Assembly: GCA_041661275.1 (NCBI GenBank)
Contig: JBAZUU010000002.1
Span: forward strand, 137,148 to 201,147
Direction of reading: 5' to 3'
Length of the DNA: 64,000 nucleotides
Origin: Parcubacteria group bacterium
GTDB lineage: Bacteria > Patescibacteriota > Minisyncoccia > Moranbacterales > UBA2206
Shown here in pieces: positions 1 through 64,000 of the stretch. The notes beneath the pieces were generated by a model that was not told the DNA's origin, made no database searches, and was given only the letters and a program-made list of their open reading frames with translations. The translations under genes were made by a program, and so were the position numbers. Each line of letters begins with the position of its first letter. Within the stretch, counting starts at the first letter, position 1.

Positions 1-770
1 GGCTCACGCCGCTTAAGATTATAAATTTCAGAAAGCGATTCGGACAGACAGCCGCTTTTGACGCCGGCATAAAAGAAGCCAAGGGCGAGATCATCATCAC
101 TATGGACGGTGATCTGCAAAATGATCCGGCAGACATAAAATTGCTGCTGCAAGAGATGGACAAGGGCTTTGATGTGGTTTCCGGTTGGCGGCAATCAAGA
201 AAAGATCCGATCATGAAAAAAGTTTTCTCGCGCACGGCCAATCTTCTTCGCAAGATTCTTATTCGGGATAATATACATGATTCCGGGTGTTCGCTCAAAG
301 CTTTTCGGCGCGCTTGTTTTCATGACGTCGATCTTTTTGGCGAGATGCACCGATTTATCCCGGCTATATTGGAGATGCAGGGCTATAAAGTTGGTGAGGT
401 TGTCGTGTCGCATCATCCGCGATTGCACGGCAAAACAAAATATAACTGGAAAAGGGGACTCAAGGGTTTTGTTGATATGATTTCTGTCTGGTTCTGGCGA
501 AAATATGCCAATCGGCCACTACACCTTTTTGGCGGTTCCGGAATAGTCGCAGCCATTCTAGGAATGGCCATACTCATTTGGATGGCTATTGAAAAAATAT
601 TCTATGGCGCGTCGCTGGCCGAAAAGATCTGGCCACTTATGGGTGTATTTTTCATTATGATCGGCATCCAACTTTTCATTTTTGGCCTTATGGCGGACAT
701 TATGATCAAAAATTATTACAAAGAAAGGAAGACGATGAATTACTCAATAAAGGAGATTGTGGAGCAGTAG
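1..770 (+). CDS. GT2 glycosyltransferase (dolichol-phosphate mannosyltransferase/ArnC-like), 5' end truncated by the window, C-terminal TM helices
   Basis: Reading frame is open back to position 3 (..IIITMDGDLQND). Conserved GT2 C-terminal region plus two hydrophobic helices. Confidence 0.75.
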   Translation, partial: LTPLKIINFRKRFGQTAAFDAGIKEAKGEIIITMDGDLQNDPADIKLLLQEMDKGFDVVSGWRQSRKDPIMKKVFSRTANLLRKILIRDNIHDSGCSLKAFRRACFHDVDLFGEMHRFIPAILEMQGYKVGEVVVSHHPRLHGKTKYNWKRGLKGFVDMISVWFWRKYANRPLHLFGGSGIVAAILGMAILIWMAIEKIFYGASLAEKIWPLMGVFFIMIGIQLFIFGLMADIMIKNYYKERKTMNYSIKEIVEQ

Positions 771-799
771 GTAAATATTTAACCGATTCGAATCAACGA

Positions 800-1198
800 A
801 TGTATTCGAATTCACGAATAATAAAAAAGAACATACAAGTTTTATATCCAGAACTATCCTATAAGCTAAACGGGATATGTTTTATTGTTCACAATAGAAT
901 TGGCAGATTTAGTAGGGAGAAACAATATGCAGACGAGCTAGAAAACGAATTTAAAAAAGAAAAAATAAAATATTGTCGAGAAATGAGGATTTATAGAGAT
1001 GAAAATTTCTCGGGGAATATAATAGATTTTATTATTGACGATCGTGTTATTTTAGAGATAAAGGCCAAGAGCGTTCTAACTAAGCAGGATTATTATCAGG
1101 CAAAAAGATATTTAATTTCATTGAAAAAGGACTTGTGTTTGTTGGTTAATTTCAGAGATACTTTTCTAAAACCAAAAAGAGTATTAAATAAAGTATAA
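800..1198 (+). CDS. GxxExxY-family PD-(D/E)XK nuclease-like protein
   Basis: IGRFSREKQY motif; IIDDRVILEIKAK matches the D..E.K core; ~130 aa, the typical size. Confidence 0.65.
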   Translation: MYSNSRIIKKNIQVLYPELSYKLNGICFIVHNRIGRFSREKQYADELENEFKKEKIKYCREMRIYRDENFSGNIIDFIIDDRVILEIKAKSVLTKQDYYQAKRYLISLKKDLCLLVNFRDTFLKPKRVLNKV

Positions 1199-1251
1199 AT
1201 TTTTTACGGGACATTCGTAGATTCGGATGATTCGTAGATTCGAATCGGCTT

Positions 1252-2559
1252 ATGAAAATAGCGATAATTGGTACTGGTTATGTCGGGCTAGTCAGCGGAA
1301 CTTGTTTTTCGGAATTTGGTCACACAGTCGTTTGTATTGATAAGGATAAAAATAAAATAGAAGCGCTCAAAAATGGGCAGATGCCTATTTATGAACAGGG
1401 ACTGGAAGAAATGGTGAAAAATAATGTGGAAGCGGGGAAGCTTTCTTTCACGCTTGATTTGGCAGAGGCTATGGCCGACGCGGAGGCTGTTTTTATCGCT
1501 GTTGGCACGCCGACATCACGCCGCGGAGATGGATATGCCGATCTGACCTATGTCTACGAAGCAGCCAAAGATATTGCGCCACACCTGAAAAACTATGCGG
1601 TCATCGTAGGCAAAAGCACAGTTCCAGTGGGGACGGCCAGGGAAGTCAAAAGAATTATAAAAGAAGAAAATCCCGAAGCTGATTTTGACGTGGCGTCCAA
1701 CCCGGAGTTTTTGAAAGAAGGAGTGGCCATCGCTGACTTTATGAACCCGGATAGAGTAGTTATTGGGGTGGAAACTCAAAGGGCGGAAGATGTTTTGCGC
1801 CATATTTATGAGCCATTGAATTCACAAAATACTCCGCTGGTGGTGACAAATCTGGAAACAGCCGAACTGATCAAATACGCTTCCAACGCATTTCTAGCAG
1901 TCAAGATCAGCTATATCAACGATATGGCCAACTTGTGCGAGAAAGTAGGAGCGGATGTAGTAACGCTGGCCGAAGGGATGGGACTGGATCCGCGGATCGG
2001 GGATAAATTTCTCAATGCCGGACCAGGCTACGGAGGCTCATGCTTTCCTAAAGACACCCTGGCGCTCAATAAAACGGCTCAGGAGCGCGGAGCGGCTCTC
2101 CGGATAGTAGAAGCAGCCATCGAGATAAATTCCGCCCAGAAAGCGCGTATGGTGAGGAAAATAAAAGAAGCGCTAGGCGGGTCGGAAGCTGGAAAAACCG
2201 TGGCTTGTCTTGGACTCACTTTCAAAGCGGAAACGGACGATATGCGCGACGCCCAATCATTGACCATTTTGCCGGCACTCACCGAAAAAGGGGCGAAAGT
2301 GCGGGCGCATGATCCACAAGGAGAAGAAGCGGCCAAAAAACTGATGCCGGAACTGGCCTATTGCGATGATATATATGAAACTTGTGAGGGCGCGGATGCC
2401 GTTATTATTATGACTGAATGGAACCAATACCGCGCGCTCGATCTCGACAAAATAAAATCCCTCATGAAAACCCCGGTATTCATAGATTTACGAAATCTTT
2501 ACGACCCGGTACACGTGAAAGAAAAAGGATTCAAGTATTTTGGGGTGGGGAGAAATTAA
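1252..2559 (+). CDS. ugd: UDP-glucose 6-dehydrogenase
   Basis: N-terminal Rossmann motif IAIIGTGYVGL; catalytic GGSCFPKD; 435 aa. Confidence 0.9.
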   Translation: MKIAIIGTGYVGLVSGTCFSEFGHTVVCIDKDKNKIEALKNGQMPIYEQGLEEMVKNNVEAGKLSFTLDLAEAMADAEAVFIAVGTPTSRRGDGYADLTYVYEAAKDIAPHLKNYAVIVGKSTVPVGTAREVKRIIKEENPEADFDVASNPEFLKEGVAIADFMNPDRVVIGVETQRAEDVLRHIYEPLNSQNTPLVVTNLETAELIKYASNAFLAVKISYINDMANLCEKVGADVVTLAEGMGLDPRIGDKFLNAGPGYGGSCFPKDTLALNKTAQERGAALRIVEAAIEINSAQKARMVRKIKEALGGSEAGKTVACLGLTFKAETDDMRDAQSLTILPALTEKGAKVRAHDPQGEEAAKKLMPELAYCDDIYETCEGADAVIIMTEWNQYRALDLDKIKSLMKTPVFIDLRNLYDPVHVKEKGFKYFGVGRN

Positions 2560-2615
2560 ATTTTGAATTTTTGTACCTTATTTTCAACTAATCCGCAGAA
2601 AAGGAGGCAACGGTT

Positions 2616-2732
2616 ATGTTATTACGAAGCTTTCGGGATTTCGCGAGAGAACCAATTTTTGTGAGAGCGGCCATAGTAGTATTTTTGGTTGTTGTAGTTG
2701 GAGCAATGGTTGCGGGCATTTTTTTGCCATAA
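2616..2732 (+). CDS. Small hydrophobic peptide (38 aa), hypothetical
   Basis: Strong SD AAGGAGG 7 nt upstream of the ATG; single TM-like segment; hairpin plus T-run downstream (~2790-2815). Confidence 0.3.
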   Translation: MLLRSFRDFAREPIFVRAAIVVFLVVVVGAMVAGIFLP

Positions 2733-3123
2733 ATCTTCAAGAAAGCATCTTGGTCGGAGTTTCTGCTCCTGAATCCCGCTTGTCGGGAAACAAAGCAGGG
2801 TTCCGACTTTTTTAAATCAAAAAGACCCCGGCGATAACGCTGGAGCCTTTTCTTTCCCTTAATAATCTGCCAATCATAAGTAATTTTGGAACTGAGTAAG
2901 TACTAGAAAAATTTGATGTACATGTTAATCAGGAACTAGTCATTGGCAAGTTGTTAAGGGAAAATCGTACTATCTTTTATTACGACTACCCATTATACAC
3001 CCAAATTAACAAAAAGTCAAGGGCATGTTTGCCGACTGCCAAATTGCGGCTTGTTTAAGGGGAAATATGGCAGGCGAAAAGTTGTACTATTTTAATTGAG
3101 AAATAAATATAGAATAGAAGGGG

Positions 3124-3333
3124 GTGATATATATGATGATGGCAAGTTGCAAGGATATGGGCGCAGATTGTGATTTTGTGGCCAAAGGCGAAACAGCATA
3201 TGATGTGAAAATGAAAATGATGGAGCACGCCAAGATGGATCACAAAGATATGATGGCCAAGATGGAAAGTATGTCTGATGACGAAAAGAAGAAGAATTGG
3301 GAGATGATGCTGAAAAATATGAAATGCGCTTAA
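3124..3333 (+). CDS. DUF1059-family small protein; true start probably one of the ATGs at 3133-3141
   Basis: SCKDMGADCDFVAKGETAYDVKMKMMEHAKMDH matches the DUF1059 pattern (C..G..C.F..R/K.ET..E....AH...H). GGGGGTG RBS precedes the ATG cluster. Confidence 0.55.
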   Translation: MIYMMMASCKDMGADCDFVAKGETAYDVKMKMMEHAKMDHKDMMAKMESMSDDEKKKNWEMMLKNMKCA

Positions 3334-3458
3334 TCTAGCTAGTACTATTTAAATAGTATTTACCAAAAACAACTTCCGCGAGGGGGTTGTTTTTGGTTGG
3401 GGGTGTACAGCTGCTTGGTTTTGTGGGATAATAGAGGTGTAAAAAATAAAATAAAAAA

Positions 3459-6400
3459 ATGAAACTAATCAAGAGAGGGTTAGTTAAAAAAATAGCGAGA
3501 TATTTTTTTGTATTAATATTCTCTTTTTTATTTTTTTCAATTTCTACAACTTTCGCTCAAGATACTGAAAATTCATTTCATATTCCTGGCACTCTTGAGG
3601 GAACGGGAAAACATTTTGAAATTACTGATAGCGAATATCTGAACATATCCTTAGACAGTAGTGAACGTATAGATGTCCGGATAGAATCGATGCCGGAGAT
3701 GATAATTTTACAGTTAAAATCTTCTCCTGACAATGATTCTGCCGAGATTAATATATCAGGGTTATCTTCTAAAACTACTTACCACAAATACGAAGATGAC
3801 TATCAAAATTACGCGCCACTTATAACTAATGAGTATGGCGCGTTTTCTTTTGAACAGGATTTGACCCAAGATCACATTATTTTCATCCAACCAAGAAAAA
3901 GCACAAAGATTATAAAGGATGATGCAACGGGATATGATTGCGGAGGAAGAAATGGCGTTGCCGGGATCGGTAATTGGAACGCATCTTCCAAAACATGCAC
4001 GCTAAACAAGGATGTACAAGAAACTATTCAAATCAATAGTGATGATATAACTCTGGATGGAAATGGGCACAATGTAACTGGATCAAATACGGGAAATGGC
4101 ATTTATGCTTTGGGCAAACGAAACATTATTAAAAATATTAACGTCAGCAATTTTTCATATGGAATTTATCTTCGCAACAGTGGTTCAGTGACTGCCAGTA
4201 CGGCAACAAATAATTATTACGGAATATATGTCTATGGCAATAGCGCAAATCCTCCTGGTGTTACCATTTCAAATAATTCCATTTTCAACAATCATAACTA
4301 TGGCATAAGTTTATTTTACACCAAAGATAATGAAATATCCGATAATATTGTTGGGCCAGGGCATTGGGTTGGTCTTTTTCAAACATCATCAGAGAATAGT
4401 ATCATCGAAAGAAATGATTTTTTTGAAAATCAATACGGGTTAAATCTCAATGGGGATTACAACAATCTCAACGGAAACACAATACGCAACAATAGCACAT
4501 CAAATTTTTATCTTGAAAGTAGTGATATGTCGACAAACAGTATAGGAACAGACAATACAATCGATGGAATGCCAATTTATTATGAAAAAAATGTTTCAAA
4601 TGAAACATATGATTCAATCAATATGGGAGCATTCTATTGCGCTAATTGCCAGAATATCACACTTAAAAATATTTCCTTTTCGGGAAAAGAAGCGCAAATG
4701 TTCTTTTGGCATACTGACAATTCTTTTGTAGAAGAAATAAGTTCTGCGGATAAAAGTATTGATGCCAGGCTGTATTATTCATCCAACAATACAATTGCAA
4801 AAAACACAATTGGCTCCATAAGGATTTATAAATCAAGCAACGAAAACAAGATATATAATAACAATATAATGACCGATGATTCCGGATATACGATAGCAAA
4901 TTCCTCTTTTGGTAATTTATTCAACGAGCCTTTACCGACAGGTGGAAATTATTGGAAGGCAAATGAATCTACTTGCAGGGATTTGAACAATGACAAAATT
5001 TGCGATACTCCGTTCTATTTTGATACCGGCGAAGACGATTATCCCTGGATCCAAGAGAATGATTTCAGTATGCCTTCAGGCAACTCTAACGTAATGTTTT
5101 TGCCGGGGATAAAGGCCAGCCGGCTTTATAAAAAAGATTCCGGCGGAGGCGAAGACCAGCTTTGGGAGCCGAACTATTTTGGAAATGATCTGGAAGATCT
5201 GACTTTGGATGAGAATGGGGAAAGTGTGAATAGCGTCTATACGCGTGATGTGATTGATGAGATAGGAACATCGTGGCTGGGACTCGGACCGAATATCTAT
5301 AAAACATTTATCAATCAACTCGCGTTGTTGAAAAATGACGGTACGATTAATGATTATAATATTTTCGCTTACGACTGGCGGCAAAGTGTGGAAGATATTG
5401 CCGAAAATGGAACGCCGTATAATGGAGAAATAAAATCAGCTATCGCGGAATTAGAAAGTCTGGCGGGAAGTTCCAAGAGCAAAAAAGTGACTTTGGTTGC
5501 CCATTCCAACGGCGGGCTCTTGGCCAAAGCTATAATGTTGGAGCTCGAAAAAACAGGAAAAGCTGACAAAGTGGACAAAATTGTTTTTGTCGGAACGCCG
5601 CAAATGGGCACGCCAAAGGCGATATTATCGATGCTCTATGGCTATGACGAGTCAGCGATTTTTGGAACACTCATTTCGGAGTCAGCTTCCCGTAAACTGG
5701 TCGAGAATATGCCAGGCGCTTATGGTCTTTTGCCGTCAGAAAAATATTTCGAGCGGACGGAGGAACCGTTTATTAATTTTTTGTCGGAGAATACAAAATA
5801 TAAAAGTTTTATGGATGCCTATCAAAGTGGTATTGATAGCTTCGGAGAATTCAGAGAATTTTTGACAGGATCTGGAGATGGCCGGGAAAAGCCGGATGAA
5901 AATGATGTGGAATCGGAGAACAAACTCAGTGGAAATCTTTTTGATCAGGCAGGCGAGTTGCATGATAATTTAGATGGCTGGACGGCACCGGAAAATATTC
6001 AGATAATTGAAATTGCCGGGTGGGGATTGGATACAATAACTGGCGTAGATTATACGGAAAAAGAAAAAGCCGAATGTTATTCTTATTTGGGTTATATCGT
6101 GCCATCCTGCGCCGGAACGGGGAAATATGAACCGGTTTATGAACCAAAATTTACTGTGGATGGAGACAAGGTGGTGACAGCGCCCAGCGCTTTGATGCTT
6201 CCGGAAGGAAGTAATGTGAAGAGGTATTGGGTGGATTTGTATAGGTATAACCACGATCCAATAGTTAATAAAAATCAAAATCATAGTAGTATTTTTGAAG
6301 TTAGTTCTATTCAACAATTTCTTTCAGATATTATTAAAAACACAAGTAATCCTCCCTTACCTGAATATATAAAAACAGCTCGTCCAAATGATTATAATAA

Positions 6401-7724
6401 CGCAAAGCCACGCATTCGCATGTCTCTCTATTCTCCACTGGATATCCATCTCTATGATGAAAATGGAAATCATACTGGACCAAAAAAAGTTACTGATGAA
6501 AATGGAAAAGAGGGAATAATTTTTGAAGAGAATATTCCCAACAGCTACTATTATCAATTCGGTGATCGTAAATATGTTGGTGTGCCAGGTGAAGAAAACA
6601 TCCATATGACTATGGATGGATACGATAATGGAGCTTATACATTGAAGATGGAAGAAGTCATGGAAACTGTCGGCGGCGAAGAAATAATATCTCATACTAC
6701 CTTTGCCGATCTTCCAGTATCGCCTGAAACATCTGTAGCAGTAGATATTCCAGAATCAGGACTTGACAGCTTGTCCAATCTGGAAGCGGATTTTGATGGA
6801 AATGGAGAGGGTGACTATGAAGTTATCCCAATTCCTAATGGTGAAGCTACTCTTCCTGATATGATTCCCCCGCAAACCGCGATTGAGTTATCAGGGACGG
6901 AGGGTGATAATAATTGGTATGCCAGCGATGTCGCGGTGAAGCTTACTGCTGTGGACAATGAAGGAGGATCGGGAGTGAATACAATTTCTTATTCTTTTGA
7001 CAATGGTGCGTCATGGCAAGAATATTTTAATTCGGTGAACATCTCCGGAGAAGGAATATTTAGTTTTCAATATTTTTCCACTGATAAAAAGGGGAACAAG
7101 GAAGAGATAAAAACAGAAAGCATAAAAATAGACAGGACTGCCCCGGAAGCAAAATTTACATTTGATCAAAACAATCAGAAATTTAATATTATTGGGATGG
7201 ATAATTTGTCGCAAAATATTGCGGTTGAGACAGAAGAGCAGGCAGTCAATTCAAAGCCGGAAACCAAAAGGGGGATATTTTTCTGGATTTTTGATATAAT
7301 CAAGAACAGAAAGAAAGAAAAAAACATCATTGCGACTTTGCGTGATGAAGCCGGGAATGAAACGAAAATCAATTTTACGAAGAAAGAAAATAATGATCAT
7401 TTTATCAATATTTTCCCGGAGTCTATTTCGTATAATGGCGTAAAAACGGATTTTTCCAAATCATCGTTGCAATATAAATGGCTTCTGAATTGGAGAAAGA
7501 AAAACTATGTTCTTTTCGGATCGCACATTATGGCAGGAGATGAGCTTTTGGAATCGCACTATCTCCCCAAAAGAAATGAAACGTGGATAATGCAAAGGCC
7601 AAGAGAGCTTGATGACGATGATAATGACGATGACGCGGAGAGGCGTCCAGTCTGGAAAAAGCTTTCTGGAATGGTTGTGCCCTTCATCCAAACGGAACAA
7701 GGAAAAATTGAAATAAAATATTAA
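3459..7724 (+). CDS. Giant secreted/surface protein: signal anchor, parallel beta-helix repeats (~aa 150-480), LCAT/PGAP1-like alpha/beta-hydrolase (lipase/acyltransferase) domain (~aa 540-760), Ig-like domain (~aa 1148-1230), acidic C-terminus
   Basis: N-terminal hydrophobic segment. Repeated NNxxYGI / NxxxGIxL beta-helix units. YDWR motif and AHSNGG (GxSxG) nucleophile elbow. WYASDVAVKL..SGV..ISYSFDNGASW..IDRTAPEA Ig-like motif. Confidence 0.8.
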   Translation: MKLIKRGLVKKIARYFFVLIFSFLFFSISTTFAQDTENSFHIPGTLEGTGKHFEITDSEYLNISLDSSERIDVRIESMPEMIILQLKSSPDNDSAEINISGLSSKTTYHKYEDDYQNYAPLITNEYGAFSFEQDLTQDHIIFIQPRKSTKIIKDDATGYDCGGRNGVAGIGNWNASSKTCTLNKDVQETIQINSDDITLDGNGHNVTGSNTGNGIYALGKRNIIKNINVSNFSYGIYLRNSGSVTASTATNNYYGIYVYGNSANPPGVTISNNSIFNNHNYGISLFYTKDNEISDNIVGPGHWVGLFQTSSENSIIERNDFFENQYGLNLNGDYNNLNGNTIRNNSTSNFYLESSDMSTNSIGTDNTIDGMPIYYEKNVSNETYDSINMGAFYCANCQNITLKNISFSGKEAQMFFWHTDNSFVEEISSADKSIDARLYYSSNNTIAKNTIGSIRIYKSSNENKIYNNNIMTDDSGYTIANSSFGNLFNEPLPTGGNYWKANESTCRDLNNDKICDTPFYFDTGEDDYPWIQENDFSMPSGNSNVMFLPGIKASRLYKKDSGGGEDQLWEPNYFGNDLEDLTLDENGESVNSVYTRDVIDEIGTSWLGLGPNIYKTFINQLALLKNDGTINDYNIFAYDWRQSVEDIAENGTPYNGEIKSAIAELESLAGSSKSKKVTLVAHSNGGLLAKAIMLELEKTGKADKVDKIVFVGTPQMGTPKAILSMLYGYDESAIFGTLISESASRKLVENMPGAYGLLPSEKYFERTEEPFINFLSENTKYKSFMDAYQSGIDSFGEFREFLTGSGDGREKPDENDVESENKLSGNLFDQAGELHDNLDGWTAPENIQIIEIAGWGLDTITGVDYTEKEKAECYSYLGYIVPSCAGTGKYEPVYEPKFTVDGDKVVTAPSALMLPEGSNVKRYWVDLYRYNHDPIVNKNQNHSSIFEVSSIQQFLSDIIKNTSNPPLPEYIKTARPNDYNNAKPRIRMSLYSPLDIHLYDENGNHTGPKKVTDENGKEGIIFEENIPNSYYYQFGDRKYVGVPGEENIHMTMDGYDNGAYTLKMEEVMETVGGEEIISHTTFADLPVSPETSVAVDIPESGLDSLSNLEADFDGNGEGDYEVIPIPNGEATLPDMIPPQTAIELSGTEGDNNWYASDVAVKLTAVDNEGGSGVNTISYSFDNGASWQEYFNSVNISGEGIFSFQYFSTDKKGNKEEIKTESIKIDRTAPEAKFTFDQNNQKFNIIGMDNLSQNIAVETEEQAVNSKPETKRGIFFWIFDIIKNRKKEKNIIATLRDEAGNETKINFTKKENNDHFINIFPESISYNGVKTDFSKSSLQYKWLLNWRKKNYVLFGSHIMAGDELLESHYLPKRNETWIMQRPRELDDDDNDDDAERRPVWKKLSGMVVPFIQTEQGKIEIKY

Positions 7725-7747
7725 TAATTAATAAAGAAAATAAATTT

Positions 7748-8125
7748 ATGGAAAAGACATATCTGTGGAGAATTTTAACAATTTTACTTAGCCTTGTGCT
7801 ATTAGGTGCAGCGTATCTTATGAATGGACGAAATATTCTTTATTTGGAATCAATTAGTAGCCCATTGTTTGTTTTGAGTATGGCCATGTTGTTAGTTTCT
7901 ATCATCCTTCTTTTTATCAACGACAGAATTTTTCTCAAATGGCTTCGGTTTGCCATAGTTTGGGTTATTTTGTCAATAATTCTAATCGCGCTTACTCCCG
8001 AATATTCCGGCGGTTGGGTTCCTATGAATCCTGATCGGGAGTCGGTTTCCATTTGGATGGGTTCGCTTTTTGTTGTTTTGAGCCTGGCTAAAATTATTTG
8101 GGATTCATGGAAAGAGAAAAAATAA
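7748..8125 (+). CDS. Small polytopic membrane protein, hypothetical
   Basis: About four hydrophobic helices; no recognisable family. Confidence 0.5.
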   Translation: MEKTYLWRILTILLSLVLLGAAYLMNGRNILYLESISSPLFVLSMAMLLVSIILLFINDRIFLKWLRFAIVWVILSIILIALTPEYSGGWVPMNPDRESVSIWMGSLFVVLSLAKIIWDSWKEKK

Positions 8126-8320
8126 TAGGAAAAAAACACTGGGTATTCAGTCTAGTAGTGCTCGTGGTTGTTATAATCGCGGTATTAATTATTGTAGACA
8201 TGTTTTCAATTGGAACAATTTATTAATTTTGAAAAAAATATTTGGGACACATGGAAAGAAAAAAATAATCCCCAATCTTAAATTAAGGTTGAATCCTTGA
8301 GCGACGCTCAAGGACTGCTC

Positions 8321-8351
8321 ATAAAAACATAAAAAGGAGCGCGAACTCCTT
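8321..8351 (-). terminator. Candidate rho-independent terminator for the HNH gene
   Basis: Hairpin AAGGAG-CGCGAA-CTCCTT at 8334-8351, followed on the minus strand by TTTTATGTTTTTAT. Confidence 0.4.
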
Positions 8352-8384
8352 CCTATGCTTGCTACAGGTTAGACTTAGATAAAT

Positions 8385-8633
8385 CTAAACGCCGTAACTA
8401 CGTGTTTTTTCATGACAGGGAACGCATAATATTCGACAATTATCAACGGTATCAGAACCGCCAGCTTCTTGTGAAATAATATGGTGCGCATGCCATTTCC
8501 GATCCTCAATTTTATTTTGAGGATCAAGCATCTTGTTGCATCGACCATTATGATTGCAGGCGCCTAAGGTGCATTCACACTTTCCGCCCGCTCTACGCCA
8601 CGCTTGGTTGATGACTTCTTGAGAAAAAGCCAT
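8385..8633 (-). CDS. HNH endonuclease (small, stand-alone)
   Basis: C.C..C.HNGRC ... HAHHII..GGSD..DNCRILCVPCH zinc-finger/HNH signature. Confidence 0.8.
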   Translation of the reverse strand: MAFSQEVINQAWRRAGGKCECTLGACNHNGRCNKMLDPQNKIEDRKWHAHHIISQEAGGSDTVDNCRILCVPCHEKTRSYGV

Positions 8634-8799
8634 TGCGTTACATTATGGCCTTACCCCTAGAATAAAGTCTTGTTGGTTATCCGACTTCTAGGGAATCGGA
8701 AAGACGTCTTCAATTTAATATTATAGCAGCTGTATTATTTTAGTCAAGTGCATTTATGCACAACTATAAAGTTATCCACAATCACTATAATAAAGGTAG

Positions 8800-8836
8800 T
8801 TGACGTGTACAAACAGTCATATATAATGTATATATG
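8800..8836 (+). promoter_or_regulatory. Sigma70-like promoter of the lexA-like gene (TTGACG-N16-TATAAT), apparently leaderless, overlapped by palindrome CATATATA-ATG-TATATATG
   Basis: -35 at 8800-8805 and -10 at 8822-8827. The ATG at 8834 is ~7 nt after the -10. Perfect 8+3+8 palindrome at 8818-8836. Confidence 0.45.
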
Positions 8837-9472
8837 AGTATAAAACTAACGCCAAAACAAAGGAACGTTTTAGAATTTATTTACACATTTTTAGAAAATT
8901 CTGGCTTTCCGCCGTCAATTTCCGAGCTAAAAGAAGAGCTCAATGTTTCCTCCAACCAATCAGTTCTGAATTTTTTGGATACGCTTGAAAAAAAGGGCTA
9001 TATAAAAAGAGAAAAGGATCAAGCAAGAGGGCTAAAAATTTTACCGATGGGAGCCAGGGAAATTGGCAAAGACGTTTTAATAAAAGTAGTTGGAACAAGT
9101 GCGGCTGGACCATATATAGAATCCTACGCAAATGCATTTTCGTTTTATCCAGTACAAAAAGGAATTTTGGAAAAAGAAAATATTGCTGATTCCCAGGAGA
9201 AAGTTTTTGTTATTCAGGTTCAGGGTGATTCAATGACAAATATTGGAATAGAAAATGATGATATGCTTTTGGTGAAAGAAGCTAAGGAATTTAAAAGCGG
9301 TGATATTGTGGTGGCGGAAACTGATGAGGGTGCGACTGTCAAAAGATTTATTGCTGAAGGTGGAAAAAGATATTTGAAGCCTGAAAATCCAAACTACGAA
9401 AATATTCTAATAATACCTGGCGAAGTGAGATTTAGAGGAAGAGTAATTTTAAATTTAAGTAAAATAAAATAA
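8834..9472 (+). CDS. lexA: LexA-family repressor (winged-helix DNA-binding domain + S24 peptidase)
   Basis: N-terminus matches the LexA DNA-binding domain (LTPKQRNVLEFI..SGFPPSISEL). QVQGDSM Ser nucleophile and a downstream Lys form the S24 dyad. Confidence 0.85.
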   Translation: MSIKLTPKQRNVLEFIYTFLENSGFPPSISELKEELNVSSNQSVLNFLDTLEKKGYIKREKDQARGLKILPMGAREIGKDVLIKVVGTSAAGPYIESYANAFSFYPVQKGILEKENIADSQEKVFVIQVQGDSMTNIGIENDDMLLVKEAKEFKSGDIVVAETDEGATVKRFIAEGGKRYLKPENPNYENILIIPGEVRFRGRVILNLSKIK

Positions 9473-9476
9473 CAAG

Positions 9477-11435
9477 ATGCTCGAAAAAAATTTGCCTGTC
9501 GAAATAATCAACAAAGTATTCCGTGATCCGGATATGCAATTTGGTTTGGCAAATTTTAGCGATGTGAAGCTGGACCAGGTTTTGAAAATTTTTGAAGGCA
9601 AGGAAGATAAGGGAAAATTCTATGCCAAATGCTTAAAGCGAGGGAAAGACATTTTGATCTATAATGAAGAAAAAAAATTAGGAAAACCTGAGGAGATAAT
9701 CCGCCAGCTCATGGTCTATAAGCTGGTTAATTTTTATAAATACCCTATCGACCGCATCGATGTTGAAGTCGACGTGCAATTCGGACGTGAAATTGGAAAA
9801 AAAAGAGCAGACATTGTGGTTTATCGGGAAGACTTGAAAACTCCCTATTTACTGGTTGAGGTTAAAAAGCCGGATGTGAAAGATGGATTGGGACAACTCA
9901 AAAGCTACGCCAATGCCACTGGCGCGCCGATCCTGATTCTGACCGACGGAAAAATACAAAATAATATTCTTAGAACGGATCCAAATCTTTTTGAAGACCT
10001 GCCGGAGATTCCAAAATTTAACGAAACAGTTGATGACGTACGCAAGGAAAAAATTTCTTACGCAGATTTAAAAGAAGTTGAAAACTTAAAACAGCTTATT
10101 TATGATCTTCAAGAAGTGGTGTTGGCAAACAGTGGCGTCGATTCATTCGACGAAATTTTTAAACTAGTTTACGCCAAACTTTATGATGAGCTGGAAACTC
10201 CAAGAAGTGATAATAGAAGATTTAGGGTTATCGCTGGCGTAACCAATAAGGAAAATCTAGCTAATATCTGTCGTCTATTCGAAGACGCTAAAAAAGAATG
10301 GAAAGATGTTTTCAAGCCTAACGATGAAATAGAAATTCCGGAAAATGTTATTGTTCCGGCAGTTTCACTTCTTCAGAAATTCCGACTTTTTGGTTCTAAC
10401 CTCCAAGTTATTGATGACGCCTTTGAATATCTCATAAACTTGGATGCCAAAGGAGAAAAGGGGCAATATTTTACTCCCCGTCATGTTATCGATATGGCGG
10501 TCAAAATGCTGGCGCCTACTCCCAAGGATTCCATAATTGACACAGCTGCCGGATCTTGCGGGTTTTTACTTCATGCTATGCAATATGTTTGGGACAAAGA
10601 GATTAACAAAGAAAAATACGGTGATGATTATAAAACCAGACAGAAAAATTATGCCGAAAAGCAATTATTTGGAATTGATTTTGATCCTCGCAGCGTAAAA
10701 ATTGGAAAAGCGATGATGCTCATTGCAGGGGACGGAAAAACCAATGTTACATTTGCAAATTCTCTTGATAGCGAAAATTGGAGCGATGACGCTCGGACGA
10801 GATTCCGCCCGTTTCTTGCTAACTCTAAGGACAGTGAAGAAAACCGAAAAAACCAGGAACGAATGACTGATTTTAATTTTGATATTGTTATGACCAATCC
10901 GCCCTTTGCCGGAGAGATAAAGGGCGTGCTTCTCAATCGCTATGACTTGGGTTTCAAATGGGATAAGGAATTTCAAAAAACATCGAAGCATCAAAACAAG
11001 GTTTCTAGGGATATTCTTTTCATTGAGCGAAATTTGAATTTCCTAAAGCCTGGCGGACGAATGGCAATTGTTTTGCCGCAAGGGGTTTTCAATAATACCA
11101 ATTCCGAATATGTCCGGCGGTTTATTATGAATAAAGCGAAAATCTTAGCAGTGGTCGGACTTCATGGAAATACTTTTAAGCCGCACACCGGAACAAAAAC
11201 ATCGGTTTTGTTTTTGGAAAAGTGGGCCGGAAAACCACTTGAAGATTGTCCAATTTTTATGGCTGTTTCGAAACGCGGCGGAAAAGACACGTCAGGAGAT
11301 TATGTTTATAGGAAAGATAGAGAGGGGAATGTGATGTATGATGCAAGTGGGAAGAAAATCATTGATCATGATTTGGATGAGATTGCGGAGGAGTTTTTGA
11401 AATTCACAAATGAAAGCTATCTTAAATTGCAATAA
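9477..11435 (+). CDS. Bifunctional restriction endonuclease-N6-adenine DNA methyltransferase, BcgI subunit A-like (Type IIB/IIG-like): N-terminal HsdR_N-type PD-(D/E)XK domain + gamma-class MTase
   Basis: ADIVVY..LLVEVKK nuclease core (~aa 110-135). AdoMet motif I DTAAGSCGFLL precedes motif IV NPPFAG. 652 aa. No helicase/HsdR gene nearby. Confidence 0.75.
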   Translation: MLEKNLPVEIINKVFRDPDMQFGLANFSDVKLDQVLKIFEGKEDKGKFYAKCLKRGKDILIYNEEKKLGKPEEIIRQLMVYKLVNFYKYPIDRIDVEVDVQFGREIGKKRADIVVYREDLKTPYLLVEVKKPDVKDGLGQLKSYANATGAPILILTDGKIQNNILRTDPNLFEDLPEIPKFNETVDDVRKEKISYADLKEVENLKQLIYDLQEVVLANSGVDSFDEIFKLVYAKLYDELETPRSDNRRFRVIAGVTNKENLANICRLFEDAKKEWKDVFKPNDEIEIPENVIVPAVSLLQKFRLFGSNLQVIDDAFEYLINLDAKGEKGQYFTPRHVIDMAVKMLAPTPKDSIIDTAAGSCGFLLHAMQYVWDKEINKEKYGDDYKTRQKNYAEKQLFGIDFDPRSVKIGKAMMLIAGDGKTNVTFANSLDSENWSDDARTRFRPFLANSKDSEENRKNQERMTDFNFDIVMTNPPFAGEIKGVLLNRYDLGFKWDKEFQKTSKHQNKVSRDILFIERNLNFLKPGGRMAIVLPQGVFNNTNSEYVRRFIMNKAKILAVVGLHGNTFKPHTGTKTSVLFLEKWAGKPLEDCPIFMAVSKRGGKDTSGDYVYRKDREGNVMYDASGKKIIDHDLDEIAEEFLKFTNESYLKLQ

Positions 11436-12264
11436 ATATATGAATAACCCAAAAAGTACCTTGGGTCAGAAATGGATAAATTTTTTAAATGCTGTTTTTA
11501 GTCCAGTTCCAATTTTTTCATTATTAGGCGGATTAGGGCTTCTTTATTTGTCGGTGCACTATAAAGATGATGGCAGATTTTCAATCCTAATTAATTTGGC
11601 GGGCTCTCTTTTGATTGGTATCGGCGGTGCCTTTATTAAAGACAGATATGTTGAACTATCAAATGAATCAATTCTTATAAAAAAAGGTCAATCGGCAGTA
11701 AGAAATTTAGAATCTATCGCAAAACAAATAGAACAAATAAGATCTTGGCTTAAGTTTTTTATTTCTAGTAAAACATCAGATAAAAGAGATCTTGAAGAAA
11801 TCAATCGTCATTTAAGCACTACCGAAATGAACATTGCATCTGGGTTAGCAGATTGGATTGATATTGTTCCAGAGTTAAATAAAAAGGCGGAAGAAATGGC
11901 TGAAAAAGCAAAAAGCTATGAAGAAGTTGTTAAAACCTATGTTGAGGAATTATTTAAAAATAAAAAGAAGCTTTTAGAAGTGGGAGAGAATAAAAAACTT
12001 AAAGAACGATTACAAGAAAGCATAAAAAACCTGGAAAAAGAAGTAAGAGATTTAAAAAAATATAGGCCAGAATTTACTGCGAGTGGAATAATTAGTAGCT
12101 CATCCTTTGGTTCAAATGGAAACGGTCTTTCTTATTTAAATCGAAACTCTCTTGCACGTGGCCTATCAAAAACTTGTTCAAATTGCGGCAGAGTATTCGA
12201 AGATGATATAAATAGGCTTACCATCGGTCCGGATTTGTGCGAGGAATGCAGAAAAACAATATGA
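11410..12264 (+). CDS. Membrane-anchored coiled-coil protein with C-terminal CxxC..CxxC zinc ribbon, unknown function; alternative start at 11439
   Basis: Two N-terminal TM helices, a long K/E-rich predicted coiled coil, and CSNCGRVF..CEEC. Overlaps both flanking RM genes by 26-28 nt (translational coupling). Confidence 0.5.
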   Translation: MKAILNCNKYMNNPKSTLGQKWINFLNAVFSPVPIFSLLGGLGLLYLSVHYKDDGRFSILINLAGSLLIGIGGAFIKDRYVELSNESILIKKGQSAVRNLESIAKQIEQIRSWLKFFISSKTSDKRDLEEINRHLSTTEMNIASGLADWIDIVPELNKKAEEMAEKAKSYEEVVKTYVEELFKNKKKLLEVGENKKLKERLQESIKNLEKEVRDLKKYRPEFTASGIISSSSFGSNGNGLSYLNRNSLARGLSKTCSNCGRVFEDDINRLTIGPDLCEECRKTI

Positions 12265-13598
12265 TAAACTGTTCAATAATCCAAAAATCCCATCTTGAAG
12301 GCGCGATGCGATTAGATGCTGAATATTATTGTAGCGATTCATTAATCGGGTCTAATTTTCATCTAGGCAAAGACGTTGTTTCTTTTGTTCAGTATGGTAC
12401 ATCAAAAGAATTAAACGAGGAAAATAGAGGCTATCCGGTTTTGCGGCTCAATGAATTTGAGGATTGGTTCGCGGGACAACCGACGAAATATTGCAATAAG
12501 ATTAGTGAACAAACTTTTAATGGTTTAAAGCTCAAAAAAGGGGATGTATTAATTTGCAGAACCAATGGGAATCCTAAGCTTGTAGGAAAAGCTGCTCTCG
12601 TTGCGGAAAATACCAACATTGCTTTTGCTTCGTATTTATTTAGAGTTCAAGCTGATTCTTTAAAAATTAATTCCGCCACACTTACTGCGTTTTTAAATTC
12701 TAAAATCGGCAGAGCAGAGATTGAAAAATTTATTATGCCTAGCATTCAATCTAACTTCAGCCCTGCTCAATTTAGACAAATTAAAATACCTATTTTTCCA
12801 CCAGCCTTACAAAAAGAAATTGAAACGCGTTTATTTGACTCATATGAACTTTTAGCCGATTCGAAATCTTCTTATCAGCAAGCTGAAGATTTACTATTAG
12901 AAGAGCTGGGATTAAAAAATTTTGATTTTGAAAAAATATTGTCATCAGTTGTTAATTATTCCGATGTTCTAGAAGCTGAAAGAATAGACGCAGAATATTT
13001 TCAGCCGAAATATGAAAAACTGATTTCGAAAATAAAGGAAAGAAATTATAAAACCTTGCCGGAAATTATAGAAAATGTGCCTGCTGTTTTTAACGCCGCT
13101 TCAAAACCGTCAGAAAATTTCAAATACGTAGAGTTATCAAATATTAATCCTTCCGTTGGAATAATTGATGGTTTTTCAGAAGTATCAGGAAGAGAAGCGC
13201 CAGGAAGAGCGAAAAGAATATTAAAGTCTGGCGATGTAATAGTTTCAAGTGTAGAAGGATCGCTGGAAAAAGTTGCGCTGGTTGATAAAGAGCAAGATGG
13301 ACATCTTGCATCAACAGGATTTTTTCAATTGCGAAGTGATAAAATTTTGCCAGAAGTTTTACTTGTTATAGCCAGGAGTTTGGTTTTTCAAATGCAACTC
13401 GAAAAGCAATGTGCTGGAACAATTCTTACTGCCGTGCCAAAAGAGGCGATAAAAAATATTGTTGTACCAATCTTACCGAAAGAAACGCAGCAAAAAATCG
13501 CTGATCTTGTGCGACAGTCGCACAAAGCGCGGAAAAAGGCGAAAGAGCTTTTAGAAGAAGCGAAAAGGAAAGTTGAAGGGATGATAGAGAATAAATAA
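12237..13598 (+). CDS. hsdS: Restriction-modification specificity subunit (HsdS/BcgI-B-like, two target-recognition domains)
   Basis: Duplicated halves (RLDAEYY.. / RIDAEYFQP..). Central and C-terminal conserved helical spacers (IPIFPPALQKEIETRL..; ILPKETQQKIADLVR..). Confidence 0.85.
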   Translation: MRGMQKNNMINCSIIQKSHLEGAMRLDAEYYCSDSLIGSNFHLGKDVVSFVQYGTSKELNEENRGYPVLRLNEFEDWFAGQPTKYCNKISEQTFNGLKLKKGDVLICRTNGNPKLVGKAALVAENTNIAFASYLFRVQADSLKINSATLTAFLNSKIGRAEIEKFIMPSIQSNFSPAQFRQIKIPIFPPALQKEIETRLFDSYELLADSKSSYQQAEDLLLEELGLKNFDFEKILSSVVNYSDVLEAERIDAEYFQPKYEKLISKIKERNYKTLPEIIENVPAVFNAASKPSENFKYVELSNINPSVGIIDGFSEVSGREAPGRAKRILKSGDVIVSSVEGSLEKVALVDKEQDGHLASTGFFQLRSDKILPEVLLVIARSLVFQMQLEKQCAGTILTAVPKEAIKNIVVPILPKETQQKIADLVRQSHKARKKAKELLEEAKRKVEGMIENK

Positions 13599-13851
13599 TT
13601 CTATGGAACAAAAAGAATTTGAGAAATTTATATTGTACGTATTGATTGTAGTGTTTTTTACCGAGCAACTTCCTTTTGACATGAATAATGAGAAAAAACA
13701 CCAAAGCCCGCATATACCAGAGGAAAATCGGACTTCTGCAGTCTTGGGTGTTCCCACATATTCTATGTCTATCACAGCCTCTCCCTCACAAGCGCCAGAT
13801 GAGTAAGAATAGTCGAAAAGAAAAAGAAAAGAAAAAGGGGTCAAGAAAAGA

Positions 13852-13898
13852 AAAAGGGGTCAAGTACCTTTAATTACGTAATTAATTACTTACAAAAA
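13852..13898. repeat. Island gene-terminal motif, copy 1 (GGGTCAAGTACCTTTAATTACGTAATTAATTACTTACA)
   Basis: Near-identical to the 5' parts of copies at 14891.. and 18261... Contains the palindrome TTAATTACGTAATTAA. Confidence 0.6.
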
Positions 13899-14210
13899 AA
13901 TAAAAATTATCTTCTTGCTGTTTTGATGTTCCTTCTTGGCATCGGCATTGGGCTTTGGATGGGGAAAATAAAATACTCCCAAAATAAAAGCATAGTTTCG
14001 ACAAGTTAGCAGTTGTCAACTGATGCTCTACGTATGTAAGCAATATTTAGGCTTGCCATAGCCAAAAAATCAAGCTTAGGTACATATCCTACTCCAGAGT
14101 ATACTACTTATGAGTACGATAAATCAATCGAGGACCGTTCTCGATTAGTTGTTAAAAAAATGTATGCACGTTTATGACAGACAAAGAATTGATGGGAATG
14201 AAAAATTTTT

Positions 14211-14861
14211 ATGCGCATAATTGCTAAAGCGATACAATATCTGATGCTGAAGATTATGAAAAGGCTTGGTCCTTCGGATGATGACAGGCCGGCTGTTGCT
14301 GCGGCGGACCAGTTGTTGGATAAATTGCTTCCGTCTGCTTTCGCGGTTTTTCGCGATGAGAGGTTTAGGGAAGTGTGTAATTTTGGGAAAATCAGCCAGG
14401 TCGAGCATGATAGGATCTTTAACGAGCTGGAAGTGTCCGCTATCATCCTTTGTCAGTTTTGTATTGATGATCGTATGGCGATTATCGGAAATCGCGATTT
14501 TCATTTTTGGGAAACCGTCCGCGAGAATATGCCAAAAGTTTTTGTGGATAAGCTTCTGGAATATGGCGTGAAAAAAAGCGATGCTGACTTATATTTCGAC
14601 CTTATCAAGATGAGACATGACCAATATTCGAAAATCGCCGATGGCAACCGCGATCATATGGAAAATGACAAGCTATTTTCAGAATATAAAGATAGCCAGG
14701 CAGCTATGGATACGCTAAATAGGGTGCAGGCGATAATTGTGGGTACGGCGGATCATATTCGCCGGGGAAAATTAAAAAAAGGGGACGAATTGATGCGGCT
14801 GCTCAGGTCATGGCTGTTTCCCCTTGATATGGAAATTTCAAAATTTATTCGGAAACTATAA
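14211..14861 (+). CDS. Hypothetical protein (216 aa), no recognisable family; locally GC-richer
   Basis: Longest ORF in the region with a coding-like profile. Overlapping minus-strand ORFs are judged spurious. Confidence 0.45.
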   Translation: MRIIAKAIQYLMLKIMKRLGPSDDDRPAVAAADQLLDKLLPSAFAVFRDERFREVCNFGKISQVEHDRIFNELEVSAIILCQFCIDDRMAIIGNRDFHFWETVRENMPKVFVDKLLEYGVKKSDADLYFDLIKMRHDQYSKIADGNRDHMENDKLFSEYKDSQAAMDTLNRVQAIIVGTADHIRRGKLKKGDELMRLLRSWLFPLDMEISKFIRKL

Positions 14862-14890
14862 TCGGGATCATACAGAAATGATTCAAAAAA

Positions 14891-15017
14891 GGCCAAGTAC
14901 CTTTAATTACGTCCCGGTTAATTAAAAATTAACCACAGTAGTATAATAAATTAACTACGTGGCAGGCGGGATAAATAATTAACTACTTACATAATAAAAA
15001 ACCAAAAGTTATCCACA
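14891..15017. repeat. Island gene-terminal motif, copy 2 (extended), ending in AAGTTATCCACAGACGG (DnaA-box-like TTATCCACA at 15009-15017)
   Basis: GGCCAAGTACCTTTAATTACGT ... AATTAACTACTTACA ... ACCAAAAGTTATCCACAGACGGATGACCATTTTA is shared with the copy at 18261-18345. Confidence 0.6.
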
Positions 15018-15019
15018 GA

Positions 15020-15220
15020 CGGATGACCATTTTACTGTCTCCGGTAAGATGGTCAAAAACATCAATAATAAAGATCAATTTATCGGAGCCGGTAAAATGA
15101 TGAAAATAACTAAAAATAGAAATCATAAGACAAAAGACCATTTTCGTTATATCAAGAAAATGGTCAAAAAGAGCAATTGGGAAACAGAGGATCATTTTGT
15201 CAGTGCCGACAAAATGATAA
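15020..15220. repeat. Tandem array of four palindromes GA(C/T)CATTTT-N6..10-AAAATG(G/A)TC spaced ~55 nt apart
   Basis: Arms at 15025-35/15045-55, ~15073-15100 (degenerate), 15136-45/15156-65 (perfect 10 bp) and 15189-15200/15207-17 (perfect 11 bp). Confidence 0.6.
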
Positions 15221-15300
15221 AAATCGATCCATGAGACCTGGGAAAGTCTTTCTTGTTAGAAATAACGGGGAGAGTTATCCACAGGCGATAATATTGCCAT

Positions 15301-15344
15301 AAGCTGGTTATAGTGATATGATATCACTGTAAGCAGCTTTTTTA
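15301..15344 (+). terminator. Terminator/attenuator-like hairpin with nested perfect palindrome AGTGATAT-G-ATATCACT, followed by TTTTTT, 5 nt upstream of the recQ start
   Basis: Outer stem AAGCTG/CAGCTT, inner palindrome 15312-15328, T-run 15338-15343. Confidence 0.45.
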
Positions 15345-15348
15345 AATC

Positions 15349-16950
15349 ATGCTTGAAAAACAATTAGAAAAATATTTTAACTTTACCGAATTTCGTCCCG
15401 GTCAAAGGGAAATCGTGGAAACTATTATGTCCGGTCGTGATGTGGTGGCTCTTATGCCGACTGGCGGGGGAAAATCTCTTTGCTATCAATTGCCGGCGAT
15501 CATGAGTGACAAAATTTCGGTCGTCATTTCTCCGCTTATCGCGCTTATGAAAGATCAGGTAGACAGTCTCAACGCGCGCGGAATTCCGGCCACTTTTATA
15601 AACAGCAGTTTAACTTCAGATGAAATAGGAAAACGAATCGAAGACATTAAAAATAACCGGACAAAAATAATTTATGTGGCGCCGGAAAGATTTGGAAACG
15701 CCTCCTGGCAAAAATTGTTTTCCGAACTCGATGTTTTTTTGTTCGCGGTTGATGAAGCTCATTGTGTGTCGCAATGGGGTCATGATTTTCGTCCGGACTA
15801 TCTGGCCATAAAAAAATATATTGCCAACTTGAAGAATCGTCCGGTGGTGGCTGCCTTTACGGCGACGGCCACGCCGGAAGTTAAAAATGATATCATCGAA
15901 CGCCTGGAACTGCAAAATCCCGAAGTTTTTATCCGTGGTTTTGATCGGCCAAATTTGAAATTTTTTGTGGAAAGCAACTTGAAACCGAAGGAAAAATACG
16001 CGGAAGTTTTGCGGATAATTAAGGCTATGGCCGGATCGGGGATAGTTTACGCTTTGACGCGAAAAGACACTGAATTTATCGCCGAATTTTTGCGTCAAAA
16101 TAATATAGTAGCCGCGGCTTATCACGCGGGAATGGAGGCGGAGAAGCGAAAACGGATCCAGGAGGAATTTATGGACAATAAATTCAAGGTAATTGTGGCA
16201 ACCATTGCTTTTGGCATGGGAGTGGACAAAGCGGATATCAGATTTGTGATCCACAGCGGTATGCCCGGAAGCATAGAAGGCTATTATCAGGAAGCCGGAA
16301 GAGCGGGACGCGATGGCGAACAAGCCTTTTGTATCTTGCTTCATGGCAAAAAAGACGTCAGTACCCACAAGTTTTTTATTCGTATGAGTCAGGACGAAAT
16401 GTTTCTGCAAAATAAGACATGGGAAGAGATAAAAAGGGTAGTTGGCATAAAATATGACCGGCTGGAAAAAATGATCGAATATGCTACTCGCCCCAATTGC
16501 CGCCGAAAGATGATCTTGAAATATTTTAGCGATCCGGATTACGAAAGACATAAGGAAAATTGCCGAGGGTGTGATTTTTGCCTGGATTGGAAAAAATCAG
16601 CCGGAGATGCCCAGAAAAGAAAGGAGGCTATCCGTGGTAACAAAAGTTTTCTATCTTCCACTGTTAAAATATCAGCCGATTATTATGAGAAAGGAACGTC
16701 TCTTGAAAATATAGCCAGGATAAGGGGACTTGGTTTAAGGACAATCATTGATCATCTGATCGACTGGTACGCCACCGGAGGAAATCTGCGAGTGGAAGAT
16801 CTTATCAACGCGGAAGAAGAAGGGCTGATAATTTCTGCTATTGAAAAGATCGGAAGCCGAGACAGGCTAAAGCCGATAAAAGATATTCTGCCGGAAGAGA
16901 TCGGTTATGAAAAGATAAAGCTGGTGATAGTTAAGTGGGAAAGAAAGTAG
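15349..16950 (+). CDS. recQ: ATP-dependent DNA helicase RecQ (short form with zinc-binding RQC and C-terminal HTH-like region)
   Basis: FRPGQREIVETIMSGRDVVALMPTGGGKSLCYQLPA; DEAHCVSQWGHDFRPDY; C..C..C.C zinc motif. Confidence 0.9.
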   Translation: MLEKQLEKYFNFTEFRPGQREIVETIMSGRDVVALMPTGGGKSLCYQLPAIMSDKISVVISPLIALMKDQVDSLNARGIPATFINSSLTSDEIGKRIEDIKNNRTKIIYVAPERFGNASWQKLFSELDVFLFAVDEAHCVSQWGHDFRPDYLAIKKYIANLKNRPVVAAFTATATPEVKNDIIERLELQNPEVFIRGFDRPNLKFFVESNLKPKEKYAEVLRIIKAMAGSGIVYALTRKDTEFIAEFLRQNNIVAAAYHAGMEAEKRKRIQEEFMDNKFKVIVATIAFGMGVDKADIRFVIHSGMPGSIEGYYQEAGRAGRDGEQAFCILLHGKKDVSTHKFFIRMSQDEMFLQNKTWEEIKRVVGIKYDRLEKMIEYATRPNCRRKMILKYFSDPDYERHKENCRGCDFCLDWKKSAGDAQKRKEAIRGNKSFLSSTVKISADYYEKGTSLENIARIRGLGLRTIIDHLIDWYATGGNLRVEDLINAEEEGLIISAIEKIGSRDRLKPIKDILPEEIGYEKIKLVIVKWERK

Positions 16951-16990
16951 ATATTTTTTGACAGAGACGCCAAAAAACGGGAGAATAGAG

Positions 16991-17014
16991 AAGTAAGTAA
17001 CTAATTACTTATGC
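16991..17014. repeat. Partial copy of the island gene-terminal motif after recQ (AAGTAAGTAACTAATTACTTATG)
   Basis: Resembles the TAATTAATTACTTACA core of the other copies and sits ~45 nt after the recQ stop. Confidence 0.35.
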
Positions 17015-17222
17015 GCAGATTTGTGAAATTGGAAGAGGAAAGATAGAATATAATTTGGGGGAAGATTGAGGAAAAACTAAAGACGACGCTGAAAGAAAAA
17101 TGTTAAAAAAATTAGTATTTTAGGAACAAGTGATAATGGTCTTGTTGATGACAAATTCAAGAAAACATCAGGTTTAACAAAAGATTTTTTATTAAGCATA
17201 AGAAAGTGGAAAAATAAAAATT

Positions 17223-18242
17223 ATGAAAAATAATATATTAAATAACAATAATTCCGGCGAAATAATTATATATGAAGGCGCGGATGGGGCGCCTAGCATT
17301 GAAGTGCGCGTTGAGGGTGAGACGGTGTGGCTGTCACAATCACAACTCGTTGAGCTTTTTCACTCAAGCAAGGCAAATGTGAGCGAGCATATCAAGCACA
17401 TATTTAAAGAGGCTGAATTAAGCCAAGATGCAGTTGTTCGGAATTTCCGAACAACTGCGAGTGATGGAAAAAATTACAACATTGAGCACTACAATCTCGA
17501 CATGATTATCTCTTTGGGTTATAGAATAAAGTCGGATATTGCCACACATTTTCGCCAGTGGGCGACTTCGCGACTTCGTGAATACCTCGTTCAAGGATTC
17601 ACAATGAATGATGAGTTTTTGAAAAACAATGGCGGTGGCTTATATTGGAAGAAACTCTTGTCTCGCATCCGTGATATTCGATCCAGTGAAAAGATGCTGT
17701 ATAGACAAGTCCTGGATCTCTATGCCACAAGCGCGGATTATGATCCTAAATCTCTACATTCAATTAAGTTTTTCAAAATTGTGCAAAACAAATTGCACTA
17801 CGCCGCGCATAAACAGACAGCATCAGAAGTTATTTATAATCGCGCCGATAGTGATAAAAAATTTATGGGTTTGACGGTTTTTGCAGGAGATTTGCCAGTA
17901 CTCGAAGAAGTGAGAATTGCTAAAAATTATTTGTCCGCGCAAGAGTTGGAAAGATTGAACAGACTTGTCTCGGCATATTTCGAATTGGCGGAATTGCGCG
18001 CTATGGATCAGCAAGTAATGCATATGGCGGATCATATTGCATCTTTAGATAAATTACTTTCTGATTACGGCGAAGGTGTTTTGATTGATGCTGGAAAAGT
18101 AACGCATAAAAAAGCCATAGAAAAAGCAGAAAGTGAATACAAAAAATATCAAACTAAAACACTTTCGCCCGCAGAAGGAGCGTATTTGGAAAGCATTAAA
18201 ACTTTAGAGAAAAAGGTTAAAAATAATAAACCAAAGAAATAA
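17223..18242 (+). CDS. RhuM-family (virulence-associated) protein
   Basis: ETVWLSQSQLVELF..HIKHIFKE..KNYNIEHYNLDMIISLGYRIKS matches the RhuM family signature block. Confidence 0.8.
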   Translation: MKNNILNNNNSGEIIIYEGADGAPSIEVRVEGETVWLSQSQLVELFHSSKANVSEHIKHIFKEAELSQDAVVRNFRTTASDGKNYNIEHYNLDMIISLGYRIKSDIATHFRQWATSRLREYLVQGFTMNDEFLKNNGGGLYWKKLLSRIRDIRSSEKMLYRQVLDLYATSADYDPKSLHSIKFFKIVQNKLHYAAHKQTASEVIYNRADSDKKFMGLTVFAGDLPVLEEVRIAKNYLSAQELERLNRLVSAYFELAELRAMDQQVMHMADHIASLDKLLSDYGEGVLIDAGKVTHKKAIEKAESEYKKYQTKTLSPAEGAYLESIKTLEKKVKNNKPKK

Positions 18243-18260
18243 TATGAGGAGGGAGAAAAA

Positions 18261-18363
18261 GGGTCAAGTACCTTTGGTTTTGTAATTAATTACTTGCATA
18301 TACGAAAGACCAAAAAGTTATCCACAGACGGATGACCATTTTAACCGGTTGGTTAAAATGGTC
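18261..18363. repeat. Island gene-terminal motif, copy 3, with DnaA-box-like TTATCCACA (18318-18326) and perfect palindrome GACCATTTTAACC-GGTT-GGTTAAAATGGTC (18334-18363)
   Basis: GGGTCAAGTACCTTTGG..TAATTAATTACTTGCA..ACCAAAAAGTTATCCACAGACGGATGACCATTTTA. Confidence 0.6.
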
Positions 18364-18435
18364 TGACAGGTTTGTTTTTAGGCGGAAAATGTGCTAAAAA
18401 TAATATATAGCGAACGTTAATTTTCCAGGACTTTT

Positions 18436-19602
18436 ATGAAAGTTTTATTTTTTAATTACGAATATCCGCCACTTGGCGGGGGAGCGGCTTATGCTTCACA
18501 GAATATTTTGAGAGAATATGCCAAACTCACTGATGTTGAAGTGGATTTTGTGACGTCGTCACTGGACAATCAATATCACCTGGAAAAAATGGGCGAAAAT
18601 ATCAGAGTCCATCGGCTTCCCATCGGCAAGAATAAAAATAATCTGACATATCAATCGCAAAAAGATCTCCTGGTCTATGCCTGGAAGTCCTATTTTTTTT
18701 CCAAAAAACTGATCAGCGAGGCTAATAAGAATAAAAAACCATATAATCTGACCCATTCCTTTTTTTCCGTCCCTTGCGGATTTGTTTCTATGATACTAAA
18801 GAAAAAATATAGATTGCCTTACATTGTTTCTCTTCGCGGATCCGATGTTCCGGGCTATTCGGAAAGGTTTTCTTTCATCTACTGTTTTTTGAAACCTCTG
18901 ATAATTCGTATTTGGAAAAAAGCCGGAGCAGTTGTGGCTAACAGTTCGATGCTTCGCGATCTGGCTTTGAAAAGTAATAACCAACAAAAGGTTGATGTTA
19001 TCTATAATGGGATAAATATTGAACATTTTAGGCCTGGAGCTATTTCAAGAGAAAATAAAAATTTCACTATTCTTTGCGCTTCCCGTCTTTCTAGAAGAAA
19101 GGGGTTTGATTATGTTATTGACGCCTTCAATAAAATTCACGAAAAATATCCAGAAGCACGCTTGGTGATTGCCGGTGGGGAGGGGAATGCCGAAGAAGAA
19201 TTAAAAAACCAGACGAAAGAATTAAAATTAGAAAATAAAATAACTTTTACCGGTTTTGTGACACCTAACACCCAATTTTTGAAATATTACAATGCCGCTG
19301 ATGTTTTTGTCCTGCCGTCGCTCAATGAAGGAATGAGCAACAATATGCTGGAAGCGATGGCCAGCGGCCTCCCGATAATTATGACGCCGACCGGCGGGGC
19401 GGAAGAGCTGATAAAAGACGGCGTCAATGGGTGTATCGTCAGATTCAAAGATAGCGCGGACATTGCGGAAAAATTGGAAAAGTTGATAAACAATCCAGAA
19501 CTTTGCAAAAAAATGGGCATTGAAAGCCGTAAGATCGCTGAAAAAATGAGTTGGAAAAGCGTGGCGGAGAAATATTATGAATTATATAAAAACATAGCAT
19601 GA
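18436..19602 (+). CDS. GT4 glycosyltransferase
   Basis: C-terminal EGMSNNMLEAMASGLPII..GG..E (E-x7-E) motif. Confidence 0.85.
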   Translation: MKVLFFNYEYPPLGGGAAYASQNILREYAKLTDVEVDFVTSSLDNQYHLEKMGENIRVHRLPIGKNKNNLTYQSQKDLLVYAWKSYFFSKKLISEANKNKKPYNLTHSFFSVPCGFVSMILKKKYRLPYIVSLRGSDVPGYSERFSFIYCFLKPLIIRIWKKAGAVVANSSMLRDLALKSNNQQKVDVIYNGINIEHFRPGAISRENKNFTILCASRLSRRKGFDYVIDAFNKIHEKYPEARLVIAGGEGNAEEELKNQTKELKLENKITFTGFVTPNTQFLKYYNAADVFVLPSLNEGMSNNMLEAMASGLPIIMTPTGGAEELIKDGVNGCIVRFKDSADIAEKLEKLINNPELCKKMGIESRKIAEKMSWKSVAEKYYELYKNIA

Positions 19603-20528
19603 GTAAAAAAGCAATAAAAATAATTCTAAAAATAACTGTCAGTCTTTTTTTTGTGATTCTCGTTGTCTACAAAACCAATTGGCCGGAGGTGCTTTTTTAT
19701 CTCAAAAAAATACAACTCTGGCAGATCTTTCTTTATATTTTAGTTTACGTTATTAGCATCGCTATCTCATCATATAAGTGGAAAATACTTTCCGAATTTA
19801 AAAATATCAGACATTCTTTCAACACTTATTTTAAGCTCTATCTGACCGGAACATTTATCAATAATTTCATGCCGTCTTTTGTGGCAGGGGATGCCTATAA
19901 AGCCTATGAAATTGCGAAACCCCATAATCGTTATATGGAAGCGTCATCCACTGTTATCATGGACAGAATAACCGGACTCATCGGCGCGATGGTTCTGGCT
20001 CTGGTTTTTTCGGCCATAAATTACAAAACGCTCCTGGCCAATGACCTTTTGATGTTTATCGATGCCCTGATTGTCCTTTCTCTTTGTACGGATGTAATTA
20101 TCGCCAAGTTGAAAACAATTCCGGCTATGCGAAATTTTGTGATGCGGATCTTACCGGAAAAAGCGGTTGATTTTTTGCAGCAAATATACAACTATAGCAA
20201 CAACACTGCCATAATAAAAAAGGCCGTCCTTTGGGGGATGGCGTTCTCTATTATCGGAGTGGCGTTTTTGAATTACATTCTTTTTTGGGGACTGGGAATC
20301 GACGTCAATTTTTTTGATTACATGTCGGTCATTTTTATTATCAGTATTGTTTCCGCTCTGCCCATTACGGTCAATAATATCGGACTCAAGGAATGGGCAT
20401 ATATCACCTTTTTTGGAATTTTTGGTATCAGCTCCGGCGCGGTGGTAGCCATTTCGGTCATTAGTCGTTTTTTGCAGATGGCGATCAGTTTCACGGCATT
20501 ACCGGCATATTTACGGAGTCGAAAATAA
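19599..20528 (+). CDS. Flippase-like / lysylphosphatidylglycerol-synthase-TM-like (UPF0104) membrane protein
   Basis: About eight TM helices; FMPSFVAGDAYKAYE segment typical of the family; 4-nt overlap with the upstream GT4. Confidence 0.65.
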   Translation: MSKKAIKIILKITVSLFFVILVVYKTNWPEVLFYLKKIQLWQIFLYILVYVISIAISSYKWKILSEFKNIRHSFNTYFKLYLTGTFINNFMPSFVAGDAYKAYEIAKPHNRYMEASSTVIMDRITGLIGAMVLALVFSAINYKTLLANDLLMFIDALIVLSLCTDVIIAKLKTIPAMRNFVMRILPEKAVDFLQQIYNYSNNTAIIKKAVLWGMAFSIIGVAFLNYILFWGLGIDVNFFDYMSVIFIISIVSALPITVNNIGLKEWAYITFFGIFGISSGAVVAISVISRFLQMAISFTALPAYLRSRK

Positions 20529-22292
20529 TTTATTCCAGGTAAGAAGTTGTGAGATTTGAAATTCCTCGATGGGAATTTTTTTATCTTCCGGGTCTTGTCT
20601 TTGGGCGGTGATGATTTCATTTTTCGGTTTCAGATAAAAAGCAGTCAGGATGCCAAAATTCTTTTCTTGAATTATATCGTAAGTCGCAAGTATACTGCTA
20701 AGGCCTTTTTTGCCATTTAGGACGGATTCTTGTTCTATGTAAAAATAATTTCCCTGGTCATAAGCTTTGTCGGCGGAAAAGATGTCATAATAATCAATAC
20801 CTCTTTTTTCCAGATAATACCAATAAACCGGCTCATACTCATGGGTTGTCCTTATGCATATCGGATAACCGTTTGCTTTGTATTTTGATTCGATATAGTC
20901 GACGATAGGCAATTGCTGGCTCAGGGTGACGCGGGTATTGTCCGGAAAAATGTCTTCCGTTTGAGCTCTGAATGTTTCGTTTTGAGCTCGGGAAAGTTGG
21001 TTAAAACTGTCTTTTATTCTCGATATGTTGGAATAAGACAAGACTGCGACAATAATGACGGGAATGACAAAGGTTAATTTTTTTCGGGGAAAATACAATT
21101 TTTCCAGCAAGAAACCGAAAAAGATTATGGCCAGAGGCGCGACCGGCAGGAAAAAACGCGGGTAGACATAGAGTCCGTCATAAAGAACCAGAAAGTAACA
21201 GGCGAATGAAAAAATTATCCACAGAAGGATAAGTAGGAGGAGATCTCTGCGTCTCTGGTCGCGTTCTGTTTTTAGGTTAAGTAACAGGATAAAAAAAGAA
21301 GCAATGAAAAGGACAAAGGGCAAAAAAGTTACAGCTAACTTTTTCTGGCAGGATTTGCACAAAATCCCCCAGGAACTTCCGGTGAGATGCGAGCCGTTTA
21401 TGTTGTCAATGCCGCTGTTGATCAAAAAATAGTTACCGACATTATAGCGAATATCCTGGACAACTTTTTCCCATGATTTTTTGTCTTTTGATTCTGTTTT
21501 TTCCGTTTCATTGCCGGAATGGAAGGGCAGTCTTTCCAAAAAATAGCTCAAATTTTGTCCTCCGGTTTTTACATCGCTGATGACGACAGGAGAATAAACC
21601 GCTAAAAATATTGCTATCGCCGCAAGCCATATTTTCCACCGGAAACGCGGGCGCTTGATAAGGAGGAAGAAAAAAGTGACAGCGGGGACTATAAAAAAGG
21701 CGTTAAAATGAATTTGTGAAGTAAGGGCGACAAAAAAAGCGGCCAAAAGAAACCAATATTCTTTTTTTTCTTCTTTTTCCGAAACGCTTTTCAAAAGCGC
21801 GTAAAAGCAAAAAAGAACCAAAAAAGGCAGAACATCGGGACTCCAGGAAAAGCGGGAATATAAAACGAGGTACGAGGAAAAAGAAAAGATGGCCAAAAGC
21901 GCCAGAGATAAATTTTTCGAAAAATATCTCCGGCAGAAAAAATAAAAAAGTGGCATGGCCAGAATTCCCAAAATCAACACTTGGGCGGCGTGCCCGGCCG
22001 GAGTGTTGCCAAAAATGAGGGCGCTCAAATATTCCATATAGTAGAAAGCCGGACCGAGGCGCAAGGATCTTCCGCCGCCGGCTGTTGGTCCCAAAAGCGG
22101 CAAATTTCCCGGACCGTTTTGGACGGCATTGGAAACGATATTGATGTCATAAGTCTGATCAATCTCAAAATGGAGCCAGTCACTGAAATGGTATGAACGC
22201 AAAAAAATCCCTGTTAAAAAAATAACAAGGAAGATGGCCAATGTCAGTTTGTTTTGTTTGGCTTTTTCAAATGAAGATCGAAAAAATTTCAT
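20511..22292 (-). CDS. GT-C fold glycosyltransferase, PMT/ArnT-like (GT39/GT83-type), paralog 1
   Basis: N-terminal block IFLRSYHFSDWLHFEIDQ..NLPLLGP..LRLGPAFYY shared with three paralogs; polytopic. Confidence 0.8.
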   Translation of the reverse strand: MKFFRSSFEKAKQNKLTLAIFLVIFLTGIFLRSYHFSDWLHFEIDQTYDINIVSNAVQNGPGNLPLLGPTAGGGRSLRLGPAFYYMEYLSALIFGNTPAGHAAQVLILGILAMPLFYFFCRRYFSKNLSLALLAIFSFSSYLVLYSRFSWSPDVLPFLVLFCFYALLKSVSEKEEKKEYWFLLAAFFVALTSQIHFNAFFIVPAVTFFFLLIKRPRFRWKIWLAAIAIFLAVYSPVVISDVKTGGQNLSYFLERLPFHSGNETEKTESKDKKSWEKVVQDIRYNVGNYFLINSGIDNINGSHLTGSSWGILCKSCQKKLAVTFLPFVLFIASFFILLLNLKTERDQRRRDLLLLILLWIIFSFACYFLVLYDGLYVYPRFFLPVAPLAIIFFGFLLEKLYFPRKKLTFVIPVIIVAVLSYSNISRIKDSFNQLSRAQNETFRAQTEDIFPDNTRVTLSQQLPIVDYIESKYKANGYPICIRTTHEYEPVYWYYLEKRGIDYYDIFSADKAYDQGNYFYIEQESVLNGKKGLSSILATYDIIQEKNFGILTAFYLKPKNEIITAQRQDPEDKKIPIEEFQISQLLTWNKLFSTP

Positions 22293-22999
22293 AGGCGTTC
22301 AAGAGCTTCATATTCAGGGGCTAGTTCCGGGTGGAAGATGACTTCTACTTCAGAGTTATCTTGAGTATTTTGAAGGCAGGAGTCCAGGTTATGACTCCAG
22401 TCAAAACTGATCATATAATCAGAAGTAACTACGGAAGATTTTTTCATCTGTCCAAAATCCAATTTTTTCAACAAATTCAAAATGGCGCAGACCTTATTTT
22501 TATGACTGTATGGTTTTTTTCCGAAACGTATATAGCTTATGCCATATTTTTTAGAGAGCTTCAGAAATCTCCGAAAATAGGGCGGGAAAAAATGGATATG
22601 CTCATGCGAACTGGCGCCGTCAGGAAATTTTCCGAACAGATTTTTAAAATCCATAATTTGCCGTTCCCATTCCTGTTCAACGATGGCCGGACGGTTGTGG
22701 CCGAAAAAGAAGTTGTAGAGAAAAAGAAAGATCCTTTTTATCGCGCCTTTTTCGATAACTCGAGGGTTATTTTGCCAAAAATCAAGCTTGTCCTTGGCCA
22801 AGTGGAAATGGATATCGAGCTTCACGCCTGAGGCGAGAAGGCGTGAGGCGTGCTCCGGTGAGATATTTTTGCTGACCATTATTTCTACCCGATCGAGCTT
22901 TCCGCTTTCTGCCAACGTCAAAATATTGGCATTGGCTCTCTGGCTGATGCCAAAATCATCCGCAGAAACGATTATCATTTTTCCGCCCAGTTTTATCAT
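22289..22999 (-). CDS. ChbG/HpnK (YdjC) family carbohydrate deacetylase
   Basis: MIIVSADDFGISQRANANIL N-terminal signature; His-rich metal site. Confidence 0.7.
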   Translation of the reverse strand: MIKLGGKMIIVSADDFGISQRANANILTLAESGKLDRVEIMVSKNISPEHASRLLASGVKLDIHFHLAKDKLDFWQNNPRVIEKGAIKRIFLFLYNFFFGHNRPAIVEQEWERQIMDFKNLFGKFPDGASSHEHIHFFPPYFRRFLKLSKKYGISYIRFGKKPYSHKNKVCAILNLLKKLDFGQMKKSSVVTSDYMISFDWSHNLDSCLQNTQDNSEVEVIFHPELAPEYEALERL

Positions 23000-23058
23000 A
23001 ATTTAATTGTAATATATAAATCGAAATAAGGAAAATTAAAAATTTTCAATAGTCAGAC

Positions 23059-24735
23059 TTACAAAGAAGCATTACAAGTCTCGTCTTCTCCCGGCTGGCC
23101 CCCGGGATTTTTCGCTTCCGCGTCTATCACCAGAAGATTTCCGGTTTTTTTCTGGTCGCGGATAAAAAATTGCTCCTCAAGATCTTTTGGCATTTTCTGA
23201 TTGACACTCAATCGATAGACCAGAAAATAATCCAGTTTTCCGGAGGGGTGGAAAGCGCTGGTCTTGACGTAGCAGGCGGGGATATTCTCCTGATAACGGA
23301 GAAGATAGAAAATGGCTCGAGCGAAAGAATTGTCAGCCGCGATTCTTACCATATCGTCCGATCGTCTGTGTTTTTTGATGTATTCAACCGTGTTTTCCAG
23401 CTGTTCCAGGGTTATTTTTTTGTCATTAAAAAATTCTCTCCCGACAGTATTTTCCACCTCGCCTTTGGCCATAGCCGTGTGCTCTTTGAAATAAATGGAA
23501 TCACTCCTTAAATTAAATAGCATGACGGCGACGGACAAGAGGATTATGACTATTTTTCCGTGTTTTCCAGCAAAACATTCTATTTTTTTCAAGGTCATTC
23601 CCAAAAAAACAAGAAGAGGAGCTACGGCCGGCAGATAATAGCGCGGGCTCATGTTATAAATAATCGGTATGGAAATTGCAAACATCGATCCCAGCCACAA
23701 CCAAGCCGAGAAAATATATTTTTTTCTGTCCCGGTCGCGCTCGCGGCGAAAAAAATAAAAACTGGACCAGAGGCCAAAAACAAAAAGAAGAGTTTGCAGA
23801 AAAAGAAAGGGCAGGTCTTGCCGACATTGCCGGTCGCAAACCGGAAGAAATTTTTTCGATAGCGCTACCGAGCTTCCGTGCTCGTCAGAAGTTATCATTT
23901 GCCAGCTGATTATCTCCAGTTTTTGGAAAGCATAAAAAGATTTGTCAACTACATTATGTTTGCTTTCGCCCGACATTCCTCTTTCAAAAGTATTTTTGAT
24001 AAGCAGTTTGGTGTTATTGGCGTTATTTTCCATTTCACTGATGATCATAGGTGAATAGACAGCTAAAACAATCAGCAGTCCCGCTATATAATTTTTTATC
24101 TTTAATCTCGGTCTCCAGGCAATGATGTAAATCAATATCAAAACAGGCGCCATAAAAAAATAAACGTAATGAAGCTGGGTGGCGATAGAGGCGCTGAAAA
24201 TTGCCGCATAAAACCAGCCTGGACGGACAGTGTCTTTCCAGTCGGCCTTCAGAAGCCCGAAAAGCGTCAGGAGCGTAAAAAAGGGCAGAGGATTGGGATT
24301 GGAGGCAAACCGTCCATAGATGACCAAAAAAAGCGAAACGGCGGTGATGGCCGAAAGAGCCAAGGAAATATTTTTAGAAAAATAAAGACGCAAAAAATAA
24401 TACAGGAGAGGGACAAAAAGGATAGAAAAGAGCCAGTCAGGCATGGCGAAAATTTCCGGGCGGGTTCCCAGAAAAAAAGCGGGAACGGCCTGGAGATAAT
24501 AGTATGCCGGACCCAATTGCAAAGTACTGCCGCTGGTATGCGGTCCGAGAAGCGGAATTTTCGAGAGTCCATCGCGGACAAAATCACCGACAATAATAGC
24601 GTCTCGGGATTGATCCAAATGAAAGCCTAAAAATGGCACAAAATGATACGACCGCAAAAAAATTGCCAGAAGAACTATAGTTGTCAGGATTAGATATTCA
24701 GTTCTGACGAGTTTTTTGATATTTGCAAATAGCAT
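23059..24735 (-). CDS. GT-C fold glycosyltransferase, PMT/ArnT-like, paralog 2
   Basis: IFLRSYHF..HLDQSRDA..IPLLGP..LQLGPAYYY block; polytopic. Confidence 0.8.
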   Translation of the reverse strand: MLFANIKKLVRTEYLILTTIVLLAIFLRSYHFVPFLGFHLDQSRDAIIVGDFVRDGLSKIPLLGPHTSGSTLQLGPAYYYLQAVPAFFLGTRPEIFAMPDWLFSILFVPLLYYFLRLYFSKNISLALSAITAVSLFLVIYGRFASNPNPLPFFTLLTLFGLLKADWKDTVRPGWFYAAIFSASIATQLHYVYFFMAPVLILIYIIAWRPRLKIKNYIAGLLIVLAVYSPMIISEMENNANNTKLLIKNTFERGMSGESKHNVVDKSFYAFQKLEIISWQMITSDEHGSSVALSKKFLPVCDRQCRQDLPFLFLQTLLFVFGLWSSFYFFRRERDRDRKKYIFSAWLWLGSMFAISIPIIYNMSPRYYLPAVAPLLVFLGMTLKKIECFAGKHGKIVIILLSVAVMLFNLRSDSIYFKEHTAMAKGEVENTVGREFFNDKKITLEQLENTVEYIKKHRRSDDMVRIAADNSFARAIFYLLRYQENIPACYVKTSAFHPSGKLDYFLVYRLSVNQKMPKDLEEQFFIRDQKKTGNLLVIDAEAKNPGGQPGEDETCNASL

Positions 24736-24737
24736 TT

Positions 24738-25523
24738 CTAATTCAAGATTAGATTCATAAAATATTTTGGATACGCGTCTCCGGAAACGGAAGGCAGGAT
24801 GTAATAATGCACCCCATTATACTCTTTGTCCCAAAGCCGGCTGTGGAGATGTCCCATAAAAACATATTTTACGTTGCCGGAGGAAGAAATGACTTTTTCC
24901 ACTTCGGTATATTGCGGAAGAAGCGTATTTTCATCGCGACTGGGAGAAAAGAAGGGAACGTGAGTGGCAATCAGTACTTTTTTGTTTGTTTTTAATGCCT
25001 CTTTGAGCCAGCTGAGTTCGCCTTGATCAATATCAATATCATGATCCAACATTATGATTCGCCAGCCGGCATTATTGTAGTCATGATAATAATAAGCTTG
25101 ACTGGAAAATGCCGGGAAACAATCCTTGTCGTGATTACCCTTTCCCCACAGGACGTTAAATTTGGATAAAAGAGTTTTCAAGTTGTCGGCGTATGGTTGG
25201 CATTTGGCATTATCATTGACATTATCCCCTAAAGTTATTATCAAATCCGGTCTTGAATCCAGGAGTGGTTTCAGGTTATTTTTGTATGCGCCGGGATGAA
25301 CCACGGCATCCTCATTGCTGATTTCATTATGTCCGTTTTTTCCCGATCCGGCATGAATGTCGGTAACAATATCCACATTGAGTGTTTTTTTATTTTCAAT
25401 ATTGGGCTTTGCCAGCCAAATCAATTCATAATACAAAAAACTGACAGCTACCAACAAAACAGCGGAAATAATTATTCTTTCCTTCTTTTTTGAAAGAATG
25501 ATAAATTTCAACTTTTTAATCAT
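24738..25523 (-). CDS. Membrane-anchored calcineurin-like metallophosphoesterase
   Basis: VTDIHAG, GDNVND, GNHD and GHLH motifs; N-terminal TM helix. Confidence 0.8.
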   Translation of the reverse strand: MIKKLKFIILSKKKERIIISAVLLVAVSFLYYELIWLAKPNIENKKTLNVDIVTDIHAGSGKNGHNEISNEDAVVHPGAYKNNLKPLLDSRPDLIITLGDNVNDNAKCQPYADNLKTLLSKFNVLWGKGNHDKDCFPAFSSQAYYYHDYNNAGWRIIMLDHDIDIDQGELSWLKEALKTNKKVLIATHVPFFSPSRDENTLLPQYTEVEKVISSSGNVKYVFMGHLHSRLWDKEYNGVHYYILPSVSGDAYPKYFMNLILN

Positions 25524-25535
25524 AAATTTAATCCG

Positions 25536-27170
25536 TTAATTTTTTAGGATTAGGACGGTTAGTCCGGTAAATTTTTTTCCAGTGATTATTTCGCGATCCC
25601 AGACTTTTTGGCCGACCGGAATTTCGCCCGACTCATTTTCCCTGAGGTAAAAAACCGGACTTTCCGGAGGAACTTCATCCAGACCGTCATATTTTAGAAG
25701 GTCGGTTCCGATGCCGCGTTTTTTGGTAAAATAATTGACCGGACGGAAAAATCTTTCAGCGAGGCCATTTTGGCCGCCAAGATATGCTTTTGGGAATATG
25801 CCGGACATATTGGCCAATTCATATTGATAGATATGTTCTACTTCAGAAAGGGTGCTATTTTTGGAATTATTTTCCAATCCGGCCATATAGTTTTGAGCTG
25901 TTTTTGCGTCTCTGGCAAGACAAAGGATAATAAGAGTGACAACGACGGCCGCGGCCAAACCTTTTCCCCATAGACCGAATATTTTTTCCGTCTCCAAAAT
26001 TACAAGTCCCAAAAGCACCAGAGGAACCATATAGAGATTGATAAAATAACCGACAAATATAATCTTAGCGATAGGAATCAGTATCACGAAAGATAGGAAA
26101 TTAAAAAGAATAATGATTCCCAAAAAGCGCTTTTTTTTGATTTCTTTTTCCCGAAAAAAATATCTGAATAACAAATAATAGCCGATGACGGAGAAAATGA
26201 CGCTTAAGGTTATGCCGAAATAATATTTATAATTTTCCGCGCTTGTGCCTTGCGGGTCACGAAAAATAATATTGCACGGGTCGTCCGAACTAAAAGCGGA
26301 GATAGTGTGCGAATTGGCCTGGATCTGGCAGGCAAAGATGTGAAAAGTGTCCCTCCCGAGATGGCTGCCGGAACCGGAGCTGGAAGTGAAGCCTTTTAAA
26401 AAATATTGCGTGTTTTTCCAATGGGAATCAAATTCTGACATTATCTGCGTAGTGTTGAGGACGAGAGTGGCGGCCAGAATAACCAGGGAAATCTTCCAGA
26501 TGTCGGGCGTTTTTTTCCGCCAAAGATAGAAAAAAATCACCAAAGACATCGGCGGCAAAACGATGAGCAAGGTAGTATGAAGCTGGACGCAAATCCCCGT
26601 GCCGATTCCGATCAAGATGCCCCAAAAGTAGGCCATTTTTCCGCTTGAATCCATCAATTTTAGCAGAGAATATAAATAGACAAGAATAAAAAAAGGAATA
26701 AGGTTGGGATTAGATGAGAAGCGAGCGTTTATTATCATAAAATAAGAAACACTCATAATGGCAGTGAGCGCAAGTGACACATTTTTTCCAAAATACTCTC
26801 GCAAAAAGAAAAAGAGAAGCGGGATGGCCAGGATAGAAAAAAAGACGCTCGGGTAGGCCATCTTGTCCGGATAATTGCCGAATATTTCTTCTGATATATA
26901 GGAAAACTGATAATATACCGGGCCGAGCCTGAATCTGGTGACGCCGGCATTGGGTCCCAGGTACGGCAAATGGTCATTCTTGTTTTCCAGGGCATTGCTG
27001 ATGAGTGACGCGTCTCTCACTTGATCGCGGCTGAACCGCAACCAGTCGTGGAAGTTATAAGTTCTGAGAAATATTCCTGCCAGAACGATAAGAGACAAAA
27101 TGATGACGGTTTTTTTGTTTTTTTTTAATGTGTCATAAAAGATATGCATTGTTTTGTTTTGAAATACCAT
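25536..27170 (-). CDS. GT-C fold glycosyltransferase, PMT/ArnT-like, paralog 3
   Basis: IFLRTYNFHDWLRFSRDQVRDA..LPYLGP..FRLGPVYYQ block. Confidence 0.8.
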   Translation of the reverse strand: MVFQNKTMHIFYDTLKKNKKTVIILSLIVLAGIFLRTYNFHDWLRFSRDQVRDASLISNALENKNDHLPYLGPNAGVTRFRLGPVYYQFSYISEEIFGNYPDKMAYPSVFFSILAIPLLFFFLREYFGKNVSLALTAIMSVSYFMIINARFSSNPNLIPFFILVYLYSLLKLMDSSGKMAYFWGILIGIGTGICVQLHTTLLIVLPPMSLVIFFYLWRKKTPDIWKISLVILAATLVLNTTQIMSEFDSHWKNTQYFLKGFTSSSGSGSHLGRDTFHIFACQIQANSHTISAFSSDDPCNIIFRDPQGTSAENYKYYFGITLSVIFSVIGYYLLFRYFFREKEIKKKRFLGIIILFNFLSFVILIPIAKIIFVGYFINLYMVPLVLLGLVILETEKIFGLWGKGLAAAVVVTLIILCLARDAKTAQNYMAGLENNSKNSTLSEVEHIYQYELANMSGIFPKAYLGGQNGLAERFFRPVNYFTKKRGIGTDLLKYDGLDEVPPESPVFYLRENESGEIPVGQKVWDREIITGKKFTGLTVLILKN

Positions 27171-29519
27171 TTAATTTTGCAATATTTTCTCACTGGAAAC
27201 AATTTTTACGAAATTATTCGGCCGGCCTCCGATTTCCAACTTATAATCATAAGAGTCTTGCGAATAAATATTATTCACTGCTTCTGACATTTTGTCTCCG
27301 GAAACTATCTTTCCGGCAGTCATTTTTGACGTTCTTGATTCCCGTCCCGAAGAGACGACGAAGAAGTCTATTTTTTCCGGCTGGCTGAAATCAAACCCGC
27401 TCGTGCAAGCTCCCGCGAAAAAAGAGCAAACACCTTTCTTGTCGGTCCATACGACCAAATTTTTTGCATCAGGCAATTTATTGAGATAATCAGCCGCTTC
27501 ATAGCTTCCGTCTCCCATATCTTTCAAATTCAAGACATATTGATTGGGCAGGAAGTCTGACGCGTAGCTGAAATAGAACGGTCTGATCGAATTAAGACTA
27601 TATATACTGATAATAAGAACGCCCAAATAGACAAAGCCGGGAATGAGGTATTTTTTGATCTGCTCGATGTTTATGAATTGGCTGATTCCGATGGCCGAAA
27701 GAATCATGGCCAAAGGATAAAGAATAATCTGGTATCTGACGGTAGCGCTTACGCCTTCGACCGTTGAAGCCAGATAATAAAAAAGGATAAAAAGTGTGAT
27801 ATAGGTGAACCAGATGGTTGCTTCTTTATTTTTTTTCCCGGGAAAAATATTGGACAGGCTGGAAAAAAACATTGCCAAAAAAGCGAGAGGCGTGAGGCCA
27901 AAAACCAGAGAATAGAAATTGGCCAGCATAAGACCTAAAAATCCTCCAAAATCTTTGGAAGATTTGGGAGAGGCCAGGATTGATTCCAAATCATAAAACT
28001 TCATTCCCGAATAAGTATTGATGATGGTCAGAATAATCAGGGCGGCGAATGACAGATTGAAAATTATGATAAACACCAGTCTGTATCTGGACAAAAAATC
28101 AGTGGCGGTTGATATAAATTTATTTTTGAAAATGAATATGTGCGCCATTATCAAACCGATGATTCCGAGGAAGGCCGGCCAAATAGAAATAAAAGCTTTG
28201 GACATAATGGTTCCTTCCAGGACCCTATTGATATCGACCCAGGCGGCCGGAAGAAGCAGAAAAAAAGTCATGAGAGATAAAAAGATCAGTATAAAATAGT
28301 CGGCAAAAGCTTTTTTAAAATAATTCGCGGCGCTTGAATTTTCGTATTTTGACCGGTTTATGACGTATTCAAGAAAAATAAGCCCGAAGAAGAAAACATA
28401 CATAATATTGGCCACGTATTTCGTGAGGACGGCCAGCCCTAAAAATATTCCCGTGAGATACAAATATCTATTTTCTTGATCTTTAAGATAGGCCAGATAG
28501 GCAAGAAGAGATAGCGGGGCGAATATCCAAAGAAGGCTGTCCGGATTGACGATGGTGGAAATGCCCAAAAGCAGGGGGGAAAGCCCGATCAAAACAAGAG
28601 AAACGAGCGCGACGGTTTTTCCCAGCAATTTTTTAATAAAGGAATAAAAAACCAAAAGCATCAGGCAATTGAAAAGAAGGATGGGAAACCGCAGATCAAA
28701 ATTAAGATTTCCTATGCCTATATATTCTCTCAGGGAATCTTCATTCCAACTTGCGCTTTTATAATATACCGGACTTATCCAATGCATGCCGACTCCTGAA
28801 ATTATGGCGGTGGTTATGCCCGGTTTGTCGCTGACCATAGTTTTCCAGAATTCTCCGTCGGCCACATTAGTCCAAAATTTAGGGATGCGGTCATGAGTCC
28901 AAAGCGGCTCATCAACAGCGGCAAATTCGGCCAAATGATAGCTTCCGAATCCCAAATTGACGATTATCACAGAAAGTATTATCAGTGTAGTCAGAGTTTT
29001 CCTCTTTTTGAGCCAAAGCGACATTTTTTCAAAAAAAGAAGGGCTTTTGGGCGCGGGCAGTTCTTTTCCGTTTTTTTCTTTTCCAAAATCTCTGAAAAAG
29101 TCTCCCGGTTTTTTATATTTTTTATATTTGAATAAAAAGTAAAAGCAAACCAATATGAGATATAGCCCTATAAAAGGGCGAAGTGTGTAGGTGAAAACGC
29201 TTTTGTCATAGCCAATCTTGTTGAAAACATATCCATAAAAAAGAACCAGCTCCATAGGAAGAAGAGTCAAAAATATTCTTTTTAGTAGGTAACTTGAACC
29301 GATCGGATTTCTAAGGATATAAACCAAAATGGCCATGGAACCAAAGATAGCGAAAAAATATATATAGCCGATTTTTCCTACACCTATCACTTGAAAAAAG
29401 TTGGCGCGATGAAGCTTTAGATACATATAGAGGAAAGTGTTTGCGGCAAAAACGAGAGAGATGAAAATCAGCAAGCAATTTTCCAGATTGAAGAATTTTT
29501 TAATCTTCGAATAATCCAT
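27171..29519 (-). CDS. Large polytopic membrane protein, GT-C-like (putative carrier-dependent glycosyltransferase)
   Basis: 782 aa, more than 12 TM helices, AVDEPLW acidic motif in the first periplasmic loop; no other family match. Confidence 0.55.
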   Translation of the reverse strand: MDYSKIKKFFNLENCLLIFISLVFAANTFLYMYLKLHRANFFQVIGVGKIGYIYFFAIFGSMAILVYILRNPIGSSYLLKRIFLTLLPMELVLFYGYVFNKIGYDKSVFTYTLRPFIGLYLILVCFYFLFKYKKYKKPGDFFRDFGKEKNGKELPAPKSPSFFEKMSLWLKKRKTLTTLIILSVIIVNLGFGSYHLAEFAAVDEPLWTHDRIPKFWTNVADGEFWKTMVSDKPGITTAIISGVGMHWISPVYYKSASWNEDSLREYIGIGNLNFDLRFPILLFNCLMLLVFYSFIKKLLGKTVALVSLVLIGLSPLLLGISTIVNPDSLLWIFAPLSLLAYLAYLKDQENRYLYLTGIFLGLAVLTKYVANIMYVFFFGLIFLEYVINRSKYENSSAANYFKKAFADYFILIFLSLMTFFLLLPAAWVDINRVLEGTIMSKAFISIWPAFLGIIGLIMAHIFIFKNKFISTATDFLSRYRLVFIIIFNLSFAALIILTIINTYSGMKFYDLESILASPKSSKDFGGFLGLMLANFYSLVFGLTPLAFLAMFFSSLSNIFPGKKNKEATIWFTYITLFILFYYLASTVEGVSATVRYQIILYPLAMILSAIGISQFINIEQIKKYLIPGFVYLGVLIISIYSLNSIRPFYFSYASDFLPNQYVLNLKDMGDGSYEAADYLNKLPDAKNLVVWTDKKGVCSFFAGACTSGFDFSQPEKIDFFVVSSGRESRTSKMTAGKIVSGDKMSEAVNNIYSQDSYDYKLEIGGRPNNFVKIVSSEKILQN

Positions 29520-29611
29520 AGTTTTAGTCCATTACGTTTAGTTATTGCTAAAATACTCAAAATACCCTAAAATTTAAAATAGCCTACAGAATATATTGTA
29601 CAGGCAAACTT

Positions 29612-31402
29612 ATGAAAAATAAAGCCTTGGGTTTCATCAGGCAAAATCGATTGCCTATCATTTTTCTAGCAATATTTCTTTTGGGCGCTTTTCTGCGCGC
29701 CTACCATTTCTCCGACTGGTTGCATTTTGAGCTGGATCAGTCGCGAGACGCTAAGGTCATCGACCTGGCTATAGTCGAAGGGCCGTCCAATTTGCCGCTT
29801 CTCGGACCCAAGGCGGCCGGAACATTTTTGCGCTTGGGACCGGCTTTTTATTATTTCAAATATTTAAGCGCTTTGGTTTTCGGCGATACTCCGGCGGGAG
29901 TGGCGATGATAGTTATGCTTTTTGGAGTTTTGGCTATCCCGATCTTCTATCTTTTCGCGAAAAGGTATTTTGGCAGTAAACTTTCGCTCGGTATTACTTT
30001 TATTTTTTCCGTTTCCCTGTATCTTGTGATGTATTCCCGTTTTTCCTGGAATCCCAATCCTTTGCCGCTCTTCACTTTGCTCACTTTCTATTCTCTTTTG
30101 AGAACGGTGGATAAAAATGAAAAAAGACAAGGTCTTTGGCTGATGGCCACGGCGTTGTTTTTAGCTATCGCCACCCAGATGCATTTTTTGGCTTTTGTGG
30201 CAGTGCCGGCCATAACATTTCTTTTTTTAGTCTATAAAAGGCCGCGGATAAAACTAAAGTATTGGCTTGGAGCGGTAGCGATAGCAGTCTTTTTGTATGT
30301 TCCGGCCATAATCAACGATATTGAAACCGGCGGTGATAATATTGGCCAATTTTTGGAAGTAGCCCAGGGTAAGTCGGGGAAAAGCGACCATGACCTGATA
30401 GAGAAGAGCATAAAAAGCTATAACGAAAATGCCTTGGGATACGCGACAGTAATATTCGGCCTGGAAAAAAGAGAACTTCCCCGGGTCATTTTTGAAAAAA
30501 GCAAATTGTTTAGTTCTATTTGTGATGATGGCTGTAAGAACGAATTAGGAGGGGGAATTTTTGCGCTTTTGTTTTTCACTCTGGGAATAATACTGCTTAT
30601 CATAAACATCAAAAAAGAAAAAGACCCTCAAAAAAAAGATTTTTTGGTTCTGACTTCTTTCTGGTTTTTTGTAGTTTTGGGACTTTATGTCCCTATATCT
30701 TATGACATTTCGCCCCGCTTTTTCCTCTTGGTGGCGGCCATTCCGTTTATTTTTTTGGGATTAATGCTGAAATCTCTGAAAAGTCTTATGAAAAACAAAA
30801 AAATAAACATGGTCATCGTATCGGTTGTAATTTTGGCGGTTGCCGGATATAATTTACAGAAAATAAAACAGCGCTTCTGGCAACTGGGAAATGCGTCTGG
30901 CGCGTCATTTAAAGTGGAAACAGACAGAATTCTCAAAGAAAAAACAAGAGTGACTCTGGAACAGCAGGAAAAAATAATCAGCTATGTATTATTCACCCAG
31001 AAAAAAAACGGTTTTCCGGTCTATCTCAATAGCGATCCGGAATACAGAAGATCGTTTCTATTCCATCTGGATCAGAATAATATCCCAAGAGACGATTTTC
31101 GCAACGCGACCAATAGCGGGAAAGTTTATGAACATGGGAATTATTTTTTGATCTATCCGACCCTTTCCAACTGGAAGAAAGATTTGAAAAAATATTCGGC
31201 CAATTTTGACCTGCAAAACCAAAAAGAATTCGGGACGCTAACTCTTTTTGAACTCAAGCCAAAGCCGGAAGCTATAAACGCGACAGAACAAGATTTTGCT
31301 CCAAAGGGAAAAGCAAAGAACCAATCCGGCACGCCGGTGAGATACAAATGGGAAGAGATTTTCAATGATAGCGCCAGCGATGAAAACGCCACGAATAATT
31401 AA
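29612..31402 (+). CDS. GT-C fold glycosyltransferase, PMT/ArnT-like, paralog 4
   Basis: AFLRAYHFSDWLHFELDQSRDA..NLPLLGP..LRLGPAFYY block. Confidence 0.8.
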   Translation: MKNKALGFIRQNRLPIIFLAIFLLGAFLRAYHFSDWLHFELDQSRDAKVIDLAIVEGPSNLPLLGPKAAGTFLRLGPAFYYFKYLSALVFGDTPAGVAMIVMLFGVLAIPIFYLFAKRYFGSKLSLGITFIFSVSLYLVMYSRFSWNPNPLPLFTLLTFYSLLRTVDKNEKRQGLWLMATALFLAIATQMHFLAFVAVPAITFLFLVYKRPRIKLKYWLGAVAIAVFLYVPAIINDIETGGDNIGQFLEVAQGKSGKSDHDLIEKSIKSYNENALGYATVIFGLEKRELPRVIFEKSKLFSSICDDGCKNELGGGIFALLFFTLGIILLIINIKKEKDPQKKDFLVLTSFWFFVVLGLYVPISYDISPRFFLLVAAIPFIFLGLMLKSLKSLMKNKKINMVIVSVVILAVAGYNLQKIKQRFWQLGNASGASFKVETDRILKEKTRVTLEQQEKIISYVLFTQKKNGFPVYLNSDPEYRRSFLFHLDQNNIPRDDFRNATNSGKVYEHGNYFLIYPTLSNWKKDLKKYSANFDLQNQKEFGTLTLFELKPKPEAINATEQDFAPKGKAKNQSGTPVRYKWEEIFNDSASDENATNN

Positions 31403-31415
31403 ATTTTTATAAAAT

Positions 31416-32948
31416 ATGAATTTAACAAAAAAGAATACGATATCAATACTGATAGCGATAGTATTAATCGGCGCTTTTCTTAGATTATATAATCTCGGCG
31501 CCACATCTTTTGTGGCTGATGAATTTTTGGACATCAACTCTTCCATGGCCTATGCCAAAACGGGGACATGGCAGAATTGGGATTTTAACTTCGGAAAAAT
31601 TAACACCGAGAATGAATTTGCCGCAAGAGATGAGCGAGCTTGGCCGTATAAATGGCAAGTAGCGCAAGTTTTGAAATTGTCCAAACCTGCGGAATCTACT
31701 GCTAGAACCGTGAGTGTCCTTTGGGGCATCATTTCCATAATTCTCATCTATTATGTCGCCACATATTTCACCAAAAAGAAAGAAATCGGACTCATAGCCG
31801 CCTTTCTTTTTGCTGTTTCTATGACGGGGATAATTTTTGATCGGCGACTGCGGATGTATTCCATGTTTTTTCCAATGTATTTGGCTTTTTCCTGGATGAC
31901 CTTCCGGTTTTTGGAAGAAGAATACAAGGGAAAAATAAAATTAGTAAAATTCTTCTATGACAAATGGAAAATCAATTTAATTTATGCGATCCCAGTCGTC
32001 GTTTTAGGAGCGATAAGCATTCTGACTCACCAGCTAACGGCTAATATTATTTTTGTTATTCTTTTTTATGCGGCTTTTCAACTCTATGGCGAGAAAAAGC
32101 GGTCCAGCCTGTATAATAAATATTTTCTGATTATTATTGCTCTAGTAGCCGGCTATATAGTCGCGGCTATATTTTTTTCCAAGAACTTGGCGGCCTATAC
32201 GGCTGGATTAGGAATGACTAATCACGCTACTTATATCATAAAAGTATTTGCCGATTATTCTCATTGGATTATTGCTGCTTTAATTTTAGGATATGGGATT
32301 TGGTGGTTATATAAAAAAGCTTCTTTACCCAAGGAATCTTTATGGTTGTCGGTATCTTTTTTGGGAGTATTGTTGTTGGCGTCTTTTTTTTGGAACAGGA
32401 ATGTTGGTGAACAATATATATTTTTTATAGAATCATTCGGAATAATTCTGATTGCTTCAGGGATTTATGCTACTTCTGAATTTTTTGGCCGGAATTTGAG
32501 TCAATATGGCAAACGCGCGCTATATGTGCCTATAATACTGGCACTTCTCATTCTTCCTAATTGGGCTTATTTTTTTGAAGATTCTAATACTTATAAACAA
32601 ACTTCCGATTCATCTTCTGCCAATTATAAAAAAATATTCTACTATTTTAATAAAGCTCGAAAGCCAGACGATGTCCTCATCACTCGCAATTTCCGCAATT
32701 TTTATTGGGCGGGAGATAAAGTAAGAGTTTATGATTTTGGCGGAGAACTTTCCAAAACTAAATTGTCTGTTGACGACATCAAAAAAATCCAATCTGAAAA
32801 TGTTTCCGGATGGCTTATTATTTCCGACAACGACACGGATTATATTGCCAACGACGCGATGGATTATGTTTCCAAAAATCTGGAAAAAGTAAGCAATACT
32901 TATGTTCGGGGGCAAGTAAGTGTGTATCGATGGGGGAATCAGCAGTAA
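31416..32948 (+). CDS. GT-C fold glycosyltransferase (ArnT/PMT_2-like)
   Basis: LIGAFLRLYNLG..FVADEF acidic loop motif; polytopic; 510 aa. Confidence 0.7.
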   Translation: MNLTKKNTISILIAIVLIGAFLRLYNLGATSFVADEFLDINSSMAYAKTGTWQNWDFNFGKINTENEFAARDERAWPYKWQVAQVLKLSKPAESTARTVSVLWGIISIILIYYVATYFTKKKEIGLIAAFLFAVSMTGIIFDRRLRMYSMFFPMYLAFSWMTFRFLEEEYKGKIKLVKFFYDKWKINLIYAIPVVVLGAISILTHQLTANIIFVILFYAAFQLYGEKKRSSLYNKYFLIIIALVAGYIVAAIFFSKNLAAYTAGLGMTNHATYIIKVFADYSHWIIAALILGYGIWWLYKKASLPKESLWLSVSFLGVLLLASFFWNRNVGEQYIFFIESFGIILIASGIYATSEFFGRNLSQYGKRALYVPIILALLILPNWAYFFEDSNTYKQTSDSSSANYKKIFYYFNKARKPDDVLITRNFRNFYWAGDKVRVYDFGGELSKTKLSVDDIKKIQSENVSGWLIISDNDTDYIANDAMDYVSKNLEKVSNTYVRGQVSVYRWGNQQ

Positions 32949-32957
32949 ATATTTTTT

Positions 32958-33569
32958 ATGCAGCACATATTCGATCTGGTTGCGTCAGCTTTTGTGGCTC
33001 TTGGGATATATAAATACGCCTTTCTTTTTGTGATGGCTTTGATTGAGGGCCCAATCATTATGACGGCTACCGGCTTTCTTCTTCATTTTGGCCAATTTGA
33101 TTTGCTCGGAGCCTATATGGCATTGACGCTCGGAGATCTGGCCGGGGATTTTTGCTGGTATGGTTTAGGATATATTGCCGGAAAAAGAATGGCTATAAAA
33201 TTCGGAAAATATTTTAGTCTTGATGAAAAAACAATAAACAGGATCGAAAAAATCTTTCACAGGCATCACGAAAAAATTATTTTCATATCAAAAATTACGA
33301 TGGGATTCGGATTTTCTCTGGCCACGCTCATTACTGCCGGAGTAGCCAGAGTTTCGCTCAAAAAATTCGGTTTCTATAATCTTTTGGGCGGTTTCATCTG
33401 GACTGGACTTATTATGGGATTGGGGTATGCTTTGGGAAGCGCGTACACGGTCATAAACGAGGGTTTTAGGGTGGTATTTGTCGTCGCCTCGATTATAACG
33501 ATTATGGCCGCGCTTTATGGCATACAAAGGTTTATCCGAGCTAAATTTTCTAATAACAATGGATTATGA
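32958..33569 (+). CDS. DedA/VTT-family membrane protein
   Basis: FVMALIEGPIIMTATGFLLHFG ... GDLAGDFCWYGLGYIAGKR matches the DedA consensus. Confidence 0.8.
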   Translation: MQHIFDLVASAFVALGIYKYAFLFVMALIEGPIIMTATGFLLHFGQFDLLGAYMALTLGDLAGDFCWYGLGYIAGKRMAIKFGKYFSLDEKTINRIEKIFHRHHEKIIFISKITMGFGFSLATLITAGVARVSLKKFGFYNLLGGFIWTGLIMGLGYALGSAYTVINEGFRVVFVVASIITIMAALYGIQRFIRAKFSNNNGL

Positions 33570-34291
33570 TATCAATTATCGTTCCCACACTCAATGAGGA
33601 AAAAATTATCGAAGACACTCTCAAAAATCTCAAAAAAATAACTGTTGTGCCAACGGAGCTCATAGTAACGGATGGAAAAAGTACGGACAGGACAGCAGAG
33701 ATTGCCAGAAAATATGCAGACGAGGTGATCGTGCATACCGGAGAAACCAGACAAAATATTCCGAAAGGAAAAAACGCGGGAGCAGCCGCAGCCCAGGGAA
33801 AATACCTGATGTTTTTTGACGCCGATTGTTCCATTCCCGATCCGAATGCTTTTGTGAAAAGAGTATTTGACGAATTTGAACGTAATGAAAAATTGCTGGG
33901 AGCCACCGCGAAATTGAAAATTCTCAAAGAAAATGAAACGCTGACTGACAAAATATTTTCCGCGCTATTCATCAATTGGCCGCACTATCTTTTTAACAAC
34001 ATATTAAGTCATGGCAGTTCCTCGGGGGAGTTCCAGTTTATAAGGCGCGAGTATTTTGAAAAACTCAATGGTTATGACGAAAACTTGTCACTCGGGGAAG
34101 ACAATGAATTCTTTTGGAGACTGGCGAAACTCGGTAAAACTAAGTTTTTTAATGATCTCACCGTTTTTCATACCGGTCGAAGATTCCACAGCGTAGGTTG
34201 GGCTAAAATTCTTTGGAAATGGACAGTCAATTTGGTTTATATGAAATTTTTCAAAAAATCCAATCATGAAGAATGGACGCCCATAAGATAA
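33566..34291 (+). CDS. GT2 glycosyltransferase
   Basis: ISIIVPTLNEE ... FFDADC (DxD). Confidence 0.85.
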   Translation: MISIIVPTLNEEKIIEDTLKNLKKITVVPTELIVTDGKSTDRTAEIARKYADEVIVHTGETRQNIPKGKNAGAAAAQGKYLMFFDADCSIPDPNAFVKRVFDEFERNEKLLGATAKLKILKENETLTDKIFSALFINWPHYLFNNILSHGSSSGEFQFIRREYFEKLNGYDENLSLGEDNEFFWRLAKLGKTKFFNDLTVFHTGRRFHSVGWAKILWKWTVNLVYMKFFKKSNHEEWTPIR

Positions 34292-34295
34292 TTAT

Positions 34296-35054
34296 ATGAA
34301 AATATCCTTTGTCATTCCGGCCTGGAATGAAGAAAAATATATAGCCCAATCTCTTGAATCGATAATAGAGCGGGCAAAATATACATCGCATGAGGTGGAG
34401 ATTATTGCTGTCAACAATGCCAGCGTGGATAAGACTCGAGATATAATCCTTCAGTATTCCGAGGTGATATTGGTAGATGAACCCAAAAAAGGCTTGCCGC
34501 AAGCCAGGCAGGCCGGGTTTTTGGCGTCTACTGGCGATATTATCGCCAATATGGATGCCGATTCAATTCTGCCTCCGAAATGGATCGGAAGAGCGGTATA
34601 TGAATTTTCGAAAGATGAAAAGCTGGTGGCACTTTCGGGGCCTTATAGATTTTATGATATGCCGGGAATTATTAATTTTTCGGCCAACATTTTTTATTTC
34701 CCTGGATATCTCATTCATCTTTTCAATCACCATATTCTAGGCAAAGGCGCTATGCTTCAAGGAGGGAACTTTGTGCTCAGACGCTCGGCACTGGAGTCAA
34801 TCGGCGGATTTGATGTCAATATAAAATTTTATGGGGAAGATACGGATATTGCCCGGCGTATTTCCAAAGCGGGAAAGGTTAAATTTTCTCACAATTTTAT
34901 CATGACTACTTCCGGAAGACGGCTAAAAAAAGAAGGATTGTTTACTACGTTGGGAAGATATGTCATCAATCATTTGTGGATACTGCTATTCAAAAAGCCT
35001 CTCACAAAAAACTATGCCTATGTAGGCGATGAAAAAGCGGAGAATAGAAAATAA
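34296..35054 (+). CDS. GT2 glycosyltransferase
   Basis: ISFVIPAWNEE ... MDADS (DxD). Confidence 0.85.
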   Translation: MKISFVIPAWNEEKYIAQSLESIIERAKYTSHEVEIIAVNNASVDKTRDIILQYSEVILVDEPKKGLPQARQAGFLASTGDIIANMDADSILPPKWIGRAVYEFSKDEKLVALSGPYRFYDMPGIINFSANIFYFPGYLIHLFNHHILGKGAMLQGGNFVLRRSALESIGGFDVNIKFYGEDTDIARRISKAGKVKFSHNFIMTTSGRRLKKEGLFTTLGRYVINHLWILLFKKPLTKNYAYVGDEKAENRK

Positions 35055-35062
35055 TATAATTT

Positions 35063-36595
35063 CTAGGCCGCCGGTTCATTACCGGAAAATTCTTCTTCGA
35101 TTTCTTCTGTTTTTTTACGGCTGACAAGTTTTTGGATGACAGCGATGTCATCCTTTTTGATTTCTTTCAAAAGATAAAGGATGAAAAGATATAGAGCGAA
35201 TAATATCGCTGACCAGAGGATAAAAATGAGCTCGCCGCGATTGAAAAGAAATGACGCGGCGTACATGATGGCGCCGGCAGCCGCCATTTTCAGAAAGCTT
35301 TTTATTTTTATCGTGACACCAAAATCCTTCCAAATATAGTAGAGCATAATAAAAGTGATAAATGCGGAAGTGATGGAGGTGGCGATGGCGGAACCGGTAA
35401 TGCCGTAACGTTTGATGAATATATAATTTAAGATCGTGTTTATAACAAGGCCAACGGATGACAAAACCATGGGAATTTTTACTTTTCCTGCGCCGCTCAT
35501 GACAAAACAGAAGACATAATAGATGGTCAAGAATCCGACGCCCCAGACCAAAATAGACATAGGGGTTGCCGCATCGATATAGATGTGGCTATAAAATAAT
35601 CTGATCAAGGGTCTTGCGAAGACACTCATTAGAATTACCGAGGGAATCAGAAGCATCAGCATCAATCTTAGGGATTGCTCAATAATTTTGGAGGTTTCTT
35701 TGTGGTTGTTTTCTGATGTTGTTTTGGAAACAACAGGAAGAAGAACCACGGTGAGAGCGTAGAAAATATAATAGGGGATGCGGCCGATAGTGAGTGAAGC
35801 ATTATATATTCCTGTTAGATAGTCATCGCGCAGGATTCCTTTAACTAAATACAGATCGATACTGATAAGAAGTTCATAGGCTAAAAAGAATATGACAATC
35901 TGCCAGGCGTAGTTAACTAGTTTTCGCCAGTCAAATGTCGGCTCCGGTAGAGATGCAAAATTTTGCGTCTCTACGTTTGCCTGTAATTTTTTTGAGATTT
36001 TAAATTTATCAATGCCGACAGCGACAAGGAAGACCAAAAAAGCAGCGGCGGAATACCCCATTACTGATCCGGGAACGCGGAAAAAATATGCCAGGCCGAT
36101 TATGGTAATAATTTTAAAGATAGAGCGTAGTGTTTTCAGGACGGACTGGATATTGAACTCGTGAAGTCCGGTGTAATAGGAGAAATAGAACGAAGCGGCG
36201 GCAAAGGCCGGAATGATAAGTGAGGAGAGCTGGAATAGGGGAGTGAGCGTTGGATCGTTCAAAATTCTGGCGATGAGCGGCGCGGACAGGAAAAAGATGA
36301 CAGTTATTGCGCCGATGACGATGCTTTGAAGAATAATAGCTTGCCTTTTAATGACGCCAACCAATCTTGGATTACATTCAAAACATTCACTCAAATATTT
36401 ACTCATGGCGGTCGGAATGCCATTGCCAATCAGGATGATGACCATTGTTGTCATGGTGATAACGAGGCCATACCGTCCATAATCAGAGGGACCCAACATC
36501 CGTCCGACGACAGAGTGGATAACAAAACCGGAGACATTGAAAATTATCTCCGAAACCGTAACCCAGAATGTTGATTTAGCGAGACTAGGCGACAT
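35063..36595 (-). CDS. Polysaccharide/oligosaccharide flippase (MOP superfamily, Wzx-like)
   Basis: 510 aa, ~14 TM helices, characteristic N-terminal half. Confidence 0.75.
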   Translation of the reverse strand: MSPSLAKSTFWVTVSEIIFNVSGFVIHSVVGRMLGPSDYGRYGLVITMTTMVIILIGNGIPTAMSKYLSECFECNPRLVGVIKRQAIILQSIVIGAITVIFFLSAPLIARILNDPTLTPLFQLSSLIIPAFAAASFYFSYYTGLHEFNIQSVLKTLRSIFKIITIIGLAYFFRVPGSVMGYSAAAFLVFLVAVGIDKFKISKKLQANVETQNFASLPEPTFDWRKLVNYAWQIVIFFLAYELLISIDLYLVKGILRDDYLTGIYNASLTIGRIPYYIFYALTVVLLPVVSKTTSENNHKETSKIIEQSLRLMLMLLIPSVILMSVFARPLIRLFYSHIYIDAATPMSILVWGVGFLTIYYVFCFVMSGAGKVKIPMVLSSVGLVINTILNYIFIKRYGITGSAIATSITSAFITFIMLYYIWKDFGVTIKIKSFLKMAAAGAIMYAASFLFNRGELIFILWSAILFALYLFILYLLKEIKKDDIAVIQKLVSRKKTEEIEEEFSGNEPAA

Positions 36596-37154
36596 AATTT
36601 TTTATCTCTTCAAAAATAACATCTTTATTTCTGTTCCCGTTGATCATCTTCCAATTCCAATCAGTTATTTTTTCATCGTATAGTTTCTTTTTCTTTTTCA
36701 AATATTCCATTCCCTGATCAGGGGTTCTCTCGCGTTGCATTATCATCTTGGGAGAAATTTGGAGATAAATGGATAGATCTGGTTTAGGAATAGCCCTGTT
36801 ATTATGATAGTCATCTGATAGAAATTCGATATTAACAACAGTGTCATAAAAATAGCGGTCTGATACTAGATAGTCATAGCCTTCCGATTCTAGTCTTTTT
36901 AGCAATGTCTTAAAACGTCCAATATCAATTTTCAGAAACAATTTTCGTAGTTGAATGGAAATTGTTCCGGCTCTAGCGACACTTTTTGGTGCGTCTTCTT
37001 TTTTGGCAGTTTTGGCAATCTTATTAGCCATACTAAACTCCACTGCGTGGAAATAAAAAACTTTCTTGCCTTGGGACTCAAGATAATTCTTTAGTAGTTC
37101 TATTTGAGTTGATTTTCCCGAGCCATCGAGGCCGGAAATGGTGATGATTTTCAT
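36585..37154 (-). CDS. tmk: Thymidylate kinase-like P-loop kinase
   Basis: ITISGLDGSGKSTQ P-loop, VSDRYFYD (DRY) motif, and PDLSIYLQISP resembling the Tmk PDLT.YLD region. Confidence 0.55.
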   Translation of the reverse strand: MKIITISGLDGSGKSTQIELLKNYLESQGKKVFYFHAVEFSMANKIAKTAKKEDAPKSVARAGTISIQLRKLFLKIDIGRFKTLLKRLESEGYDYLVSDRYFYDTVVNIEFLSDDYHNNRAIPKPDLSIYLQISPKMIMQRERTPDQGMEYLKKKKKLYDEKITDWNWKMINGNRNKDVIFEEIKNYVA

Positions 37155-37172
37155 GATTTATAGCGATTCCTT

Positions 37173-37239
37173 CCTCTCCCTTCGAGAGAGGATGTCAGCC
37201 AGAATTTTAAGAAAAATTCAGGCTGACAGGGGAGGGCTC
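37173..37239. repeat. MITE/REP-like element family 2, type A (CCTCTCCC-TTCG-AGAGAGG + GTCAGCC..GGCTGAC + GGGAGGG)
   Basis: Nested hairpins; near-identical to 57848-57913 and related to 62425-62481. Confidence 0.6.
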
Positions 37240-37285
37240 TTAATTAAATTCACTAAAATATATATTTTTTCCGTTTTCTATAGTA

Positions 37286-37340
37286 CTCTCTCTGTCACTA
37301 TAAGAATCGTGACATCTCTCCCAAAGGGAGAGAGGGACAC
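37286..37340. repeat. MITE/REP-like element family 2, type B
   Basis: CTCTCTC-TGTCAC..GTGACA-TCTCTCCC-AAAG-GGAGAGAGGG; same architecture as 62525-62573 and 41760-41808. Confidence 0.55.
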
Positions 37341-37348
37341 TTTAAATC

Positions 37349-38866
37349 CTAATACATCAAAACAGCGACAGGCTCCATTTTAGCCACGACATGGGCGATG
37401 CCGTTGGCTTCTACTCCTTCAATCACTTTATCAATGTTTTTATATCGTGCAGAATCTTGGTTTATAACGATTGAGGACTGCGCGTTATACAGTTTTACGC
37501 CCTTGATTTCCATTTTTTCAAACAATTCTTTCTTATTAGTAATAGATTTTTCATTTTGATTAGCGCCTTTGCCGGTTCCGTGCGGAGCGGAAAAGAAACT
37601 TTCCTCATTTCGGTCTGTGCCAACACAAAGATAGGCGTCAGTGCTCATGGAAGAGGGGATGAAAACAGGTTCGCCGGTTTCTCGATAAATCGGATGATGA
37701 GACATTTTGCTTGGACCATATGCGCGAGAGGTGTTGCTGCGGTGCACATATACATCAGATCCAAAATGATTTTCTCCGGATATCGAAATGTGGGGCATGT
37801 CATAGATCAAATCCATTTCCGGATCTTTACCCAAGACTTTTTTTATCGTTTCCGAGATATTATGAGTGATAACGGCACGATTAGCAGTGCCGAAATTAGA
37901 AGCAGCCGCTCGGGCATCCATATACAGCTTCCCATCTTCTCCTTTGGCGTCATATTTCAAAAGTGTCTCGTCTCCGGACATATGTTTTTTTATTCTTTCC
38001 TGCATTTTTCTATAAATATCATTTTTGCGCGTGCTGAAAATTAGTTTTCCCAGATTTACCATGAGGGATTGAGACAGATGTTCACGTTTTTTAGCCGTGT
38101 GGGTGTACATCGTATATTGGCCAAGGATTCCTGATCCGGTGTGAACGAGGAAAAGATATTGGCCTTTTTTGACGCCTAATTTTTCGGCTATCACTGGGTC
38201 AAGAATATCGTTCACTTTCATAAGATCCAAAAAGTGGTTTCCTGCGGCTCCCAAGATTCCCAAGCGGAATTTGGCGAAGAATAAATATAATTTCGGAATA
38301 ACATCAAAAATATTTTTTTTTGTCATTTCGCGAGGGAAAAAATTTCCGCCATTCTGGGTATTTTCTAGCTCATTTTTGGTTTTTATTCCAAGATGTTCAA
38401 TTGCGGCCTGAGTACCTTTCCGGCAAATATCCACTACAACATCAATTGGAACCTTGGTGCCAACAAATTTTTTAGTAGGGACGACTCTGACCAATTTTTT
38501 GAAAAGTTTATCAATTTCTTCTGGGGATAGATTTTCTTCCGTCAGGCTTGTTTTGACTAATCTCATTCCGCAATTTGGATCAGAATCATTAACTTGAGGC
38601 AAAATATAGTTTTCAGAAACAACAGTGGTTCCTGACGCATTTTTCCGTCCAGGTTTTGAGCAAACATCGGGCATAGCTACAAGACTGTGAAAAAGAGTGT
38701 TTTCATTAGAAGCAACATCTTCCAATTTAGAAAAAGTATCATCCTCGGGAAGCAGGTCTTCACTCATAAAGAAAACCGCCGGCACTTTCATTTGGTCAGT
38801 GTTTAGTTCTTTTTTATGGGGGGATATGTTTTTTAATATGTAATTGGGCATAATCCATGTTGTCAT
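37349..38866 (-). CDS. rtcB: RtcB-family RNA ligase (divergent)
   Basis: PDV..G..SGTTV, DSDPNCGMRL (D..CG), VHRSNTSRA and SAPHGTGKG blocks in RtcB order. Confidence 0.6.
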   Translation of the reverse strand: MTTWIMPNYILKNISPHKKELNTDQMKVPAVFFMSEDLLPEDDTFSKLEDVASNENTLFHSLVAMPDVCSKPGRKNASGTTVVSENYILPQVNDSDPNCGMRLVKTSLTEENLSPEEIDKLFKKLVRVVPTKKFVGTKVPIDVVVDICRKGTQAAIEHLGIKTKNELENTQNGGNFFPREMTKKNIFDVIPKLYLFFAKFRLGILGAAGNHFLDLMKVNDILDPVIAEKLGVKKGQYLFLVHTGSGILGQYTMYTHTAKKREHLSQSLMVNLGKLIFSTRKNDIYRKMQERIKKHMSGDETLLKYDAKGEDGKLYMDARAAASNFGTANRAVITHNISETIKKVLGKDPEMDLIYDMPHISISGENHFGSDVYVHRSNTSRAYGPSKMSHHPIYRETGEPVFIPSSMSTDAYLCVGTDRNEESFFSAPHGTGKGANQNEKSITNKKELFEKMEIKGVKLYNAQSSIVINQDSARYKNIDKVIEGVEANGIAHVVAKMEPVAVLMY

Positions 38867-38872
38867 TCCCGC

Positions 38873-38935
38873 GAAAGCGGGAATCTAGTGTATAAATTTA
38901 ATTTTTAAGATTGGATCCCGGGTCAAGCCCGGGAT
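38873..38935. repeat. Pair of GC-rich perfect hairpins in inverted orientation (GTCATTCCCGC-GAAA-GCGGGAATC and GGATCCCGGG-TCAAG-CCCGGGATGAC)
   Basis: Both begin with GTCATYCC, like the TIRs of MITE family 1. They lie between two minus-strand genes. Confidence 0.5.
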
Positions 38936-38940
38936 GACAT

Positions 38941-40107
38941 CTAAAGTTTGTCATAAATCTTTCTATAAATCTCCGCAATATTTTTTATATCAAAATTTTC
39001 TTCCGCAAATTTTCTAGCCTCTTTTCCGATACTTGTGCATTTTTCGCTATTCTCATATAGATCCAGTATTGCTTGATAGAGAGCATCGACATCGTCCTGT
39101 GGGATTATAACAGAGTTATGCTCATTGGTCAGTTCCTTGAGGATCGGCAGATCGGAAATAATCACTGGTTTTTCACAGGCCATAGCTTCTGGAACGAATA
39201 GGGGAATGTCGAACTTTCCTTTCATATTTTTTACTGGAAAAAGAACAGCATCGCAAGTATTATTTACCTTGCTCATCCAATCCGGTCCGCGTGACTGAAG
39301 ACTGGCCTGGGCTTCAATTTCATCGGAATATCTGACGATATCTTCAGCTCCAGCTTCTTTTATTATTTTCTTGACCTCGGCTTTTTTCTCAAAATCTTTT
39401 TCGTCTTTCATCCTTCCGGGAAAACAAATAATGATCTTTCTTTTTCTTAGTTCCGTAGAGAATTTTGTTATCAGGGAAACGATATTATCCATTGCTCCCA
39501 GACGGGCATACTCTCCGCCGATGTATTGGAAGACAAAATCATCATCGCTTATGTTGAACAGTTTTTGTATCTCTCTATCTTTAGGTGTTTTTTTATACAG
39601 ATCAAGATCAATTCCTGGGTAAACTCGTTTGATGTTATTAAAGCCGATAGCATTAAGTTTATTCTTAGCATAGTCAGAGTAGGTGATGATAAGATCAGCG
39701 AAAAGAATATCTTTAAAATCTTTGTCTTTGAATAAATCCTCTCGCAATGTCGCGATAGTTTGAATAGTGCGAGCCCTCTTTTTGTTTATAAAAGTCTTAA
39801 ATGAAAAAGCATTGAGCTTGGTCGGGGTAAGCATATAATGAATAACATCAAAATCTTCCCGAAGAATATGACGCAATTTTAATAATCTTATTCGCTGCAT
39901 GTATGTCAACTTGTTAGAGGTGTAAATAGCTTTTTGATGGATGTGTGGCGGGAGATCAGGGAGAAAACCGTTAGTCAGAAGATAGAAATCGTGCATATCG
40001 AGCGTTTTAGCCAGATAATACGCAAAATTCTTGGAAGCTTCATCCCAAGGCGGAGCGATCGGACGTGTGACCAGTAATATTTTTTTTCTTGGATTTTCTT
40101 CGGTCAT
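38941..40107 (-). CDS. GT4 glycosyltransferase
   Basis: C-terminal EAMACEKPVIISD block (E-x7-E). Confidence 0.8.
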   Translation of the reverse strand: MTEENPRKKILLVTRPIAPPWDEASKNFAYYLAKTLDMHDFYLLTNGFLPDLPPHIHQKAIYTSNKLTYMQRIRLLKLRHILREDFDVIHYMLTPTKLNAFSFKTFINKKRARTIQTIATLREDLFKDKDFKDILFADLIITYSDYAKNKLNAIGFNNIKRVYPGIDLDLYKKTPKDREIQKLFNISDDDFVFQYIGGEYARLGAMDNIVSLITKFSTELRKRKIIICFPGRMKDEKDFEKKAEVKKIIKEAGAEDIVRYSDEIEAQASLQSRGPDWMSKVNNTCDAVLFPVKNMKGKFDIPLFVPEAMACEKPVIISDLPILKELTNEHNSVIIPQDDVDALYQAILDLYENSEKCTSIGKEARKFAEENFDIKNIAEIYRKIYDKL

Positions 40108-40282
40108 ATTTTGGCTTTATTGAGCCAATAGTTTGATTTTAGGCAATCAGCTATTGACAAATTTATAAAATAGGAGTACAATGTATGCAATTATTATTCG
40201 GGTCGTTTGTGGAAGCGTTCGAAAGATGGAGTGACGATTCTCCTCCTATAAACTTTCGAAACACACAACCGGCCCATTTTTT

Positions 40283-40654
40283 TTAAAAATTCTTATAAAT
40301 CTCTTTTTTCTCATCACCAGTTGAAACTTCAATGGTGATTTTTTTGTTTTCTAAATTCCTAGAGTTCAACTCTTGGAAATTCCTAGAGCTAAACTCTAGG
40401 AGGCCATCTTTTCTAATATTTTCATCAGCTTCTTTTATTCTTTCTTTGTCAATTAAAATTACATAATGAAAATTAGTTTTGCCACTGTGATTTTCTATGA
40501 CAAAATTCAAGCTATTATCCTTGGGACTGACAAAATAAATAGACCACCAGTTTTTGCCAAAATTTAAAGTTTCAAATTTTGAGCCTACAGAAAGAAGATA
40601 AGCAGAGCTTAGGATGAATAACGCAACTATAAATATTATTAATTTTTTTTGCAT
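40283..40654 (-). CDS. Small exported/membrane-anchored protein, hypothetical
   Basis: N-terminal signal anchor; internal direct DNA repeats (TTCCTAGAG x2). Confidence 0.45.
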   Translation of the reverse strand: MQKKLIIFIVALFILSSAYLLSVGSKFETLNFGKNWWSIYFVSPKDNSLNFVIENHSGKTNFHYVILIDKERIKEADENIRKDGLLEFSSRNFQELNSRNLENKKITIEVSTGDEKKEIYKNF

Positions 40655-40657
40655 AAA

Positions 40658-42649
40658 TTATTTCCTATAATACACAGCAATATCGTTACTCATATAAACC
40701 TGATTGAATTCTGGCAGTTTTTGGAATTGGGGAGCGTCATACATTGGATTAATAACCAAAAAATCAGTTTTAGTGTCTGAAAAACATTGTTTTGCCTCAT
40801 CGGAACCGGGGCTGGAGATCATAACTAGCGTACAAATTTCGCCGCTGCGGCTGCCTTGCGCTTCATAGCGGCTAAAAAATCCACGTGATTGGGGATATTT
40901 ATACCCGCGCATAAAAAACAATTTCATCCAGGAATCGGCAGTGATATAGTTGTGATCTTTGAGGATCTGGTCGTTGGCGTTTGTATTATCGGCCAGATAT
41001 TTTGAAACATCAAAAGTCTGATTGAGTTGGGTGAGTTCCGCTTGTTTTTTGAAAGCTTGGGCGGAGTCATTGAGTCCTGTAACCAAAACAAAAGCTAAAA
41101 GGATGAGAAATGCTGATTTCAGAAGTTTGTCCATCACATACGGTTTTTCGCATAATTTCTTGCCCCAAAGTGTTTCGTATGATTCCGGACGAAAAACAGT
41201 ATAAAAAGCAAAGGCGGAGAGAATGGCCAGGGGATAGCTTAGATAATTTCCAATGCGGCTTGATGGCAAATCAACAAATAGCAAATTAGGAAAAGATGAC
41301 ATAATAAAAAGCATAAAAGTCCAAGAGGCAAGAAGCGCATATCCGAAATTTTTTCTTCGGAAAGTCAAGATCAGTAATAGAAATCCCAAAAATCCAAGTG
41401 CAAGACGCGGCTCACCGACTGTTTGTTTGATGTTGGTGATGGTGAGGCCGACCCGCGTTGATTTTGTGGCTGCTCCGACAGCGGTGTCAACGGCTTTAGT
41501 GTTGACATAAGTCGGAGTAAAGACAAAAAAGAAAAATATGAGGCCAAGGACAAAAATTCCCAAAACTTGCGGCGAAAAAATAATTTTAGCGGATTTTTTG
41601 AGAACAACTTCTACGTCTTTATAGTTAACGATCAAAAATAGGGGAATGAGCAAGAGGAATATGAACAAAAATATAAAAGACGTGAGGTGGTGGGTGTAGA
41701 AAAGGCCAAAGGTGGTGAAGACGGCGAGGGAAAGGAAAGTCTTACTATTTTTAATAAGAGCCCTCTCCTGTCGCGAAGACGCGACATCCTCTCCCAGAAG
41801 GAGAGGAGGATATTGATTTTTCGAATTAAGAAATTCGAAAGTTCTGTAGTAGAAATAAAATGCCAGTGGCATAAGGAAATTACCGAAAATATTTCCCATG
41901 ACACCACCACTGACATATTTGGCTTGGGGGGATGCGACTGCAAAAAGAACGCCCAAAAAAAGTAATGTTAAAATAGCAATTAATTTATTCTTAAAAATTC
42001 GCAAAGTTAAAATGAAAACAGTCAGGATCCCTAGTAAATTTATTAAGAATAAAACAACAACGGGCCAGCCGGTAAGAAAATTTAATCCGGTCAAAATGTT
42101 AATGCTGGCAAACATGGTGTGTTCGCCAATAATGAAATCAGGCATTCCTTCATAACTGGTCAGTTGATGAGTTTCGGCAATAGTTTTGGCCCAATAGAGA
42201 TGATGGCCAAAATCAGTGGCTGTCGGCGCTATGGCGGTGGAAAGATAGGCAGTCTTAATGAAAATGGTCAGAAATAGCAAAAGTAAAATTAATATAAATT
42301 GGTTTTTGGAGAAAGAAAATAATTTATCTTCGGGCTCGTTTTGGACACGGAGTGTCCAATTGGACACTCCGTGTCCAAGGAATTTATAAATGGAAAAACA
42401 AACCGCTGAAAAAAATAAAACTCCTAAAATTATAGATATTCGTGTAATGCCTATATTTAACTTCGAATAAGTAAAAAGAATAAAATCAACAACAATTATA
42501 CTTAGGCCAAAAGAAATAATAAATCTTTCCAATGTGCTTAGTGCTGCGCTTTTTCTAAACACAGCCAAAAGCAAACAAAATCCCGGCAAAAACATCAAAA
42601 ATCCCACGGCCAGGAAAAATAATATTTGGTTTTGGATAATATTAAGCAT
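40658..42649 (-). CDS. Large polytopic membrane protein, GT-C-like (putative glycosyltransferase); contains in-frame palindromic inserts
   Basis: 663 aa, more than 12 TM helices. Insert-encoded peptide PPLLLGEDVASSRQERAL from the family-2 element (41760-41808). A 38-nt perfect palindrome at 42341-42378 encodes GHGVSNWTLRV. Confidence 0.55.
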   Translation of the reverse strand: MLNIIQNQILFFLAVGFLMFLPGFCLLLAVFRKSAALSTLERFIISFGLSIIVVDFILFTYSKLNIGITRISIILGVLFFSAVCFSIYKFLGHGVSNWTLRVQNEPEDKLFSFSKNQFILILLLLFLTIFIKTAYLSTAIAPTATDFGHHLYWAKTIAETHQLTSYEGMPDFIIGEHTMFASINILTGLNFLTGWPVVVLFLINLLGILTVFILTLRIFKNKLIAILTLLFLGVLFAVASPQAKYVSGGVMGNIFGNFLMPLAFYFYYRTFEFLNSKNQYPPLLLGEDVASSRQERALIKNSKTFLSLAVFTTFGLFYTHHLTSFIFLFIFLLLIPLFLIVNYKDVEVVLKKSAKIIFSPQVLGIFVLGLIFFFFVFTPTYVNTKAVDTAVGAATKSTRVGLTITNIKQTVGEPRLALGFLGFLLLILTFRRKNFGYALLASWTFMLFIMSSFPNLLFVDLPSSRIGNYLSYPLAILSAFAFYTVFRPESYETLWGKKLCEKPYVMDKLLKSAFLILLAFVLVTGLNDSAQAFKKQAELTQLNQTFDVSKYLADNTNANDQILKDHNYITADSWMKLFFMRGYKYPQSRGFFSRYEAQGSRSGEICTLVMISSPGSDEAKQCFSDTKTDFLVINPMYDAPQFQKLPEFNQVYMSNDIAVYYRK
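41760..41808. mobile_element. MITE family 2 (type B) copy inserted in-frame within a CDS
   Basis: CCCTCTCCTGTCGCGAAGACGCGACATCCTCTCCCAGAAGGAGAGGAGG, ~92% identical to the intergenic copy at 62525-62573. Confidence 0.6.
42341..42378. repeat. 38-nt perfect palindrome inside a CDS (TTGGACACGGAGTGTCCAATTGGACACTCCGTGTCCAA)
   Basis: Two self-complementary 15-mers (GGACAC-NNN-GTGTCC) in inverted arrangement around AATT. Confidence 0.6.
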
Positions 42650-43760
42650 TGATAGTTTTTTCTATCTCTTCTAAATATTTTTTAGAAATTTTGTCCCAAG
42701 TAAAATTATCCAGCACATATTGCCGGGCTTTTTCACCGAAAGATTTTCTGAATTCATCATCGGCCAGCACTTCATTTATTTTTTTCACCCAGGCATCAGC
42801 ATCTCCCCAGGGAAGCAAAAATCCATTTTCTCCGTCTTTTATAGCGTCTTTTAGACCTTCAATTCCTGAAGCCAGGATAACTCTTTTACAAACAGCACTT
42901 TCAATGGCTGTGATACCAAAACCTTCCATAGACCCAGGGACTTTTATGTTAGGTGAAACTGAAAGGTCACAAGTGTTAAAAATAATATTCATTTCCGATT
43001 GAGGTAAGTTTGGTAATAGTTTAACCCGTTTTTCCAACCCAAGATCCATTACTGCTTTTTCGCATTTCGGAAAATAATTTTCATCACCAGCGGAATTGGG
43101 CATACCGCCGGCACAGACAAGGATATAATTTTCTTGGAGTTTTGACATTATATTTTTAATAAACCATTCCGTTCCTTTATGTGGTGTAAATCTTCCAGCG
43201 CGAAAAATTACTTTTTTTCCTTCAAGGTCTATGCCTAATACTTTTTCAAGATCTTTTTTAGTCGCGTCAGTATGCGTTCTCTCTAAAATGAGTCCATTGG
43301 GAATAAATACGCATTGTTCCCGTGGTATACCGATTTTTACCGCTTGTTCAATGGATTCATTTCCTACCATAAACAATTTATCCATTTTTTTAAGCGCGGG
43401 GATATTCACTTCTCTATAAATTTTTCCAAAAAGTGATTTTTTGTAGGCGAAAGTAATGTCGAGTCCATGGACGATGGAAATATATTTTTTTCGATTGTAG
43501 AAAAATTTCCAAAGCCGACAAATAGGTGTCAAGACGCCGTCTCCTACAAGAACGACATCATAACGCGGGACAATAAAAAATCCTTTAAACATTAGCCAGG
43601 GTAAAAAAACAGGCAAGAACCTTTTGCCACGTTTATTGGCGATGATTTTTGTAGTAGTAATTTTAGTCAGAGCCTGTGCGATTCCGTAATTCTGATTTTC
43701 GATGCCACCAAGCACTGGCGGATAGGCGCGGGATATAAAAAGTATTTTAGGATTCTTCAT
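42642..43760 (-). CDS. GT4 glycosyltransferase
   Basis: FISRAYPPVLGGIENQNYGIAQAL N-terminal domain plus C-terminal GT1 domain. Confidence 0.85.
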   Translation of the reverse strand: MKNPKILFISRAYPPVLGGIENQNYGIAQALTKITTTKIIANKRGKRFLPVFLPWLMFKGFFIVPRYDVVLVGDGVLTPICRLWKFFYNRKKYISIVHGLDITFAYKKSLFGKIYREVNIPALKKMDKLFMVGNESIEQAVKIGIPREQCVFIPNGLILERTHTDATKKDLEKVLGIDLEGKKVIFRAGRFTPHKGTEWFIKNIMSKLQENYILVCAGGMPNSAGDENYFPKCEKAVMDLGLEKRVKLLPNLPQSEMNIIFNTCDLSVSPNIKVPGSMEGFGITAIESAVCKRVILASGIEGLKDAIKDGENGFLLPWGDADAWVKKINEVLADDEFRKSFGEKARQYVLDNFTWDKISKKYLEEIEKTINA

Positions 43761-43795
43761 AATAAACTTACTTAGACATCAAATGTCTAAGTGGA

Positions 43796-44779
43796 TTATT
43801 TCTTGTCGTATTTGTCTTTTTTCCATTGGTAGAACTGTTCCTCGGTCAGTTGGCGGTTAGATTTGATCATATCGGCGATGAGGGCGAAGATAAGAAGCTG
43901 AATGCCGAGAAAAATTAGGATGGCTGAAAAAAGAATGTAGTTTATGTAGGGAGTAATCTTAAAACTAATAAAATAGTTGATCAAGAAAATTAGGAAGAAA
44001 ACAAGGCCGATGGAAATCATAAACAATCCCGGCCAACCAAAAAATTTCATGGGACGGACATCTCTGATGGCCTTAAGGATAACTTTAAAGGAATTACTGA
44101 CAAATTTATATATCGACTTGGCCATCTTGGATTTCCGATCATGGTAATAAGTGACAGTTAGCGGAACCCAAATTGGTTTCAAGTTTTTTCCTATAGCATC
44201 GATAATTGTTTCGGCGGTATAGGTGAAATGAGTATTTACTAAATTTAAACGTAGCATGGCTTCGCGGCTATACACTCGGAATCCGCAAGTTAAATCATCG
44301 GTTTTGCAACCCAAAAAGAATCCTATAATATTGGAAGCTAGTCTGTTTCCAAAGTTTTTAATCCAGGGAATATCTTTGGCTTTTTTTTCGCCGAAACGAC
44401 TGGCGACAGATATATCGGTTTGTTTGTTCAGTATTGGCAATAAGAGTTTTGGGATATCATTCGGATTGAATTGTCCATCGGCATCGATGTTTACCATAAT
44501 ATCGGCGCCATTAGCCAGTGAATTTTCCACAGCTTGTTTGAAAGCATAAGCCAGACGACGGTTTGGTTTATATGACACAATCAAATTAACGCCGTGGGCC
44601 TTGGCAATTTCTACGGACCGGTCAGAGGAACCGTCATCTACGATCTGGATCAACTTTTCAGTTATTTTTGATCCATCTTGTGAATAAAATGGAAGATTAA
44701 AACTTTTCTTGATCCTTTCTATGGTTTCGCCCAATTTTTCTTCTTCATTGAAAACGGGCATATTGACTACGAGTTTCAT
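43796..44779 (-). CDS. GT2 glycosyltransferase (DPM1/GtrB-like) with C-terminal TM helices
   Basis: VVNMPVFNEEE ... DDGSSD ... DADGQ; two C-terminal TM helices. Confidence 0.85.
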   Translation of the reverse strand: MKLVVNMPVFNEEEKLGETIERIKKSFNLPFYSQDGSKITEKLIQIVDDGSSDRSVEIAKAHGVNLIVSYKPNRRLAYAFKQAVENSLANGADIMVNIDADGQFNPNDIPKLLLPILNKQTDISVASRFGEKKAKDIPWIKNFGNRLASNIIGFFLGCKTDDLTCGFRVYSREAMLRLNLVNTHFTYTAETIIDAIGKNLKPIWVPLTVTYYHDRKSKMAKSIYKFVSNSFKVILKAIRDVRPMKFFGWPGLFMISIGLVFFLIFLINYFISFKITPYINYILFSAILIFLGIQLLIFALIADMIKSNRQLTEEQFYQWKKDKYDKK

Positions 44780-45012
44780 TATCGTTTCTTCTTAATGATT
44801 AGTTGCGGGTCAACGCATTTGAAATCGCATTTAGCGTTATTTGTTCCTTCAGTTACCAGATTTTTTCCACATTCGTTCAGTTTTTGCTCACATCCAGCTT
44901 TACTTTCTTTGAAATAGTTGAGATTTGGTTCATAACCAAAATAGCCCAGGACAAACCAGGCGACTACCAGGAGTCCGGCAAGCCATATTATTGATTTTAT
45001 TAGTGAAAACAT
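44779..45012 (-). CDS. Small Cys-rich membrane-anchored protein, hypothetical
   Basis: N-terminal TM helix; CEQKLNECGK..CDFKC. Confidence 0.4.
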   Translation of the reverse strand: MFSLIKSIIWLAGLLVVAWFVLGYFGYEPNLNYFKESKAGCEQKLNECGKNLVTEGTNNAKCDFKCVDPQLIIKKKR

Positions 45013-45037
45013 ATGTTGATTTTATGCCCCTAATAAG

Positions 45038-45078
45038 CCAAAAATTAACAACAAAAGCAGCTTATCCGAGCTGCTTTT
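45038..45078 (-). terminator. Rho-independent terminator for the dehydrogenase gene
   Basis: Hairpin AAAGCAGCT-TATCCG-AGCTGCTTT (45054-45077), followed on the minus strand by TTTTGTTGTTAATTTTT. Confidence 0.55.
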
Positions 45079-45097
45079 ATTATAGCTTAAATTCAAT

Positions 45098-46378
45098 CTA
45101 ACGTCCAATACCTTTGTAGATAACTCCGGACCTTCTAATAGCGTCTTTGTCGAGGCAATTCTTGCCGTCGATCACTACTTTTATGCCATATTTCTTCCAA
45201 GTCTTGGGTTCAATGGATTTGAATTCGTCATGATCAGTGACCAGGATTATGGCTTGTGATTTTTTGAGAATTGATTCCAGTTTTTTCTCGGTGGACTTTT
45301 CCAAGATATGCGGATCGTATGTCAAAACATTGGCGCCATAGTTTTTGGCCAGCTCGATTATTTTTTTAGAAGGTGATTCGCGGATATCATCAACATTAGC
45401 CTTATAGGCAATTCCCAGGATTCCGACTGTTGTTCCTTTCATCGGCATCTTGATCTCATTTAAGGAATCCTGCAATAGTTCCACAGTATAAGCCGGCATA
45501 GAATTATTAATTTCTCTGGCAGTGCGCAAAAATTTATGATCAAAACCATTTTCTTTGGCGCGTTCGATAAGATAATACGGATCAACCGGTATGCAATGGC
45601 CACCAACGCCGCAACTAGGCCAGTGCGGCATAAAAGCAAAAGGTTTATTAGAAGCGCCTTCGATGACATCTTTGACATCAATGCCAAATTTGTCAAAAGA
45701 CTTGGCTAGTTCGTTGACGAAAGCTATGTTAATATCTCGGAAAGAATTTTCCACGATTTTTACTGCTTCGGCCGCTCGGATGGATTTCATCTTGCGAACT
45801 TCTCCAGTCGTTATGCTGGTGTAATAGTCATAAGCCATATCAAGGCCATTTTTATCGAATGACCCGACTACTCGAGGTAAATTAGCCACTGTCCATTTGA
45901 TGTCGCCTGGGTTGACTCGTTCCGGACAATGAGCGATGAACACATCTTTTCCGATCTTACATCCGGCTTTTTTGAATATCGGCGCGATAATCTCTTCTGA
46001 AACTCCGGGATTGACGGTCGATTCAAGAATGACAAGCGCCCCTTTTTTCAAATTTCTAGCGGCTATCTCTGAAGCTGTGATGACCGGAGTGTAGTCTGGA
46101 AAGAATTTTTCATCGACTGGAGTGGGAACGCAAATGAGGATTATATCCGCTTGCTTCAATATTTTTTCGTTTGTCGTCGCCTTTGGTTTAAAGCGAGACA
46201 AATTATCTATCAGATACTTCTCTTCTATCGGACTTTTCCCGGAATTAATGAGATCAACTTTTTTCTTGACATTATCCAATCCATAAACTTTATATCCGAC
46301 TTCGACGCTTCGAACAGCCATCGGCAAACCGACATAACCAAGGCCGATGACGCAGACAGTTTGATTTTTCTTTTCCAT
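45098..46378 (-). CDS. Nucleotide-sugar dehydrogenase (UDP-ManNAc/UDP-GlcNAc/UDP-Glc dehydrogenase family)
   Basis: VCVIGLGYVGLPMAV Rossmann motif and catalytic Cys region; 426 aa. Confidence 0.85.
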   Translation of the reverse strand: MEKKNQTVCVIGLGYVGLPMAVRSVEVGYKVYGLDNVKKKVDLINSGKSPIEEKYLIDNLSRFKPKATTNEKILKQADIILICVPTPVDEKFFPDYTPVITASEIAARNLKKGALVILESTVNPGVSEEIIAPIFKKAGCKIGKDVFIAHCPERVNPGDIKWTVANLPRVVGSFDKNGLDMAYDYYTSITTGEVRKMKSIRAAEAVKIVENSFRDINIAFVNELAKSFDKFGIDVKDVIEGASNKPFAFMPHWPSCGVGGHCIPVDPYYLIERAKENGFDHKFLRTAREINNSMPAYTVELLQDSLNEIKMPMKGTTVGILGIAYKANVDDIRESPSKKIIELAKNYGANVLTYDPHILEKSTEKKLESILKKSQAIILVTDHDEFKSIEPKTWKKYGIKVVIDGKNCLDKDAIRRSGVIYKGIGR

Positions 46379-46457
46379 TATATTTCCAGTTAAAAATTAA
46401 TGCCTATCTATTTTAGGTAAGTTTGGAAAAAAAGACAAATTGGTTTAAAATATAGCT

Positions 46458-47639
46458 ATGAAAACAATTGGCATTAATGCGTCGTTTATCAGAAAGCCTA
46501 ATACTGGTATTGGGCAGGTTACAATTAATTTTTTAAGGAAATTAATTGAGTTAAAAGTTCAAAGTGAAAAATTAAAAGTTATTTTGTACCTGGAAGAGGA
46601 TTTGCCTAAAAACTTTAAATTACCTGATAATTTTGAATGTCGAGTTTTTTTGCCGATATGGAAACGGGATGATCTTATTCGCAAAATTTGGTGGGAAAAA
46701 TGTTTGTTACCACGGCAAGTAAAAAAAGATAATTGTGATGTATTTTTCAGCGTTTACCAATGCCCGACAGCGATAGAAAACATCAAGCATATAATGTTGG
46801 TGCATGACATAATTCCAAAATTATTTCCCGAATATCTTAATAATTTTAGAAAAAAACATTATCAAAAATTGACGGAAAAAGCCATCAGATCAGCGGATAA
46901 GATTTTGGCCGTTTCTAGAAGAACAGAAAAGGATCTGATTCAGCATTTGGGGGTTGAGCCGGAAAAAATTACGGTAAACTACATTGATATTGATGAAATT
47001 TATAAAAATAAACCGGACGAAAAGAAAATTGCCAAGGTTTTGAAAAAATATTCCGCCTATGGCGGAAGATTAAAGCCGGGATATATTTTGGCTGGCGGGG
47101 GATTGGAAGTGCGGAAAAATGTGGAAGGAGTGATCCGGGCTTATGATTATTTATATAAACGAAACAAACAAGAACATTTTATTGGCGAAATGCCAAAATT
47201 GGTGGTTTATGGCAAGCTTTTGCCCCAACTGGCACCGCTTGTCACTGATGGGGAAAAATTGGCACGCGAATTAAATCTGACCAAGCAAATACGATTTCTT
47301 GATATGACGCCACAAGATGATATGCCGGCGATATTTTCTGAAAGTTTAATGTTCGTCTACCCGTCGCATTATGAAGGATTTGGCATGCCTCCGCTCGAAG
47401 CGATGAATATAGGCGTGCCTACGATAATTTCTAAATCATCTTCTCTCCCGGAAGTAGGCGGCGACGGTGCTTTATATTGCAAGGACGATGATATTCATGA
47501 TATAGCTATGGTGATGCGAAATGTGCTGCTCAATAAAAATTTACGTGAGACCTTGAAGGTACGCGCCAAAATGCAAGCCCAAAAATTTTCGTGGGATAAG
47601 TTTGTGGAGAAGTTTTTGAATATAATTGAAAATGTTTGA
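46458..47639 (+). CDS. GT4 glycosyltransferase
   Basis: PSHYEGFGMPPLEAMNIGVPTIIS..E motif. Confidence 0.85.
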   Translation: MKTIGINASFIRKPNTGIGQVTINFLRKLIELKVQSEKLKVILYLEEDLPKNFKLPDNFECRVFLPIWKRDDLIRKIWWEKCLLPRQVKKDNCDVFFSVYQCPTAIENIKHIMLVHDIIPKLFPEYLNNFRKKHYQKLTEKAIRSADKILAVSRRTEKDLIQHLGVEPEKITVNYIDIDEIYKNKPDEKKIAKVLKKYSAYGGRLKPGYILAGGGLEVRKNVEGVIRAYDYLYKRNKQEHFIGEMPKLVVYGKLLPQLAPLVTDGEKLARELNLTKQIRFLDMTPQDDMPAIFSESLMFVYPSHYEGFGMPPLEAMNIGVPTIISKSSSLPEVGGDGALYCKDDDIHDIAMVMRNVLLNKNLRETLKVRAKMQAQKFSWDKFVEKFLNIIENV

Positions 47640-49260
47640 ATTTTTAAACAAACCCAAAACCTATCTTCTTCTTGGCAATGTTTTACTTGTTTTCTTTTTG
47701 ATATTGCTAAATAACTTGAAAATTTTGCCGCTGGCATTTGGTGACTTTTTGTTTTTTGCATTTTTGGCATTGGCAGTTGCGCTATATCGTCCCGGCTGGT
47801 GTTTTTTGCTTTTTGTCGGAATGATACCGCTGGAAAACATCAATTTGGCGCCGGCAGAATTAGGAATTGCCATTCGTCCATATCAATTTATCGGCGCCAT
47901 CATAATTTTGGCGCTTCTGATTCGTCTGGCGACAAAAAGATTATCGTTTAAACTGATAAAGCCGGAATGGTACGATTGGCTGGTCTTGATTTTTGTGGCG
48001 TCAGGATTTTTGAGTATTATTGGCGCGCCGGATAAAATAGCAAGCTTTAAATTATCGATAATTATCGCTACTTTCGTGGCGCTATATTATTTAGTCAGAA
48101 ATTATATCCAAAACAGTGAAGACTTGAAAAGAGTGATCCCGTTTTTCGTTAGTTCATCAGTTATTGTGGTTTTTTATGGTATTTGGCAAAATTGGCGTTT
48201 TTTGCATAGCTTGTCTAATTTTGAAGCGATGCCGGGAAGGCCGAACGCGACATTCACGGAAGCGGATTGGTTGGGTATGTTTCTAGTGTTATTAATAAGT
48301 GCAATATTTATCCTCATCCGTCATTCTGAGCGGAATGAGGCCTTTGGCCGAATGCAGTCGAAGAATCTACCAAACAATATTACTAGTTATAATCAAGAGC
48401 AGATCCCTCGACTACGTTCGGATAAAATCCTCACTTCGCTCGGGATGACGGGTTACTATATTTTTCTTATTTTAACTTTTATCTTACTAGCTCTCACTGT
48501 CTCTCGCAGCGCATGGCTGGCGGCGCTTGTTGTTTATGTTGTATTTGTGACTGTATTTTTTACTGATTTACGCCTAAAAGATTGGAAATGGCGTGAAACG
48601 AGCTGGCTTAAATTTAAAATAATAGCGTCTTTAGCTGTTGCCATCGCCATTGTTTACATTTTTCATTTGACTAATTTCCAACTTTTTAACCGTGTGCAAA
48701 GCACCGGAACGGGGCAACAAAAAATTACTGTCAGCTGTGAGGAGAACAAGGAATTGCCGGAGTATATTGATGTAGTTGGTGAACTGGAAGAATTCAGTTG
48801 TCGGCATATCAACCTGGAAGAAATTGAAAGTGAAAAGGCGGTTGGTCATTTTGTAAAAGAAGTATTTCGAAAAGATCCAAATGTAAGCACTCGAAATGAA
48901 ATATATAAGAAATCGTGGGTGGAAATAAAAAAACATCCAATCCTGGGCATTGGATGGGGAAATATTAACCAAATTTTAGGCAAAGATGGTCGAGGAACAC
49001 CATTGAATTCTAGCAATATTTTCCTGGAAACTTGGCTCGGAGCGGGGATGTTCGGACTGTTGTCTCTAGTAATCTTGCTTGGGTATATTTTACTGAAATC
49101 CGTCAAAAATTATTATCAAGCTCAAAATGATGTACAAAAGGTCGTAAATCTGTTTATATTGATCAGCTGGCTTGGATTAGTCACGACAAACCTATTTAAC
49201 GCCGGAATATTTTTAGGAATACTTTGGGTGTGGCTGGCGATAGCTCAAATTAAGGAATAG
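47626..49260 (+). CDS. O-antigen ligase-like (Wzy_C) polytopic membrane protein, carrying an in-frame MITE insertion
   Basis: LTVSRSAWLAALVVYVV Wzy_C signature; ~12 TM helices. The hydrophilic insert ..HSERNEAFGRMQSKNLPNNITSYNQEQIPRLRSDKILTSLGMTG is encoded by the element at 48318-48451. Confidence 0.7.
   Translation: MKMFEFLNKPKTYLLLGNVLLVFFLILLNNLKILPLAFGDFLFFAFLALAVALYRPGWCFLLFVGMIPLENINLAPAELGIAIRPYQFIGAIIILALLIRLATKRLSFKLIKPEWYDWLVLIFVASGFLSIIGAPDKIASFKLSIIIATFVALYYLVRNYIQNSEDLKRVIPFFVSSSVIVVFYGIWQNWRFLHSLSNFEAMPGRPNATFTEADWLGMFLVLLISAIFILIRHSERNEAFGRMQSKNLPNNITSYNQEQIPRLRSDKILTSLGMTGYYIFLILTFILLALTVSRSAWLAALVVYVVFVTVFFTDLRLKDWKWRETSWLKFKIIASLAVAIAIVYIFHLTNFQLFNRVQSTGTGQQKITVSCEENKELPEYIDVVGELEEFSCRHINLEEIESEKAVGHFVKEVFRKDPNVSTRNEIYKKSWVEIKKHPILGIGWGNINQILGKDGRGTPLNSSNIFLETWLGAGMFGLLSLVILLGYILLKSVKNYYQAQNDVQKVVNLFILISWLGLVTTNLFNAGIFLGILWVWLAIAQIKE
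48318..48451. mobile_element. MITE family 1 copy (~134 nt, 23-nt hairpin-forming TIRs CCGTCATTCTGAGCGGAATGAGG / CCTCACTTCGCTCGGGATGACGG) inside the O-antigen ligase ORF
   Basis: TIRs and internal GCAGTCGA.G..ATCT / AGCAGATCC.TCGACT.CGTTCGGATAAA blocks are shared with the intergenic copy at 60261-60425. Confidence 0.65.
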
Positions 49261-49337
49261 AAAAAGCCCAGGTTGATACCTCGGGCTTGGTCGGCGAGCG
49301 TGAACGATGAAGTTTCATCGAATCATGCCGCCTTTCT

Positions 49338-49358
49338 GGAACGTTTCCGTTCCTTTTT
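49338..49358 (+). terminator. Weak candidate terminator after the O-antigen ligase gene
   Basis: GGAACG-TTTC-CGTTCC followed by TTTTT. Confidence 0.3.
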
Positions 49359-49554
49359 GGAAATAATTTTGTCAGAGTAGCAGGGCTTGGGATTGCCCCT
49401 GCAAACAAATGGAAAGCATTTTCCGTGAAAAAGAACAAAAAATAAGCAGTTCTGTCTCATCTCTTCGGTGATGGTTGGCGACATTAATCACTCCTTCCTT
49501 AGTGTTGCCGGGATTTTTACACACGAAAACCAATTATAACTCACATATCAATTT

Positions 49555-50691
49555 ATGTCAAATATCGGAATAGATATTCGTAATATCGGGAAATATAGAA
49601 CTGGTGATGAAGTGGTGTTTTTTAATTTGGTAAAGAATTTGGCTGTTATTGATGCGAATAATGATTACAAATTATTTACCGACATTGCAGATGCTGAAAC
49701 GCTCAAAAGTATCAAAAAAAGCTTGGAAATAGAAAATAAGAGCAATTTTGAAATTATTTCTCTCCCGGCTGCCAACAAATTCACTTGGAATTTTTGGACG
49801 CTTCCGCGATATCTTCAAAAAAATGAAGTAGACACATATTTGACGCAATATATCACGCCATTTTTTGTGCCAAAGCGCATCAAGATAATAACAATTATCC
49901 ACGATGTTTCTTTCAAGGTGTATAAACAATTCATCAAATTTAGCGATCTATTTTTTCTAAATATTCTGATCCCGAGAAGTTTAAAAAGAGCGGACAAGAT
50001 CATCGCTGTTTCGCAGTTTACCAGGGATGAGATTATAAAATTATATAAAATTGATGCAGATAAGGTAGAATGGATTCATAATGCTGTTGCTGGTGATTTT
50101 TTGAGTGCTGATTTGTCCGAAGAAAAATTGAAAAAAGTTCGAGAAAAATATAAATTGCCAGACAAGTATATTTTGTATCTCGGAACGCTTCAGCCGAGAA
50201 AAAATATCCCGATGCTAATCGAAGCTTTTTCTGTTTCCAAGGTTGAACCTTGGAAGTTGGTCATTGCTGGCGGAAAAAGCCATAATTTTGATCCAAAAAT
50301 CGACGAAATGGTGGAAAAATATAATTTGCAAGACAAAGTAGTTTTTCCAGGGTTTATTGATGAAGAAGACAAAGCGGCGGTTATGAAGGCAGCAAATATA
50401 TTTTGCTTTCCTTCATTTTATGAAGGCTTTGGCATTCCAATTTTGGAAGCGATGTCGGTTGGCACTCCGGTTATCGCGTCCAATATCGCGCCACACAAAG
50501 AAATAGCGGAATACGCAATATTATATTTTGATCCAGAAAGTTCGCAAGAGCTGGCCGATAGAATTAATTCACTGGTGGGTAATGACAATTTACGGCGAGA
50601 ACTGATCCAAAAAGGACTGGAACAGGTAAAAAAATTCTCCTGGGAAAAAACAGCCAGAAAGATGATAGGTATTTTTGAAGGGATGAAATAA
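49555..50691 (+). CDS. GT4 glycosyltransferase
   Basis: PSFYEGFGIPILEAMSVGTPVIAS..E motif. Confidence 0.85.
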   Translation: MSNIGIDIRNIGKYRTGDEVVFFNLVKNLAVIDANNDYKLFTDIADAETLKSIKKSLEIENKSNFEIISLPAANKFTWNFWTLPRYLQKNEVDTYLTQYITPFFVPKRIKIITIIHDVSFKVYKQFIKFSDLFFLNILIPRSLKRADKIIAVSQFTRDEIIKLYKIDADKVEWIHNAVAGDFLSADLSEEKLKKVREKYKLPDKYILYLGTLQPRKNIPMLIEAFSVSKVEPWKLVIAGGKSHNFDPKIDEMVEKYNLQDKVVFPGFIDEEDKAAVMKAANIFCFPSFYEGFGIPILEAMSVGTPVIASNIAPHKEIAEYAILYFDPESSQELADRINSLVGNDNLRRELIQKGLEQVKKFSWEKTARKMIGIFEGMK

Positions 50692-50696
50692 TCTTG

Positions 50697-50755
50697 CCCC
50701 GTAAGAAATCGGTATAATATTTTTGTCTGATTTCTGTACGGGGTTGCTTTTTATC
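50697..50755 (+). terminator. Terminator-like long hairpin (family 3 inverted repeat CCCCGTA.AGAAATC / GATTTCTGTACGGGG) plus T-run after the GT4 gene
   Basis: ~14-bp stem, 18-nt loop, then TTGCTTTTTATC. Confidence 0.5.
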
Positions 50756-50875
50756 AGCAATTAAGATAGTTTTTATATAGTTTTGTAAGGAGGCCGAGCG
50801 TAGGTTTCGAGTTTTTTGTATCTTGAAAACGAAATAAATCATTTTTTCCAAACATATTTCTATAGGGGGAGGAAA

Positions 50876-51178
50876 ATGAAAAGTGAATGCAAGAGATCTT
50901 TGTACTGGCATCAGGTTCCTGGATATACGGGAACTCTCAGTGAAAATCCTGAATCTGACGGCGTGAAGGGGAAATTAGTATTTGAGGAGGGGAAGAAATA
51001 CAAAATTATTGCTCTTCCCTATCGAGACACGAACACACTGGAGTATGTTTCCATTTATGCCGTCGGTGAAGATGGGAGTATGTACTGTGTTATGCACCAA
51101 GAATTGCACTATGGCGCAACTAAGTTGATATTGGGAAGTTTCGATTTTACTGCAATAAAAACAAAGAAACCGGAATGA
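50876..51178 (+). CDS. Hypothetical protein (ATG at 50876 preferred over the 50816 start in the track)
   Basis: GGGGGAGG RBS-like sequence 6 nt before the 50876 ATG; no family match. Confidence 0.45.
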   Translation: MKSECKRSLYWHQVPGYTGTLSENPESDGVKGKLVFEEGKKYKIIALPYRDTNTLEYVSIYAVGEDGSMYCVMHQELHYGATKLILGSFDFTAIKTKKPE

Positions 51179-51190
51179 AAGGAGAAAACT

Positions 51191-51715
51191 ATGACAGAGC
51201 TTCAGATTTTGGTTGGAATTATCATGGGGAGTTTTTCTGATAGAAGGCTCATGTACGGCGCCAAGGCTGTTCTGGAAAAATTTCTCATTCCGTACGACTA
51301 CCACATCTGTTCAGCCCACAGAACTCCCGATGACATTCCACCAATCATCAATGAGTGGAAAGGAAGGGGTTGTAAAGTACTTATTGTTGGAGCTGGTTGG
51401 GCTGCGCATCTAGCTGGTGCGGTTGCTGCTCAAACTATTTTGCCGGTCATTGGAGTGCCACTTTCTTCCTCTGTTCTTAAGGGTTTGGATTCGCTCTTAG
51501 CTACTGTTCAGATGCCACCTGGTATTCCAGTAGCAACAGTTGCTATTGATTGTTCGGAGAATGCGGCTCACTTGGCGATTCAAATGTTGGCGATCAGCAA
51601 CGATAAATTAGCAATGGAACTTCGGGCTCATCGCATAGCAACGATGGGTGAGGATGTCCGAGATAAAGACAGAAAGCTGCGGGCATCTGGTTGGCCCGAC
51701 GAAACAAAAAGTTAA
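51191..51715 (+). CDS. purE: N5-carboxyaminoimidazole ribonucleotide mutase / AIR carboxylase PurE
   Basis: GIIMGSFSD, SAHRTP and GAGWAAHLAG motifs; 174 aa. Confidence 0.85.
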   Translation: MTELQILVGIIMGSFSDRRLMYGAKAVLEKFLIPYDYHICSAHRTPDDIPPIINEWKGRGCKVLIVGAGWAAHLAGAVAAQTILPVIGVPLSSSVLKGLDSLLATVQMPPGIPVATVAIDCSENAAHLAIQMLAISNDKLAMELRAHRIATMGEDVRDKDRKLRASGWPDETKS

Positions 51716-51763
51716 TAATTGACATGAAAAAAGAAAGAAGAAAAGGAAATAAACATTTTCACC

Positions 51764-51809
51764 CCCGCCGGGCGTGCCAATTGTGGTGCCCGGCGGTTTT
51801 TTATTTTTA
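51764..51809 (+). terminator. Rho-independent terminator after purE
   Basis: CCGCCGGGC..GCCCGGCGG stem followed by TTTTTTATTTTT. Confidence 0.7.
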
Positions 51810-51850
51810 CGAAATACGAAATTAAGTACGAAATACGAAGGTACGAAAAT
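51808..51850. repeat. TACGAAA repeat element (TTTTACGAAATACGAAATTAAGTACGAAATACGAAGGTACGAAAATCG)
   Basis: Near-identical to the 45-nt in-frame insert in iscS at 63147-63192; weaker relative at 55807-55840. Confidence 0.6.
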
Positions 51851-51966
51851 CGTGTCAAAAATTTAACCCGAATCGTATAAAGTTATAGATTGACGAAAAG
51901 ACTGATTATATGTAAAATGATAATATTGCAAAAAGACTAAAAATCTTAATTATTTTTTATTTTTTT

Positions 51967-53187
51967 ATGACGTATTTCCGAAATAATAACTTGAGCAATA
52001 AAAATACAAGAGCAGGCAATTATCAGACACCAAAAGTGAAATTTTATAAAAAACGTTGGTTCAAGATTGTGGGAGTAATTCTCATCTTGCTGGTTATCGG
52101 TGGCGGTGCTTTTGCCTGGAAAACCGGAAGCGTGCTCACAAAAATTTCCAATGGCGGACTGCTTTCAAGCATCGCTCACAATATCCCCGGCGTGAAAGAC
52201 GAGCTAAAAGGAGAAAAAGACGGGCGGATAAATATATTAGTATTAGGAATGAGAGGCGCTGACCTTCCCGGGGGAGGACTTTTGGCGGATACCATTATGG
52301 TGGTGAGCGTAAAACCGGCTGAAAACAAAGCGTCTATTATTTCTATTCCCAGAGATTTGTATGTCACGGTTCCGGGAACGCAAGACAGGCAGAAGATCAA
52401 TGCTGTCCACGCTTATGGCGAAGAGAATGGAAAAGAGCAAGGACTGGAACAGATGAAAAAGGCCGTAACTGAAGTGACCGGACTGCCTATCCATTATGCC
52501 GCCAGCATTAATTTTACCGGATTTAAACAGTTGGTAGATGCCATCGGCGGAGTGGACGTGACTCTCGACAAACCTTTCGAAGAAACTATGCAGTTTAACG
52601 AAGCCAAGGTTTGCGATCCTAATGTTTTTACTGTTCCGACTGGAAAATATGAAACTAAAAAGGACACAACCAAAACAGGAAAGATAAAAATTGTAGCGCA
52701 ATACCCGCTTTGTACTAATCCTAAAACGGAGTGCGGAGGCGATTTCAAGTTGCCTGCCGGAAAAAATACACTAAATGGTGATCAGGCATTGTGTTTTGCA
52801 AGATCGAGAGTAACTTCCAGTGATTTTGAAAGAGCTAAGCGCCAACAACTGGTTATGCAACTAGTCAAAGATAAAATGTTGAGCATTGGAACACTGGCTG
52901 ACTTTTCCAAAGTGAACGGTGTTTTAGACTCTTTGGGTGACAATGTCCGCACAGATATGCAGCTTTGGGAAATGCAAAAACTGTACGATATCTATAAAAA
53001 AGTTCCCAATCCGGAAATTCATCAAAGGGTATTAGAAGACAGTGAAGAGGGATTGCTTTACGCGCCAACCGAAGGAGTGTCTGGATATATTCTTCTTCCG
53101 AGAGGCGACAACTATGACAAAATTCATGATATGGCACAGAATATTTTCACTATGCCAGAGCAAAAAGATATAAAGCCGAAGATATAA
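51967..53187 (+). CDS. LCP (LytR-CpsA-Psr) family cell-envelope glycopolymer ligase
   Basis: N-terminal TM helix; INILVLGMRGADLPGGGLLADTIMVVSV..ISIPRDLYV signature. Confidence 0.85.
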   Translation: MTYFRNNNLSNKNTRAGNYQTPKVKFYKKRWFKIVGVILILLVIGGGAFAWKTGSVLTKISNGGLLSSIAHNIPGVKDELKGEKDGRINILVLGMRGADLPGGGLLADTIMVVSVKPAENKASIISIPRDLYVTVPGTQDRQKINAVHAYGEENGKEQGLEQMKKAVTEVTGLPIHYAASINFTGFKQLVDAIGGVDVTLDKPFEETMQFNEAKVCDPNVFTVPTGKYETKKDTTKTGKIKIVAQYPLCTNPKTECGGDFKLPAGKNTLNGDQALCFARSRVTSSDFERAKRQQLVMQLVKDKMLSIGTLADFSKVNGVLDSLGDNVRTDMQLWEMQKLYDIYKKVPNPEIHQRVLEDSEEGLLYAPTEGVSGYILLPRGDNYDKIHDMAQNIFTMPEQKDIKPKI

Positions 53188-53199
53188 AACCTAAGTAAT

Positions 53200-54009
53200 A
53201 TGGAGTTATCCATCATTATTACCAGCTATAAAAATCCTGAACTTTTGAAGGTTTGTATTGATTCGATAAAAAAGAATATCACTCTGACCGATTATGAAAT
53301 GATTGAAATAGATTGCGAGTCGGAAGAGGCTACCCAACTAATGATGAGAGAGGATTATCCGGAAATAAAATTTTATGCGTTCAAAGAAAATGTTGGCTAT
53401 CAGGCTCTTTTAAAAAAAGGATTCGAGATGGCAGAGGGTAAATATATCCTGATTATGAATGGGGATGCGGTCGTCAAAAAAGGATCGATCGAAAAATTAT
53501 TGGAATATGTGAGAAGCAATAAACAAGTGGGTCTTGTCGGCCCACAACTCCTCGGATTTAACGAAGAATTGCAATATTCATGCTTCCGGTTTTATACGCC
53601 GATGACCATAGTTTATCGGCGGACATTTTTAGGAAGATTAAAGTTCGCCCAAAAGAAATTAGACCTGTTTCTAATGAAAGATTTTGACCATAAGAGCGAA
53701 AAAGAGGTAGACTGGTTGATGGGTTCGGCGCTGATGACTTCGCGCGAAGTTATTAAAAAGGTAGGACTGATGGATCCGCGGTTCAAGATGTATTTTGAAG
53801 ACGTGGACTGGTGCCGAAGATTTTGGGAAGCTGGATACAAAGTCATATATTATCCGAGTTCCCGGATGTACCATTACCACGGTAAAGGTTCGTCCGGAAA
53901 AAGCATAATAAAAACCTTAATATTCAACCGTTTAGCCTGGCTGCATATTATTAGCGCGGTCAAATATTTCCTTAAATACTGGGGCAAACCGTTGCCTCAA
54001 CATAATTAA
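53200..54009 (+). CDS. GT2 glycosyltransferase
   Basis: SIIITSYKNPELL..MNGDAV..DVDWCRR family-2 blocks. Confidence 0.85.
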   Translation: MELSIIITSYKNPELLKVCIDSIKKNITLTDYEMIEIDCESEEATQLMMREDYPEIKFYAFKENVGYQALLKKGFEMAEGKYILIMNGDAVVKKGSIEKLLEYVRSNKQVGLVGPQLLGFNEELQYSCFRFYTPMTIVYRRTFLGRLKFAQKKLDLFLMKDFDHKSEKEVDWLMGSALMTSREVIKKVGLMDPRFKMYFEDVDWCRRFWEAGYKVIYYPSSRMYHYHGKGSSGKSIIKTLIFNRLAWLHIISAVKYFLKYWGKPLPQHN

Positions 54010-55286
54010 TGATGGAACTGAATAAAATATTAGAGGAATCCGCCAATCTGGAAAAAAACAGAAAGCTTTTCAAGAAGTACGTCACTTTTTTTGTGGTTAT
54101 TTTTCTTGTCGCTGGCAGTTATTTTTTGGGCGTGAACCAAGGGAAAAAGCAAACAACTGAACAGAAAGTCATTCCACTAAGCCAGTCGTTGATTGAGAAT
54201 AAATTGCCAAGCTCGGATGAAAAAGTTGATTTTTCTCTTTTCTGGAAAGTATGGGATTTGGTCAAGGACAAACATATCGATAAGGACAAACTGGACGCGC
54301 AAAAAATGGTATACGGCGCGATAAATGGATTTTTGAAAGCCACCGGTGATCCATATTCCACTTTTTTTGATCCCACTGAATCAAAATCATTTACCGAAGA
54401 GATTGGAGGATCTTTTGAAGGGATCGGCGCGGAATTGGGCGTGAAAGATGATGTTTTGACCGTCATTGCTCCTCTTGACAGTTCGCCGGCGCAAAAAGCC
54501 GGATTGCGCGCAGGTGACAAGATTTTAAAGATTGACGGAAAAATCACCACCGATTTTAATGTTTATCAAGCCGTAGATCTTATTCGCGGGAAAAAAGGCA
54601 CTACGGTAACATTGACCATTCTTCATCAGGGCGAACAAGAAACCAGGGATGTGGTGGTAACGCGAGATACGATTGAGGTAAAAAGCGTCAAAATGGAATT
54701 TAAGGACGACAAGATTGCTTATATAAAAATTACCAAATTTGGTGATAATACGGGAAAGGAATTTAGTGATGCACTGAGTAAGATTACGTCCCAAAATACC
54801 AAGGGAGTTATTATTGATCTTCGCAATAATCCGGGCGGGCTTCTGGACAAGGCGGTGGAAATTGCCAGCAAGATGATCCCCAATGGAAAAGTGGTGGTGA
54901 CAGAAGAGGATAGCGCTGGAAATAAAGAAAGCCTGAAGACAGCTGGCGGAGACAGATTGAGCTCTATTCCAACAGTGATTCTTATTAACGAAGGAAGCGC
55001 CAGCGCCTCGGAAATTCTGGCCGGGGCTCTTCGAGATGACCAGGGGCTGACGCTTATTGGCAAAAAAACTTTTGGGAAAGGGTGTGTCCAACAGCTTATT
55101 GATCTTCCGGGCGGGTCAAGCGTAAAAATTACCATTGCCAAATGGCTGACGCCAAACGGTGATTATATAATGGAAAGGGGAATCAATCCTGATATTGAAG
55201 TGGATTTGAGCCTTGATGATTTCAATAATAATCGTGATCCGCAACTGGATAAGGCGATAGAAGTGATAAAGGAGAAAATTAAGTAG
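54009..55286 (+). CDS. ctpA: S41 C-terminal processing protease (Ctp/Prc-like) with PDZ domain
   Basis: PDZ GLRAGDKILKIDG; IDLRNNPGG; INEGSASASEILAGAL. Confidence 0.85.
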   Translation: MMELNKILEESANLEKNRKLFKKYVTFFVVIFLVAGSYFLGVNQGKKQTTEQKVIPLSQSLIENKLPSSDEKVDFSLFWKVWDLVKDKHIDKDKLDAQKMVYGAINGFLKATGDPYSTFFDPTESKSFTEEIGGSFEGIGAELGVKDDVLTVIAPLDSSPAQKAGLRAGDKILKIDGKITTDFNVYQAVDLIRGKKGTTVTLTILHQGEQETRDVVVTRDTIEVKSVKMEFKDDKIAYIKITKFGDNTGKEFSDALSKITSQNTKGVIIDLRNNPGGLLDKAVEIASKMIPNGKVVVTEEDSAGNKESLKTAGGDRLSSIPTVILINEGSASASEILAGALRDDQGLTLIGKKTFGKGCVQQLIDLPGGSSVKITIAKWLTPNGDYIMERGINPDIEVDLSLDDFNNNRDPQLDKAIEVIKEKIK

Positions 55287-55298
55287 CTTAGGAAACTT

Positions 55299-55739
55299 AT
55301 GAAGGTTATTTTTCTTCAGGATGTGAAAAGTGTTGCTCGAAAAGGCGACATCAAAGACGTGGCCGAGGGCTATGCCCGAAATTTTTTGTTTCCCAAAAAG
55401 ATGGCTGAAATGGCGACTGACGAGGCGATAAAAAATGTCACCGCTCAAAAAGAAAAAGAAAGAGTTGAGGAAGCAAAAAATACTGAAAAAATGAGGCAAT
55501 TGGCGGGCGTTTTGAGAGATATGGAAATTGTGCTAAAATCAAAAGAGAAGAATGGAAAACTTTTTGGTTCGATTTCTAAAAAAGACATTGCCGAAAACTT
55601 GAAAAGAGAAGGATCCGAAATTACGGAAGAAAAAATAATTCTAGAAAATCCTATCAAAAAAATAGGAGAATACAAAATAGAAATAAAATTAACATCCGAC
55701 ATAGTATCGTATATTAAGTTGAAGGTTGAGGGAGTGTAG
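55299..55739 (+). CDS. rplI: 50S ribosomal protein L9
   Basis: [28 protein letters not shown]. Confidence 0.9.
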
Positions 55740-55848
55740 CTGATCTTATAAATATTTATTTTTTCTAAAGTCGCAGGGGAAGGCGGCTTTTTATCTATAA
55801 AAGTATGCGAACGCGCGCTACGAACGCGCACATACGAATATTAAAAAT

Positions 55849-57480
55849 ATGAAAAACCGAAAGTACATCTTTGTTGTCGGGGGAGTGATGAGTGGTGTGG
55901 GAAAAGGGATAACCACATCTTCCATTGGGGCGATTCTGAAAGCGCGCGGATTCAATATTACGGCGCTAAAGATTGATCCTTATATCAATGTTGACGCGGG
56001 AACGATGAATCCGACCGAACACGGAGAAGTATTTGTTTTGGATGATGGCGATGAAACCGACCAGGATATGGGGAATTATGAGAGATTTTTGGATATAACT
56101 TTGACTCGCGATAATTATATGACCACTGGCCGAGTCTATGAAACAGTAATCCACAAAGAAAGAAATTTGGAATATAAAGGAAGATGTGTGGAAGTAGTTC
56201 CGCATATTCCTATGGAAGTCATTGAGCGGATCGAAAAAGCTTCTCGCAAAGCCAAATCAGACATCACTCTCGTGGAAATAGGCGGAACAGTCGGGGAATA
56301 TCAGAATATACTTTTTCTGGAAGCGGCCAGGATGATGAAAATAAAATATCCGGACGACGTGATGTTTGTTATGGTAAGCTATGTTCCTATTCCATCGAAG
56401 GTCGGCGAAATGAAAACAAAACCGACGCAATATGCTGTCCGAACGCTAAATGGTGCCGGAATTTTGCCGGACGTTATCATTGCCAGAAGTGAAACCTATC
56501 TTGACCAGAAAAGAAAAGAAAAGATCGCTATGTTTTGCAATATTCCGGAGCGCTATGTCATTTCCGCGCCTGACGTGGAAAGTATTTACGAAGTGCTTAT
56601 CAACTTTGAGCGCGATGATTTGAGCCGGTTAATTTTGAAAAAATTAGACCTACCATACAAAAAAACCAATCTTAATGATTGGTATAATTTGATGGACAAT
56701 ATTAAAAATGCCAAAGAGAAAGTAAAAATTGGGGTGGTGGGAAAATATTTCGGTACCGGTGATTTTATCCTTTCCGACGCGTATATTTCGGTTTTGGAAG
56801 CTATCAAGCATGCAGCGTATAAGCTAAAAGTAAAGCCGGAGATCAGCTGGATAAATAGTGAACTTTTTGAGCGTGAACCGGAAAAACTGGAGGAGCTTAA
56901 AAATTATGACGGTGTTATCATTCCGGGCGGGTTTGGTTCTCGTGGAGTAGAAGGAAAAATTGCTGCCATAAAATATCTTCGTGAAAACAAAATTCCATTT
57001 TTTGGACTTTGTTATGGAATGCAGTTAGCAGTGATTGAATATACCAGAAATGTTTTAGGCTGCAAAGATGCTAATACCACGGAAATAAATAGAAATACAA
57101 GTTGCCCAGTGATTGACATTATGCGGGAACAAAAGAAAAATCTGAAGGATTCTAACTATGGCGCCACAATGCGACTTGGAGCTTATCCGGCGATTTTGAA
57201 AAAGGGAACAACTGCATATCGAGCTTATGGGAAAGGGAAAATTTCCGAACGTCACAGGCACAGGTGGGAAGTTAATCCTGAATATATCGAGAAACTGGAA
57301 AAAGCCGGGCTAGTTTTTTCCGGAATTTCTCCTGACCGAAAACTGATGGAAATTACAGAACTGCCGAAAACTATCCACCCATTCTTTCTTGGCACGCAAT
57401 TTCATCCGGAGTTGAAATCAAAACCATTGAATGCTCACCCACTTTTTTATGAATTTGTGAAAGTAGCCAGCAAAAAATAG
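55849..57480 (+). CDS. pyrG: CTP synthase
   Basis: KYIFVVGGVMSGVGKGI..; GATase domain GLCYGMQ; 543 aa. Confidence 0.95.
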   Translation: MKNRKYIFVVGGVMSGVGKGITTSSIGAILKARGFNITALKIDPYINVDAGTMNPTEHGEVFVLDDGDETDQDMGNYERFLDITLTRDNYMTTGRVYETVIHKERNLEYKGRCVEVVPHIPMEVIERIEKASRKAKSDITLVEIGGTVGEYQNILFLEAARMMKIKYPDDVMFVMVSYVPIPSKVGEMKTKPTQYAVRTLNGAGILPDVIIARSETYLDQKRKEKIAMFCNIPERYVISAPDVESIYEVLINFERDDLSRLILKKLDLPYKKTNLNDWYNLMDNIKNAKEKVKIGVVGKYFGTGDFILSDAYISVLEAIKHAAYKLKVKPEISWINSELFEREPEKLEELKNYDGVIIPGGFGSRGVEGKIAAIKYLRENKIPFFGLCYGMQLAVIEYTRNVLGCKDANTTEINRNTSCPVIDIMREQKKNLKDSNYGATMRLGAYPAILKKGTTAYRAYGKGKISERHRHRWEVNPEYIEKLEKAGLVFSGISPDRKLMEITELPKTIHPFFLGTQFHPELKSKPLNAHPLFYEFVKVASKK

Positions 57481-57554
57481 GAATTAATCCGAGATTTTGA
57501 AGTCAAAAAGCCCCGCTCAAGCAGGACTTTTGATATTTTCAATTTTAATACGAC

Positions 57555-57827
57555 CTACTCTACCGAAACCAATCTTCGCATGGTCAATTTTCCTGTGAAT
57601 GAGGGCATTTTTCTGGTAGAAAATTTTACCACACCGTCTTTCATCGCAAAAAGAGTATCATCTTCGCCACGCTTAACATTTTTTCCGGGATGAAATTTGG
57701 TTCCGCGCTGACGGATGATAATTTGTCCGATTTTTACTTTTTCTCCACCAAAAAGCTTCACTCCTAATCTTTTAGAAATGGAATCTCGTCCTAGTTGGGT
57801 AGAGCCGCCGGCTTTTCTGTGCGCCAT
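57555..57827 (-). CDS. rpmA: 50S ribosomal protein L27
   Basis: [29 protein letters not shown]. Confidence 0.9.
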
Positions 57828-57847
57828 ATAATTAGTAACTTACATTA

Positions 57848-57913
57848 TCCTCCTCTCCCTTTGGGAGAGGATGTCAGCCTGAATTTTCTTAAATTCTGGC
57901 TGACAGGAGAGGG
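57848..57913. repeat. MITE/REP-like element family 2, type A copy
   Basis: CCTCTCCCTTTGGGAGAGGATGTCAGCCTGAATTTTCTTAAATTCTGGCTGACAGGAGAGGGA, ~90% identical to 37173-37239. Confidence 0.6.
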
Positions 57914-57981
57914 ACAATATAGCTAAAAAGATAAACTTTATTTACAGAACGTAGTTTATCAAGTATATGATATAATGTCAA

Positions 57982-58082
57982 CCCCGTATAGAAATCAGAC
58001 AACTTTAATGGTATATTATATATAGTCTTAATCTATAATAAAATATTGGTTAAGAAAATAACTCGTCTGATTTCTAACGGGG
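57982..58082. repeat. Family 3 inverted-repeat element (arms CCCCGTATAGAAATCAGAC / GTCTGATTTCTAACGGGG, ~60-nt AT-rich loop)
   Basis: Arm sequence shared with the 50697-50743 hairpin. The right arm overlaps the annotated TTG start region of the next gene. Confidence 0.5.
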
Positions 58083-58087
58083 TAAAT

Positions 58088-58498
58088 ATGCTGGTTAAAA
58101 TAAAAGAAATACTAAAAAATAATGAATATAAGATCATTCTTGTTTTTGGCTTTATCTTGGTAGCTGTTCTATCGTTTGAGGCGGGAATGATGAAAGGTCA
58201 AGCTATAAAACAAAATCAAGTGGTTGTCAATAGCAACAGTGCTGAAACTGTTTGTGGGGCGAGTTCCGGCCAGGCTACCGAAGCCTCAAATTTGACCTCT
58301 GAGGACGCCAAACCCGGAGATAATAAAAATATACCACCCCAAAACTGTGCCTTTGTTGGTTCTAAAAATTCCAATAAATATCATCTTCCAACCTGCCAAT
58401 ATGCCAAGAGGATTAAGCCGGAAAATACCACTTGCTTTAAGGATAAAAATGAGGCAGAATTAAGAGGGTATCAGCCCGATAAGAGTTGCATCAAATAA
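58088..58498 (+). CDS. Membrane-anchored protein with C-terminal Ada-type zinc-binding-like domain; ATG at 58088 preferred over the TTG at 58046
   Basis: TM helix ILVFGFILVAVLSF. KYHLPTCQYAKRIKPENTTCFKDKNEAELRGYQPDKSC resembles the Ada metal-binding motif (YH.P.C...I...N..F....EA...GY.PC). Confidence 0.5.
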   Translation: MLVKIKEILKNNEYKIILVFGFILVAVLSFEAGMMKGQAIKQNQVVVNSNSAETVCGASSGQATEASNLTSEDAKPGDNKNIPPQNCAFVGSKNSNKYHLPTCQYAKRIKPENTTCFKDKNEAELRGYQPDKSCIK

Positions 58499-58502
58499 AC
58501 TT

Positions 58503-59219
58503 TTGCATATACATAATCTTATGAAAAACGGCAAAAAAATAATTGTCATATCTTTGGGTGGGTCGCTTATCGTTCCAAAGCATATTGACTGGCGTTTTTT
58601 GAAAAAATTCAGGGAACTGATATTAAAACAGATAAAGAAAGGAAAAAAATTTATTATTATCACCGGCGGAGGTTATGCCGCCCGTGAATACCAGAATGAT
58701 GCCTGCAAAGTGACAGAACTGACGACTAATGATCGCGACTGGCTGGGAATCCACGCCACCCGCATGAACGCGCATCTTGTTCGCACTATTTTCAGAGATT
58801 TCTCCCACCCCAGAATCAACAAAAATCCCAATGATCTTGAGGATTTTTTTAATTTCAAGGAAAGCATCCTGGTAGCGGCCGGATGGCGTCCTGGATTTTC
58901 CACCGATTTTGACGCAGTGACTTTGGGAAAATATTTTGGCGTGAAAAATGTTGTCAATTTGTCTAATATAGATTATGTTTATAATAAGGATCCAAAAAAA
59001 TTCAAAAGTGCCAAAAAGATTCGAGAAATTTCCTGGACAGAATTTAGGAAGATAGTAGGGGATAAGTGGGATCCGGGACTTAATGCTCCTTTTGACCCGA
59101 TTGCTTCCAAAATTGCGCAGGAGGCTCAAATGGAAGTAGTCATCATGAATGGAAAAAAATTGAAAAATTTGGAAAGTTACTTGGAAGGAAAAAAATTCAC
59201 CGGGACGGTGATAAAATAA
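58503..59219 (+). CDS. pyrH: Amino-acid-kinase family protein, probably archaeal-type UMP kinase
   Basis: KIIVISLGGSLI and ITGGGYAAREY motifs; 238 aa. Confidence 0.55.
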   Translation: MHIHNLMKNGKKIIVISLGGSLIVPKHIDWRFLKKFRELILKQIKKGKKFIIITGGGYAAREYQNDACKVTELTTNDRDWLGIHATRMNAHLVRTIFRDFSHPRINKNPNDLEDFFNFKESILVAAGWRPGFSTDFDAVTLGKYFGVKNVVNLSNIDYVYNKDPKKFKSAKKIREISWTEFRKIVGDKWDPGLNAPFDPIASKIAQEAQMEVVIMNGKKLKNLESYLEGKKFTGTVIK

Positions 59220-59242
59220 ATCAAACCATAAATTTCTATGCT

Positions 59243-59707
59243 TTGAACAAAGCGAATAGGGAGGGGTTTATGAAACGATTTACGGCTGGTGATGCAAGGT
59301 TAGTAACTAAAAAGAACGGAAAAGAAGTCCTGTCGGCTAGCGACGACCCAGACGAGAGCATTAAACAGCGAATTATAGAGGTGATGCGCAAGAAAGCCGT
59401 TGGTGATGAAAAAAAAGCGCATGTTTATTTCGATCCGGATGGCGCGCCTGGGTCTCATCTCTATTTTGATCCAAGGGACGAATCCTTGCTGGATCAGCTC
59501 CGGTATCTGGATAAGAAAAGAAGATGGATCGTCAAAGAACTGGTCGCGGTTGGATATCGCGTCATTGTTTCGAAGGAGATGGTTTGTCGTATATGTACTG
59601 GCTTGCCCAGTAATCCGTGCGATGAGTGCAATGGCAAAAAACCTGTTGGCATCTCATTTGAACGTCAGGATTGGATTTCCTACAGTTACATAGAAGTACG
59701 CTGGTAA
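59243..59707 (+). CDS. Hypothetical protein with C-terminal CxxC..CxxC zinc ribbon
   Basis: CRICTGLPSNPCDECNGK; no family match. Confidence 0.45.
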   Translation: MNKANREGFMKRFTAGDARLVTKKNGKEVLSASDDPDESIKQRIIEVMRKKAVGDEKKAHVYFDPDGAPGSHLYFDPRDESLLDQLRYLDKKRRWIVKELVAVGYRVIVSKEMVCRICTGLPSNPCDECNGKKPVGISFERQDWISYSYIEVRW

Positions 59708-59796
59708 AAGCAACGTGGGTCGGGGAGAACTCTCTCCGACCCAAGAAATATAAAAACAAAACCCCGAAAGGGATTTTTTTGTTTGTGAAAAAATAT

Positions 59797-60267
59797 TTAT
59801 TTGAATCTGATCTTGTGATATTTGAGCAAAAAATAAAGAAGAAAATAAAAGACCAGGGAAATAGCAAGAGAGACAATTATAAATCCGGTGATAAGTGGCA
59901 GGAGCAAGTTAGTGAAAATTGTTTCTGTAAAAAAATATTTCCAGCCCAAATTATGAGTGGCTTTAAAGTTATTTATAAGAGTTTCGGAATTAGTATGAAA
60001 TAAAAATCCGCCCACTGTTGCGGCCAGAGACATAATGAGAAAGGTCGTCCACATGTTGACGGCTAAAACGCCAGCAGTAGCCGAGAGGCGGTTAAAACGC
60101 AAAATAGAAGCCGTAATCAGCGTTGTGGCCACGCCTTCCCCGGGCATAATGCCCCAAAAAATACCCAAAGCCGCTCCGGCTGCGACTTTATGGGGAGAAT
60201 CGTCAATGAGGAAGAATTTTTTGATGAAGTTTTTGATTTTTTGAAGCATATAATAATGCGCCGTCAT
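59797..60267 (-). CDS. DUF2062-family membrane protein
   Basis: DDSPHKVAAGAALGIFWGIMPGEGVATTLITASILR matches the DUF2062 core. Confidence 0.6.
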   Translation of the reverse strand: MTAHYYMLQKIKNFIKKFFLIDDSPHKVAAGAALGIFWGIMPGEGVATTLITASILRFNRLSATAGVLAVNMWTTFLIMSLAATVGGFLFHTNSETLINNFKATHNLGWKYFFTETIFTNLLLPLITGFIIVSLAISLVFYFLLYFLLKYHKIRFK

Positions 60268-60425
60268 CCCGAGCGTAGTGATGTCGCATAGCGACAGAAC
60301 GCAGTCGAGGGATCTGCTTTACATTATTTCTGGCTATAATTTCTGCCAGTAATAAAACTAGAAGTAGTCATTAGCAGATCCTTCGACTTCGTTCGGATAA
60401 ATCCTCACTCCGCTCAGAATGACGG
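60261..60425. mobile_element. MITE family 1 copy (~165 nt), intergenic
   Basis: TIRs CCGTCATCCCGAGCGTAGTGATG / CCTCACTCCGCTCAGAATGACGG and internal blocks matching 48318-48451. Confidence 0.65.
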
Positions 60426-60434
60426 GAAACGGGG

Positions 60435-61559
60435 TTATTTCTTTTTTACTATTAAACTGGCACTTTCCTTATCCACTACTTTGGCTTTTTCCACTCCTTG
60501 TCTGGCTTCCAGCGGCAAAACACCCAAAATATTTCTAAGCGCGATACCGTCAACTTTTCTGATGTCGTCCCACTTTCCAAGCGGTTCCAAAATTTCTTTT
60601 AATTTTTTATCATCATATTTATATGTCTTGCGCAAAGTTCTGGCGATTATCCCACCTTCGGAAAAAACCCGTTCCACGCCTTCCTGGTTCATATAATTGA
60701 CAATATCTTCCTGCAACTTTCCAATTCTTTCTTTGGTTATATTCATGGCCGAGCGTAGTTCGATAAATTCAGAAATCAGATTATTAACTTCTTCTGTATC
60801 AATTTTTCGCAGCTCCTTAAATTTATGTTTCCACATCGGGCATTGATTTTGATATCCGCACCAGTCGCAAAGAGGGGATACTTGCGGCTCAAATTTGCTT
60901 TCTTTTATTTTGGCGATAGTTTCCAGAAATTGTTTGCGGCTTGATTCCAATTGTTCTTCGGTTCTTGTGGCCGAAAGTTTTACGCCGTGCTTTAGAAAAT
61001 ATAAACTGACTTTTATTTTATCCAAATTATTTTTTTCGTTGGGGTATTGAGAAAGAAAAGCGTTCAGATATACCGAAAGCTGGATGTCGTTTTCCACTCG
61101 CTCTTGCGTCGGCATCTTTTTGGTCGTTTTATAATCAATAATTTCATATCCATCATCCGTCCGGTCAATGCGGTCAATGATGCCAGAGATGATATGATTC
61201 TCGTCCTCGCCTGGCAGTTCGATTTGAAAGCGCGATTCCAAGTTCACGATATTAAAATCAACCGGATTATTCCGCTTGAAATAGTCCTGGATAATTTTCA
61301 CGCCCTGGGTAAAAGCAGCCCGTTCTTCGTCCGGATTTTCGAAAATTACCGGATTCCAGGAATTAGAAAAATGTTCCATGGCCTGGTCTAGGTTGGGGGA
61401 TATGATACCCGGAGTATGGATAAATTTCATAACATCATGCAAGGTCGAGCCAAAAACCGCCTCTTTGGATTTGGGCGTCCTGATCTTGTCAATTTCCTGA
61501 AACTTATATTTCAGGGGGCAAGTTCTGTATGTGTCAAAAGCACTGTATGAAATACGCAT
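60435..61559 (-). CDS. PD-(D/E)XK nuclease superfamily protein (RecB/Cas4-like domain) with C-terminal Cys cluster
   Basis: IDRIDRTDDGYEIIDYKT (D..E.DYK) motif; C-terminal CDWCGYQNQCPMW cysteines. Confidence 0.65.
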   Translation of the reverse strand: MRISYSAFDTYRTCPLKYKFQEIDKIRTPKSKEAVFGSTLHDVMKFIHTPGIISPNLDQAMEHFSNSWNPVIFENPDEERAAFTQGVKIIQDYFKRNNPVDFNIVNLESRFQIELPGEDENHIISGIIDRIDRTDDGYEIIDYKTTKKMPTQERVENDIQLSVYLNAFLSQYPNEKNNLDKIKVSLYFLKHGVKLSATRTEEQLESSRKQFLETIAKIKESKFEPQVSPLCDWCGYQNQCPMWKHKFKELRKIDTEEVNNLISEFIELRSAMNITKERIGKLQEDIVNYMNQEGVERVFSEGGIIARTLRKTYKYDDKKLKEILEPLGKWDDIRKVDGIALRNILGVLPLEARQGVEKAKVVDKESASLIVKKK

Positions 61560-61729
61560 AAAAATGGTATAAAGTATACGGTATTTAGTAGCTAGTATGG
61601 GAATTATAGCATAAATATCGAGGCTGTGGATAACTTTCTTTGACTTAATTTTTAATCAATGAAAGAATAAAAATAACAGTTCTTTCTTCGAATATGATTG
61701 GTGAGGCGTGGAATTAGCCCAAACTCTAG

Positions 61730-61972
61730 CCTATACGAGTGGAGGGTTGCAGGATTGCTGTCTGTCAATAACGGACCGACAGAGACAAAAAGGATAGGAG
61801 ATATACACAATATGGCTCTTTCCTTGCATATCCTGAGTAGGATCATAGATCCGAAGCAGGGAGTTACCTCCCAAGGCTAAACCCTCGCCAATTATCTTTT
61901 CATCACATTTCATCACATTTTTTCTCTTTCCGGCACTATCTTATCTCTATCAGATAGTGCTTTTTCTTTTTG
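61730..61972 (+). ncRNA. Candidate structured non-coding RNA (unknown class) with its own terminator, upstream of iscR
   Basis: Enclosing helix TGGAGGGTT/AACCCTCGCCA around four local hairpins. Terminator CACTATCT-N10-AGATAGTG plus CTTTTTCTTTTTG (61934-61972) on the plus strand, although the upstream gene is on the minus strand. Confidence 0.3.
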
Positions 61973-62001
61973 TTGACAAAATTTGATACGCTTAGTATTA
62001 T
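61973..62001 (+). promoter_or_regulatory. Sigma70-like promoter of iscR (TTGACA-N17-TATTAT)
   Basis: Consensus -35 (61973-61978) and near-consensus -10 (61996-62001), ~30 nt upstream of the start codon. Confidence 0.55.
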
Positions 62002-62032
62002 TAACATATACTAATATAGTAGGAATAAGAAA

Positions 62033-62419
62033 ATGAAATTTTCAACTAGAGCTGAATATGGGTTAAAAGCTATGGTCAATTTGGCCAGATGTTATCCGGA
62101 ACAAAAAAATATCAAGGCTATAAGTCGCGATGAAAATATCTCGGTGAAATATCTGGAACGACTAGTAGGGGAATTGAGAAAAAATAATCTAGTCACCAGC
62201 CAGATCGGAAAAAGTGGGGGATATACCCTGGCTAAAAAACCAGCTCTCATAAAAGTCGGAGAAATTATTGAAATTGTTGAAGGGCCGATCGCGCCGATGG
62301 GATGCGTGGGAAAGAAATGTGCTATGGAAAAGAAATGTACATCTTCTATTGTATGGAATAAGGTAGGAGTGCAAATAAAAAAGACTTTGTATGGGATAAA
62401 ATTAAGTGAATTAATATAA
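62033..62419 (+). CDS. iscR: Rrf2-family transcriptional regulator (IscR-like)
   Basis: MKFSTRAEYGLKAMVNLA.. wHTH plus three Cys (C92, C97, C103-like); directly upstream of iscS. Confidence 0.85.
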   Translation: MKFSTRAEYGLKAMVNLARCYPEQKNIKAISRDENISVKYLERLVGELRKNNLVTSQIGKSGGYTLAKKPALIKVGEIIEIVEGPIAPMGCVGKKCAMEKKCTSSIVWNKVGVQIKKTLYGIKLSELI

Positions 62420-62424
62420 GCGAG

Positions 62425-62481
62425 CTCTCCTTCTCTCCCTTTGGGAGAGAAGTCCTGATTCTTATCAGGACAGAGAGGGAA
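62425..62481. repeat. MITE/REP-like element family 2, type A variant
   Basis: TCTCTCCC-TTTG-GGAGAGA + AGTCCTGAT-TCT-TATCAGGAC + AGAGAGGGA. Confidence 0.55.
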
Positions 62482-62524
62482 CTTAGTAAGGCAAAATATA
62501 TAATTTAGTGAATTTAACATAAAA

Positions 62525-62573
62525 CCCTCTCCTGTCGCGAAGACGCGACCTCCTCTCCCGAAGGGAGAGGAGG
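62525..62573. repeat. MITE/REP-like element family 2, type B copy
   Basis: CCCTCTCCTGTCGCGAAGACGCGACCTCCTCTCCCGAAGGGAGAGGAGG; paralog of the intragenic 41760-41808 copy. Confidence 0.6.
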
Positions 62574-62594
62574 AAGAGGAATAAATAATTTTTT

Positions 62595-63860
62595 ATGAGA
62601 AAAATTTATTTAGATCACGGAGCAACAACGCCAGTTGATAAAAAAGTATTAGCGGCCATGATGCCGTATTTTTCCGATAAGTTTGGCAATGCTATGTCTA
62701 TCCATAATTTTGGCTCTGTTGCCAATGAAGCGGTGGAAAAATCAAGGAAGCAAACTGCGGATTTTTTTGGCGCGCAGCCAGAAGAAATGATTTTTACCAG
62801 TGGCGCGACAGAATCAAATAATTTAGTGGTAAAGGGCGTATTAAATGCATATTATTTTACTCCTAAGGCACTCGGTGCCCAACACGAAGGAATAGAGAGG
62901 CACCGAGTGCCTTCAAGGCCTCATATAATCACCACTGCCTTTGAGCATCATTGCGTCCTGGATTCTTGTAAAGAAGTAGAAAAAGAAGGACTGGCTGAGG
63001 TGACTTATATTAAGCCAAATAAAGACGGGATTATAAAAGTGGAAGATATCAAAAAAGCCATCAAGTCTAACACCATTTTAGTGTCTGTTATGTATGTTAA
63101 CAACGAAATTGGAACAGTTCAGTCTATTGCCGAAATTGGAAATCTTTTACGAAATACGAAAAAAATACGAAATACGAAAGTACGAACGAAATATCCCATA
63201 TTTCACACTGACGCGACACAAGCAATTAATTATTTTGACTGTAATGTTGATAAGTTCGGTGTAGACTTATTGTCTATGTCCGCGCACAAAATTTATGGAC
63301 CGAAAGGAATCGGCGCTTTGTATATTAGAAAAGGTACGCCAATAAAAAGAGTCCAGGACGGCGGGGGACAGGAAAATAATAAACGAGCCGGGACGCATAA
63401 TGTTCCAGGTATTGTGGGCTTGGGCGCGGCCATGGAATTAGTTAAAAAGGAAAAAGTAAAAGGTAAAAGTATTTTAGAAATAAGAAATTATCTTATAGAA
63501 AGAGTATTAAAAGAAATTCCGCAGGCGAAACTGAATGGATCAAAAATAAAACGTTCTCCGAACAATGCTAATTTTTCTTTTAAAAACGTAGAAGGGGAGA
63601 GTCTTCTTATGATGCTTGATATGGAAGGTATTGCCGCTTCAACTGGCAGCGCTTGTACCTCTGGTAATCTTGAACCGTCGCACGTTCTTATGTCTCTTGG
63701 CATGAAACACGAAGACGCTCATGGGTCGCTCAGATTAACGCTTGGAAAAAGCACAACAAAAAAAGAAATTGACTATACGGTAAATAAATTAAAAAAAATC
63801 GTGGAAAAGATCAGGAAAGTCTCGGGGAAAGTTTTGGAAGAATATTATTCGAAAAAATAA
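62595..63860 (+). CDS. iscS: Cysteine desulfurase IscS/NifS, with two in-frame repeat-derived insertions
   Basis: YLDHGATTP, SAHKIYGPKG (PLP Lys) and STGSACTSG (active Cys). Insert peptides TPKALGAQHEGIERHRVPSRP and RNTKKIRNTKVRTKY come from 62865-62913 and 63147-63192. Confidence 0.9.
   Translation: MRKIYLDHGATTPVDKKVLAAMMPYFSDKFGNAMSIHNFGSVANEAVEKSRKQTADFFGAQPEEMIFTSGATESNNLVVKGVLNAYYFTPKALGAQHEGIERHRVPSRPHIITTAFEHHCVLDSCKEVEKEGLAEVTYIKPNKDGIIKVEDIKKAIKSNTILVSVMYVNNEIGTVQSIAEIGNLLRNTKKIRNTKVRTKYPIFHTDATQAINYFDCNVDKFGVDLLSMSAHKIYGPKGIGALYIRKGTPIKRVQDGGGQENNKRAGTHNVPGIVGLGAAMELVKKEKVKGKSILEIRNYLIERVLKEIPQAKLNGSKIKRSPNNANFSFKNVEGESLLMMLDMEGIAASTGSACTSGNLEPSHVLMSLGMKHEDAHGSLRLTLGKSTTKKEIDYTVNKLKKIVEKIRKVSGKVLEEYYSKK
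62865..62913. mobile_element. Perfect 15-bp-arm palindrome (AAGGCACTCGGTGCC-N19-GGCACCGAGTGCCTT) in-frame inside iscS
   Basis: Seen directly; falls between conserved IscS blocks where homologs have no extra residues. Confidence 0.6.
63147..63192. mobile_element. TACGAAA-repeat element copy, in-frame inside iscS
   Basis: TTTTACGAAATACGAAAAAAATACGAAATACGAAAGTACGAACGAAAT is almost identical to the intergenic copy at 51808-51850. Confidence 0.6.
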
Positions 63861-63883
63861 TTATTAAGATACATCTACCTATA

Positions 63884-64000
63884 TGCAATACTCGAAAAAA
63901 GTGCTGGAACATTTTACCCGCCCCCATAACCAAGGTGTTTTGAAAAATGCCGATGGTGTTGGTAGTGTCGGCAATCCTCAATGCGGAGATATAATGAAAA
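63884..64000 (+). CDS. iscU: Fe-S cluster assembly scaffold IscU/NifU, 3' end truncated by the window
   Basis: MQYSKKVLEHFTRPHNQGVLKNADGVGSVGNPQCGDIMK matches the IscU N-terminus including the first conserved Cys. Confidence 0.8.

Follow-up and report, generated by a model that had tools for sequence, protein, structure and literature searches.

We propose that a large protein from a bacterium of the Parcubacteria group is an exported effector of the phospholipase A type, which attacks the membranes of foreign (host) cells, and that a small membrane-embedded protein encoded just downstream protects the producer from it. We give this reading, which includes the co-transcription of the lipase gene and the partner gene as a two-gene unit, about an even chance of being correct. 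The lipase protein (1,421 amino acids, start codon ATG) is encoded at 3459..7724 on the plus strand of the window, by which we mean the whole 64-kb stretch of DNA that was analyzed, and no other long open reading frame is found at this position. The databases name the protein "beta-helix repeat" or "cell surface protein" and nothing further. An identical protein at NCBI is labeled "Parcubacteria group bacterium" and the closest relatives are from Moranbacteria, which agrees with the original prediction of a CPR-type origin. The producer is probably an ultra-small, lipid-dependent member of this group.

Along the protein, the order is a signal peptide, a beta-sandwich, a beta-helix of the NosD/CASH type, the lipase, a family-specific beta-sandwich, an OmpL47-type Ig-like domain, and a poorly modeled tail. 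The original prediction had described a beta-helix, a lipase, and an Ig-like part in this order, and all of the named elements are present and statistically supported (in Pfam, we found matches to Beta_helix, NosD, and LCAT). The two additional beta-sandwiches (residues 45-145 and 985-1130) were missing from it. The features of the gene and the protein, all on the plus strand, are:

3404..3432, +: putative promoter-like site (TGTACA-17-GATAAT with a TG extension) just 5' of the lipase gene, from a consensus scan only
3459..3557, +: signal peptide, residues 1-33, predicted cleavage between TFA and QD (hydrophobicity, homologue alignment, AF2 model)
3591..3893, +: N-terminal beta-sandwich, residues ~45-145 (AF2 model with pLDDT >90; no Pfam match)
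3906..5048, +: right-handed parallel beta-helix of the NosD/CASH type, residues ~150-530 (Pfam, PDB profile, AF2, fold matches)
5076..6338, +: LCAT/LPLA2-fold alpha/beta-hydrolase (the lipase), residues ~540-960
5370..5381, +: YDWR motif, residues 638-641 (invariant in 23 and in 44 homologues; aligns with YDWR of LPLA2)
5499..5516, +: nucleophile elbow AHSNGG, residues 681-686, with Ser683 at nucleotides 5505-5507 (invariance, LPLA2 alignment)
6165..6167, +: predicted catalytic Asp903 in DGDKVV, residues 901-906 (invariant in alignment A1; inside the Pfam LCAT match)
6282..6284, +: predicted catalytic His942 in NHSS, residues 941-944 (invariant in alignment A1)
6411..6848, +: family-specific beta-sandwich, residues ~985-1130 (AF2 strands with pLDDT ~90; no Pfam match)
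6918..7130, +: OmpL47-type Ig-like beta domain, residues 1154-1224 (NCBIfam NF047446; fold matches)
7176..7721, +: C-terminal beta-rich region, residues 1240-1421 (low pLDDT, 42-68)
7611-7634, +: acidic run DDDDNDDD, residues 1385-1392 (from the sequence)

Export of the lipase protein is supported by its signal peptide and by its eight cysteines, which are arranged as four closely spaced pairs. In the signal peptide, the h-region spans residues 15-29 and follows a K/R-rich n-region, and there is a TFA-QD site after Ala33. An A-x-A-like site followed by acidic residues is kept across the alignment of lipase homologues, and signal peptides are present throughout the family. In the AF2 model, residues 5-26 are helical with low pLDDT. 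The region of residues 15-29, which is the sole hydrophobic stretch in the protein, was originally described as a signal anchor, but given the n-region, the h-region, and the recurring site, a cleavable Sec signal peptide is more likely, with the cleavage predicted to fall after Ala33. A search of the protein for an anchor motif that would hold the enzyme on the producer at the host contact site found none.

The lipase domain belongs to the LCAT family, as originally predicted. It matches Pfam's LCAT family (PF02450) at residues 616-913 and across profile positions 68-358 of 392, with E = 8e-16 and 58.7 bits against a cut-off of 21, and eight further members of the family also pass this cut-off. 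The domain had been described as "LCAT/PGAP1-like", and of these two likenesses the LCAT part holds up; the match to PGAP1 (PF07819) is marginal (25.6 versus a cut-off of 24.3). The YDWR motif and the AHSNGG elbow of the original prediction are both present, and they align with APYDWRR and VAHSMG of LPLA2 (chain 4x90_A). The Ser-Asp-His triad is also borne out at the sequence level: S683, D903, and H942 do not vary among 23 sequences that range from 22 to 66% identity. H682, S683, G685, and G686 are invariant among the homologues, as are G902, D903, and V906 in alignment A1. Judging by its place in the order and its distance from the aspartate, His942 is probably the equivalent of the catalytic histidine of LCAT and LPLA2. 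LPLA2 is the clear top match in the fold search, and the modeled fold includes the cap and the membrane-binding subdomains of the LCAT family, beyond the alpha/beta core. Sequence-profile similarity to the solved structures of LCAT, LPLA2, and Tle4 is remote (E of 1e-4 to 1e-6), and LPLA2 (PLA2G15) and LCAT (both PF02450) are only 15-17% identical to this lipase domain from Patescibacteria. Furthermore, the bacterial domain sits within a multidomain exported protein that is paired with a four-TM protein, and we do not expect the sterol and ceramide acceptors of LCAT and LPLA2 here. LCAT and LPLA2 act both as transacylases and as hydrolases. To our knowledge, the specificity of an alpha/beta-hydrolase is not readable from its fold, and the lipid substrate is our inference.

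The N-terminal beta-sandwich, for which the Pfam search gave no match, is the best-conserved part of the N-terminal module (the sandwich together with the beta-helix). It contains the motifs YHKYEDDY and IFIQPRKSTK, and it has near-invariant residues in alignment A4, which takes in proteins with other enzymatic heads. The beta-helix matches Beta_helix (PF13229; residues 234-370, E = 2.8e-17) and NosD (PF05048; residues 193-354, E = 6.8e-15, 55.5 bits versus a cut-off of 23.6). Its PDB profile match is NosD (7o0y, E = 1.5e-12), and this alignment includes the C-terminal cap (GGNYW...C-D-x-N-x-D-x-x-C-D, residues 493-529; GGNYW...DxNxDG..D in common with 7o0y). Judging from the motif, the cap looks like a calcium-binding loop. 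The helix had been described as ~10 turns of NNxxYGIYxxxS repeats: the AF2 model has roughly a dozen coils (residues ~150-470, followed by the cap), and only ~4 coils have a clean N-x-x-x-G-I motif. It had also been called adhesin-like. Instead of autotransporter adhesins, it resembles carbohydrate-active or carbohydrate-binding helices, with fold matches to GH87, NosD, phage tailspike depolymerases, and AlgG (with weak E-values of 1e-5 to 1e-3). Catalytic residues are not assignable in this helix, which may either bind a glycan or cut it. We rejected an identity as NosD, the maturation factor of nitrous oxide reductase: the annotated ORFs of the window include no nosZ, nosF, nosY, or other nos genes, and the two are alike only in their type of fold.

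On the other side of the lipase, the family-specific beta-sandwich also had no match in the Pfam search. It is always C-terminal of the lipase domain, and the domain HMM detects it in 62 of the 65 family proteins examined. The Ig-like domain (NNWYASDV... from residue 1151) was correctly predicted: it matches the OmpL47-type model NF047446 with 53.9 bits (cut-off 40), and this region has tandem Ig-like fold matches to SiiE, Sap, and Bap. The equivalog for OmpL47 of Leptospira (NF047441) was rejected (37.3 bits versus a cut-off of 250), so only the single-domain model passes. The HMM of the beta-rich C-terminal region matches only a minority of the relatives. As for the predicted poly-acidic tail, the acidic run is there, but it ends 29 residues short of the C-terminus.

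The combination of lipase and family-specific sandwich defines a very large and uncharacterized family that is almost confined to Patescibacteria, with 2,689 clusters at 50% identity (E ≤ 1e-30). The first homologue search found about 40 clusters that combine Beta_helix and LCAT, and beta-helix N-termini also occur on other members of the lipase-plus-sandwich family. The domain combination was originally described as unusual, which does not fit with these ~40 clusters or with a core that is found in thousands of cluster representatives.

The lipase gene is followed by the partner gene, which begins 23 nucleotides past the lipase's stop codon, and our scan found no terminator-like site between the two genes:

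7748..8125, +: partner gene, 125-amino-acid protein with four predicted TM helices (sequence, TM scan, homologue positions)
8240..8270, +: near-repeat of the last ~31 nucleotides of the partner gene (IWDTWKEK versus IWDSWKEKK; sequence and translation)

The partner's predicted topology is N-in/C-in (by the positive-inside rule). Its outer loops have only ~10-17 residues, there is no extracytoplasmic domain, and outer loop 1 is hypervariable. There is a weak match to DUF202 (PF02656; 24.4 bits versus a cut-off of 23.4) that covers TM3-TM4 only, and 15 of 28 partner homologues match DUF202 with E ≤ 0.01. Of the 58 loci from GTDB species representatives that could be evaluated, 34 have a relative of the partner directly 3' of the lipase gene. 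The 48 ORFs that matched the partner HMM are all directly downstream on the lipase strand. Eight more divergent loci of the 58 have an unrelated ORF of 85-114 amino acids with 2-4 TM segments (gap of -7 to +19 nucleotides), and the other 16 have no small membrane ORF downstream of the lipase. In a reciprocal check, three of three partner homologues (P0201, P0191, and P0185) lie 17-24 nucleotides after a gene with an LCAT domain; for two of these three LCAT genes, no beta-helix match in Pfam is on record. Some loci have tandem partner copies (four in L004, two in L008, two in L009, and three in L026), and the near-repeat at 8240..8270 may be the vestige of a second tandem copy. Divergence is faster in the partner than in the lipase (30% versus 43% mean identity to the copies in the window), and the divergence of the two co-varies (r = 0.62). 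This conserved four-TM gene, which the original prediction missed, shifts the picture towards a pair of effector and self-protection protein.

Homologues of the N-terminal module carry LCAT, NlpC/P60, C39, M6, or other domains. Where the head is an NlpC/P60 or C39 peptidase, a different small protein is encoded 9-28 nucleotides downstream, with a single-TM anchor and a PsbP-like exo-domain (in tandem in L091). These peptidase-head partners never match the four-TM family. Because the peptidase heads on the same module have another partner, the type of partner goes with the type of head, as it does in toxin-immunity systems. The arrangement resembles polymorphic toxins, in that a shared N-terminal domain and NosD-type helix are combined with alternative heads, and each type of head has its own small downstream gene, sometimes in tandem (L004, L008, L009, L026, and L091). 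However, in polymorphic toxins the toxin domain is at the extreme C-terminus, while here the lipase ends around residue 960 of 1,421 and is followed by a beta-sandwich. Toxicity and neutralization are putative here, and the same pairing would also suit a parasite that shields itself from its own host-attacking enzymes.

Another comparison is to Tle4 (TplE) from Pseudomonas aeruginosa, an antibacterial phospholipase that is secreted by the type VI system and has the immunity protein Tli4 (PDB 4r1d). The extended lipase fold is common to both. Tle4 is linked to the T6SS and is delivered via VgrG or PAAR, whereas our protein has a Sec signal peptide, the cell presumably has a single membrane, and the delivery module is the beta-helix. 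Also, the Tli proteins known to give immunity to phospholipase toxins are either soluble in the periplasm or lipoproteins, while our partner is a polytopic four-TM protein with short loops. None of the annotated ORFs of the window are T6SS genes (VgrG, Hcp, or PAAR), so we rejected membership in a Tle4/Tli4 system, given also the signal peptide and the four-TM partner.

The strongest competitors concern the partner's role, and we consider each of them to be unlikely. The enzyme might act on the outer leaflet of the producer's own membrane, by converting scavenged diacyl lipids to lysolipids or by transacylation, with the four-TM protein as its dock or activator. The transacylase activity of LCAT and LPLA2 would fit, and the lipase has no other anchor. 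The tight coupling of the genes and their co-variation suit a docking partner and an immunity protein equally. There is an enrichment of lysolipids in CPR cells, where they may relieve curvature stress (PMC7242380). But divergence beyond recognition, a hypervariable outer loop 1, and tandem arrays are not what one expects of a housekeeping dock; a switch of partner along with the head, while the beta-helix module stays the same, is typical of effector-immunity pairs; and an enzyme that acts on its own membrane would have little obvious use for a glycan-type beta-helix of ~500 residues. A similarly low probability goes to the partner being a Lif-like factor for maturation or anchoring, which would leave the role of the lipase in attack unchanged. 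A gene for a membrane protein lies immediately 3' of the lipase with no terminator between, which is the gene order of lipA-lif operons (cf. PMC12096544). Lif, however, has one anchor, and its large helical domain in the periplasm wraps around the lipase; nor is Lif known for tandem copies or rapid divergence. With four TM segments and no extracytoplasmic domain in the partner, we rejected a Lif-type operon (family I.1/I.2).

Other alternatives change the activity of the hydrolase. If the helix binds a polysaccharide (of a cell wall, a capsule, or plant or algal material), then the hydrolase could be an esterase that deacetylates or de-feruloylates it, or that depolymerizes PHB or cutin-like material. 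We view this as quite improbable, as the best specific matches are the phospholipid-acting enzymes LPLA2, LCAT, and Tle4, with much higher Z and ~330 aligned residues; the YDWR of the LCAT family is invariant; and it is difficult to see why a polysaccharide esterase would have an integral-membrane partner. That the protein is purely structural, a surface protein or adhesin whose hydrolase is a degenerate binding module, fits with its database names and with its several Ig-like and sandwich domains. But the triad, the PG motif of the oxyanion region, and YDWR are invariant across deep divergence, which is unexpected for a dead enzyme, so we consider this to be very improbable indeed.

Returning to the effector and its self-protection protein, we envision that the large protein would be exported through Sec and its signal peptide cleaved. 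The N-terminal sandwich and the beta-helix would probably bind a glycan of the cell surface and so bring the serine hydrolase (Ser683-Asp903-His942) up to a lipid surface. This enzyme, most likely a phospholipase A, would form an acyl-Ser683 intermediate from a glycerophospholipid and then transfer the acyl group to water or, possibly, to the hydroxyl of an acceptor, as in LCAT and LPLA2, which would yield a lysolipid and a free or transferred fatty acid. The target would most likely be the membrane of a neighboring host cell. The reaction would weaken the host's envelope and release lipids for uptake by a lipid-auxotrophic cell. The four-TM protein, in the producer's own membrane, would most likely guard it against the enzyme, much like an immunity protein.

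Harvesting of host lipids by the lipase is plausible and echoes two earlier proposals. In the part of the Vampirococcus study that we draw on (PMC8080830), a secreted phospholipase is proposed to disrupt the host membrane and to supply lipids. The likeness to this protein, Vamp_34_196 of Vampirococcus lugosii, lies in the proposed role, and that part of the study neither names the protein's family nor describes a partner gene or an LCAT fold. CPR cells are rich in lysolipids that are thought to derive from other bacteria, possibly via phospholipase A (PMC7242380). There are no genes for lipid uptake or re-acylation in the window that would link the enzyme to assimilation. If our proposal is correct, then the lipase and its four-TM partner are a candidate route by which these bacteria breach the membranes of their neighbors and take lipids from them.

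We propose that a 1421-residue protein encoded in the window is an exported lipase, and that the small membrane protein encoded just downstream is its partner. These genes and the features immediately upstream of them are:

3133-3333: DUF1059 protein of 66 aa, Met- and Lys-rich, just upstream of the lipase gene
3404-3432: promoter-like site
3459-7724, + strand: lipase gene, a single uninterrupted ORF of 1421 aa
7748-8125, + strand: partner gene, 125 aa with four predicted transmembrane (TM) helices (sequence and TM scan)

The partner gene starts 23 nt past the lipase stop codon, and there is no terminator-like site between the two. The lipase gene is unlikely to share an operon with the DUF1059 gene, as the 125-nt gap between them contains a hairpin visible by eye and the promoter-like site. 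The DUF1059 neighbour is kept on both of the other contigs that carry an identical lipase (loci L001 and L002). We did not find a paralogue of the lipase protein elsewhere in the window.

Domains, motifs and modelled parts of the lipase protein (residue numbers)
193-354: NosD (Pfam, E = 6.8e-15)
234-370: Beta_helix (Pfam, E = 2.8e-17)
616-913: LCAT (Pfam, E = 8e-16, 58.7 bits versus a cut-off of 21); PGAP1 is a marginal Pfam match (25.6 versus 24.3)
638-641, 681-686, 901-906 and 942: YDWR, AHSNGG, DGDKVV and a histidine
1154-1224: OmpL47-type beta domain (NCBIfam, 53.9 bits versus 40)
1385-1392: acidic run
Model of 1-560: signal helix; beta-sandwich N-domain (~45-145); right-handed beta-helix (~150 to ~470); cap (to ~530)
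Model of 530-1421: alpha/beta-hydrolase (~540-960), well modelled; beta-sandwich (~985-1130); OmpL47-type domain; low-confidence beta-rich tail (1240-1421)

The domains and motifs of the original prediction are confirmed, because Beta_helix, NosD and LCAT are above the Pfam thresholds, there is an NCBIfam match as well, and the named motifs are all present. What had been called an Ig-like domain is the OmpL47-type domain, and the acidic tail corresponds to the run at 1385-1392. About 10 beta-helix turns with an NNxxYGIYxxxS repeat had been described; the helix is there, but a clean N-x-x-x-G-I motif is found in only about four coils. Two beta-sandwich domains were missing from the earlier list. 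We modelled the protein with AlphaFold2 in two parts, using family alignments (pLDDT 90.4 and pTM 0.84 for residues 1-560; pLDDT 81 for residues 530-1421).

The N-terminus was originally described as a signal anchor. It is more probably a Sec signal peptide that is cleaved off, because the sole hydrophobic segment of the protein, at its N-terminus, ends with TFA just before QD, and homologues have A-x-A-like sites followed by acidic residues at the equivalent place in the alignment. The protein has eight cysteines in four close pairs, with C161, C180, C506 and C515 almost unchanged across homologues; these pairs would fit an extracytoplasmic location.

The catalytic domain belongs to the LCAT family (PF02450) on the strength of its sequence model, motifs and fold, as had been claimed: the Pfam match is above its cut-off, YDWR and the nucleophile elbow are invariant, and LPLA2 is the best fold match. 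Among 23 homologues (22-66% identity), Y638, D639, W640, R641, H682, S683, G685, G686, G902, D903, V906 and H942 are all invariant, and they are invariant in other alignments too. A pairwise HMMER comparison with human LPLA2 places YDWR opposite APYDWRR and VAHSNG opposite VAHSMG. Searching the PDB with the single lipase sequence gave weak matches only (E ≥ 0.1), and a profile of just the lipase domain and the beta-sandwich behind it (profile A5) was less sensitive against the PDB than the full-length profile. When the model was compared to the PDB with Foldseek, the top hits were LPLA2 (E = 7e-13, target TM-score 0.70), LCAT (E = 7.5e-11, target TM-score 0.70), and Tle4, a phospholipase of type VI secretion (T6SS; E = 2e-10). 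This ranking argues that the modelled domain has the LCAT/LPLA2 architecture beyond the common core.

This phospholipase/acyltransferase fold is best known from eukaryotes. Enzymes of the LCAT/LPLA2 family move an acyl chain from a glycerophospholipid onto a serine, as an acyl-serine intermediate, and then transfer it either to water or to the hydroxyl of an acceptor. By analogy with these enzymes, the most likely chemistry of the window's enzyme is a phospholipase-A-type reaction. We are confident that the protein is an active exported serine acyl-hydrolase with the LCAT/LPLA2 fold, and its substrate is probably a membrane phospholipid.

The beta-helix had been described as adhesin-like. For residues 1-560 the fold neighbours are weak (E from 1e-5 to 1e-3). 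Those ranked highest are, with few exceptions, helices that act on or bind glycans (GH87 glucanase, NosD, phage tailspikes and capsule depolymerases, and AlgG) rather than adhesins, so "CASH-type glycan-binding helix" fits the model better. These neighbours, and the lack of a beta-barrel translocator, also led us to reject an autotransporter-type adhesin. In alignments, the cap motif (GGNYW...C-D-L-N-N-D-K-I-C-D) matches its NosD counterpart, and it resembles a Ca-binding loop. We rejected the function of NosD itself because there is no nos context. The module of N-domain and NosD-type helix is ~40-49% identical to proteins from Candidatus Methanoperedens (P0069, P0074 and P0089; loci L052, L061 and L066), and these similarities suggest that surface modules are exchanged between CPR bacteria and archaea.

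The original prediction considered this domain combination unusual. It is recurrent, because the core of lipase domain plus family-specific beta-sandwich is widespread and other members often have beta-helices: an initial search gave ~40 clusters with both Beta_helix and LCAT, and a search of 1.84 billion cluster representatives with the core profile gave 10,783 matches at E ≤ 1e-3, 4,907 at E ≤ 1e-10 and 2,689 at E ≤ 1e-30. The best 150 of these matches span most or all of the core, with 0-760 residues N-terminal to it. By domain HMMs, the core is the invariant part of the family (62 of the 65 proteins examined), while the window's own N-domain and helix are found in closer relatives only, and other beta-helices are frequent in other members. 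The clusters with Beta_helix and LCAT that have a named source are all from the Parcubacteria group (Parcubacteria, Moranbacteria, Yonathbacteria, Paceibacterota and Pacebacteria), and the closest relatives of the window's protein are from Moranbacteria/Moraniibacteriota. When GTDB was scanned with a single genome for each species, at least 149 relatives were identified; the 80 of them that were kept are nearly all from Patescibacteria (Moraniibacteriota, Kaiser-, Nomura-, Zambryski-, Falkow-, Yanofsky- and Tayloriibacteria, Paceibacterota and Minisyncoccia). Loci labelled Thermosynechococcus, Methanoregula and Caldilineaceae are on short MAG contigs, and we discounted them as members outside Patescibacteria.

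The partner is linked to the lipase. A homologue of it follows the lipase gene in three unrelated contigs, and an HMM built from these homologues matched 48 ORFs in the fetched loci, every one of them on the lipase strand and directly downstream. A partner-family gene is present in 34 of the 58 evaluable GTDB loci. Another eight, more divergent loci have an unrelated-looking ORF of 85-114 aa instead, with 2-4 TM helices and a gap of -7 to +19 nt. Conversely, three partner homologues chosen from an independent search all lie 17-24 nt behind an LCAT-domain gene. Two of these three LCAT-domain genes have no beta-helix Pfam match on record, so it is the lipase, not the helix, that the partner pairs with. 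Divergence is faster in the partner (30% mean identity to the window's protein) than in the lipase (43%), with co-variation between the two (r = 0.62). The first outer loop of the partner is hypervariable, usually with a Cys pair; a second outer loop (TPEYSGGW..NPxKE) and an inner motif (IFLKWLRFA) are conserved. An N-in/C-in topology is suggested by the basic residues, which are found at both termini and in the TM2-TM3 loop. The sole database match is a borderline one to DUF202.

Tandem copies of the partner occur in L004 (four), L026 (three), L008 (two) and L009 (two). The four in L004 (10118-12067) are consecutive behind one lipase gene; L021 has partner-family ORFs at two separate places (6420-6860 and 9801-10292), in two lipase-partner pairs. 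In the window, the last ~31 nt of the partner gene are imperfectly repeated ~145 nt downstream (8240-8270 versus 8096-8126; IWDTWKEK versus IWDSWKEKK), with a short hydrophobic reading frame between the repeats that has no clear start codon. This may be the remnant of a second tandem copy, like the intact ones in those four loci.

The window's module of N-domain and helix is also fused to NlpC/P60, C39, M6 and other heads. We examined three proteins with peptidase heads (NlpC/P60 in P0078 and P0058; C39 in P0080), and behind each of their genes, at 9-28 nt, lies a small gene that lacks a significant Pfam match. Its product has one N-terminal TM anchor and an outer domain of 150-300 aa with weak PsbP-like similarity and the motifs TYxNxEWGFEFQYPxxW and FNQILASFKFL. 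The single-TM PsbP-like proteins, including two tandem copies in L091, are:

L089: 3597-4580
L090: 5482-6201
L091: 5786-6340
L091: 6357-7073

None of them matches the four-TM HMM, so the identity of the downstream gene switches with the enzymatic head. An enzyme that would act on membranes has a membrane-embedded neighbour, and enzymes that would act on the wall have a wall-side globular one. This resembles the pattern of an effector and its cognate self-protection protein, as in polymorphic toxin systems, and the single-TM proteins may be a second such family in Patescibacteria. A parasite with its own membrane and wall would need the same protection, so the pattern is compatible with either a competitor or a host as the target.

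The rest of the window encodes GT2 and GT4 glycosyltransferases, five PMT_2 (GT-C) paralogues, a flippase, Wzy, LytR, UDP-glucose dehydrogenases, a restriction-modification system, LexA, RecQ, RhuM and a few housekeeping proteins. The 64-kb window contains no genes for fatty-acid or phospholipid synthesis, and it has no match to a tRNA, tmRNA or Rfam family. Features downstream of the partner gene include:

8385-8633, - strand: HNH-domain ORF, 82 aa
8834-13598, + strand: LexA, then a fused HSDR_N/N6_Mtase/Eco57I-type methylase-restriction gene, a DUF4795-like gene and a specificity subunit
20511-22292, 23059-24735, 25536-27170 and 27171-29519, - strand: PMT_2-type genes
29612-31402, + strand: PMT_2-type gene

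The five PMT_2-type genes are in a row (20511-31402), with YdjC and metallophosphoesterase genes among them, inside a larger envelope-glycan island (GT2, GT4, flippase, Wzy_C, LytR and LPG_synthase_TM genes). At 14108-14861, four overlapping ORFs of 101-216 aa on both strands are only putatively coding; the longest (14211-14861) has no Pfam match. Lipase genes tend to be in variable, defence-rich regions, as restriction-modification, Fic, RhuM, zeta-toxin and AbiEii genes are found around the homologues as well.

Our preferred explanation is that the lipase protein is exported by Sec; its N-domain and beta-helix would bind a surface glycan; the LCAT/LPLA2-like domain would deacylate phospholipids in a neighbouring cell's membrane; the release of lysolipids and fatty acids would damage the neighbour and could feed a lipid-auxotrophic symbiont; and the four-TM partner would shield the producer's own membrane. 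We see this chain as a whole as evenly poised between right and wrong. That the partner is an immunity protein falls just short of an even call, and we assign this role tentatively. If the enzyme were instead directed at the producer, it would make lysolipids or transacylate, with the partner as its dock; the acceptor hydroxyl of the LCAT family's chemistry and the tight pairing of the genes are compatible with this rival, and the switch of downstream gene with the head resembles self-protection. The partner is unlikely to be a Lif-like maturation or anchoring factor: it does sit directly behind its lipase, but its topology speaks against a foldase.

Other rivals concern the enzyme. One is a glycan or polyester esterase, in which the helix would bind a polysaccharide; the best fold matches are phospholipid-acting enzymes. 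Another is a non-catalytic surface protein; here the invariant residues include S683, D903 and H942. Finally, we think it unlikely that the lipase and the four-TM protein form the missing lipid-acquisition device of lipid-auxotrophic Patescibacteria. In such a device, the helix would attach to the envelope of the host, and the enzyme would remove acyl chains or lysolipids from host phospholipids (possibly by LCAT-like direct transacylation). Besides protecting the producer, the four-TM protein would accept these products and place them in the symbiont's membrane.

In the preferred explanation, with the partner as self-protection, the pair would work like Tle4-Tli4 of the T6SS but does not belong with it: a T6SS is absent here, the lipase protein has a Sec signal, and its partner is polytopic. 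The logic is also that of polymorphic toxins, except that here the enzymatic head is not C-terminal. For Vampirococcus, a secreted phospholipase was proposed to open host membranes and obtain lipids (PMC8080830). Lipidomics suggests that CPR membranes are lysolipid-rich and assembled from the lipids of other cells (PMC7242380), and the idea of a secreted phospholipase in CPR bacteria is consistent with those data. A 2024 perspective still lists the mechanisms of lipid uptake and breakdown in Patescibacteria as not identified (PMC11665869). We found no description of this LCAT-like family or of the partner in open-access texts. The enzyme class and the type of role were already known; in those texts we saw no account of the architecture, of the partner, or of how large the family is in an understudied phylum.

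Patescibacteria are a large share of bacterial diversity, and most of them cannot make their own lipids. The exported enzymes to which the lipase belongs are a very large and unstudied family, nearly confined to this group and with a conserved membrane partner. The findings also hint at a modular effector toolkit, built from a beta-helix carrier, a head that is a lipase or a peptidase, and a partner gene to match. If the acquisition device were real, it would account for lysolipid-rich CPR membranes and for membrane building without fatty-acid synthesis. The lipase and its partner are a defined two-gene unit that is open to expression and assay, and so directly testable; it could reveal how host membranes are breached, where the lysolipids come from, and how self-digestion is avoided.

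Follow-up and report, generated by a model that had tools for sequence, protein, structure and literature searches.

A lexA-headed restriction-modification operon within an accessory insertion of a Patescibacteria genome

The insertion between UDP-glucose dehydrogenase and GT4

The locus analyzed here lies in a window of 64,000 nucleotides from an ultra-small CPR/Patescibacteria host, in which 15,876 bp (positions 2560-18435) are wedged between the genes for a UDP-glucose dehydrogenase (UDPGdh; 1252-2559, + strand; Pfam UDPG_MGDP_dh N, central and C domains) and a GT4 glycosyltransferase (18436-19602, + strand; Pfam). The segment constitutes a lineage-specific insertion, or variable region, that is missing from 12 related MAG loci (L006-L015, L017 and L018). 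All 12 present a compact junction, with 21-91 bp before GT4 and the gene order p102-(UDPGdh)-GT4-LPG_synthase; UDPGdh directly precedes GT4 (21-91 bp) in nine of them, and p102 does so otherwise. The GT4 orthologues compared are 45-77% identical, the closest relatives reaching only 77%, and their upstream synteny is kept.

This comparison establishes that the accessory island is real and that its original delimitation was partly wrong. The original prediction had placed a laterally acquired defence island at 8087-18435, within a supposedly conserved junction of a small membrane-protein gene and GT4. Alignment to the relatives upholds the absence of the block in 12 genomes and moves its left border from 8087 to 2560, the conserved pair being UDPGdh/GT4 instead. 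Because this is the conserved junction, the membrane gene and a 1421-aa surface protein fall inside the insertion. The converse reading, in which the 16-kb block is ancestral and the compact UDPGdh/GT4 junction arose by repeated deletion, can appeal to the streamlined, deletion-prone nature of CPR genomes and to the fact that insertion scars are not visible. We consider it very improbable, since many independent, precise deletions would be required to yield a compact junction in 12 of 12 loci spanning 45-77% GT4 identity, some of them without UDPGdh, and since the lexA restriction-modification (RM) module described below occupies another site in L037.

The left side of the insertion encodes on the + strand a 66-aa DUF1059 protein (3133-3333; PF06348), a 1421-aa secreted beta-helix/LCAT-type lipase-like protein (3459-7724; Pfam Beta_helix, NosD, LCAT and PGAP1), for which no counterpart was found near GT4 in the relatives, and the 125-aa DUF202 membrane protein (7748-8125; PF02656) formerly taken as the left border. 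The last 11 codons and the stop of this membrane gene recur as a degenerate duplicate at 8234-8269 (+ strand), 89% identical to 8090-8126, which reads EKNIWDTWKEK versus AKIIWDSWKEKK* in the original and has lost one base just before the stop. A stand-alone 82-aa HNH nuclease (8385-8633, - strand; Pfam HNH, 1e-08) is encoded divergently from lexA; at other loci, DUF1508 or another small gene takes its position. Upstream of this divergent small gene lies a conserved leader of ~75 nt (8645-8716, - strand), common to L031 and L033, in which a 5-bp stem is paired in three of three sequences with three compensatory pairs; the leader has no match in Rfam.

The lexA-RM operon and its neighbors

The central feature of the insertion is a five-gene operon (8834-13806) comprising lexA, a nuclease-methyltransferase, a variable gene, an S subunit and a 67-aa ORF, all separated by 4-nt gaps or overlaps. 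Its first gene encodes a LexA repressor (8834-9472, + strand; PF01726 and PF00717) that scores 147 bits against the equivalog model TIGR00498 (cut-off 111) and aligns end to end with the solved LexA structure 8s7g. Residues A91-G92, S133 and K170 are present, and the protein, combining a LexA domain with an S24 peptidase, is predicted to retain an intact self-cleavage apparatus. The control region upstream (8771-8827, + strand) contains GTTATCCACA, which matches the DnaA-box consensus, and a predicted promoter, TTGACG-16-TATAAT, and stops 6 nt before the ATG; this is the best + strand promoter match within 2.4-19 kb, and the architecture is kept in L037 and L031. Palindrome-like sequences lie between the -35 and -10 elements in seven lexA promoters, suggesting a candidate operator resembling ATGACT-N4-AGTCAT, of which the window copy is degenerate and which shows no enrichment in the rest of the window.

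The second gene (9477-11435, + strand) encodes a bifunctional, type IIB-like nuclease-methyltransferase with HSDR_N_2 (residues 71-179), N6_Mtase (311-585) and Eco57I domains. D112, E128, K130 and the NPPF motif (N474-P-P-F477) are invariant in 27 homologues, and both the PD-(D/E)XK nuclease and the N6-adenine methyltransferase motifs are, as judged from the sequence, intact in one polypeptide. The best match to this fusion among solved structures is RM.BsaXI (8w0p), in an alignment that covers the methyltransferase part only (residues 200-589, E 4e-24). The HsdS specificity subunit (12261(12237)-13598, + strand) has two target-recognition domains, with Methylase_S detected in two stretches and a PADLOC assignment to Specificity_I; identity between loci is only 31-62% for S, versus 78-84% for M. 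No HsdR was found among the scanned window ORFs, and the system thus displays the features of type IIB enzymes, namely a fused nuclease and N6A methyltransferase, a separate S subunit with two target-recognition domains (TRDs) and no HsdR. Assignment to MADS was rejected, as MAD2 (300 bits, cut-off 720) and MAD5 (137 bits, cut-off 400) remain below threshold and the other MAD genes are missing.

Between M and S lies a gene of 274/284 aa (11440(11410)-12264, + strand) with 357 cluster representatives at E<=1e-3 and no family above curated cut-offs, the only matches being weak and of coiled-coil type. By reading of its sequence, the protein would combine a pair of TM helices with a coiled coil and, at its C-terminal end, a CxxC..CxxC motif. 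The slot has at least seven unrelated occupants, with a different gene in nearly every locus; those found elsewhere include NYN, DUF3800 and AAA_13/SMC-like proteins, and none is a characterized effector. The last gene of the operon, the 67-aa ORF (13603-13806, + strand), follows HsdS after a 4-nt gap and belongs to no sequence family, and ORFs of like size and position are present in L033 and L034.

Downstream of the operon, orf216 (14211-14861, + strand) represents a Patescibacteria-only family without a Pfam family; none of its 62 other homologues has a Pfam domain. Foldseek searches of PDB and BFVD with its AF2 model, which is all-alpha (pLDDT 94), gave no match. The description of this ORF as GC-richer does not hold up, since GC at 14-15 kb (0.396) equals the window average (~0.39) and exceeds only that of the RM genes (0.35). 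It is followed by a RecQ-family helicase (15349-16950, + strand; DEAD, Helicase_C, RecQ_Zn_bind and HTH_40), which scores 462 bits against the recQ_fam subfamily model TIGR00614 (cut-off 220) and has homologues 71-80% identical in several other contexts. Dpd and PsyrTA systems were considered and rejected: RecQ lacks Dpd or PsyrA partners, its only neighbors being non-coding DNA and RhuM, and its matches to DpdF and PsyrT can be put down to generic RecQ similarity. The earlier listing of RecQ among typical defence-island genes is not supported by these findings. The last gene of the insertion encodes a RhuM-family protein (17223-18242, + strand; Pfam 3e-98; PADLOC 1.5e-148, candidate PDC-S05), with relatives 56% identical on IMG/VR contigs. 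L033 and ERZ1426720 also have RhuM in the vicinity of their lexA-RM operon, and in L040 RhuM follows an orf216 homologue; RecQ, RhuM and orf216 recur near the operon, in loose association with it. The gene list of the original prediction (HNH, LexA, RM, an ORF of no known family, RecQ and RhuM) is thereby recovered in full with Pfam, PADLOC and NCBIfam, and Pfam and PADLOC detect the RM system as well as a defence candidate of the RhuM type.

The intergenic DNA contains several repeats. A gene-end motif, GGTCAAGTACCTTT..GTAATTAATTAC, occurs in three copies after the stops of orf67, orf216 and RhuM. Copy 1 lies at 13852-13894 (+ strand), and copy 2 forms part of a region (14885-15237, + strand) that also contains the first copy of a composite repeat, D2, and four tandem, hairpin-forming DinD-like 'DHFxxxxKMV' fragments. 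Copy 3 is located with the second D2 copy at 18256-18363 (+ strand), together with GTTATCCACA and the fragment DDHFNRLVKMV*. An exact repeat of 31 nt is common to 14885-15237 and 18313-18343, and Logan contigs from the same strain break at both D2 copies. The region upstream of recQ (15274-15327, + strand) combines GTTATCCACA with the palindrome GTGATATGATATCAC, a layout that recurs at the recQ loci L021-L023 and before a DinD-like gene in L033. These elements are conserved promoter-like and gene-end motifs and DinD-like gene fragments, with no attachment sites among them; consisting of gene fragments and of motifs that recur at other loci in Patescibacteria, the repeats that had been described as punctuating the island do not mark its borders.

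Linkage, mobility and competing accounts

LexA is located directly ahead of this methyltransferase at all 10 of the related loci examined, two of them chosen from the LexA side, with a gap of 1-8 bp in the window, L025, L031, L032, L033, L034, L037/L038, L039 and ERZ1426720. Contrary to its earlier listing as an independent island gene, it is at each of these loci the first gene of the RM operon. About 28 LexA clusters agree with methyltransferase clusters in the size of their longest contig, and methyltransferases 75-87% identical occur in more than 80 clusters from many lineages. The module is placed between trxA and trxB in L025, among ribosomal protein genes in L031, after rpoBC in L039/ERZ1426720 and between PDDEXK_1 and Aminotran_5 in L037, a locus otherwise syntenic with positions 54-64 kb of the window, where the module is missing. 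This linkage, recurring at differing chromosomal sites in many relatives, is the noteworthy part of the locus. In a sister clade with 65-67% methyltransferase identity, a 69-aa HTH_3 gene lies 4 bp upstream of M, and M+S homologues with ~43% identity and without LexA are found on Klebsiella and cyanobacterial plasmids. Control by a C protein in the strict sense was rejected for the window, which has LexA at the controller position, HTH_3 occurring only in the 65-67% clade.

Given the strong conservation of lexA-M, the linkage could also stem from a core operon that was inherited vertically and has merely been reshuffled. Extended to the whole locus, this account takes lexA-M-X-S (X being the slot gene) as an ancestral operon and RecQ as a housekeeping protein in a rearranged chromosome, with M and S mainly methylating as an epigenetic or orphan system. 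It would accommodate the high methyltransferase identity and invariable LexA linkage, the native composition of the region, a LexA that passes its equivalog threshold and the housekeeping genes that surround the operon in other genomes. We nonetheless regard it as a minority possibility: across homologues of 60-86% identity no substitution occurs in the nuclease triad D112/E128/K130, an argument that cleavage activity has been retained; the S subunits have diverged to 31-43% identity, as in an arms race; the operon occupies different sites even in genomes whose local synteny is conserved; and members of this M+S family are carried by plasmids in other phyla.

In agreement with the original prediction, no integrase, and likewise no transposase or recombinase, was found among 53 window ORFs searched against Pfam, a set covering all genes to 29.5 kb (those at 19.6-29.5 kb from precomputed hits) and the larger ORFs beyond, with several 120-160 aa ORFs after 40 kb outside the scan. 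No tRNA was found, and 2560-3458 and 18243-18435 have no att-like direct repeats in common. Tetranucleotide distances are 15.4 ± 2.1 for island windows versus 13.5 ± 1.9 elsewhere, and island GC ranges from 0.35 to 0.43 around an average of ~0.39, so that the compositional deviation expected from the flanks is not observed. Among the hallmarks of genomic islands the block hence exhibits junction polymorphism, and neither a recombinase, att sites or tRNA nor a deviating composition. Conservation of the same genes in the same order in all relatives, together with native composition, would speak against an island; composition is indeed indistinguishable, and presence and order are not conserved.

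These data also bear on whether 8087-18435 could be a single laterally acquired defence or mobile island in which all genes are independent defence cargo. The RM system, RhuM (PDC-S05) and HNH are typical cargo, and the region is missing in relatives. The defence content of the block comprises one RM system, RhuM (a PADLOC candidate only) and the stand-alone HNH. On the other side, LexA belongs to the RM operon at every locus examined, the modules occur separately elsewhere, border repeats were not found, and the insertion, with its UDPGdh/GT4 junction, includes the membrane gene and the 1421-aa protein. A single island of this kind is therefore unlikely. Slightly less probable even than repeated deletion is a decayed prophage or integrative element, in which LexA would act as a repressor of the CI type and in which phage remnants would survive as HNH, RhuM and the DinD-like fragments. 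LexA does match PHROG repressor families, RhuM has its 56% identical relatives on IMG/VR contigs, and the gene fragments and duplicated gene end suggest decay. Against this, structural, packaging, replication and integrase genes were not found, the region has no match to phage or plasmid records, neither the methyltransferase nor orf216 has relatives on viral contigs, and LexA exceeds the equivalog cut-off and has the full length of cellular LexA proteins.

A putative LexA-controlled RM module

We favor, with a probability of about 0.62, the interpretation of 2560-18435 as a mosaic 15.9-kb accessory insertion that splits UDPGdh and GT4 and contains a five-gene lexA-RM core, rather than as one integrative element. 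In this view, modules found separately elsewhere in Patescibacteria interrupt a gene cluster for cell-envelope glycans in a CPR bacterium of the Paceibacteria type. Gene order and the promoter match suggest that LexA represses its own promoter and thereby the RM genes, taking by analogy the role that the small HTH controller (C) protein probably has in the sister clade; expression of the RM and accessory genes would thus be tied to RecA-sensed DNA damage. The enzyme and S subunit are predicted to act as a type IIB-like (BcgI/BsaXI-like) RM system. The M-S slot and the downstream region (orf216, RecQ, RhuM and DinD-like fragments) may swap accessory genes by recombination between Patescibacteria, and neither this exchange nor the origin of the block would need a dedicated recombinase. 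We infer both the control of the RM operon by lexA and the recombinational origin without a recombinase of its own.

The predicted system shares with BcgI and BsaXI an N-terminal PD-(D/E)XK nuclease and gamma-class N6-adenine methyltransferase (NPPF) in one polypeptide, a separate S subunit with two target-recognition domains and the absence of an HsdR translocase, the similarity to BsaXI extending over the methyltransferase part only. Type IIB enzymes also cut on both sides of a bipartite recognition site, an activity that is putative for the present system. Unlike those enzymes, it has a variable gene between M and S and LexA in the operon. As in C-protein RM operons, the gene for a small transcription factor comes directly before the RM genes, with predicted co-transcription; this likeness is positional, and a full LexA with its self-cleaving S24 domain would, unlike C proteins, add a DNA-damage input. 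In lexA-headed SOS cassettes, such as lexA-dinF or lexA2-imuA-imuB-dnaE2, lexA is promoter-proximal and the downstream genes are damage-inducible. The present operon likewise begins with lexA and has repair-type genes nearby (RecQ, RecB-like PDDEXK_1 and DinD-like/RhuM), but an RM system and a variable gene follow lexA instead of polymerases or transporters. PrrC, within EcoprrI, is an accessory defence gene embedded in a type I RM locus, and an unrelated, exchangeable gene is similarly found inside the operon described here, although the slot here separates the M and S genes of a system with two subunits and no occupant is a characterized effector.

A study on the Patescibacteria SOS regulon, published in 2017, may already describe the lexA-RM operon. 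CPR accessory regions are known to carry RM genes, with exchange mostly among Patescibacteria (PMC12455944); unlike the RM genes analyzed here, the systems described in that work are of the classical type I and lie in IslandViewer-predicted islands. LexA goes unmentioned in that work, as it does in a survey of CPR hsdM-like genes from 2026. We tentatively propose that in a large Patescibacteria clade lexA, possibly as the sole copy, heads a type IIB-like RM operon with a hypervariable slot, replacing the C protein of the sister clade, and that the operon relocates without a recombinase. If so, restriction and the function of the slot genes would be wired to RecA-sensed DNA damage, as an SOS-gated innate immunity module, and the gene-end motif, whose palindrome is also present in L031 and L033, might mark exchangeable units.

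A lexA-led restriction-modification operon

Five genes between positions 8834 and 13806 form a tightly packed operon with intact motifs, and its lexA-methyltransferase order recurs in related Patescibacteria loci. They encode LexA (8834-9472; LexA_DNA_bind and Peptidase_S24 domains, TIGR00498 at 147 bits with a cut-off of 111), a 652-aa fusion of the Pfam domains HSDR_N_2 and N6_Mtase (9477-11435; MTase or M), a 274-aa ORF (11440-12264; 284 aa if started at 11410) with no family match above curated cut-offs, a two-TRD S subunit with a Methylase_S domain (12261-13598, or from 12237) and a 67-aa ORF (orf67), and they are separated by gaps or overlaps of 4 nt. The top sigma-70-like match on the plus strand between 2.4 and 19 kb, TTGACG-16-TATAAT at 8800-8827, lies 6 nt before the lexA start codon. 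The same spacing of -10 box and ATG (8827-8836 in the window) is seen in other lexA loci and, because the box ends so close to the ATG, it suggests that the lexA mRNA is leaderless.

The best solved relative of the MTase is the type IIB enzyme RM.BsaXI (8w0p, E 4e-24). An alignment of 27 MTase homologues (60-86% identity) revealed an invariant PD-(D/E)XK triad (D112/E128/K130), and the SAM-binding motif DxxxGSCGF and NPPF (474-477) are likewise invariant. The fusion of nuclease and methyltransferase, the separate two-TRD S subunit and the lack of HsdR match the BcgI/BsaXI architecture, and with BsaXI as best match the label "BcgI-like" used in the original prediction stands. Matches to the NCBIfam MAD2 and MAD5 families fell far under the cut-off. 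LexA can be aligned end to end with solved LexA structures and retains A91-G92 as Ala-Gly cleavage site, S133 (in GDSM) as nucleophile and K170 as general base. The S subunit is only 31-62% identical between loci, as would be expected of diversifying specificity.

Searching with the MTase yielded upwards of 80 clusters with 74-87% identity, which derive, where named, from Nomura-, Moran(i)- and Pacebacteria MAGs, as well as a group at 64-68% identity that includes Uhr-, Gracili- and Absconditabacteria. LexA was found 1-8 bp 5' of the MTase gene in every high-identity locus opened (L025, L031-L034, L037/L038, L039 and ERZ1426720), including those picked from the LexA side (L037/L038, L039 and ERZ1426720), for which LexA clusters were deliberately chosen outside the listed MTase matches. 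The longest contig is equally long in approximately 28 LexA clusters and an MTase cluster.

The module itself occupies varied genomic contexts, lying between thioredoxin and thioredoxin reductase in L025, amid ribosomal protein genes in L031, after rpoBC in L039 and ERZ1426720, and between a RecB-like PDDEXK_1 gene and Aminotran_5 in L037. The last of these loci is otherwise syntenic with the window at 54-64 kb (S41 peptidase, CTP synthase at 68% identity, PDDEXK_1 and Aminotran_5 at 59% each), and there the complete LexA-RM module, together with an M23 peptidase gene, separates PDDEXK_1 from Aminotran_5 (L037 5732-13333). The corresponding site in the window (60435-63860) holds only an Rrf2 regulator gene, with no decayed second copies of lexA, M or S. 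The module therefore sits at different sites even where genomes share their local gene order. In L025, a reverse transcriptase (RVT_1) gene lies at 18076-19059, approximately 6 kb downstream of the LexA-RM-RecQ block.

The content of the slot between M and S differs in almost every locus. The window slot protein, which from its sequence we read as a transmembrane, coiled-coil and CxxC..CxxC protein, belongs to a family with 357 cluster representatives, and it shares no homology with the unrelated 332-aa ORF found in the L025 slot. Other loci carry DUF3800 (L031 and L039, with an additional 173-aa ORF in L031), a 165-aa ORF (L032), NYN and an ORF of about 110 aa (L033 and L034), a 243-aa ORF (L037) or, in the Absconditabacterales locus L036, a 788-aa AAA_13/SMC_N protein.

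In a sister clade at 65-67% identity, M adjoins S and the gene for a 69-aa HTH_3 protein lies 4 bp 5' of M, as is classic for an RM controller (C) protein in both position and type. Further defence genes follow in these loci, either SIR2+DUF87 or SLFN/AlbA_2 plus GmrSD. Beyond CPR, an M+S pair at approximately 43% identity is found without LexA on a Klebsiella IncF plasmid, and a longer M-type homologue is present on the Picosynechococcus plasmid pAQ6.

Proposed control by LexA

We infer that LexA represses the promoter at 8800-8827 and hence the whole operon. DNA damage or phage attack would then bring about RecA-stimulated self-cleavage of LexA, leading to more bifunctional enzyme and more slot gene product; modification and restriction would rise together because both reside in one polypeptide. 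LexA would in this manner occupy the place of the C protein of the sister clade. Palindrome-like (A/T)TGACT-N4-AGTCAT sequences lie between the -35 and -10 elements of several lexA promoters, the window copy being degenerate. A shared SOS box was considered and rejected, since ATGACT-N4-AGTCAT-like sites are not enriched (2 found versus 3.9 expected), and no such site was detected upstream of recQ, rhuM or the PDDEXK_1 gene.

CRISPR is missing from most CPR/Patescibacteria, whose defences are presumed to be simple; to our knowledge, little is known about how defences are regulated and exchanged in their tiny genomes. If LexA does control a restriction system along with its variable cargo, it would directly link the SOS response to innate immunity in a major uncultivated radiation, and would constitute a natural case in which a damage-sensing controller has replaced one of the HTH C protein type. 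New defence or toxin genes could readily be sought in the variable M-S slot. Genomic islands and RM systems of Patescibacteria have been documented (PMC12455944) and hsdM-like genes in CPR surveyed (bioRxiv 10.64898/2026.07.13.738296), neither source mentioning LexA. The combination of LexA, RM and CPR was not found in the literature searched, and the operon may already have been described in a 2017 study on the SOS regulon of Patescibacteria. Both the conserved operon, in which lexA leads a type IIB-like RM system with an interchangeable internal gene, and the substitution of LexA for a C protein look like a new form of known kinds of system.

Borders and composition of the insertion

The operon lies in a larger insertion, the extent of which we analyzed by taking GT4 relatives from one genome per species and mapping window proteins onto their loci. 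In 12 such loci from Paceibacterota, Moraniibacteriota and unnamed bins (GT4 identity 45-77%), the gene order is p102 (the gene before UDP-glucose dehydrogenase), (UDP-glucose dehydrogenase), GT4 and LPG_synthase_TM, with a spacing of only 21-91 bp before GT4. In the window, 15,876 bp of extra DNA separate the end of the dehydrogenase (2559) from the start of GT4 (18436-19602, Pfam). The original prediction had placed an island at 8087-18435, with the membrane gene as its border. The island is real, but it begins at 2560, and the extra DNA encompasses that membrane gene (DUF202, 7748-8125, Pfam) together with a DUF1059 gene and a gene for a 1421-aa beta-helix/lipase-like surface protein. For annotation, this indicates that inferring the borders of an island from gene function can place them several kilobases off.

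The predicted gene content was confirmed, the named ORFs being present with the claimed domains (Pfam, NCBIfam, PADLOC), and no recombinase domain was detected in the 53 window ORFs scanned, in agreement with the claimed lack of an integrase; the scan covered every gene up to 29.5 kb and the larger ORFs beyond, apart from several of 120-160 aa after 40 kb. Other island hallmarks are absent. The expected compositional deviation did not materialize (tetranucleotide distance 15.4 ± 2.1 in the island versus 13.5 ± 1.9 in the rest of the window, with unremarkable GC), and the supposedly GC-richer orf216 (14211-14861) has a GC content of 0.396 versus approximately 0.39 for the genome. No repeats joining the two island ends were found when all island intergenic segments were compared to the window (blastn-short), and the window contains no tRNA. 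The same layout is found on contigs from other samples that carry identical proteins. The island as such is ordinary. Overall, the original observation is confirmed in part, and its interpretation likewise finds partial support.

A viral origin was discounted, as IMG/VR holds no relatives of the MTase or orf216 and its RhuM relatives are only 56% identical; megablast against phage and plasmid collections gave no match, and a PHROGs search returned repressor, HNH and helicase matches and nothing further.

Between p102 and UDP-glucose dehydrogenase (1252-2559), which are 26-127 bp apart in the four closest relatives, lies a gene for a 132-aa PDDEXK_3 protein (800-1198) flanked by 19-bp inverted repeats (783-801, CCGATTCGAATCAACGAAT, and 1230-1248); this unit (783-1248) may be a small selfish insertion. 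The membrane gene's final 11 codons plus stop (8090-8126) recur 144 bp downstream at 89% identity (8234-8269), pointing to a paralogue in decay or a scar left by recombination. After the island, a very large glycan-biosynthesis cluster (18436-55300) includes six PMT/PMT_2 genes, many GT2 and GT4 genes, a flippase, a Wzy-like ligase, YdjC, LytR and a second UDP-glucose dehydrogenase.

Accessory genes and recurrent motifs

The RecQ-family helicase (15349-16950; Pfam, with an HTH_40 tail) passes the RecQ-family threshold (TIGR00614); the window and L025 are the only loci in which it comes after the module. A RecQ 80% identical to it follows an Eco47II-type RM pair in L024 and L020, indicating that RecQ adjoins unrelated RM systems in different genomes; in L024 (7960-11632, with the same layout in L020) the preceding genes encode an Eco47II-type endonuclease and a MerR-fused C5 methyltransferase. 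RecQ follows a small ORF in L021 and L022, and L023 ends within recQ, with the same upstream motif kept. Dpd and PsyrTA defence systems were considered and dismissed, there being no Dpd or PsyrA partner genes. We read RecQ as a repair helicase that tends to adjoin variable DNA, not as a defence gene. Given also the constant position of LexA immediately before the MTase in every locus opened, the original listing of LexA and RecQ as independent island cargo is not upheld, and such annotations beside RM genes should not be taken in that sense.

RhuM (17223-18242; PADLOC candidate PDC-S05) recurs near the module in L033 and ERZ1426720. The orf216 product, which has no family assignment, belongs to a Patescibacteria-only group with 62 other members, one of which is directly followed by RhuM; its predicted fold is all-alpha in a confident model (pLDDT 94), with no structural match in Foldseek searches of PDB and BFVD.

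The sequence GTTATCCACA, a perfect DnaA-box consensus, occurs five times in the window versus 0.08 expected, preceding lexA, the DinD-like fragments, recQ and GT4 (8771, 15008, 15274 and 18317, plus strand) and, on the minus strand (61625), the PDDEXK_1 gene at 61.6 kb. It is also found 5' of lexA in L031 (6269) and L037 (~6935), of recQ in L021 (561), L022 (906) and L023 (913), and of a DinD-like gene in L033, and it is absent from the GT4 relatives. Some recQ and DinD-like copies (window, L021, L033) have the palindrome GTGATATNATATCAC lying across the -10 region. The GTTATCCACA sites may mark a regulon of DNA-damage genes under shared control, by DnaA or otherwise. A replication origin at the cluster near 15 kb was rejected, as cumulative GC skew rises monotonically across it.

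A 31-nt exact repeat (15004-15034 and 18313-18343) joins the GTTATCCACA box to a fragment encoding DDHFxxxxKMV, and Logan assemblies of the same strain, built with k = 31, break exactly at both copies. Tandem hairpin-forming units GACCATTTT..AAAATGGTC (15022-15237 and 18331-18366) encode DHFxxxxKMV, a peptide motif also present in DinD; their DNA palindrome coincides with the conserved peptide, and four degenerate tandem copies make up a "61-aa ORF" at 15049-15234. These units look like debris of a dinD-like gene, comparable to the 91-aa ORF before RhuM in L033.

A gene-end motif, GGTCAAGTACCTTT..GTAATTAATTAC, follows orf67, orf216 and RhuM. Its palindrome GTAATTAATTAC lies 40-72 nt past the stop codons of accessory genes, with three window instances versus 0.4 expected, all inside the island (13878, 16997 and 18282), six in other LexA-RM loci (L033 269, 11617, 12733, 13879 and 14487; L031 5246) and none in 210 kb of GT4-relative loci. 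The motif could be a terminator, a cassette boundary or a recombination site. Taken together, the repeats are not att sites but gene debris and motifs, regulatory or boundary-marking, that are shared between loci.

The 82-aa HNH nuclease gene (8385-8633, minus strand; Pfam) diverges from lexA, and its position is held by DUF1508 or other small genes in other loci. No Rfam family reaches the gathering threshold in the window, nor E<=5 around 8250-8850. A conserved leader of about 75 nt, with no Rfam match, precedes the divergent gene on the minus strand in the window (8645-8716, before HNH) and in L031 (6143-6231) and L033 (6154-6243), both before DUF1508. All three sequences pair in a 5-bp stem that shows three compensatory pairs, and a 10-nt palindrome co-varies (AAGACGTCTT versus AAGGTACCTT), making this leader a candidate new cis-regulatory RNA.

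Follow-up and report, generated by a model that had tools for sequence, protein, structure and literature searches.

A four-gene operon on the forward strand of the window (the whole 64-kb stretch of DNA analysed here) is probably a mobile regulator-RM-cargo-S operon, in which a Type IIB-like restriction-modification (R-M) system is placed under a dedicated LexA and offers a swappable slot for effector genes. The operon combines components of known kinds, namely Type IIB R-M, embedded defence genes, and a controller protein, and the association of a LexA head gene with a variable cargo at the RM-S junction suggests a modular immunity gated by DNA damage. Few regulators of dangerous defence genes are characterised, BrxR and CapH/CapP among them together with C proteins and RptR, and the regulation of such genes is a live question. 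If this reading is true, a dedicated self-cleaving LexA would link innate immunity directly with the RecA damage signal.

The operon comprises a lexA-type repressor gene (8834..9472, 212 aa), the gene of the RM subunit (9477..11435, 652 aa), a cargo gene (11440..12264, 274 aa), and the gene of the S subunit (12261..13598, 445 aa), all on the forward strand. The sequence-only reading had described four co-directional, tightly packed genes, and the ORF listing returned exactly its coordinates, while Pfam and TIGR profile searches agreed with the domains it had assigned to LexA, the nuclease-methyltransferase (MTase) fusion, and S. The overlaps of 26-28 nt that it reported between the 284-aa gene and its neighbours turned out to be an artefact of taking the longest ORFs (11410-12264, 284 aa, for the cargo and 12237-13598, 453 aa, for S). 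Based on homolog N-termini and the NCBI gene call, the cargo starts at ATG 11440, and S starts at ATG 12261; the corrected junctions are lexA - 4 nt - RM - 4 nt - cargo - ATGA overlap - S, and the four-gene packing is still very tight. The reported lack of HsdR was confirmed at the window locus, where no HsdR/helicase, ResIII, or T1R gene was found within about 8 kb of the operon and the one neighbouring helicase is a RecQ carrying RecQ_Zn_bind and HTH_40 domains (15349-16950), and HsdR was not found in about 100 related loci either.

Across these related loci, the RM-S junction contained 69 ORFs belonging to 50 families, all co-directional. These, mostly of accessory anti-phage types, included PD-T7-4 (E 5e-89), NYN/HEC-09-like, DUF3800, DUF4145, DUF4760, and Schlafen families, as well as RnlA, MazF, an OLD-type ATPase, and RhuM/PDC-S05. 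RM genes 79-83% identical to that of the window carry unrelated cargos (e.g. NYN, DUF3800, LPD3), the cargo family of the window also occurs beside RM genes just 47-50% identical, and the identity of S is uncoupled from that of RM (rho 0.007). The middle gene is not a fixed subunit, and the RM-S junction is a cassette slot. Of the two genes suspected to accompany BcgI-like pairs, lexA does co-occur with them, and the 284-aa gene is not fixed there, its place being shared by about 50 families. A cargo was present in 40 loci with LexA and 11 without, and absent from 2 loci with LexA and 20 without; 10 of the 11 cargo loci devoid of LexA are headed by Xre, RadC-N, or HTH_17. It is almost always the case that cargo-bearing loci possess a head regulator and that bare RM+S pairs have neither, and the Fisher p of 3e-8 for the regulator-cargo association overstates the independent events, since this association is largely clade-structured. 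The GC content of the module was below that of its flanks in 31 of the 34 loci compared, and horizontal mobility of the four-part operon is the best explanation.

The cargo protein of the window has two TM segments arranged as a hairpin (about aa 18-37 and aa 47-67) and a conserved helical core (KKGQSAxRN ... LEEINRHL ... DWxDIVPEL), followed by a coiled coil and, past a Ser-rich linker, a C-terminal CxxC-x17-CxxC ribbon. Searches of Pfam, PADLOC v2, PDB, and BFVD returned no match for it. The ORF is nonetheless real and not spurious, with 32 close homologs (39-57% identity) in a family of 545 representative clusters at E<=1e-3. Two members of this family lack the Zn ribbon, and in a canonical Type I operon a gene of the family separates hsdM from hsdS.

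PrrC in EcoprrI, TgvAB in V. cholerae VPI-2, and DarTG2 in an EPEC island are examples of defence genes sitting inside Type I R-M operons, and such genes are the subject of 'guilt-by-embedding' (Payne et al. 2024). The window operon resembles these in having an accessory gene between R-M genes, co-transcribed and variable, with NYN (HEC-09-like) in common, and differs from them in its host, which is a two-gene Type IIB-like system and not Type I, BREX, DISARM, or Hma, as well as in its slot, the RM-S junction. Most likely the cargo acts independently, as an accessory anti-phage effector of the abortive-infection type, and is not an enzyme subunit. Its role in defence would be one of guilt by embedding, since no enzymatic domain or structural relative was detected and distant members of the family are found outside R-M operons. 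The cargo might instead act as a PrrC-type guard, held inactive by RM/S and freed as a suicide effector upon phage anti-restriction. Such a role would suit its embedded position, which is that of prrC in EcoprrI, the occurrence of the same family at the M-S junction of Type IIB-like and canonical Type I operons, the ATGA overlap with S, in which translational coupling favours co-assembly, and the C-terminal Zn ribbon, which on its flexible tether could be a docking module. PrrC, however, combines an ABC-ATPase with an anticodon nuclease, and the window cargo has no ATPase or nuclease domain. Moreover, PD-T7-4, one of the unrelated slot families, functions as a gene on its own, so that embedding alone does not imply physical coupling. 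Together with the distant members outside R-M operons and the two members without a ribbon, these observations make a guard unlikely, and the independent effector is preferred.

In the RM subunit, a helical connector joins the N-terminal PD-(D/E)XK nuclease to a gamma-class N6-adenine MTase. Pfam matched HSDR_N_2 (aa 71-179) and N6_Mtase (aa 311-585) in the 652-aa protein and found no HsdM_N domain; motif I D355-x-A-x-G-S-x-G-F (355-363) precedes N474-P-P-F (474-477). The best PDB match was RM.BsaXI, both by sequence (E 4e-24, against about 1e-14 for HsdM) and by fold (E 2e-27, against about 1e-17), the fold alignment being full length and spanning about 677 columns. The nuclease residues E97, D112, E128, and K130 align with BsaXI E73, D90, E105, and K107, alanine mutants of which are dead (PMC11997821). 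None of the four varies in alignments of 11 and of 30 homologs, and this invariance holds in relatives only 45-52% identical to the window RM, which implies selection on nuclease activity. The nuclease and MTase domains that the sequence-only reading had recognised were thus both found, the nuclease triad on which it hinged is intact, and its preference for BcgI-like Type IIB over Type I was strengthened, with BsaXI ranking first by sequence and fold, the catalytic residues kept, and no HsdR.

The resemblance to BcgI and BsaXI extends to the nuclease-connector-MTase layout of RM, the separate S with two target-recognition domains (TRDs), the absence of a translocase, and, for BsaXI, the identical catalytic E/D/E/K. 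With 652 aa, the window RM resembles the short BcgI-type RM proteins (PMC11997821) and differs from BsaXI, to which it is about 22% identical, in lacking the C-terminal paddle (652 vs 916 aa). In contrast, Type I R-M requires an HsdR with an SF2 motor, which is absent here. Bare RM+S pairs without HsdR occur at many loci, as well as on one Klebsiella plasmid, and in Picosynechococcus RM and S are fused as a single chain. The S subunit is HsdS-like, with two TRDs and PF01420 (Methylase_S) matched twice. Its best PDB matches are Type I S subunits (1e-24), an observation that counts against the Type IIB assignment. A two-component Type IIB-like R-M enzyme of the BcgI/BsaXI kind would be the best explanation for RM and S, an assignment made from sequence and fold comparison to a class whose criteria also include two-sided double-strand cleavage, AdoMet dependence, and (RM)2S stoichiometry.

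A related pair, HsdRM/HsdS of Anabaena (Trichormus) variabilis plasmid D, blocks conjugative transfer on its own (bioRxiv 10.1101/2025.10.21.683720). Its RM is 41% identical to that of the window over 90% of the query and has an adjacent S and no HsdR; it differs in length (917 aa) and in being a bare pair without regulator or cargo. This homolog bears on the view that RM and S form an orphan Type I-like M+S methyltransferase, that is, a regulated epigenetic methylase in which HSDR_N is vestigial or DNA-binding only. Public annotations, which name RM 'N-6 DNA methylase / type I restriction enzyme M protein', the best PADLOC model ('MTase_I', 602 bits), and the likeness of S to Type I HsdS all point towards such a methylase. 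Yet restriction of incoming DNA by the Anabaena homolog depends on hsdRM, distant relatives retain without variation the four catalytic residues mapped by mutagenesis in BsaXI, and the full-length fold match is with BsaXI rather than with HsdM, HsdM_N being missing. An orphan methylase is therefore improbable, and a Type IIB-like restriction enzyme is retained. The entries with HSDR_N_2 that are annotated as 'N-6 DNA methylase / type I M', which number in the thousands, are probably complete Type IIB-like restriction enzymes as well.

The head gene encodes a LexA-family repressor of 212 aa with LexA_DNA_bind (PF01726) and Peptidase_S24 (PF00717) domains. It scored 147 bits with TIGR00498 lexA, above the equivalog cutoff of 111, and its best PDB matches are LexA repressors. 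All 12 aligned module LexAs keep the Ala-Gly site together with the GDSM serine and the TVKRF lysine. The module LexA is predicted to be autocleavable, and RecA*-stimulated cleavage would be expected from the conservation of this machinery. Repressors of the same LexA clade lie directly 5' of RM in about 45 non-redundant loci (gap 0-4 nt, median 1 nt) with unrelated flanks, including topoisomerase, rpoBC, ribosomal proteins, His-kinase, and peptidase M16, and the pairwise identities of LexA and RM correlate (Spearman 0.68). Module LexAs are 38-78% identical among themselves and 27-35% to E. coli LexA. On this comparative evidence, LexA is not a chance neighbour and its link with RM is real and conserved; the synteny survey thereby upheld the early proposal that the LexA head belongs with the BcgI-like pair.

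An alternative is that this LexA is the housekeeping SOS repressor of the host, downstream of which an R-M cassette was inserted by chance. Its score above the LexA equivalog threshold and its NCBI name, 'transcriptional repressor LexA', are what such a repressor would show. Yet the same clade is joined to the same RM family amid unrelated flanks, LexA and RM have co-evolved, and operator matches beyond chance are confined, across the loci scanned, to the module promoter (see below). Furthermore, in MAGs labelled Gammaproteobacteria the module LexA shares 40-50% identity with its CPR counterparts and only 30-35% with E. coli LexA, two of the contexts have another S24 LexA-like paralog close by, and in sister clades other small regulators take the position of LexA. 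A housekeeping repressor is thus very unlikely, and a LexA dedicated to the module is favoured.

The C proteins of Type II R-M are small autoregulatory DNA-binding proteins that are encoded by the first gene and repress their own operon promoter, and RptR of Type I R-M islands is a first-gene repressor acting through promoter sites. The window LexA resembles both as a first-gene DNA-binding regulator, and sister loci even use Xre-type HTH heads. Unlike C proteins, which are small Xre-type HTH proteins with C-boxes, it is LexA-type, and its wHTH with a self-cleaving S24 domain would provide a signal-responsive irreversible off-switch, in contrast to their concentration-dependent timing. LexA-like repressors of mobile elements are represented by lambda CI and SXT SetR, and the control of CBASS by CapH/CapP is DNA-damage-responsive. 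With SOS LexA, the window protein shares its domains, its cleavage and catalytic residues, and a predicted palindromic promoter operator with CTG-N10-CAG-like geometry, whereas the GAC-N6-GTC core is unlike E. coli and Gram-positive boxes and the predicted targets are an R-M enzyme and a defence cassette. In the retrieved literature, no description of a LexA-headed R-M system was found, nor any report of a LexA head gene or an RM-S cargo for BcgI or BsaXI. The order of head HTH, MTase, intervening genes, and S recalls MADS (methylation-associated defence system), and the HTH_17 head of one sister locus is MAD1-like. MADS membership was rejected, the scores being far under the NCBIfam cutoffs for MAD2 (300 vs 720) and MAD5 (137 vs 400), with the mandatory MAD6, MAD7, and MAD8 absent and no MAD matches among the neighbours.

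The operon promoter (8800..8827, forward strand) consists of TTGACG, a 16-nt spacer, and TATAAT, an 11/12 consensus match. The lexA ATG of the window lies 6 nt past the -10, and a leaderless operon mRNA is predicted. Related loci, at least 30 of them, share this architecture, their start codons lying 6-9 nt past the -10. Inside the -35/-10 spacer is the predicted LexA operator (core 12-mer GTACAAACAGTC, 8807..8818, forward strand), a member of a family with the consensus cTGAC-TAAATA-GTCAg, i.e. a palindromic GAC-N6-GTC, which occupies the spacer in at least 30 loci and whose GTC half-site is invariant in 30 of 30 promoters. In a PWM scan of 1.08 Mb of loci, 37 of the 58 matches were at lexA promoters and the rest corresponded to the shuffle expectation (19-27); neither the remainder of the 64-kb window nor the flanks of the loci had an operator above chance. 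The window operator is the top-scoring site of the window; its left half is degenerate (GTA vs GAC) and its PWM score of 15 bits is sometimes reached by shuffled sequence, so that its credibility comes from position and conservation. Comparison across promoters suggests that the module LexA autoregulates via the predicted GAC-N6-GTC operator. A DnaA-box-like 9-mer (TTATCCACA, 8772..8780, forward strand) lies 19 nt upstream of the -35. It is present in the promoter region of 17 of the 45 LexA-headed loci as an exact match and of 28 of the 45 with at most one mismatch, compared with 1.3% and 6.8%, respectively, of random 220-nt stretches of the same loci, and is possibly a second regulatory input.

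In the favoured reading, that of a mobile, LexA-controlled R-M system with an effector slot, S would read a bipartite site and a single RM polypeptide would either methylate adenine or cut the DNA on both sides, no translocase being needed. LexA bound to the spacer operator of its own promoter would hold the whole operon low until RecA-ssDNA filaments, arising from DNA damage or from cut and resected invading DNA, trigger its self-cleavage. RM, cargo, and S would then be derepressed together, and the membrane coiled-coil/Zn-ribbon cargo would ride on the regulation of the operon. RecA being universal, LexA gating would work in any host that the operon enters. Damage-induced restriction is the reverse of the 'restriction alleviation' classically seen in Type I systems, which counts against the proposal.

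Among the alternatives put forward in the sequence-only reading, the conserved LexA link and the variable slot favour a composite defence system that carries a new layer of regulation. It is most improbable that the 274/284-aa protein is a structural subunit tethering the enzyme to the membrane, e.g. at the phage DNA entry site, for although its two-TM hairpin with a long cytoplasmic coiled coil and its tightly coupled co-transcription with RM and S would suit a tether, it belongs to one of about 50 interchangeable slot families, close RM relatives lack it and carry unrelated soluble cargos, and a middle gene is missing from many RM+S pairs.

A more speculative extension, which we hold to be rather doubtful, is that of a portable RecA-sensing platform operating as a two-layer, feed-forward 'restrict, then abort' device, in which RecA filaments raised by the enzyme's cutting of invading DNA or by phage-induced damage would destroy the module LexA, the enzyme would be amplified and a toxic cargo unleashed, cassettes would be swapped by recombination between the conserved 3' end of RM and the 5' end of S, the DnaA box would provide a replication-status input, and the window cargo would represent a new abortive-infection family. 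CPR/Patescibacteria are often without CRISPR, and in these hard-to-cultivate bacteria the RM-S slot represents about 50 candidate defence families, including the 545-cluster family of the window.

The restriction-modification (R-M) operon of the window consists of four co-directional genes on the forward strand, encoding a 212-aa LexA repressor, a 652-aa nuclease-methyltransferase fusion (RM), a middle protein (hereafter, the cargo) and an HsdS-like specificity subunit (S). ORF listing placed them at 8834-9472, 9477-11435, 11410-12264 and 12237-13598, in line with the sequence-only reading, and domain searches recovered the domains assigned to them: LexA_DNA_bind and Peptidase_S24 in the first protein (147 bits with TIGR00498, for a cutoff of 111), HSDR_N_2 and N6_Mtase in the second, and two Methylase_S stretches in the fourth, which had been read as a two-TRD subunit. 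The third protein fell into no family in these searches. The overlaps of 26-28 nt previously described around the third gene turned out to be artefacts of longest-ORF calling. In NCBI and in all homologs, this protein starts at the Met of ATG 11440, and the start of S homologs corresponds to ATG 12261 (MINCSIIQKS...); the actual junctions are two 4-nt gaps followed by an ATGA overlap. The window belongs to a metagenome-assembled genome of the Parcubacteria (CPR), and its cargo, RM and LexA are each 100% identical to NCBI entries for Parcubacteria group bacterium. The internal junctions show no Shine-Dalgarno-like sequence, a scan of the operon for internal promoters returned chance-level counts only, and no forward-strand terminator was found by scan after S.

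By sequence, the closest solved structure to the 652-aa protein is the Type IIB enzyme RM.BsaXI (E 4e-24, versus about 1e-14 for Type I HsdM). Residues E97, D112, E128 and K130 align on BsaXI E73, D90, E105 and K107, four residues whose substitution by Ala abolishes cleavage (PMC11997821). The catalytic site of the nuclease is thus intact by sequence: these four residues do not vary, nor do motif I of the MTase and NPPF, among 11 aligned homologs, including relatives just 45-52% identical to the window RM, or among 30 database homologs. An AlphaFold model (pLDDT 81) matches BsaXI over ca. 677 aligned columns (E 2e-27), and HsdM structures match its MTase part alone (ca. 1e-17). S is similar to Type I HsdS, as expected for BcgI-type enzymes. 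A Type I system with a distant HsdR was rejected, as no HsdR was found in the window or in ca. 100 related loci. The operon had indeed been described as devoid of a helicase/HsdR gene: there is no HsdR within ca. 8 kb, and the helicase found close by is a RecQ carrying HTH_40 at its C-terminus (15349-16950, +), 1.75 kb downstream of the module formed by the regulator, RM, cargo and S. Bare RM+S pairs are widespread, including on a Klebsiella conjugative plasmid, and a single-chain RM-S form occurs in Picosynechococcus. The HsdRM/HsdS pair of Anabaena variabilis plasmid D, which is 41% identical, prevents conjugative transfer, an effect that depends on hsdRM (bioRxiv 10.1101/2025.10.21.683720). 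Together, the BsaXI match in sequence and predicted fold, the catalytic residues, the absence of HsdR, the bare pairs and the Anabaena homolog lead us to file RM+S as a putative Type IIB-like (BcgI/BsaXI-type) system, the class that had initially been favored over Type I. In public databases, RM is just labelled 'N-6 DNA methylase / type I M protein'. Membership in MADS was discarded, with partial MAD2/MAD5 matches far under cutoffs and MAD6-8 absent.

A synteny survey had been suggested to see whether the middle gene accompanies BcgI-like pairs, and it showed that this gene is no constant companion of RM and S. In the first 15 genome loci, the RM-S interval measures 0.66-1.96 kb in every LexA-headed locus and contains unrelated co-directional genes, whereas S abuts RM in LexA-less loci. 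In an enlarged set, the 69 ORFs occupying this junction, or slot, fell into 50 sequence families. A fixed four-gene system is thus ruled out, because the middle gene varies between loci. Slot cargos include PD-T7-4 (E 5e-89), a validated single-gene defence, as well as NYN/HEC-09-like, DUF3800, DUF4145, DUF4760, Schlafen/AlbA_2, RnlA, MazF/PemK, OLD-type ATPase, Trypsin_2, RhuM/PDC-S05, PD-Lambda-5_B and D12 MTase products. RM genes 79-83% identical to that of the window carry other cargos, and the cargo family of the window adjoins RM genes only 47-50% identical to it; cargo identity is thus independent of RM phylogeny. S identity is likewise unrelated to RM identity (Spearman 0.007 over 36 loci), and the S N-terminus (..IIQKSQLEGALRLDAEYY..) remains conserved. 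This uncoupling is consistent with frequent TRD and cargo exchange in the S/cargo region by recombination anchored in conserved ends.

The third ORF, whose being spurious had been named as a refuting outcome, is a real gene: a profile search with the cargo of the window identified 545 representative clusters, 372 of them at E<=1e-10, and almost all are 260-300 aa long and matched along their full length. Two segments of the protein are hydrophobic (ca. aa 18-37 and 47-67), and both of their cytoplasmic sides are positively charged. K82-G-x-S-A-x-R-N, R123-H124 and D138-W-x-D-x-x-P-E are invariant within a conserved helical core. The protein further contains a charged coiled coil, a Ser-rich linker that is disordered, and a CxxC-x17-CxxC ribbon, which is found in 27/29 family members. 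Searches of Pfam, NCBIfam and PADLOC returned coiled-coil noise only; PDB sequence searches and Foldseek against PDB and BFVD identified no relative at E<=0.001, and tblastn against phages and plasmids gave no match. A HEPN-like reading of the conserved R/H residues was abandoned, as their spacing does not fit Rx4-6H. One family member lies between hsdM and hsdS in a canonical Type I operon with HsdR (the P0030 context), and three distant members sit on short contigs away from any R-M context, including one beside a ParA-like gene. The main alternative is a PrrC-like guarding of the R-M complex by the cargo protein; with moderate confidence, we regard this protein as a membrane effector carried as cargo that acts autonomously, in accessory defence or in the manner of abortive infection.

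The co-occurrence of lexA with BcgI-like pairs, suggested beforehand as a point to check, was borne out by an HMM-based survey of genome and metagenome scans, in which one LexA clade was found directly upstream of RM in ca. 45 non-redundant loci, with a median of 1 nt between the LexA stop and the RM start. The flanks of these loci vary (topoisomerase, His-kinase, peptidase M16, rpoBC, ribosomal proteins), and the GC content of the module is lower than that of its flanks in 31/34 loci compared. Pairwise identities of LexA and RM are correlated (Spearman 0.68), and for at least 25 of the best LexA database homologs, the length of the longest contig equals that of one of the best RM homologs. 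All 12 aligned LexA sequences keep the Ala-Gly cleavage site as well as the catalytic Ser and Lys. Module LexAs are 38-78% identical to each other, and just 27-35% identical to E. coli LexA. LexA belongs to the operon unit. Two of the loci included in these identity ranges come from MAGs labelled Gammaproteobacteria, a taxonomy given by record titles only; their flanks have a GC content of 34-35%, which makes cross-phylum transfer likely, and mis-binning may be the explanation instead. A second, more divergent 220-aa S24 LexA-like gene (89 bits with TIGR00498, under the cutoff) was observed in two genomes (L005:7313-7975 and the P0332 context), in both cases a few kb after the module; it could be the housekeeping LexA, in which case the module LexA would be an additional copy of dedicated function.

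The layout upstream of lexA is common to at least 30 loci, with TTGACA, a spacer of 16-17 nt and TATAAT, and a palindrome inside the spacer (consensus cTGAC-TAAATA-GTCAg) whose GTC half-site is invariant in 30/30. In the window, the -35 is located at 8800-8805, the -10 at 8822-8827 and the ATG at 8834; the predicted operator core, GTACAAACAGTC, spans 8807-8818 and has a degenerate left half. The start codon lies 6-9 nt past the -10 in all related loci (6 nt in the window, 8822-8836), a distance implying that the operon mRNA is leaderless, as predicted here. A 12-mer PWM applied at >=13 bits to 1.08 Mb of loci detected 58 sites, 37 of them at lexA promoters, and the remaining 21 correspond to the shuffle expectation of 19-27. 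The 64-kb window has no other credible operator site either, and over the window and the loci scanned there was no sign of a wider LexA regulon. The arrangement is that of a classical autoregulated repressor that would occlude its own promoter, with LexA predicted to bind the palindrome. In many loci, a DnaA-box-like 9-mer, TTATCCACA, occurs in either orientation 10-25 nt upstream of the -35. Exact copies were counted in 17/45 LexA-headed loci versus 1.3% for the background, and copies with at most one mismatch in 28/45 versus 6.8%; in the window, it is found at 8772-8780 and, with one mismatch, at 8754-8762. Related loci with this 9-mer in the promoter region are L006, L022, L029, L030, L031, L034, L036, L038, L046, L052, L054, L059, L061, L062, L066 and L074. 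The 9-mer may serve as an input for DnaA or be bound by some other factor. Divergent from the lexA promoter region is a stand-alone 82-aa HNH endonuclease gene (8385-8633, -) with its own promoter (8747-8720, -; 11/12 match), which is not conserved beside the module in other loci.

Cargo was present in 40 LexA-headed loci and missing from two, versus 11 and 20, respectively, for LexA-less loci. Since head type is largely a clade-level trait, these loci are less independent than a nominal Fisher p of 3e-8 would suggest. Among the 11 cargo loci without LexA, ten have another small gene at their head, encoding Xre HTH_3, RadC (either in full or just its N-terminal HhH domain, UPF0758_N) or HTH_17, so that the association of cargo with a regulator holds across several regulator types. 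In a sister clade, a protein of ca. 105 aa consisting only of the UPF0758_N domain takes the place of LexA, directly or one gene upstream of RM (L037, L039, L040, L043, L047 and L050); some of these loci have an extra gene of 300-390 aa (DUF5655 or no known family) between this head and RM, and full-length RadC is the head of L102. In the Type I operon P0030, HsdM is fused to an N-terminal MerR/HTH_17, which is another regulator domain tied to a cargo-bearing R-M operon; a YgjP-like gene follows HsdR.

The anatomy of the operon, its conservation, its synteny and the placement of its operator are the basis of a working model, from which we infer LexA binding, RecA dependence, the cleavage chemistry and the phenotype of the cargo. 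In the resting state, LexA produced from the leaderless first cistron would repress the single promoter, and low, coupled translation would supply enough RM and S to keep the chromosome methylated. RecA filaments on ssDNA, produced by DNA damage or by resection at the cuts that the enzyme makes in invading DNA, would trigger LexA self-cleavage, upon which the levels of restriction enzyme and cargo effector would rise at the same time. As a caveat, damage-induced restriction runs opposite to Type I restriction alleviation; the RM fusion, however, would raise methylation and cleavage together. Every ingredient of the operon has a precedent, whether Type IIB RM+S enzymes (PMC11997821), defence genes carried inside R-M, BREX, DISARM or Hma operons, or head repressors of R-M islands. 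Three features had no counterpart in the limited literature that could be searched: an R-M operon with its own self-cleaving controller of the LexA family, a two-gene Type IIB-like system with a cargo slot, and the cargo family of the window.

Genes flanking the operon are ordinary chromosomal ones, plus a few with a defence flavor, and no tRNA, Rfam or integration signal was found in the window. A small PDDEXK_3 nuclease (800-1198, +), a secreted-looking protein of 1421 aa with beta-helix/NosD repeats and an LCAT-type lipase domain (3459-7724, +) and the RecQ helicase are not conserved with the module. A conserved fifth gene after S was dismissed: small ORFs are found there in about half of the loci and are not mutually homologous. 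In some loci, tiny basic ORFs (41-60 aa) located right after S are pairwise homologous across distant modules (L004:12216-12341 and L008:11979-12107; L003:11927-12109 and L056:5407-5580). A RhuM-family protein (17223-18242, +; PF13310, E 3e-98) is encoded 3.6 kb downstream of the module; the P0332 context likewise has RhuM after the module, and there is one RhuM match among the slot cargos. The glycosyltransferase encoded at 18436-19602 also matches the 'GT4-conflict' family, and with RhuM this area may constitute a small defence neighborhood.
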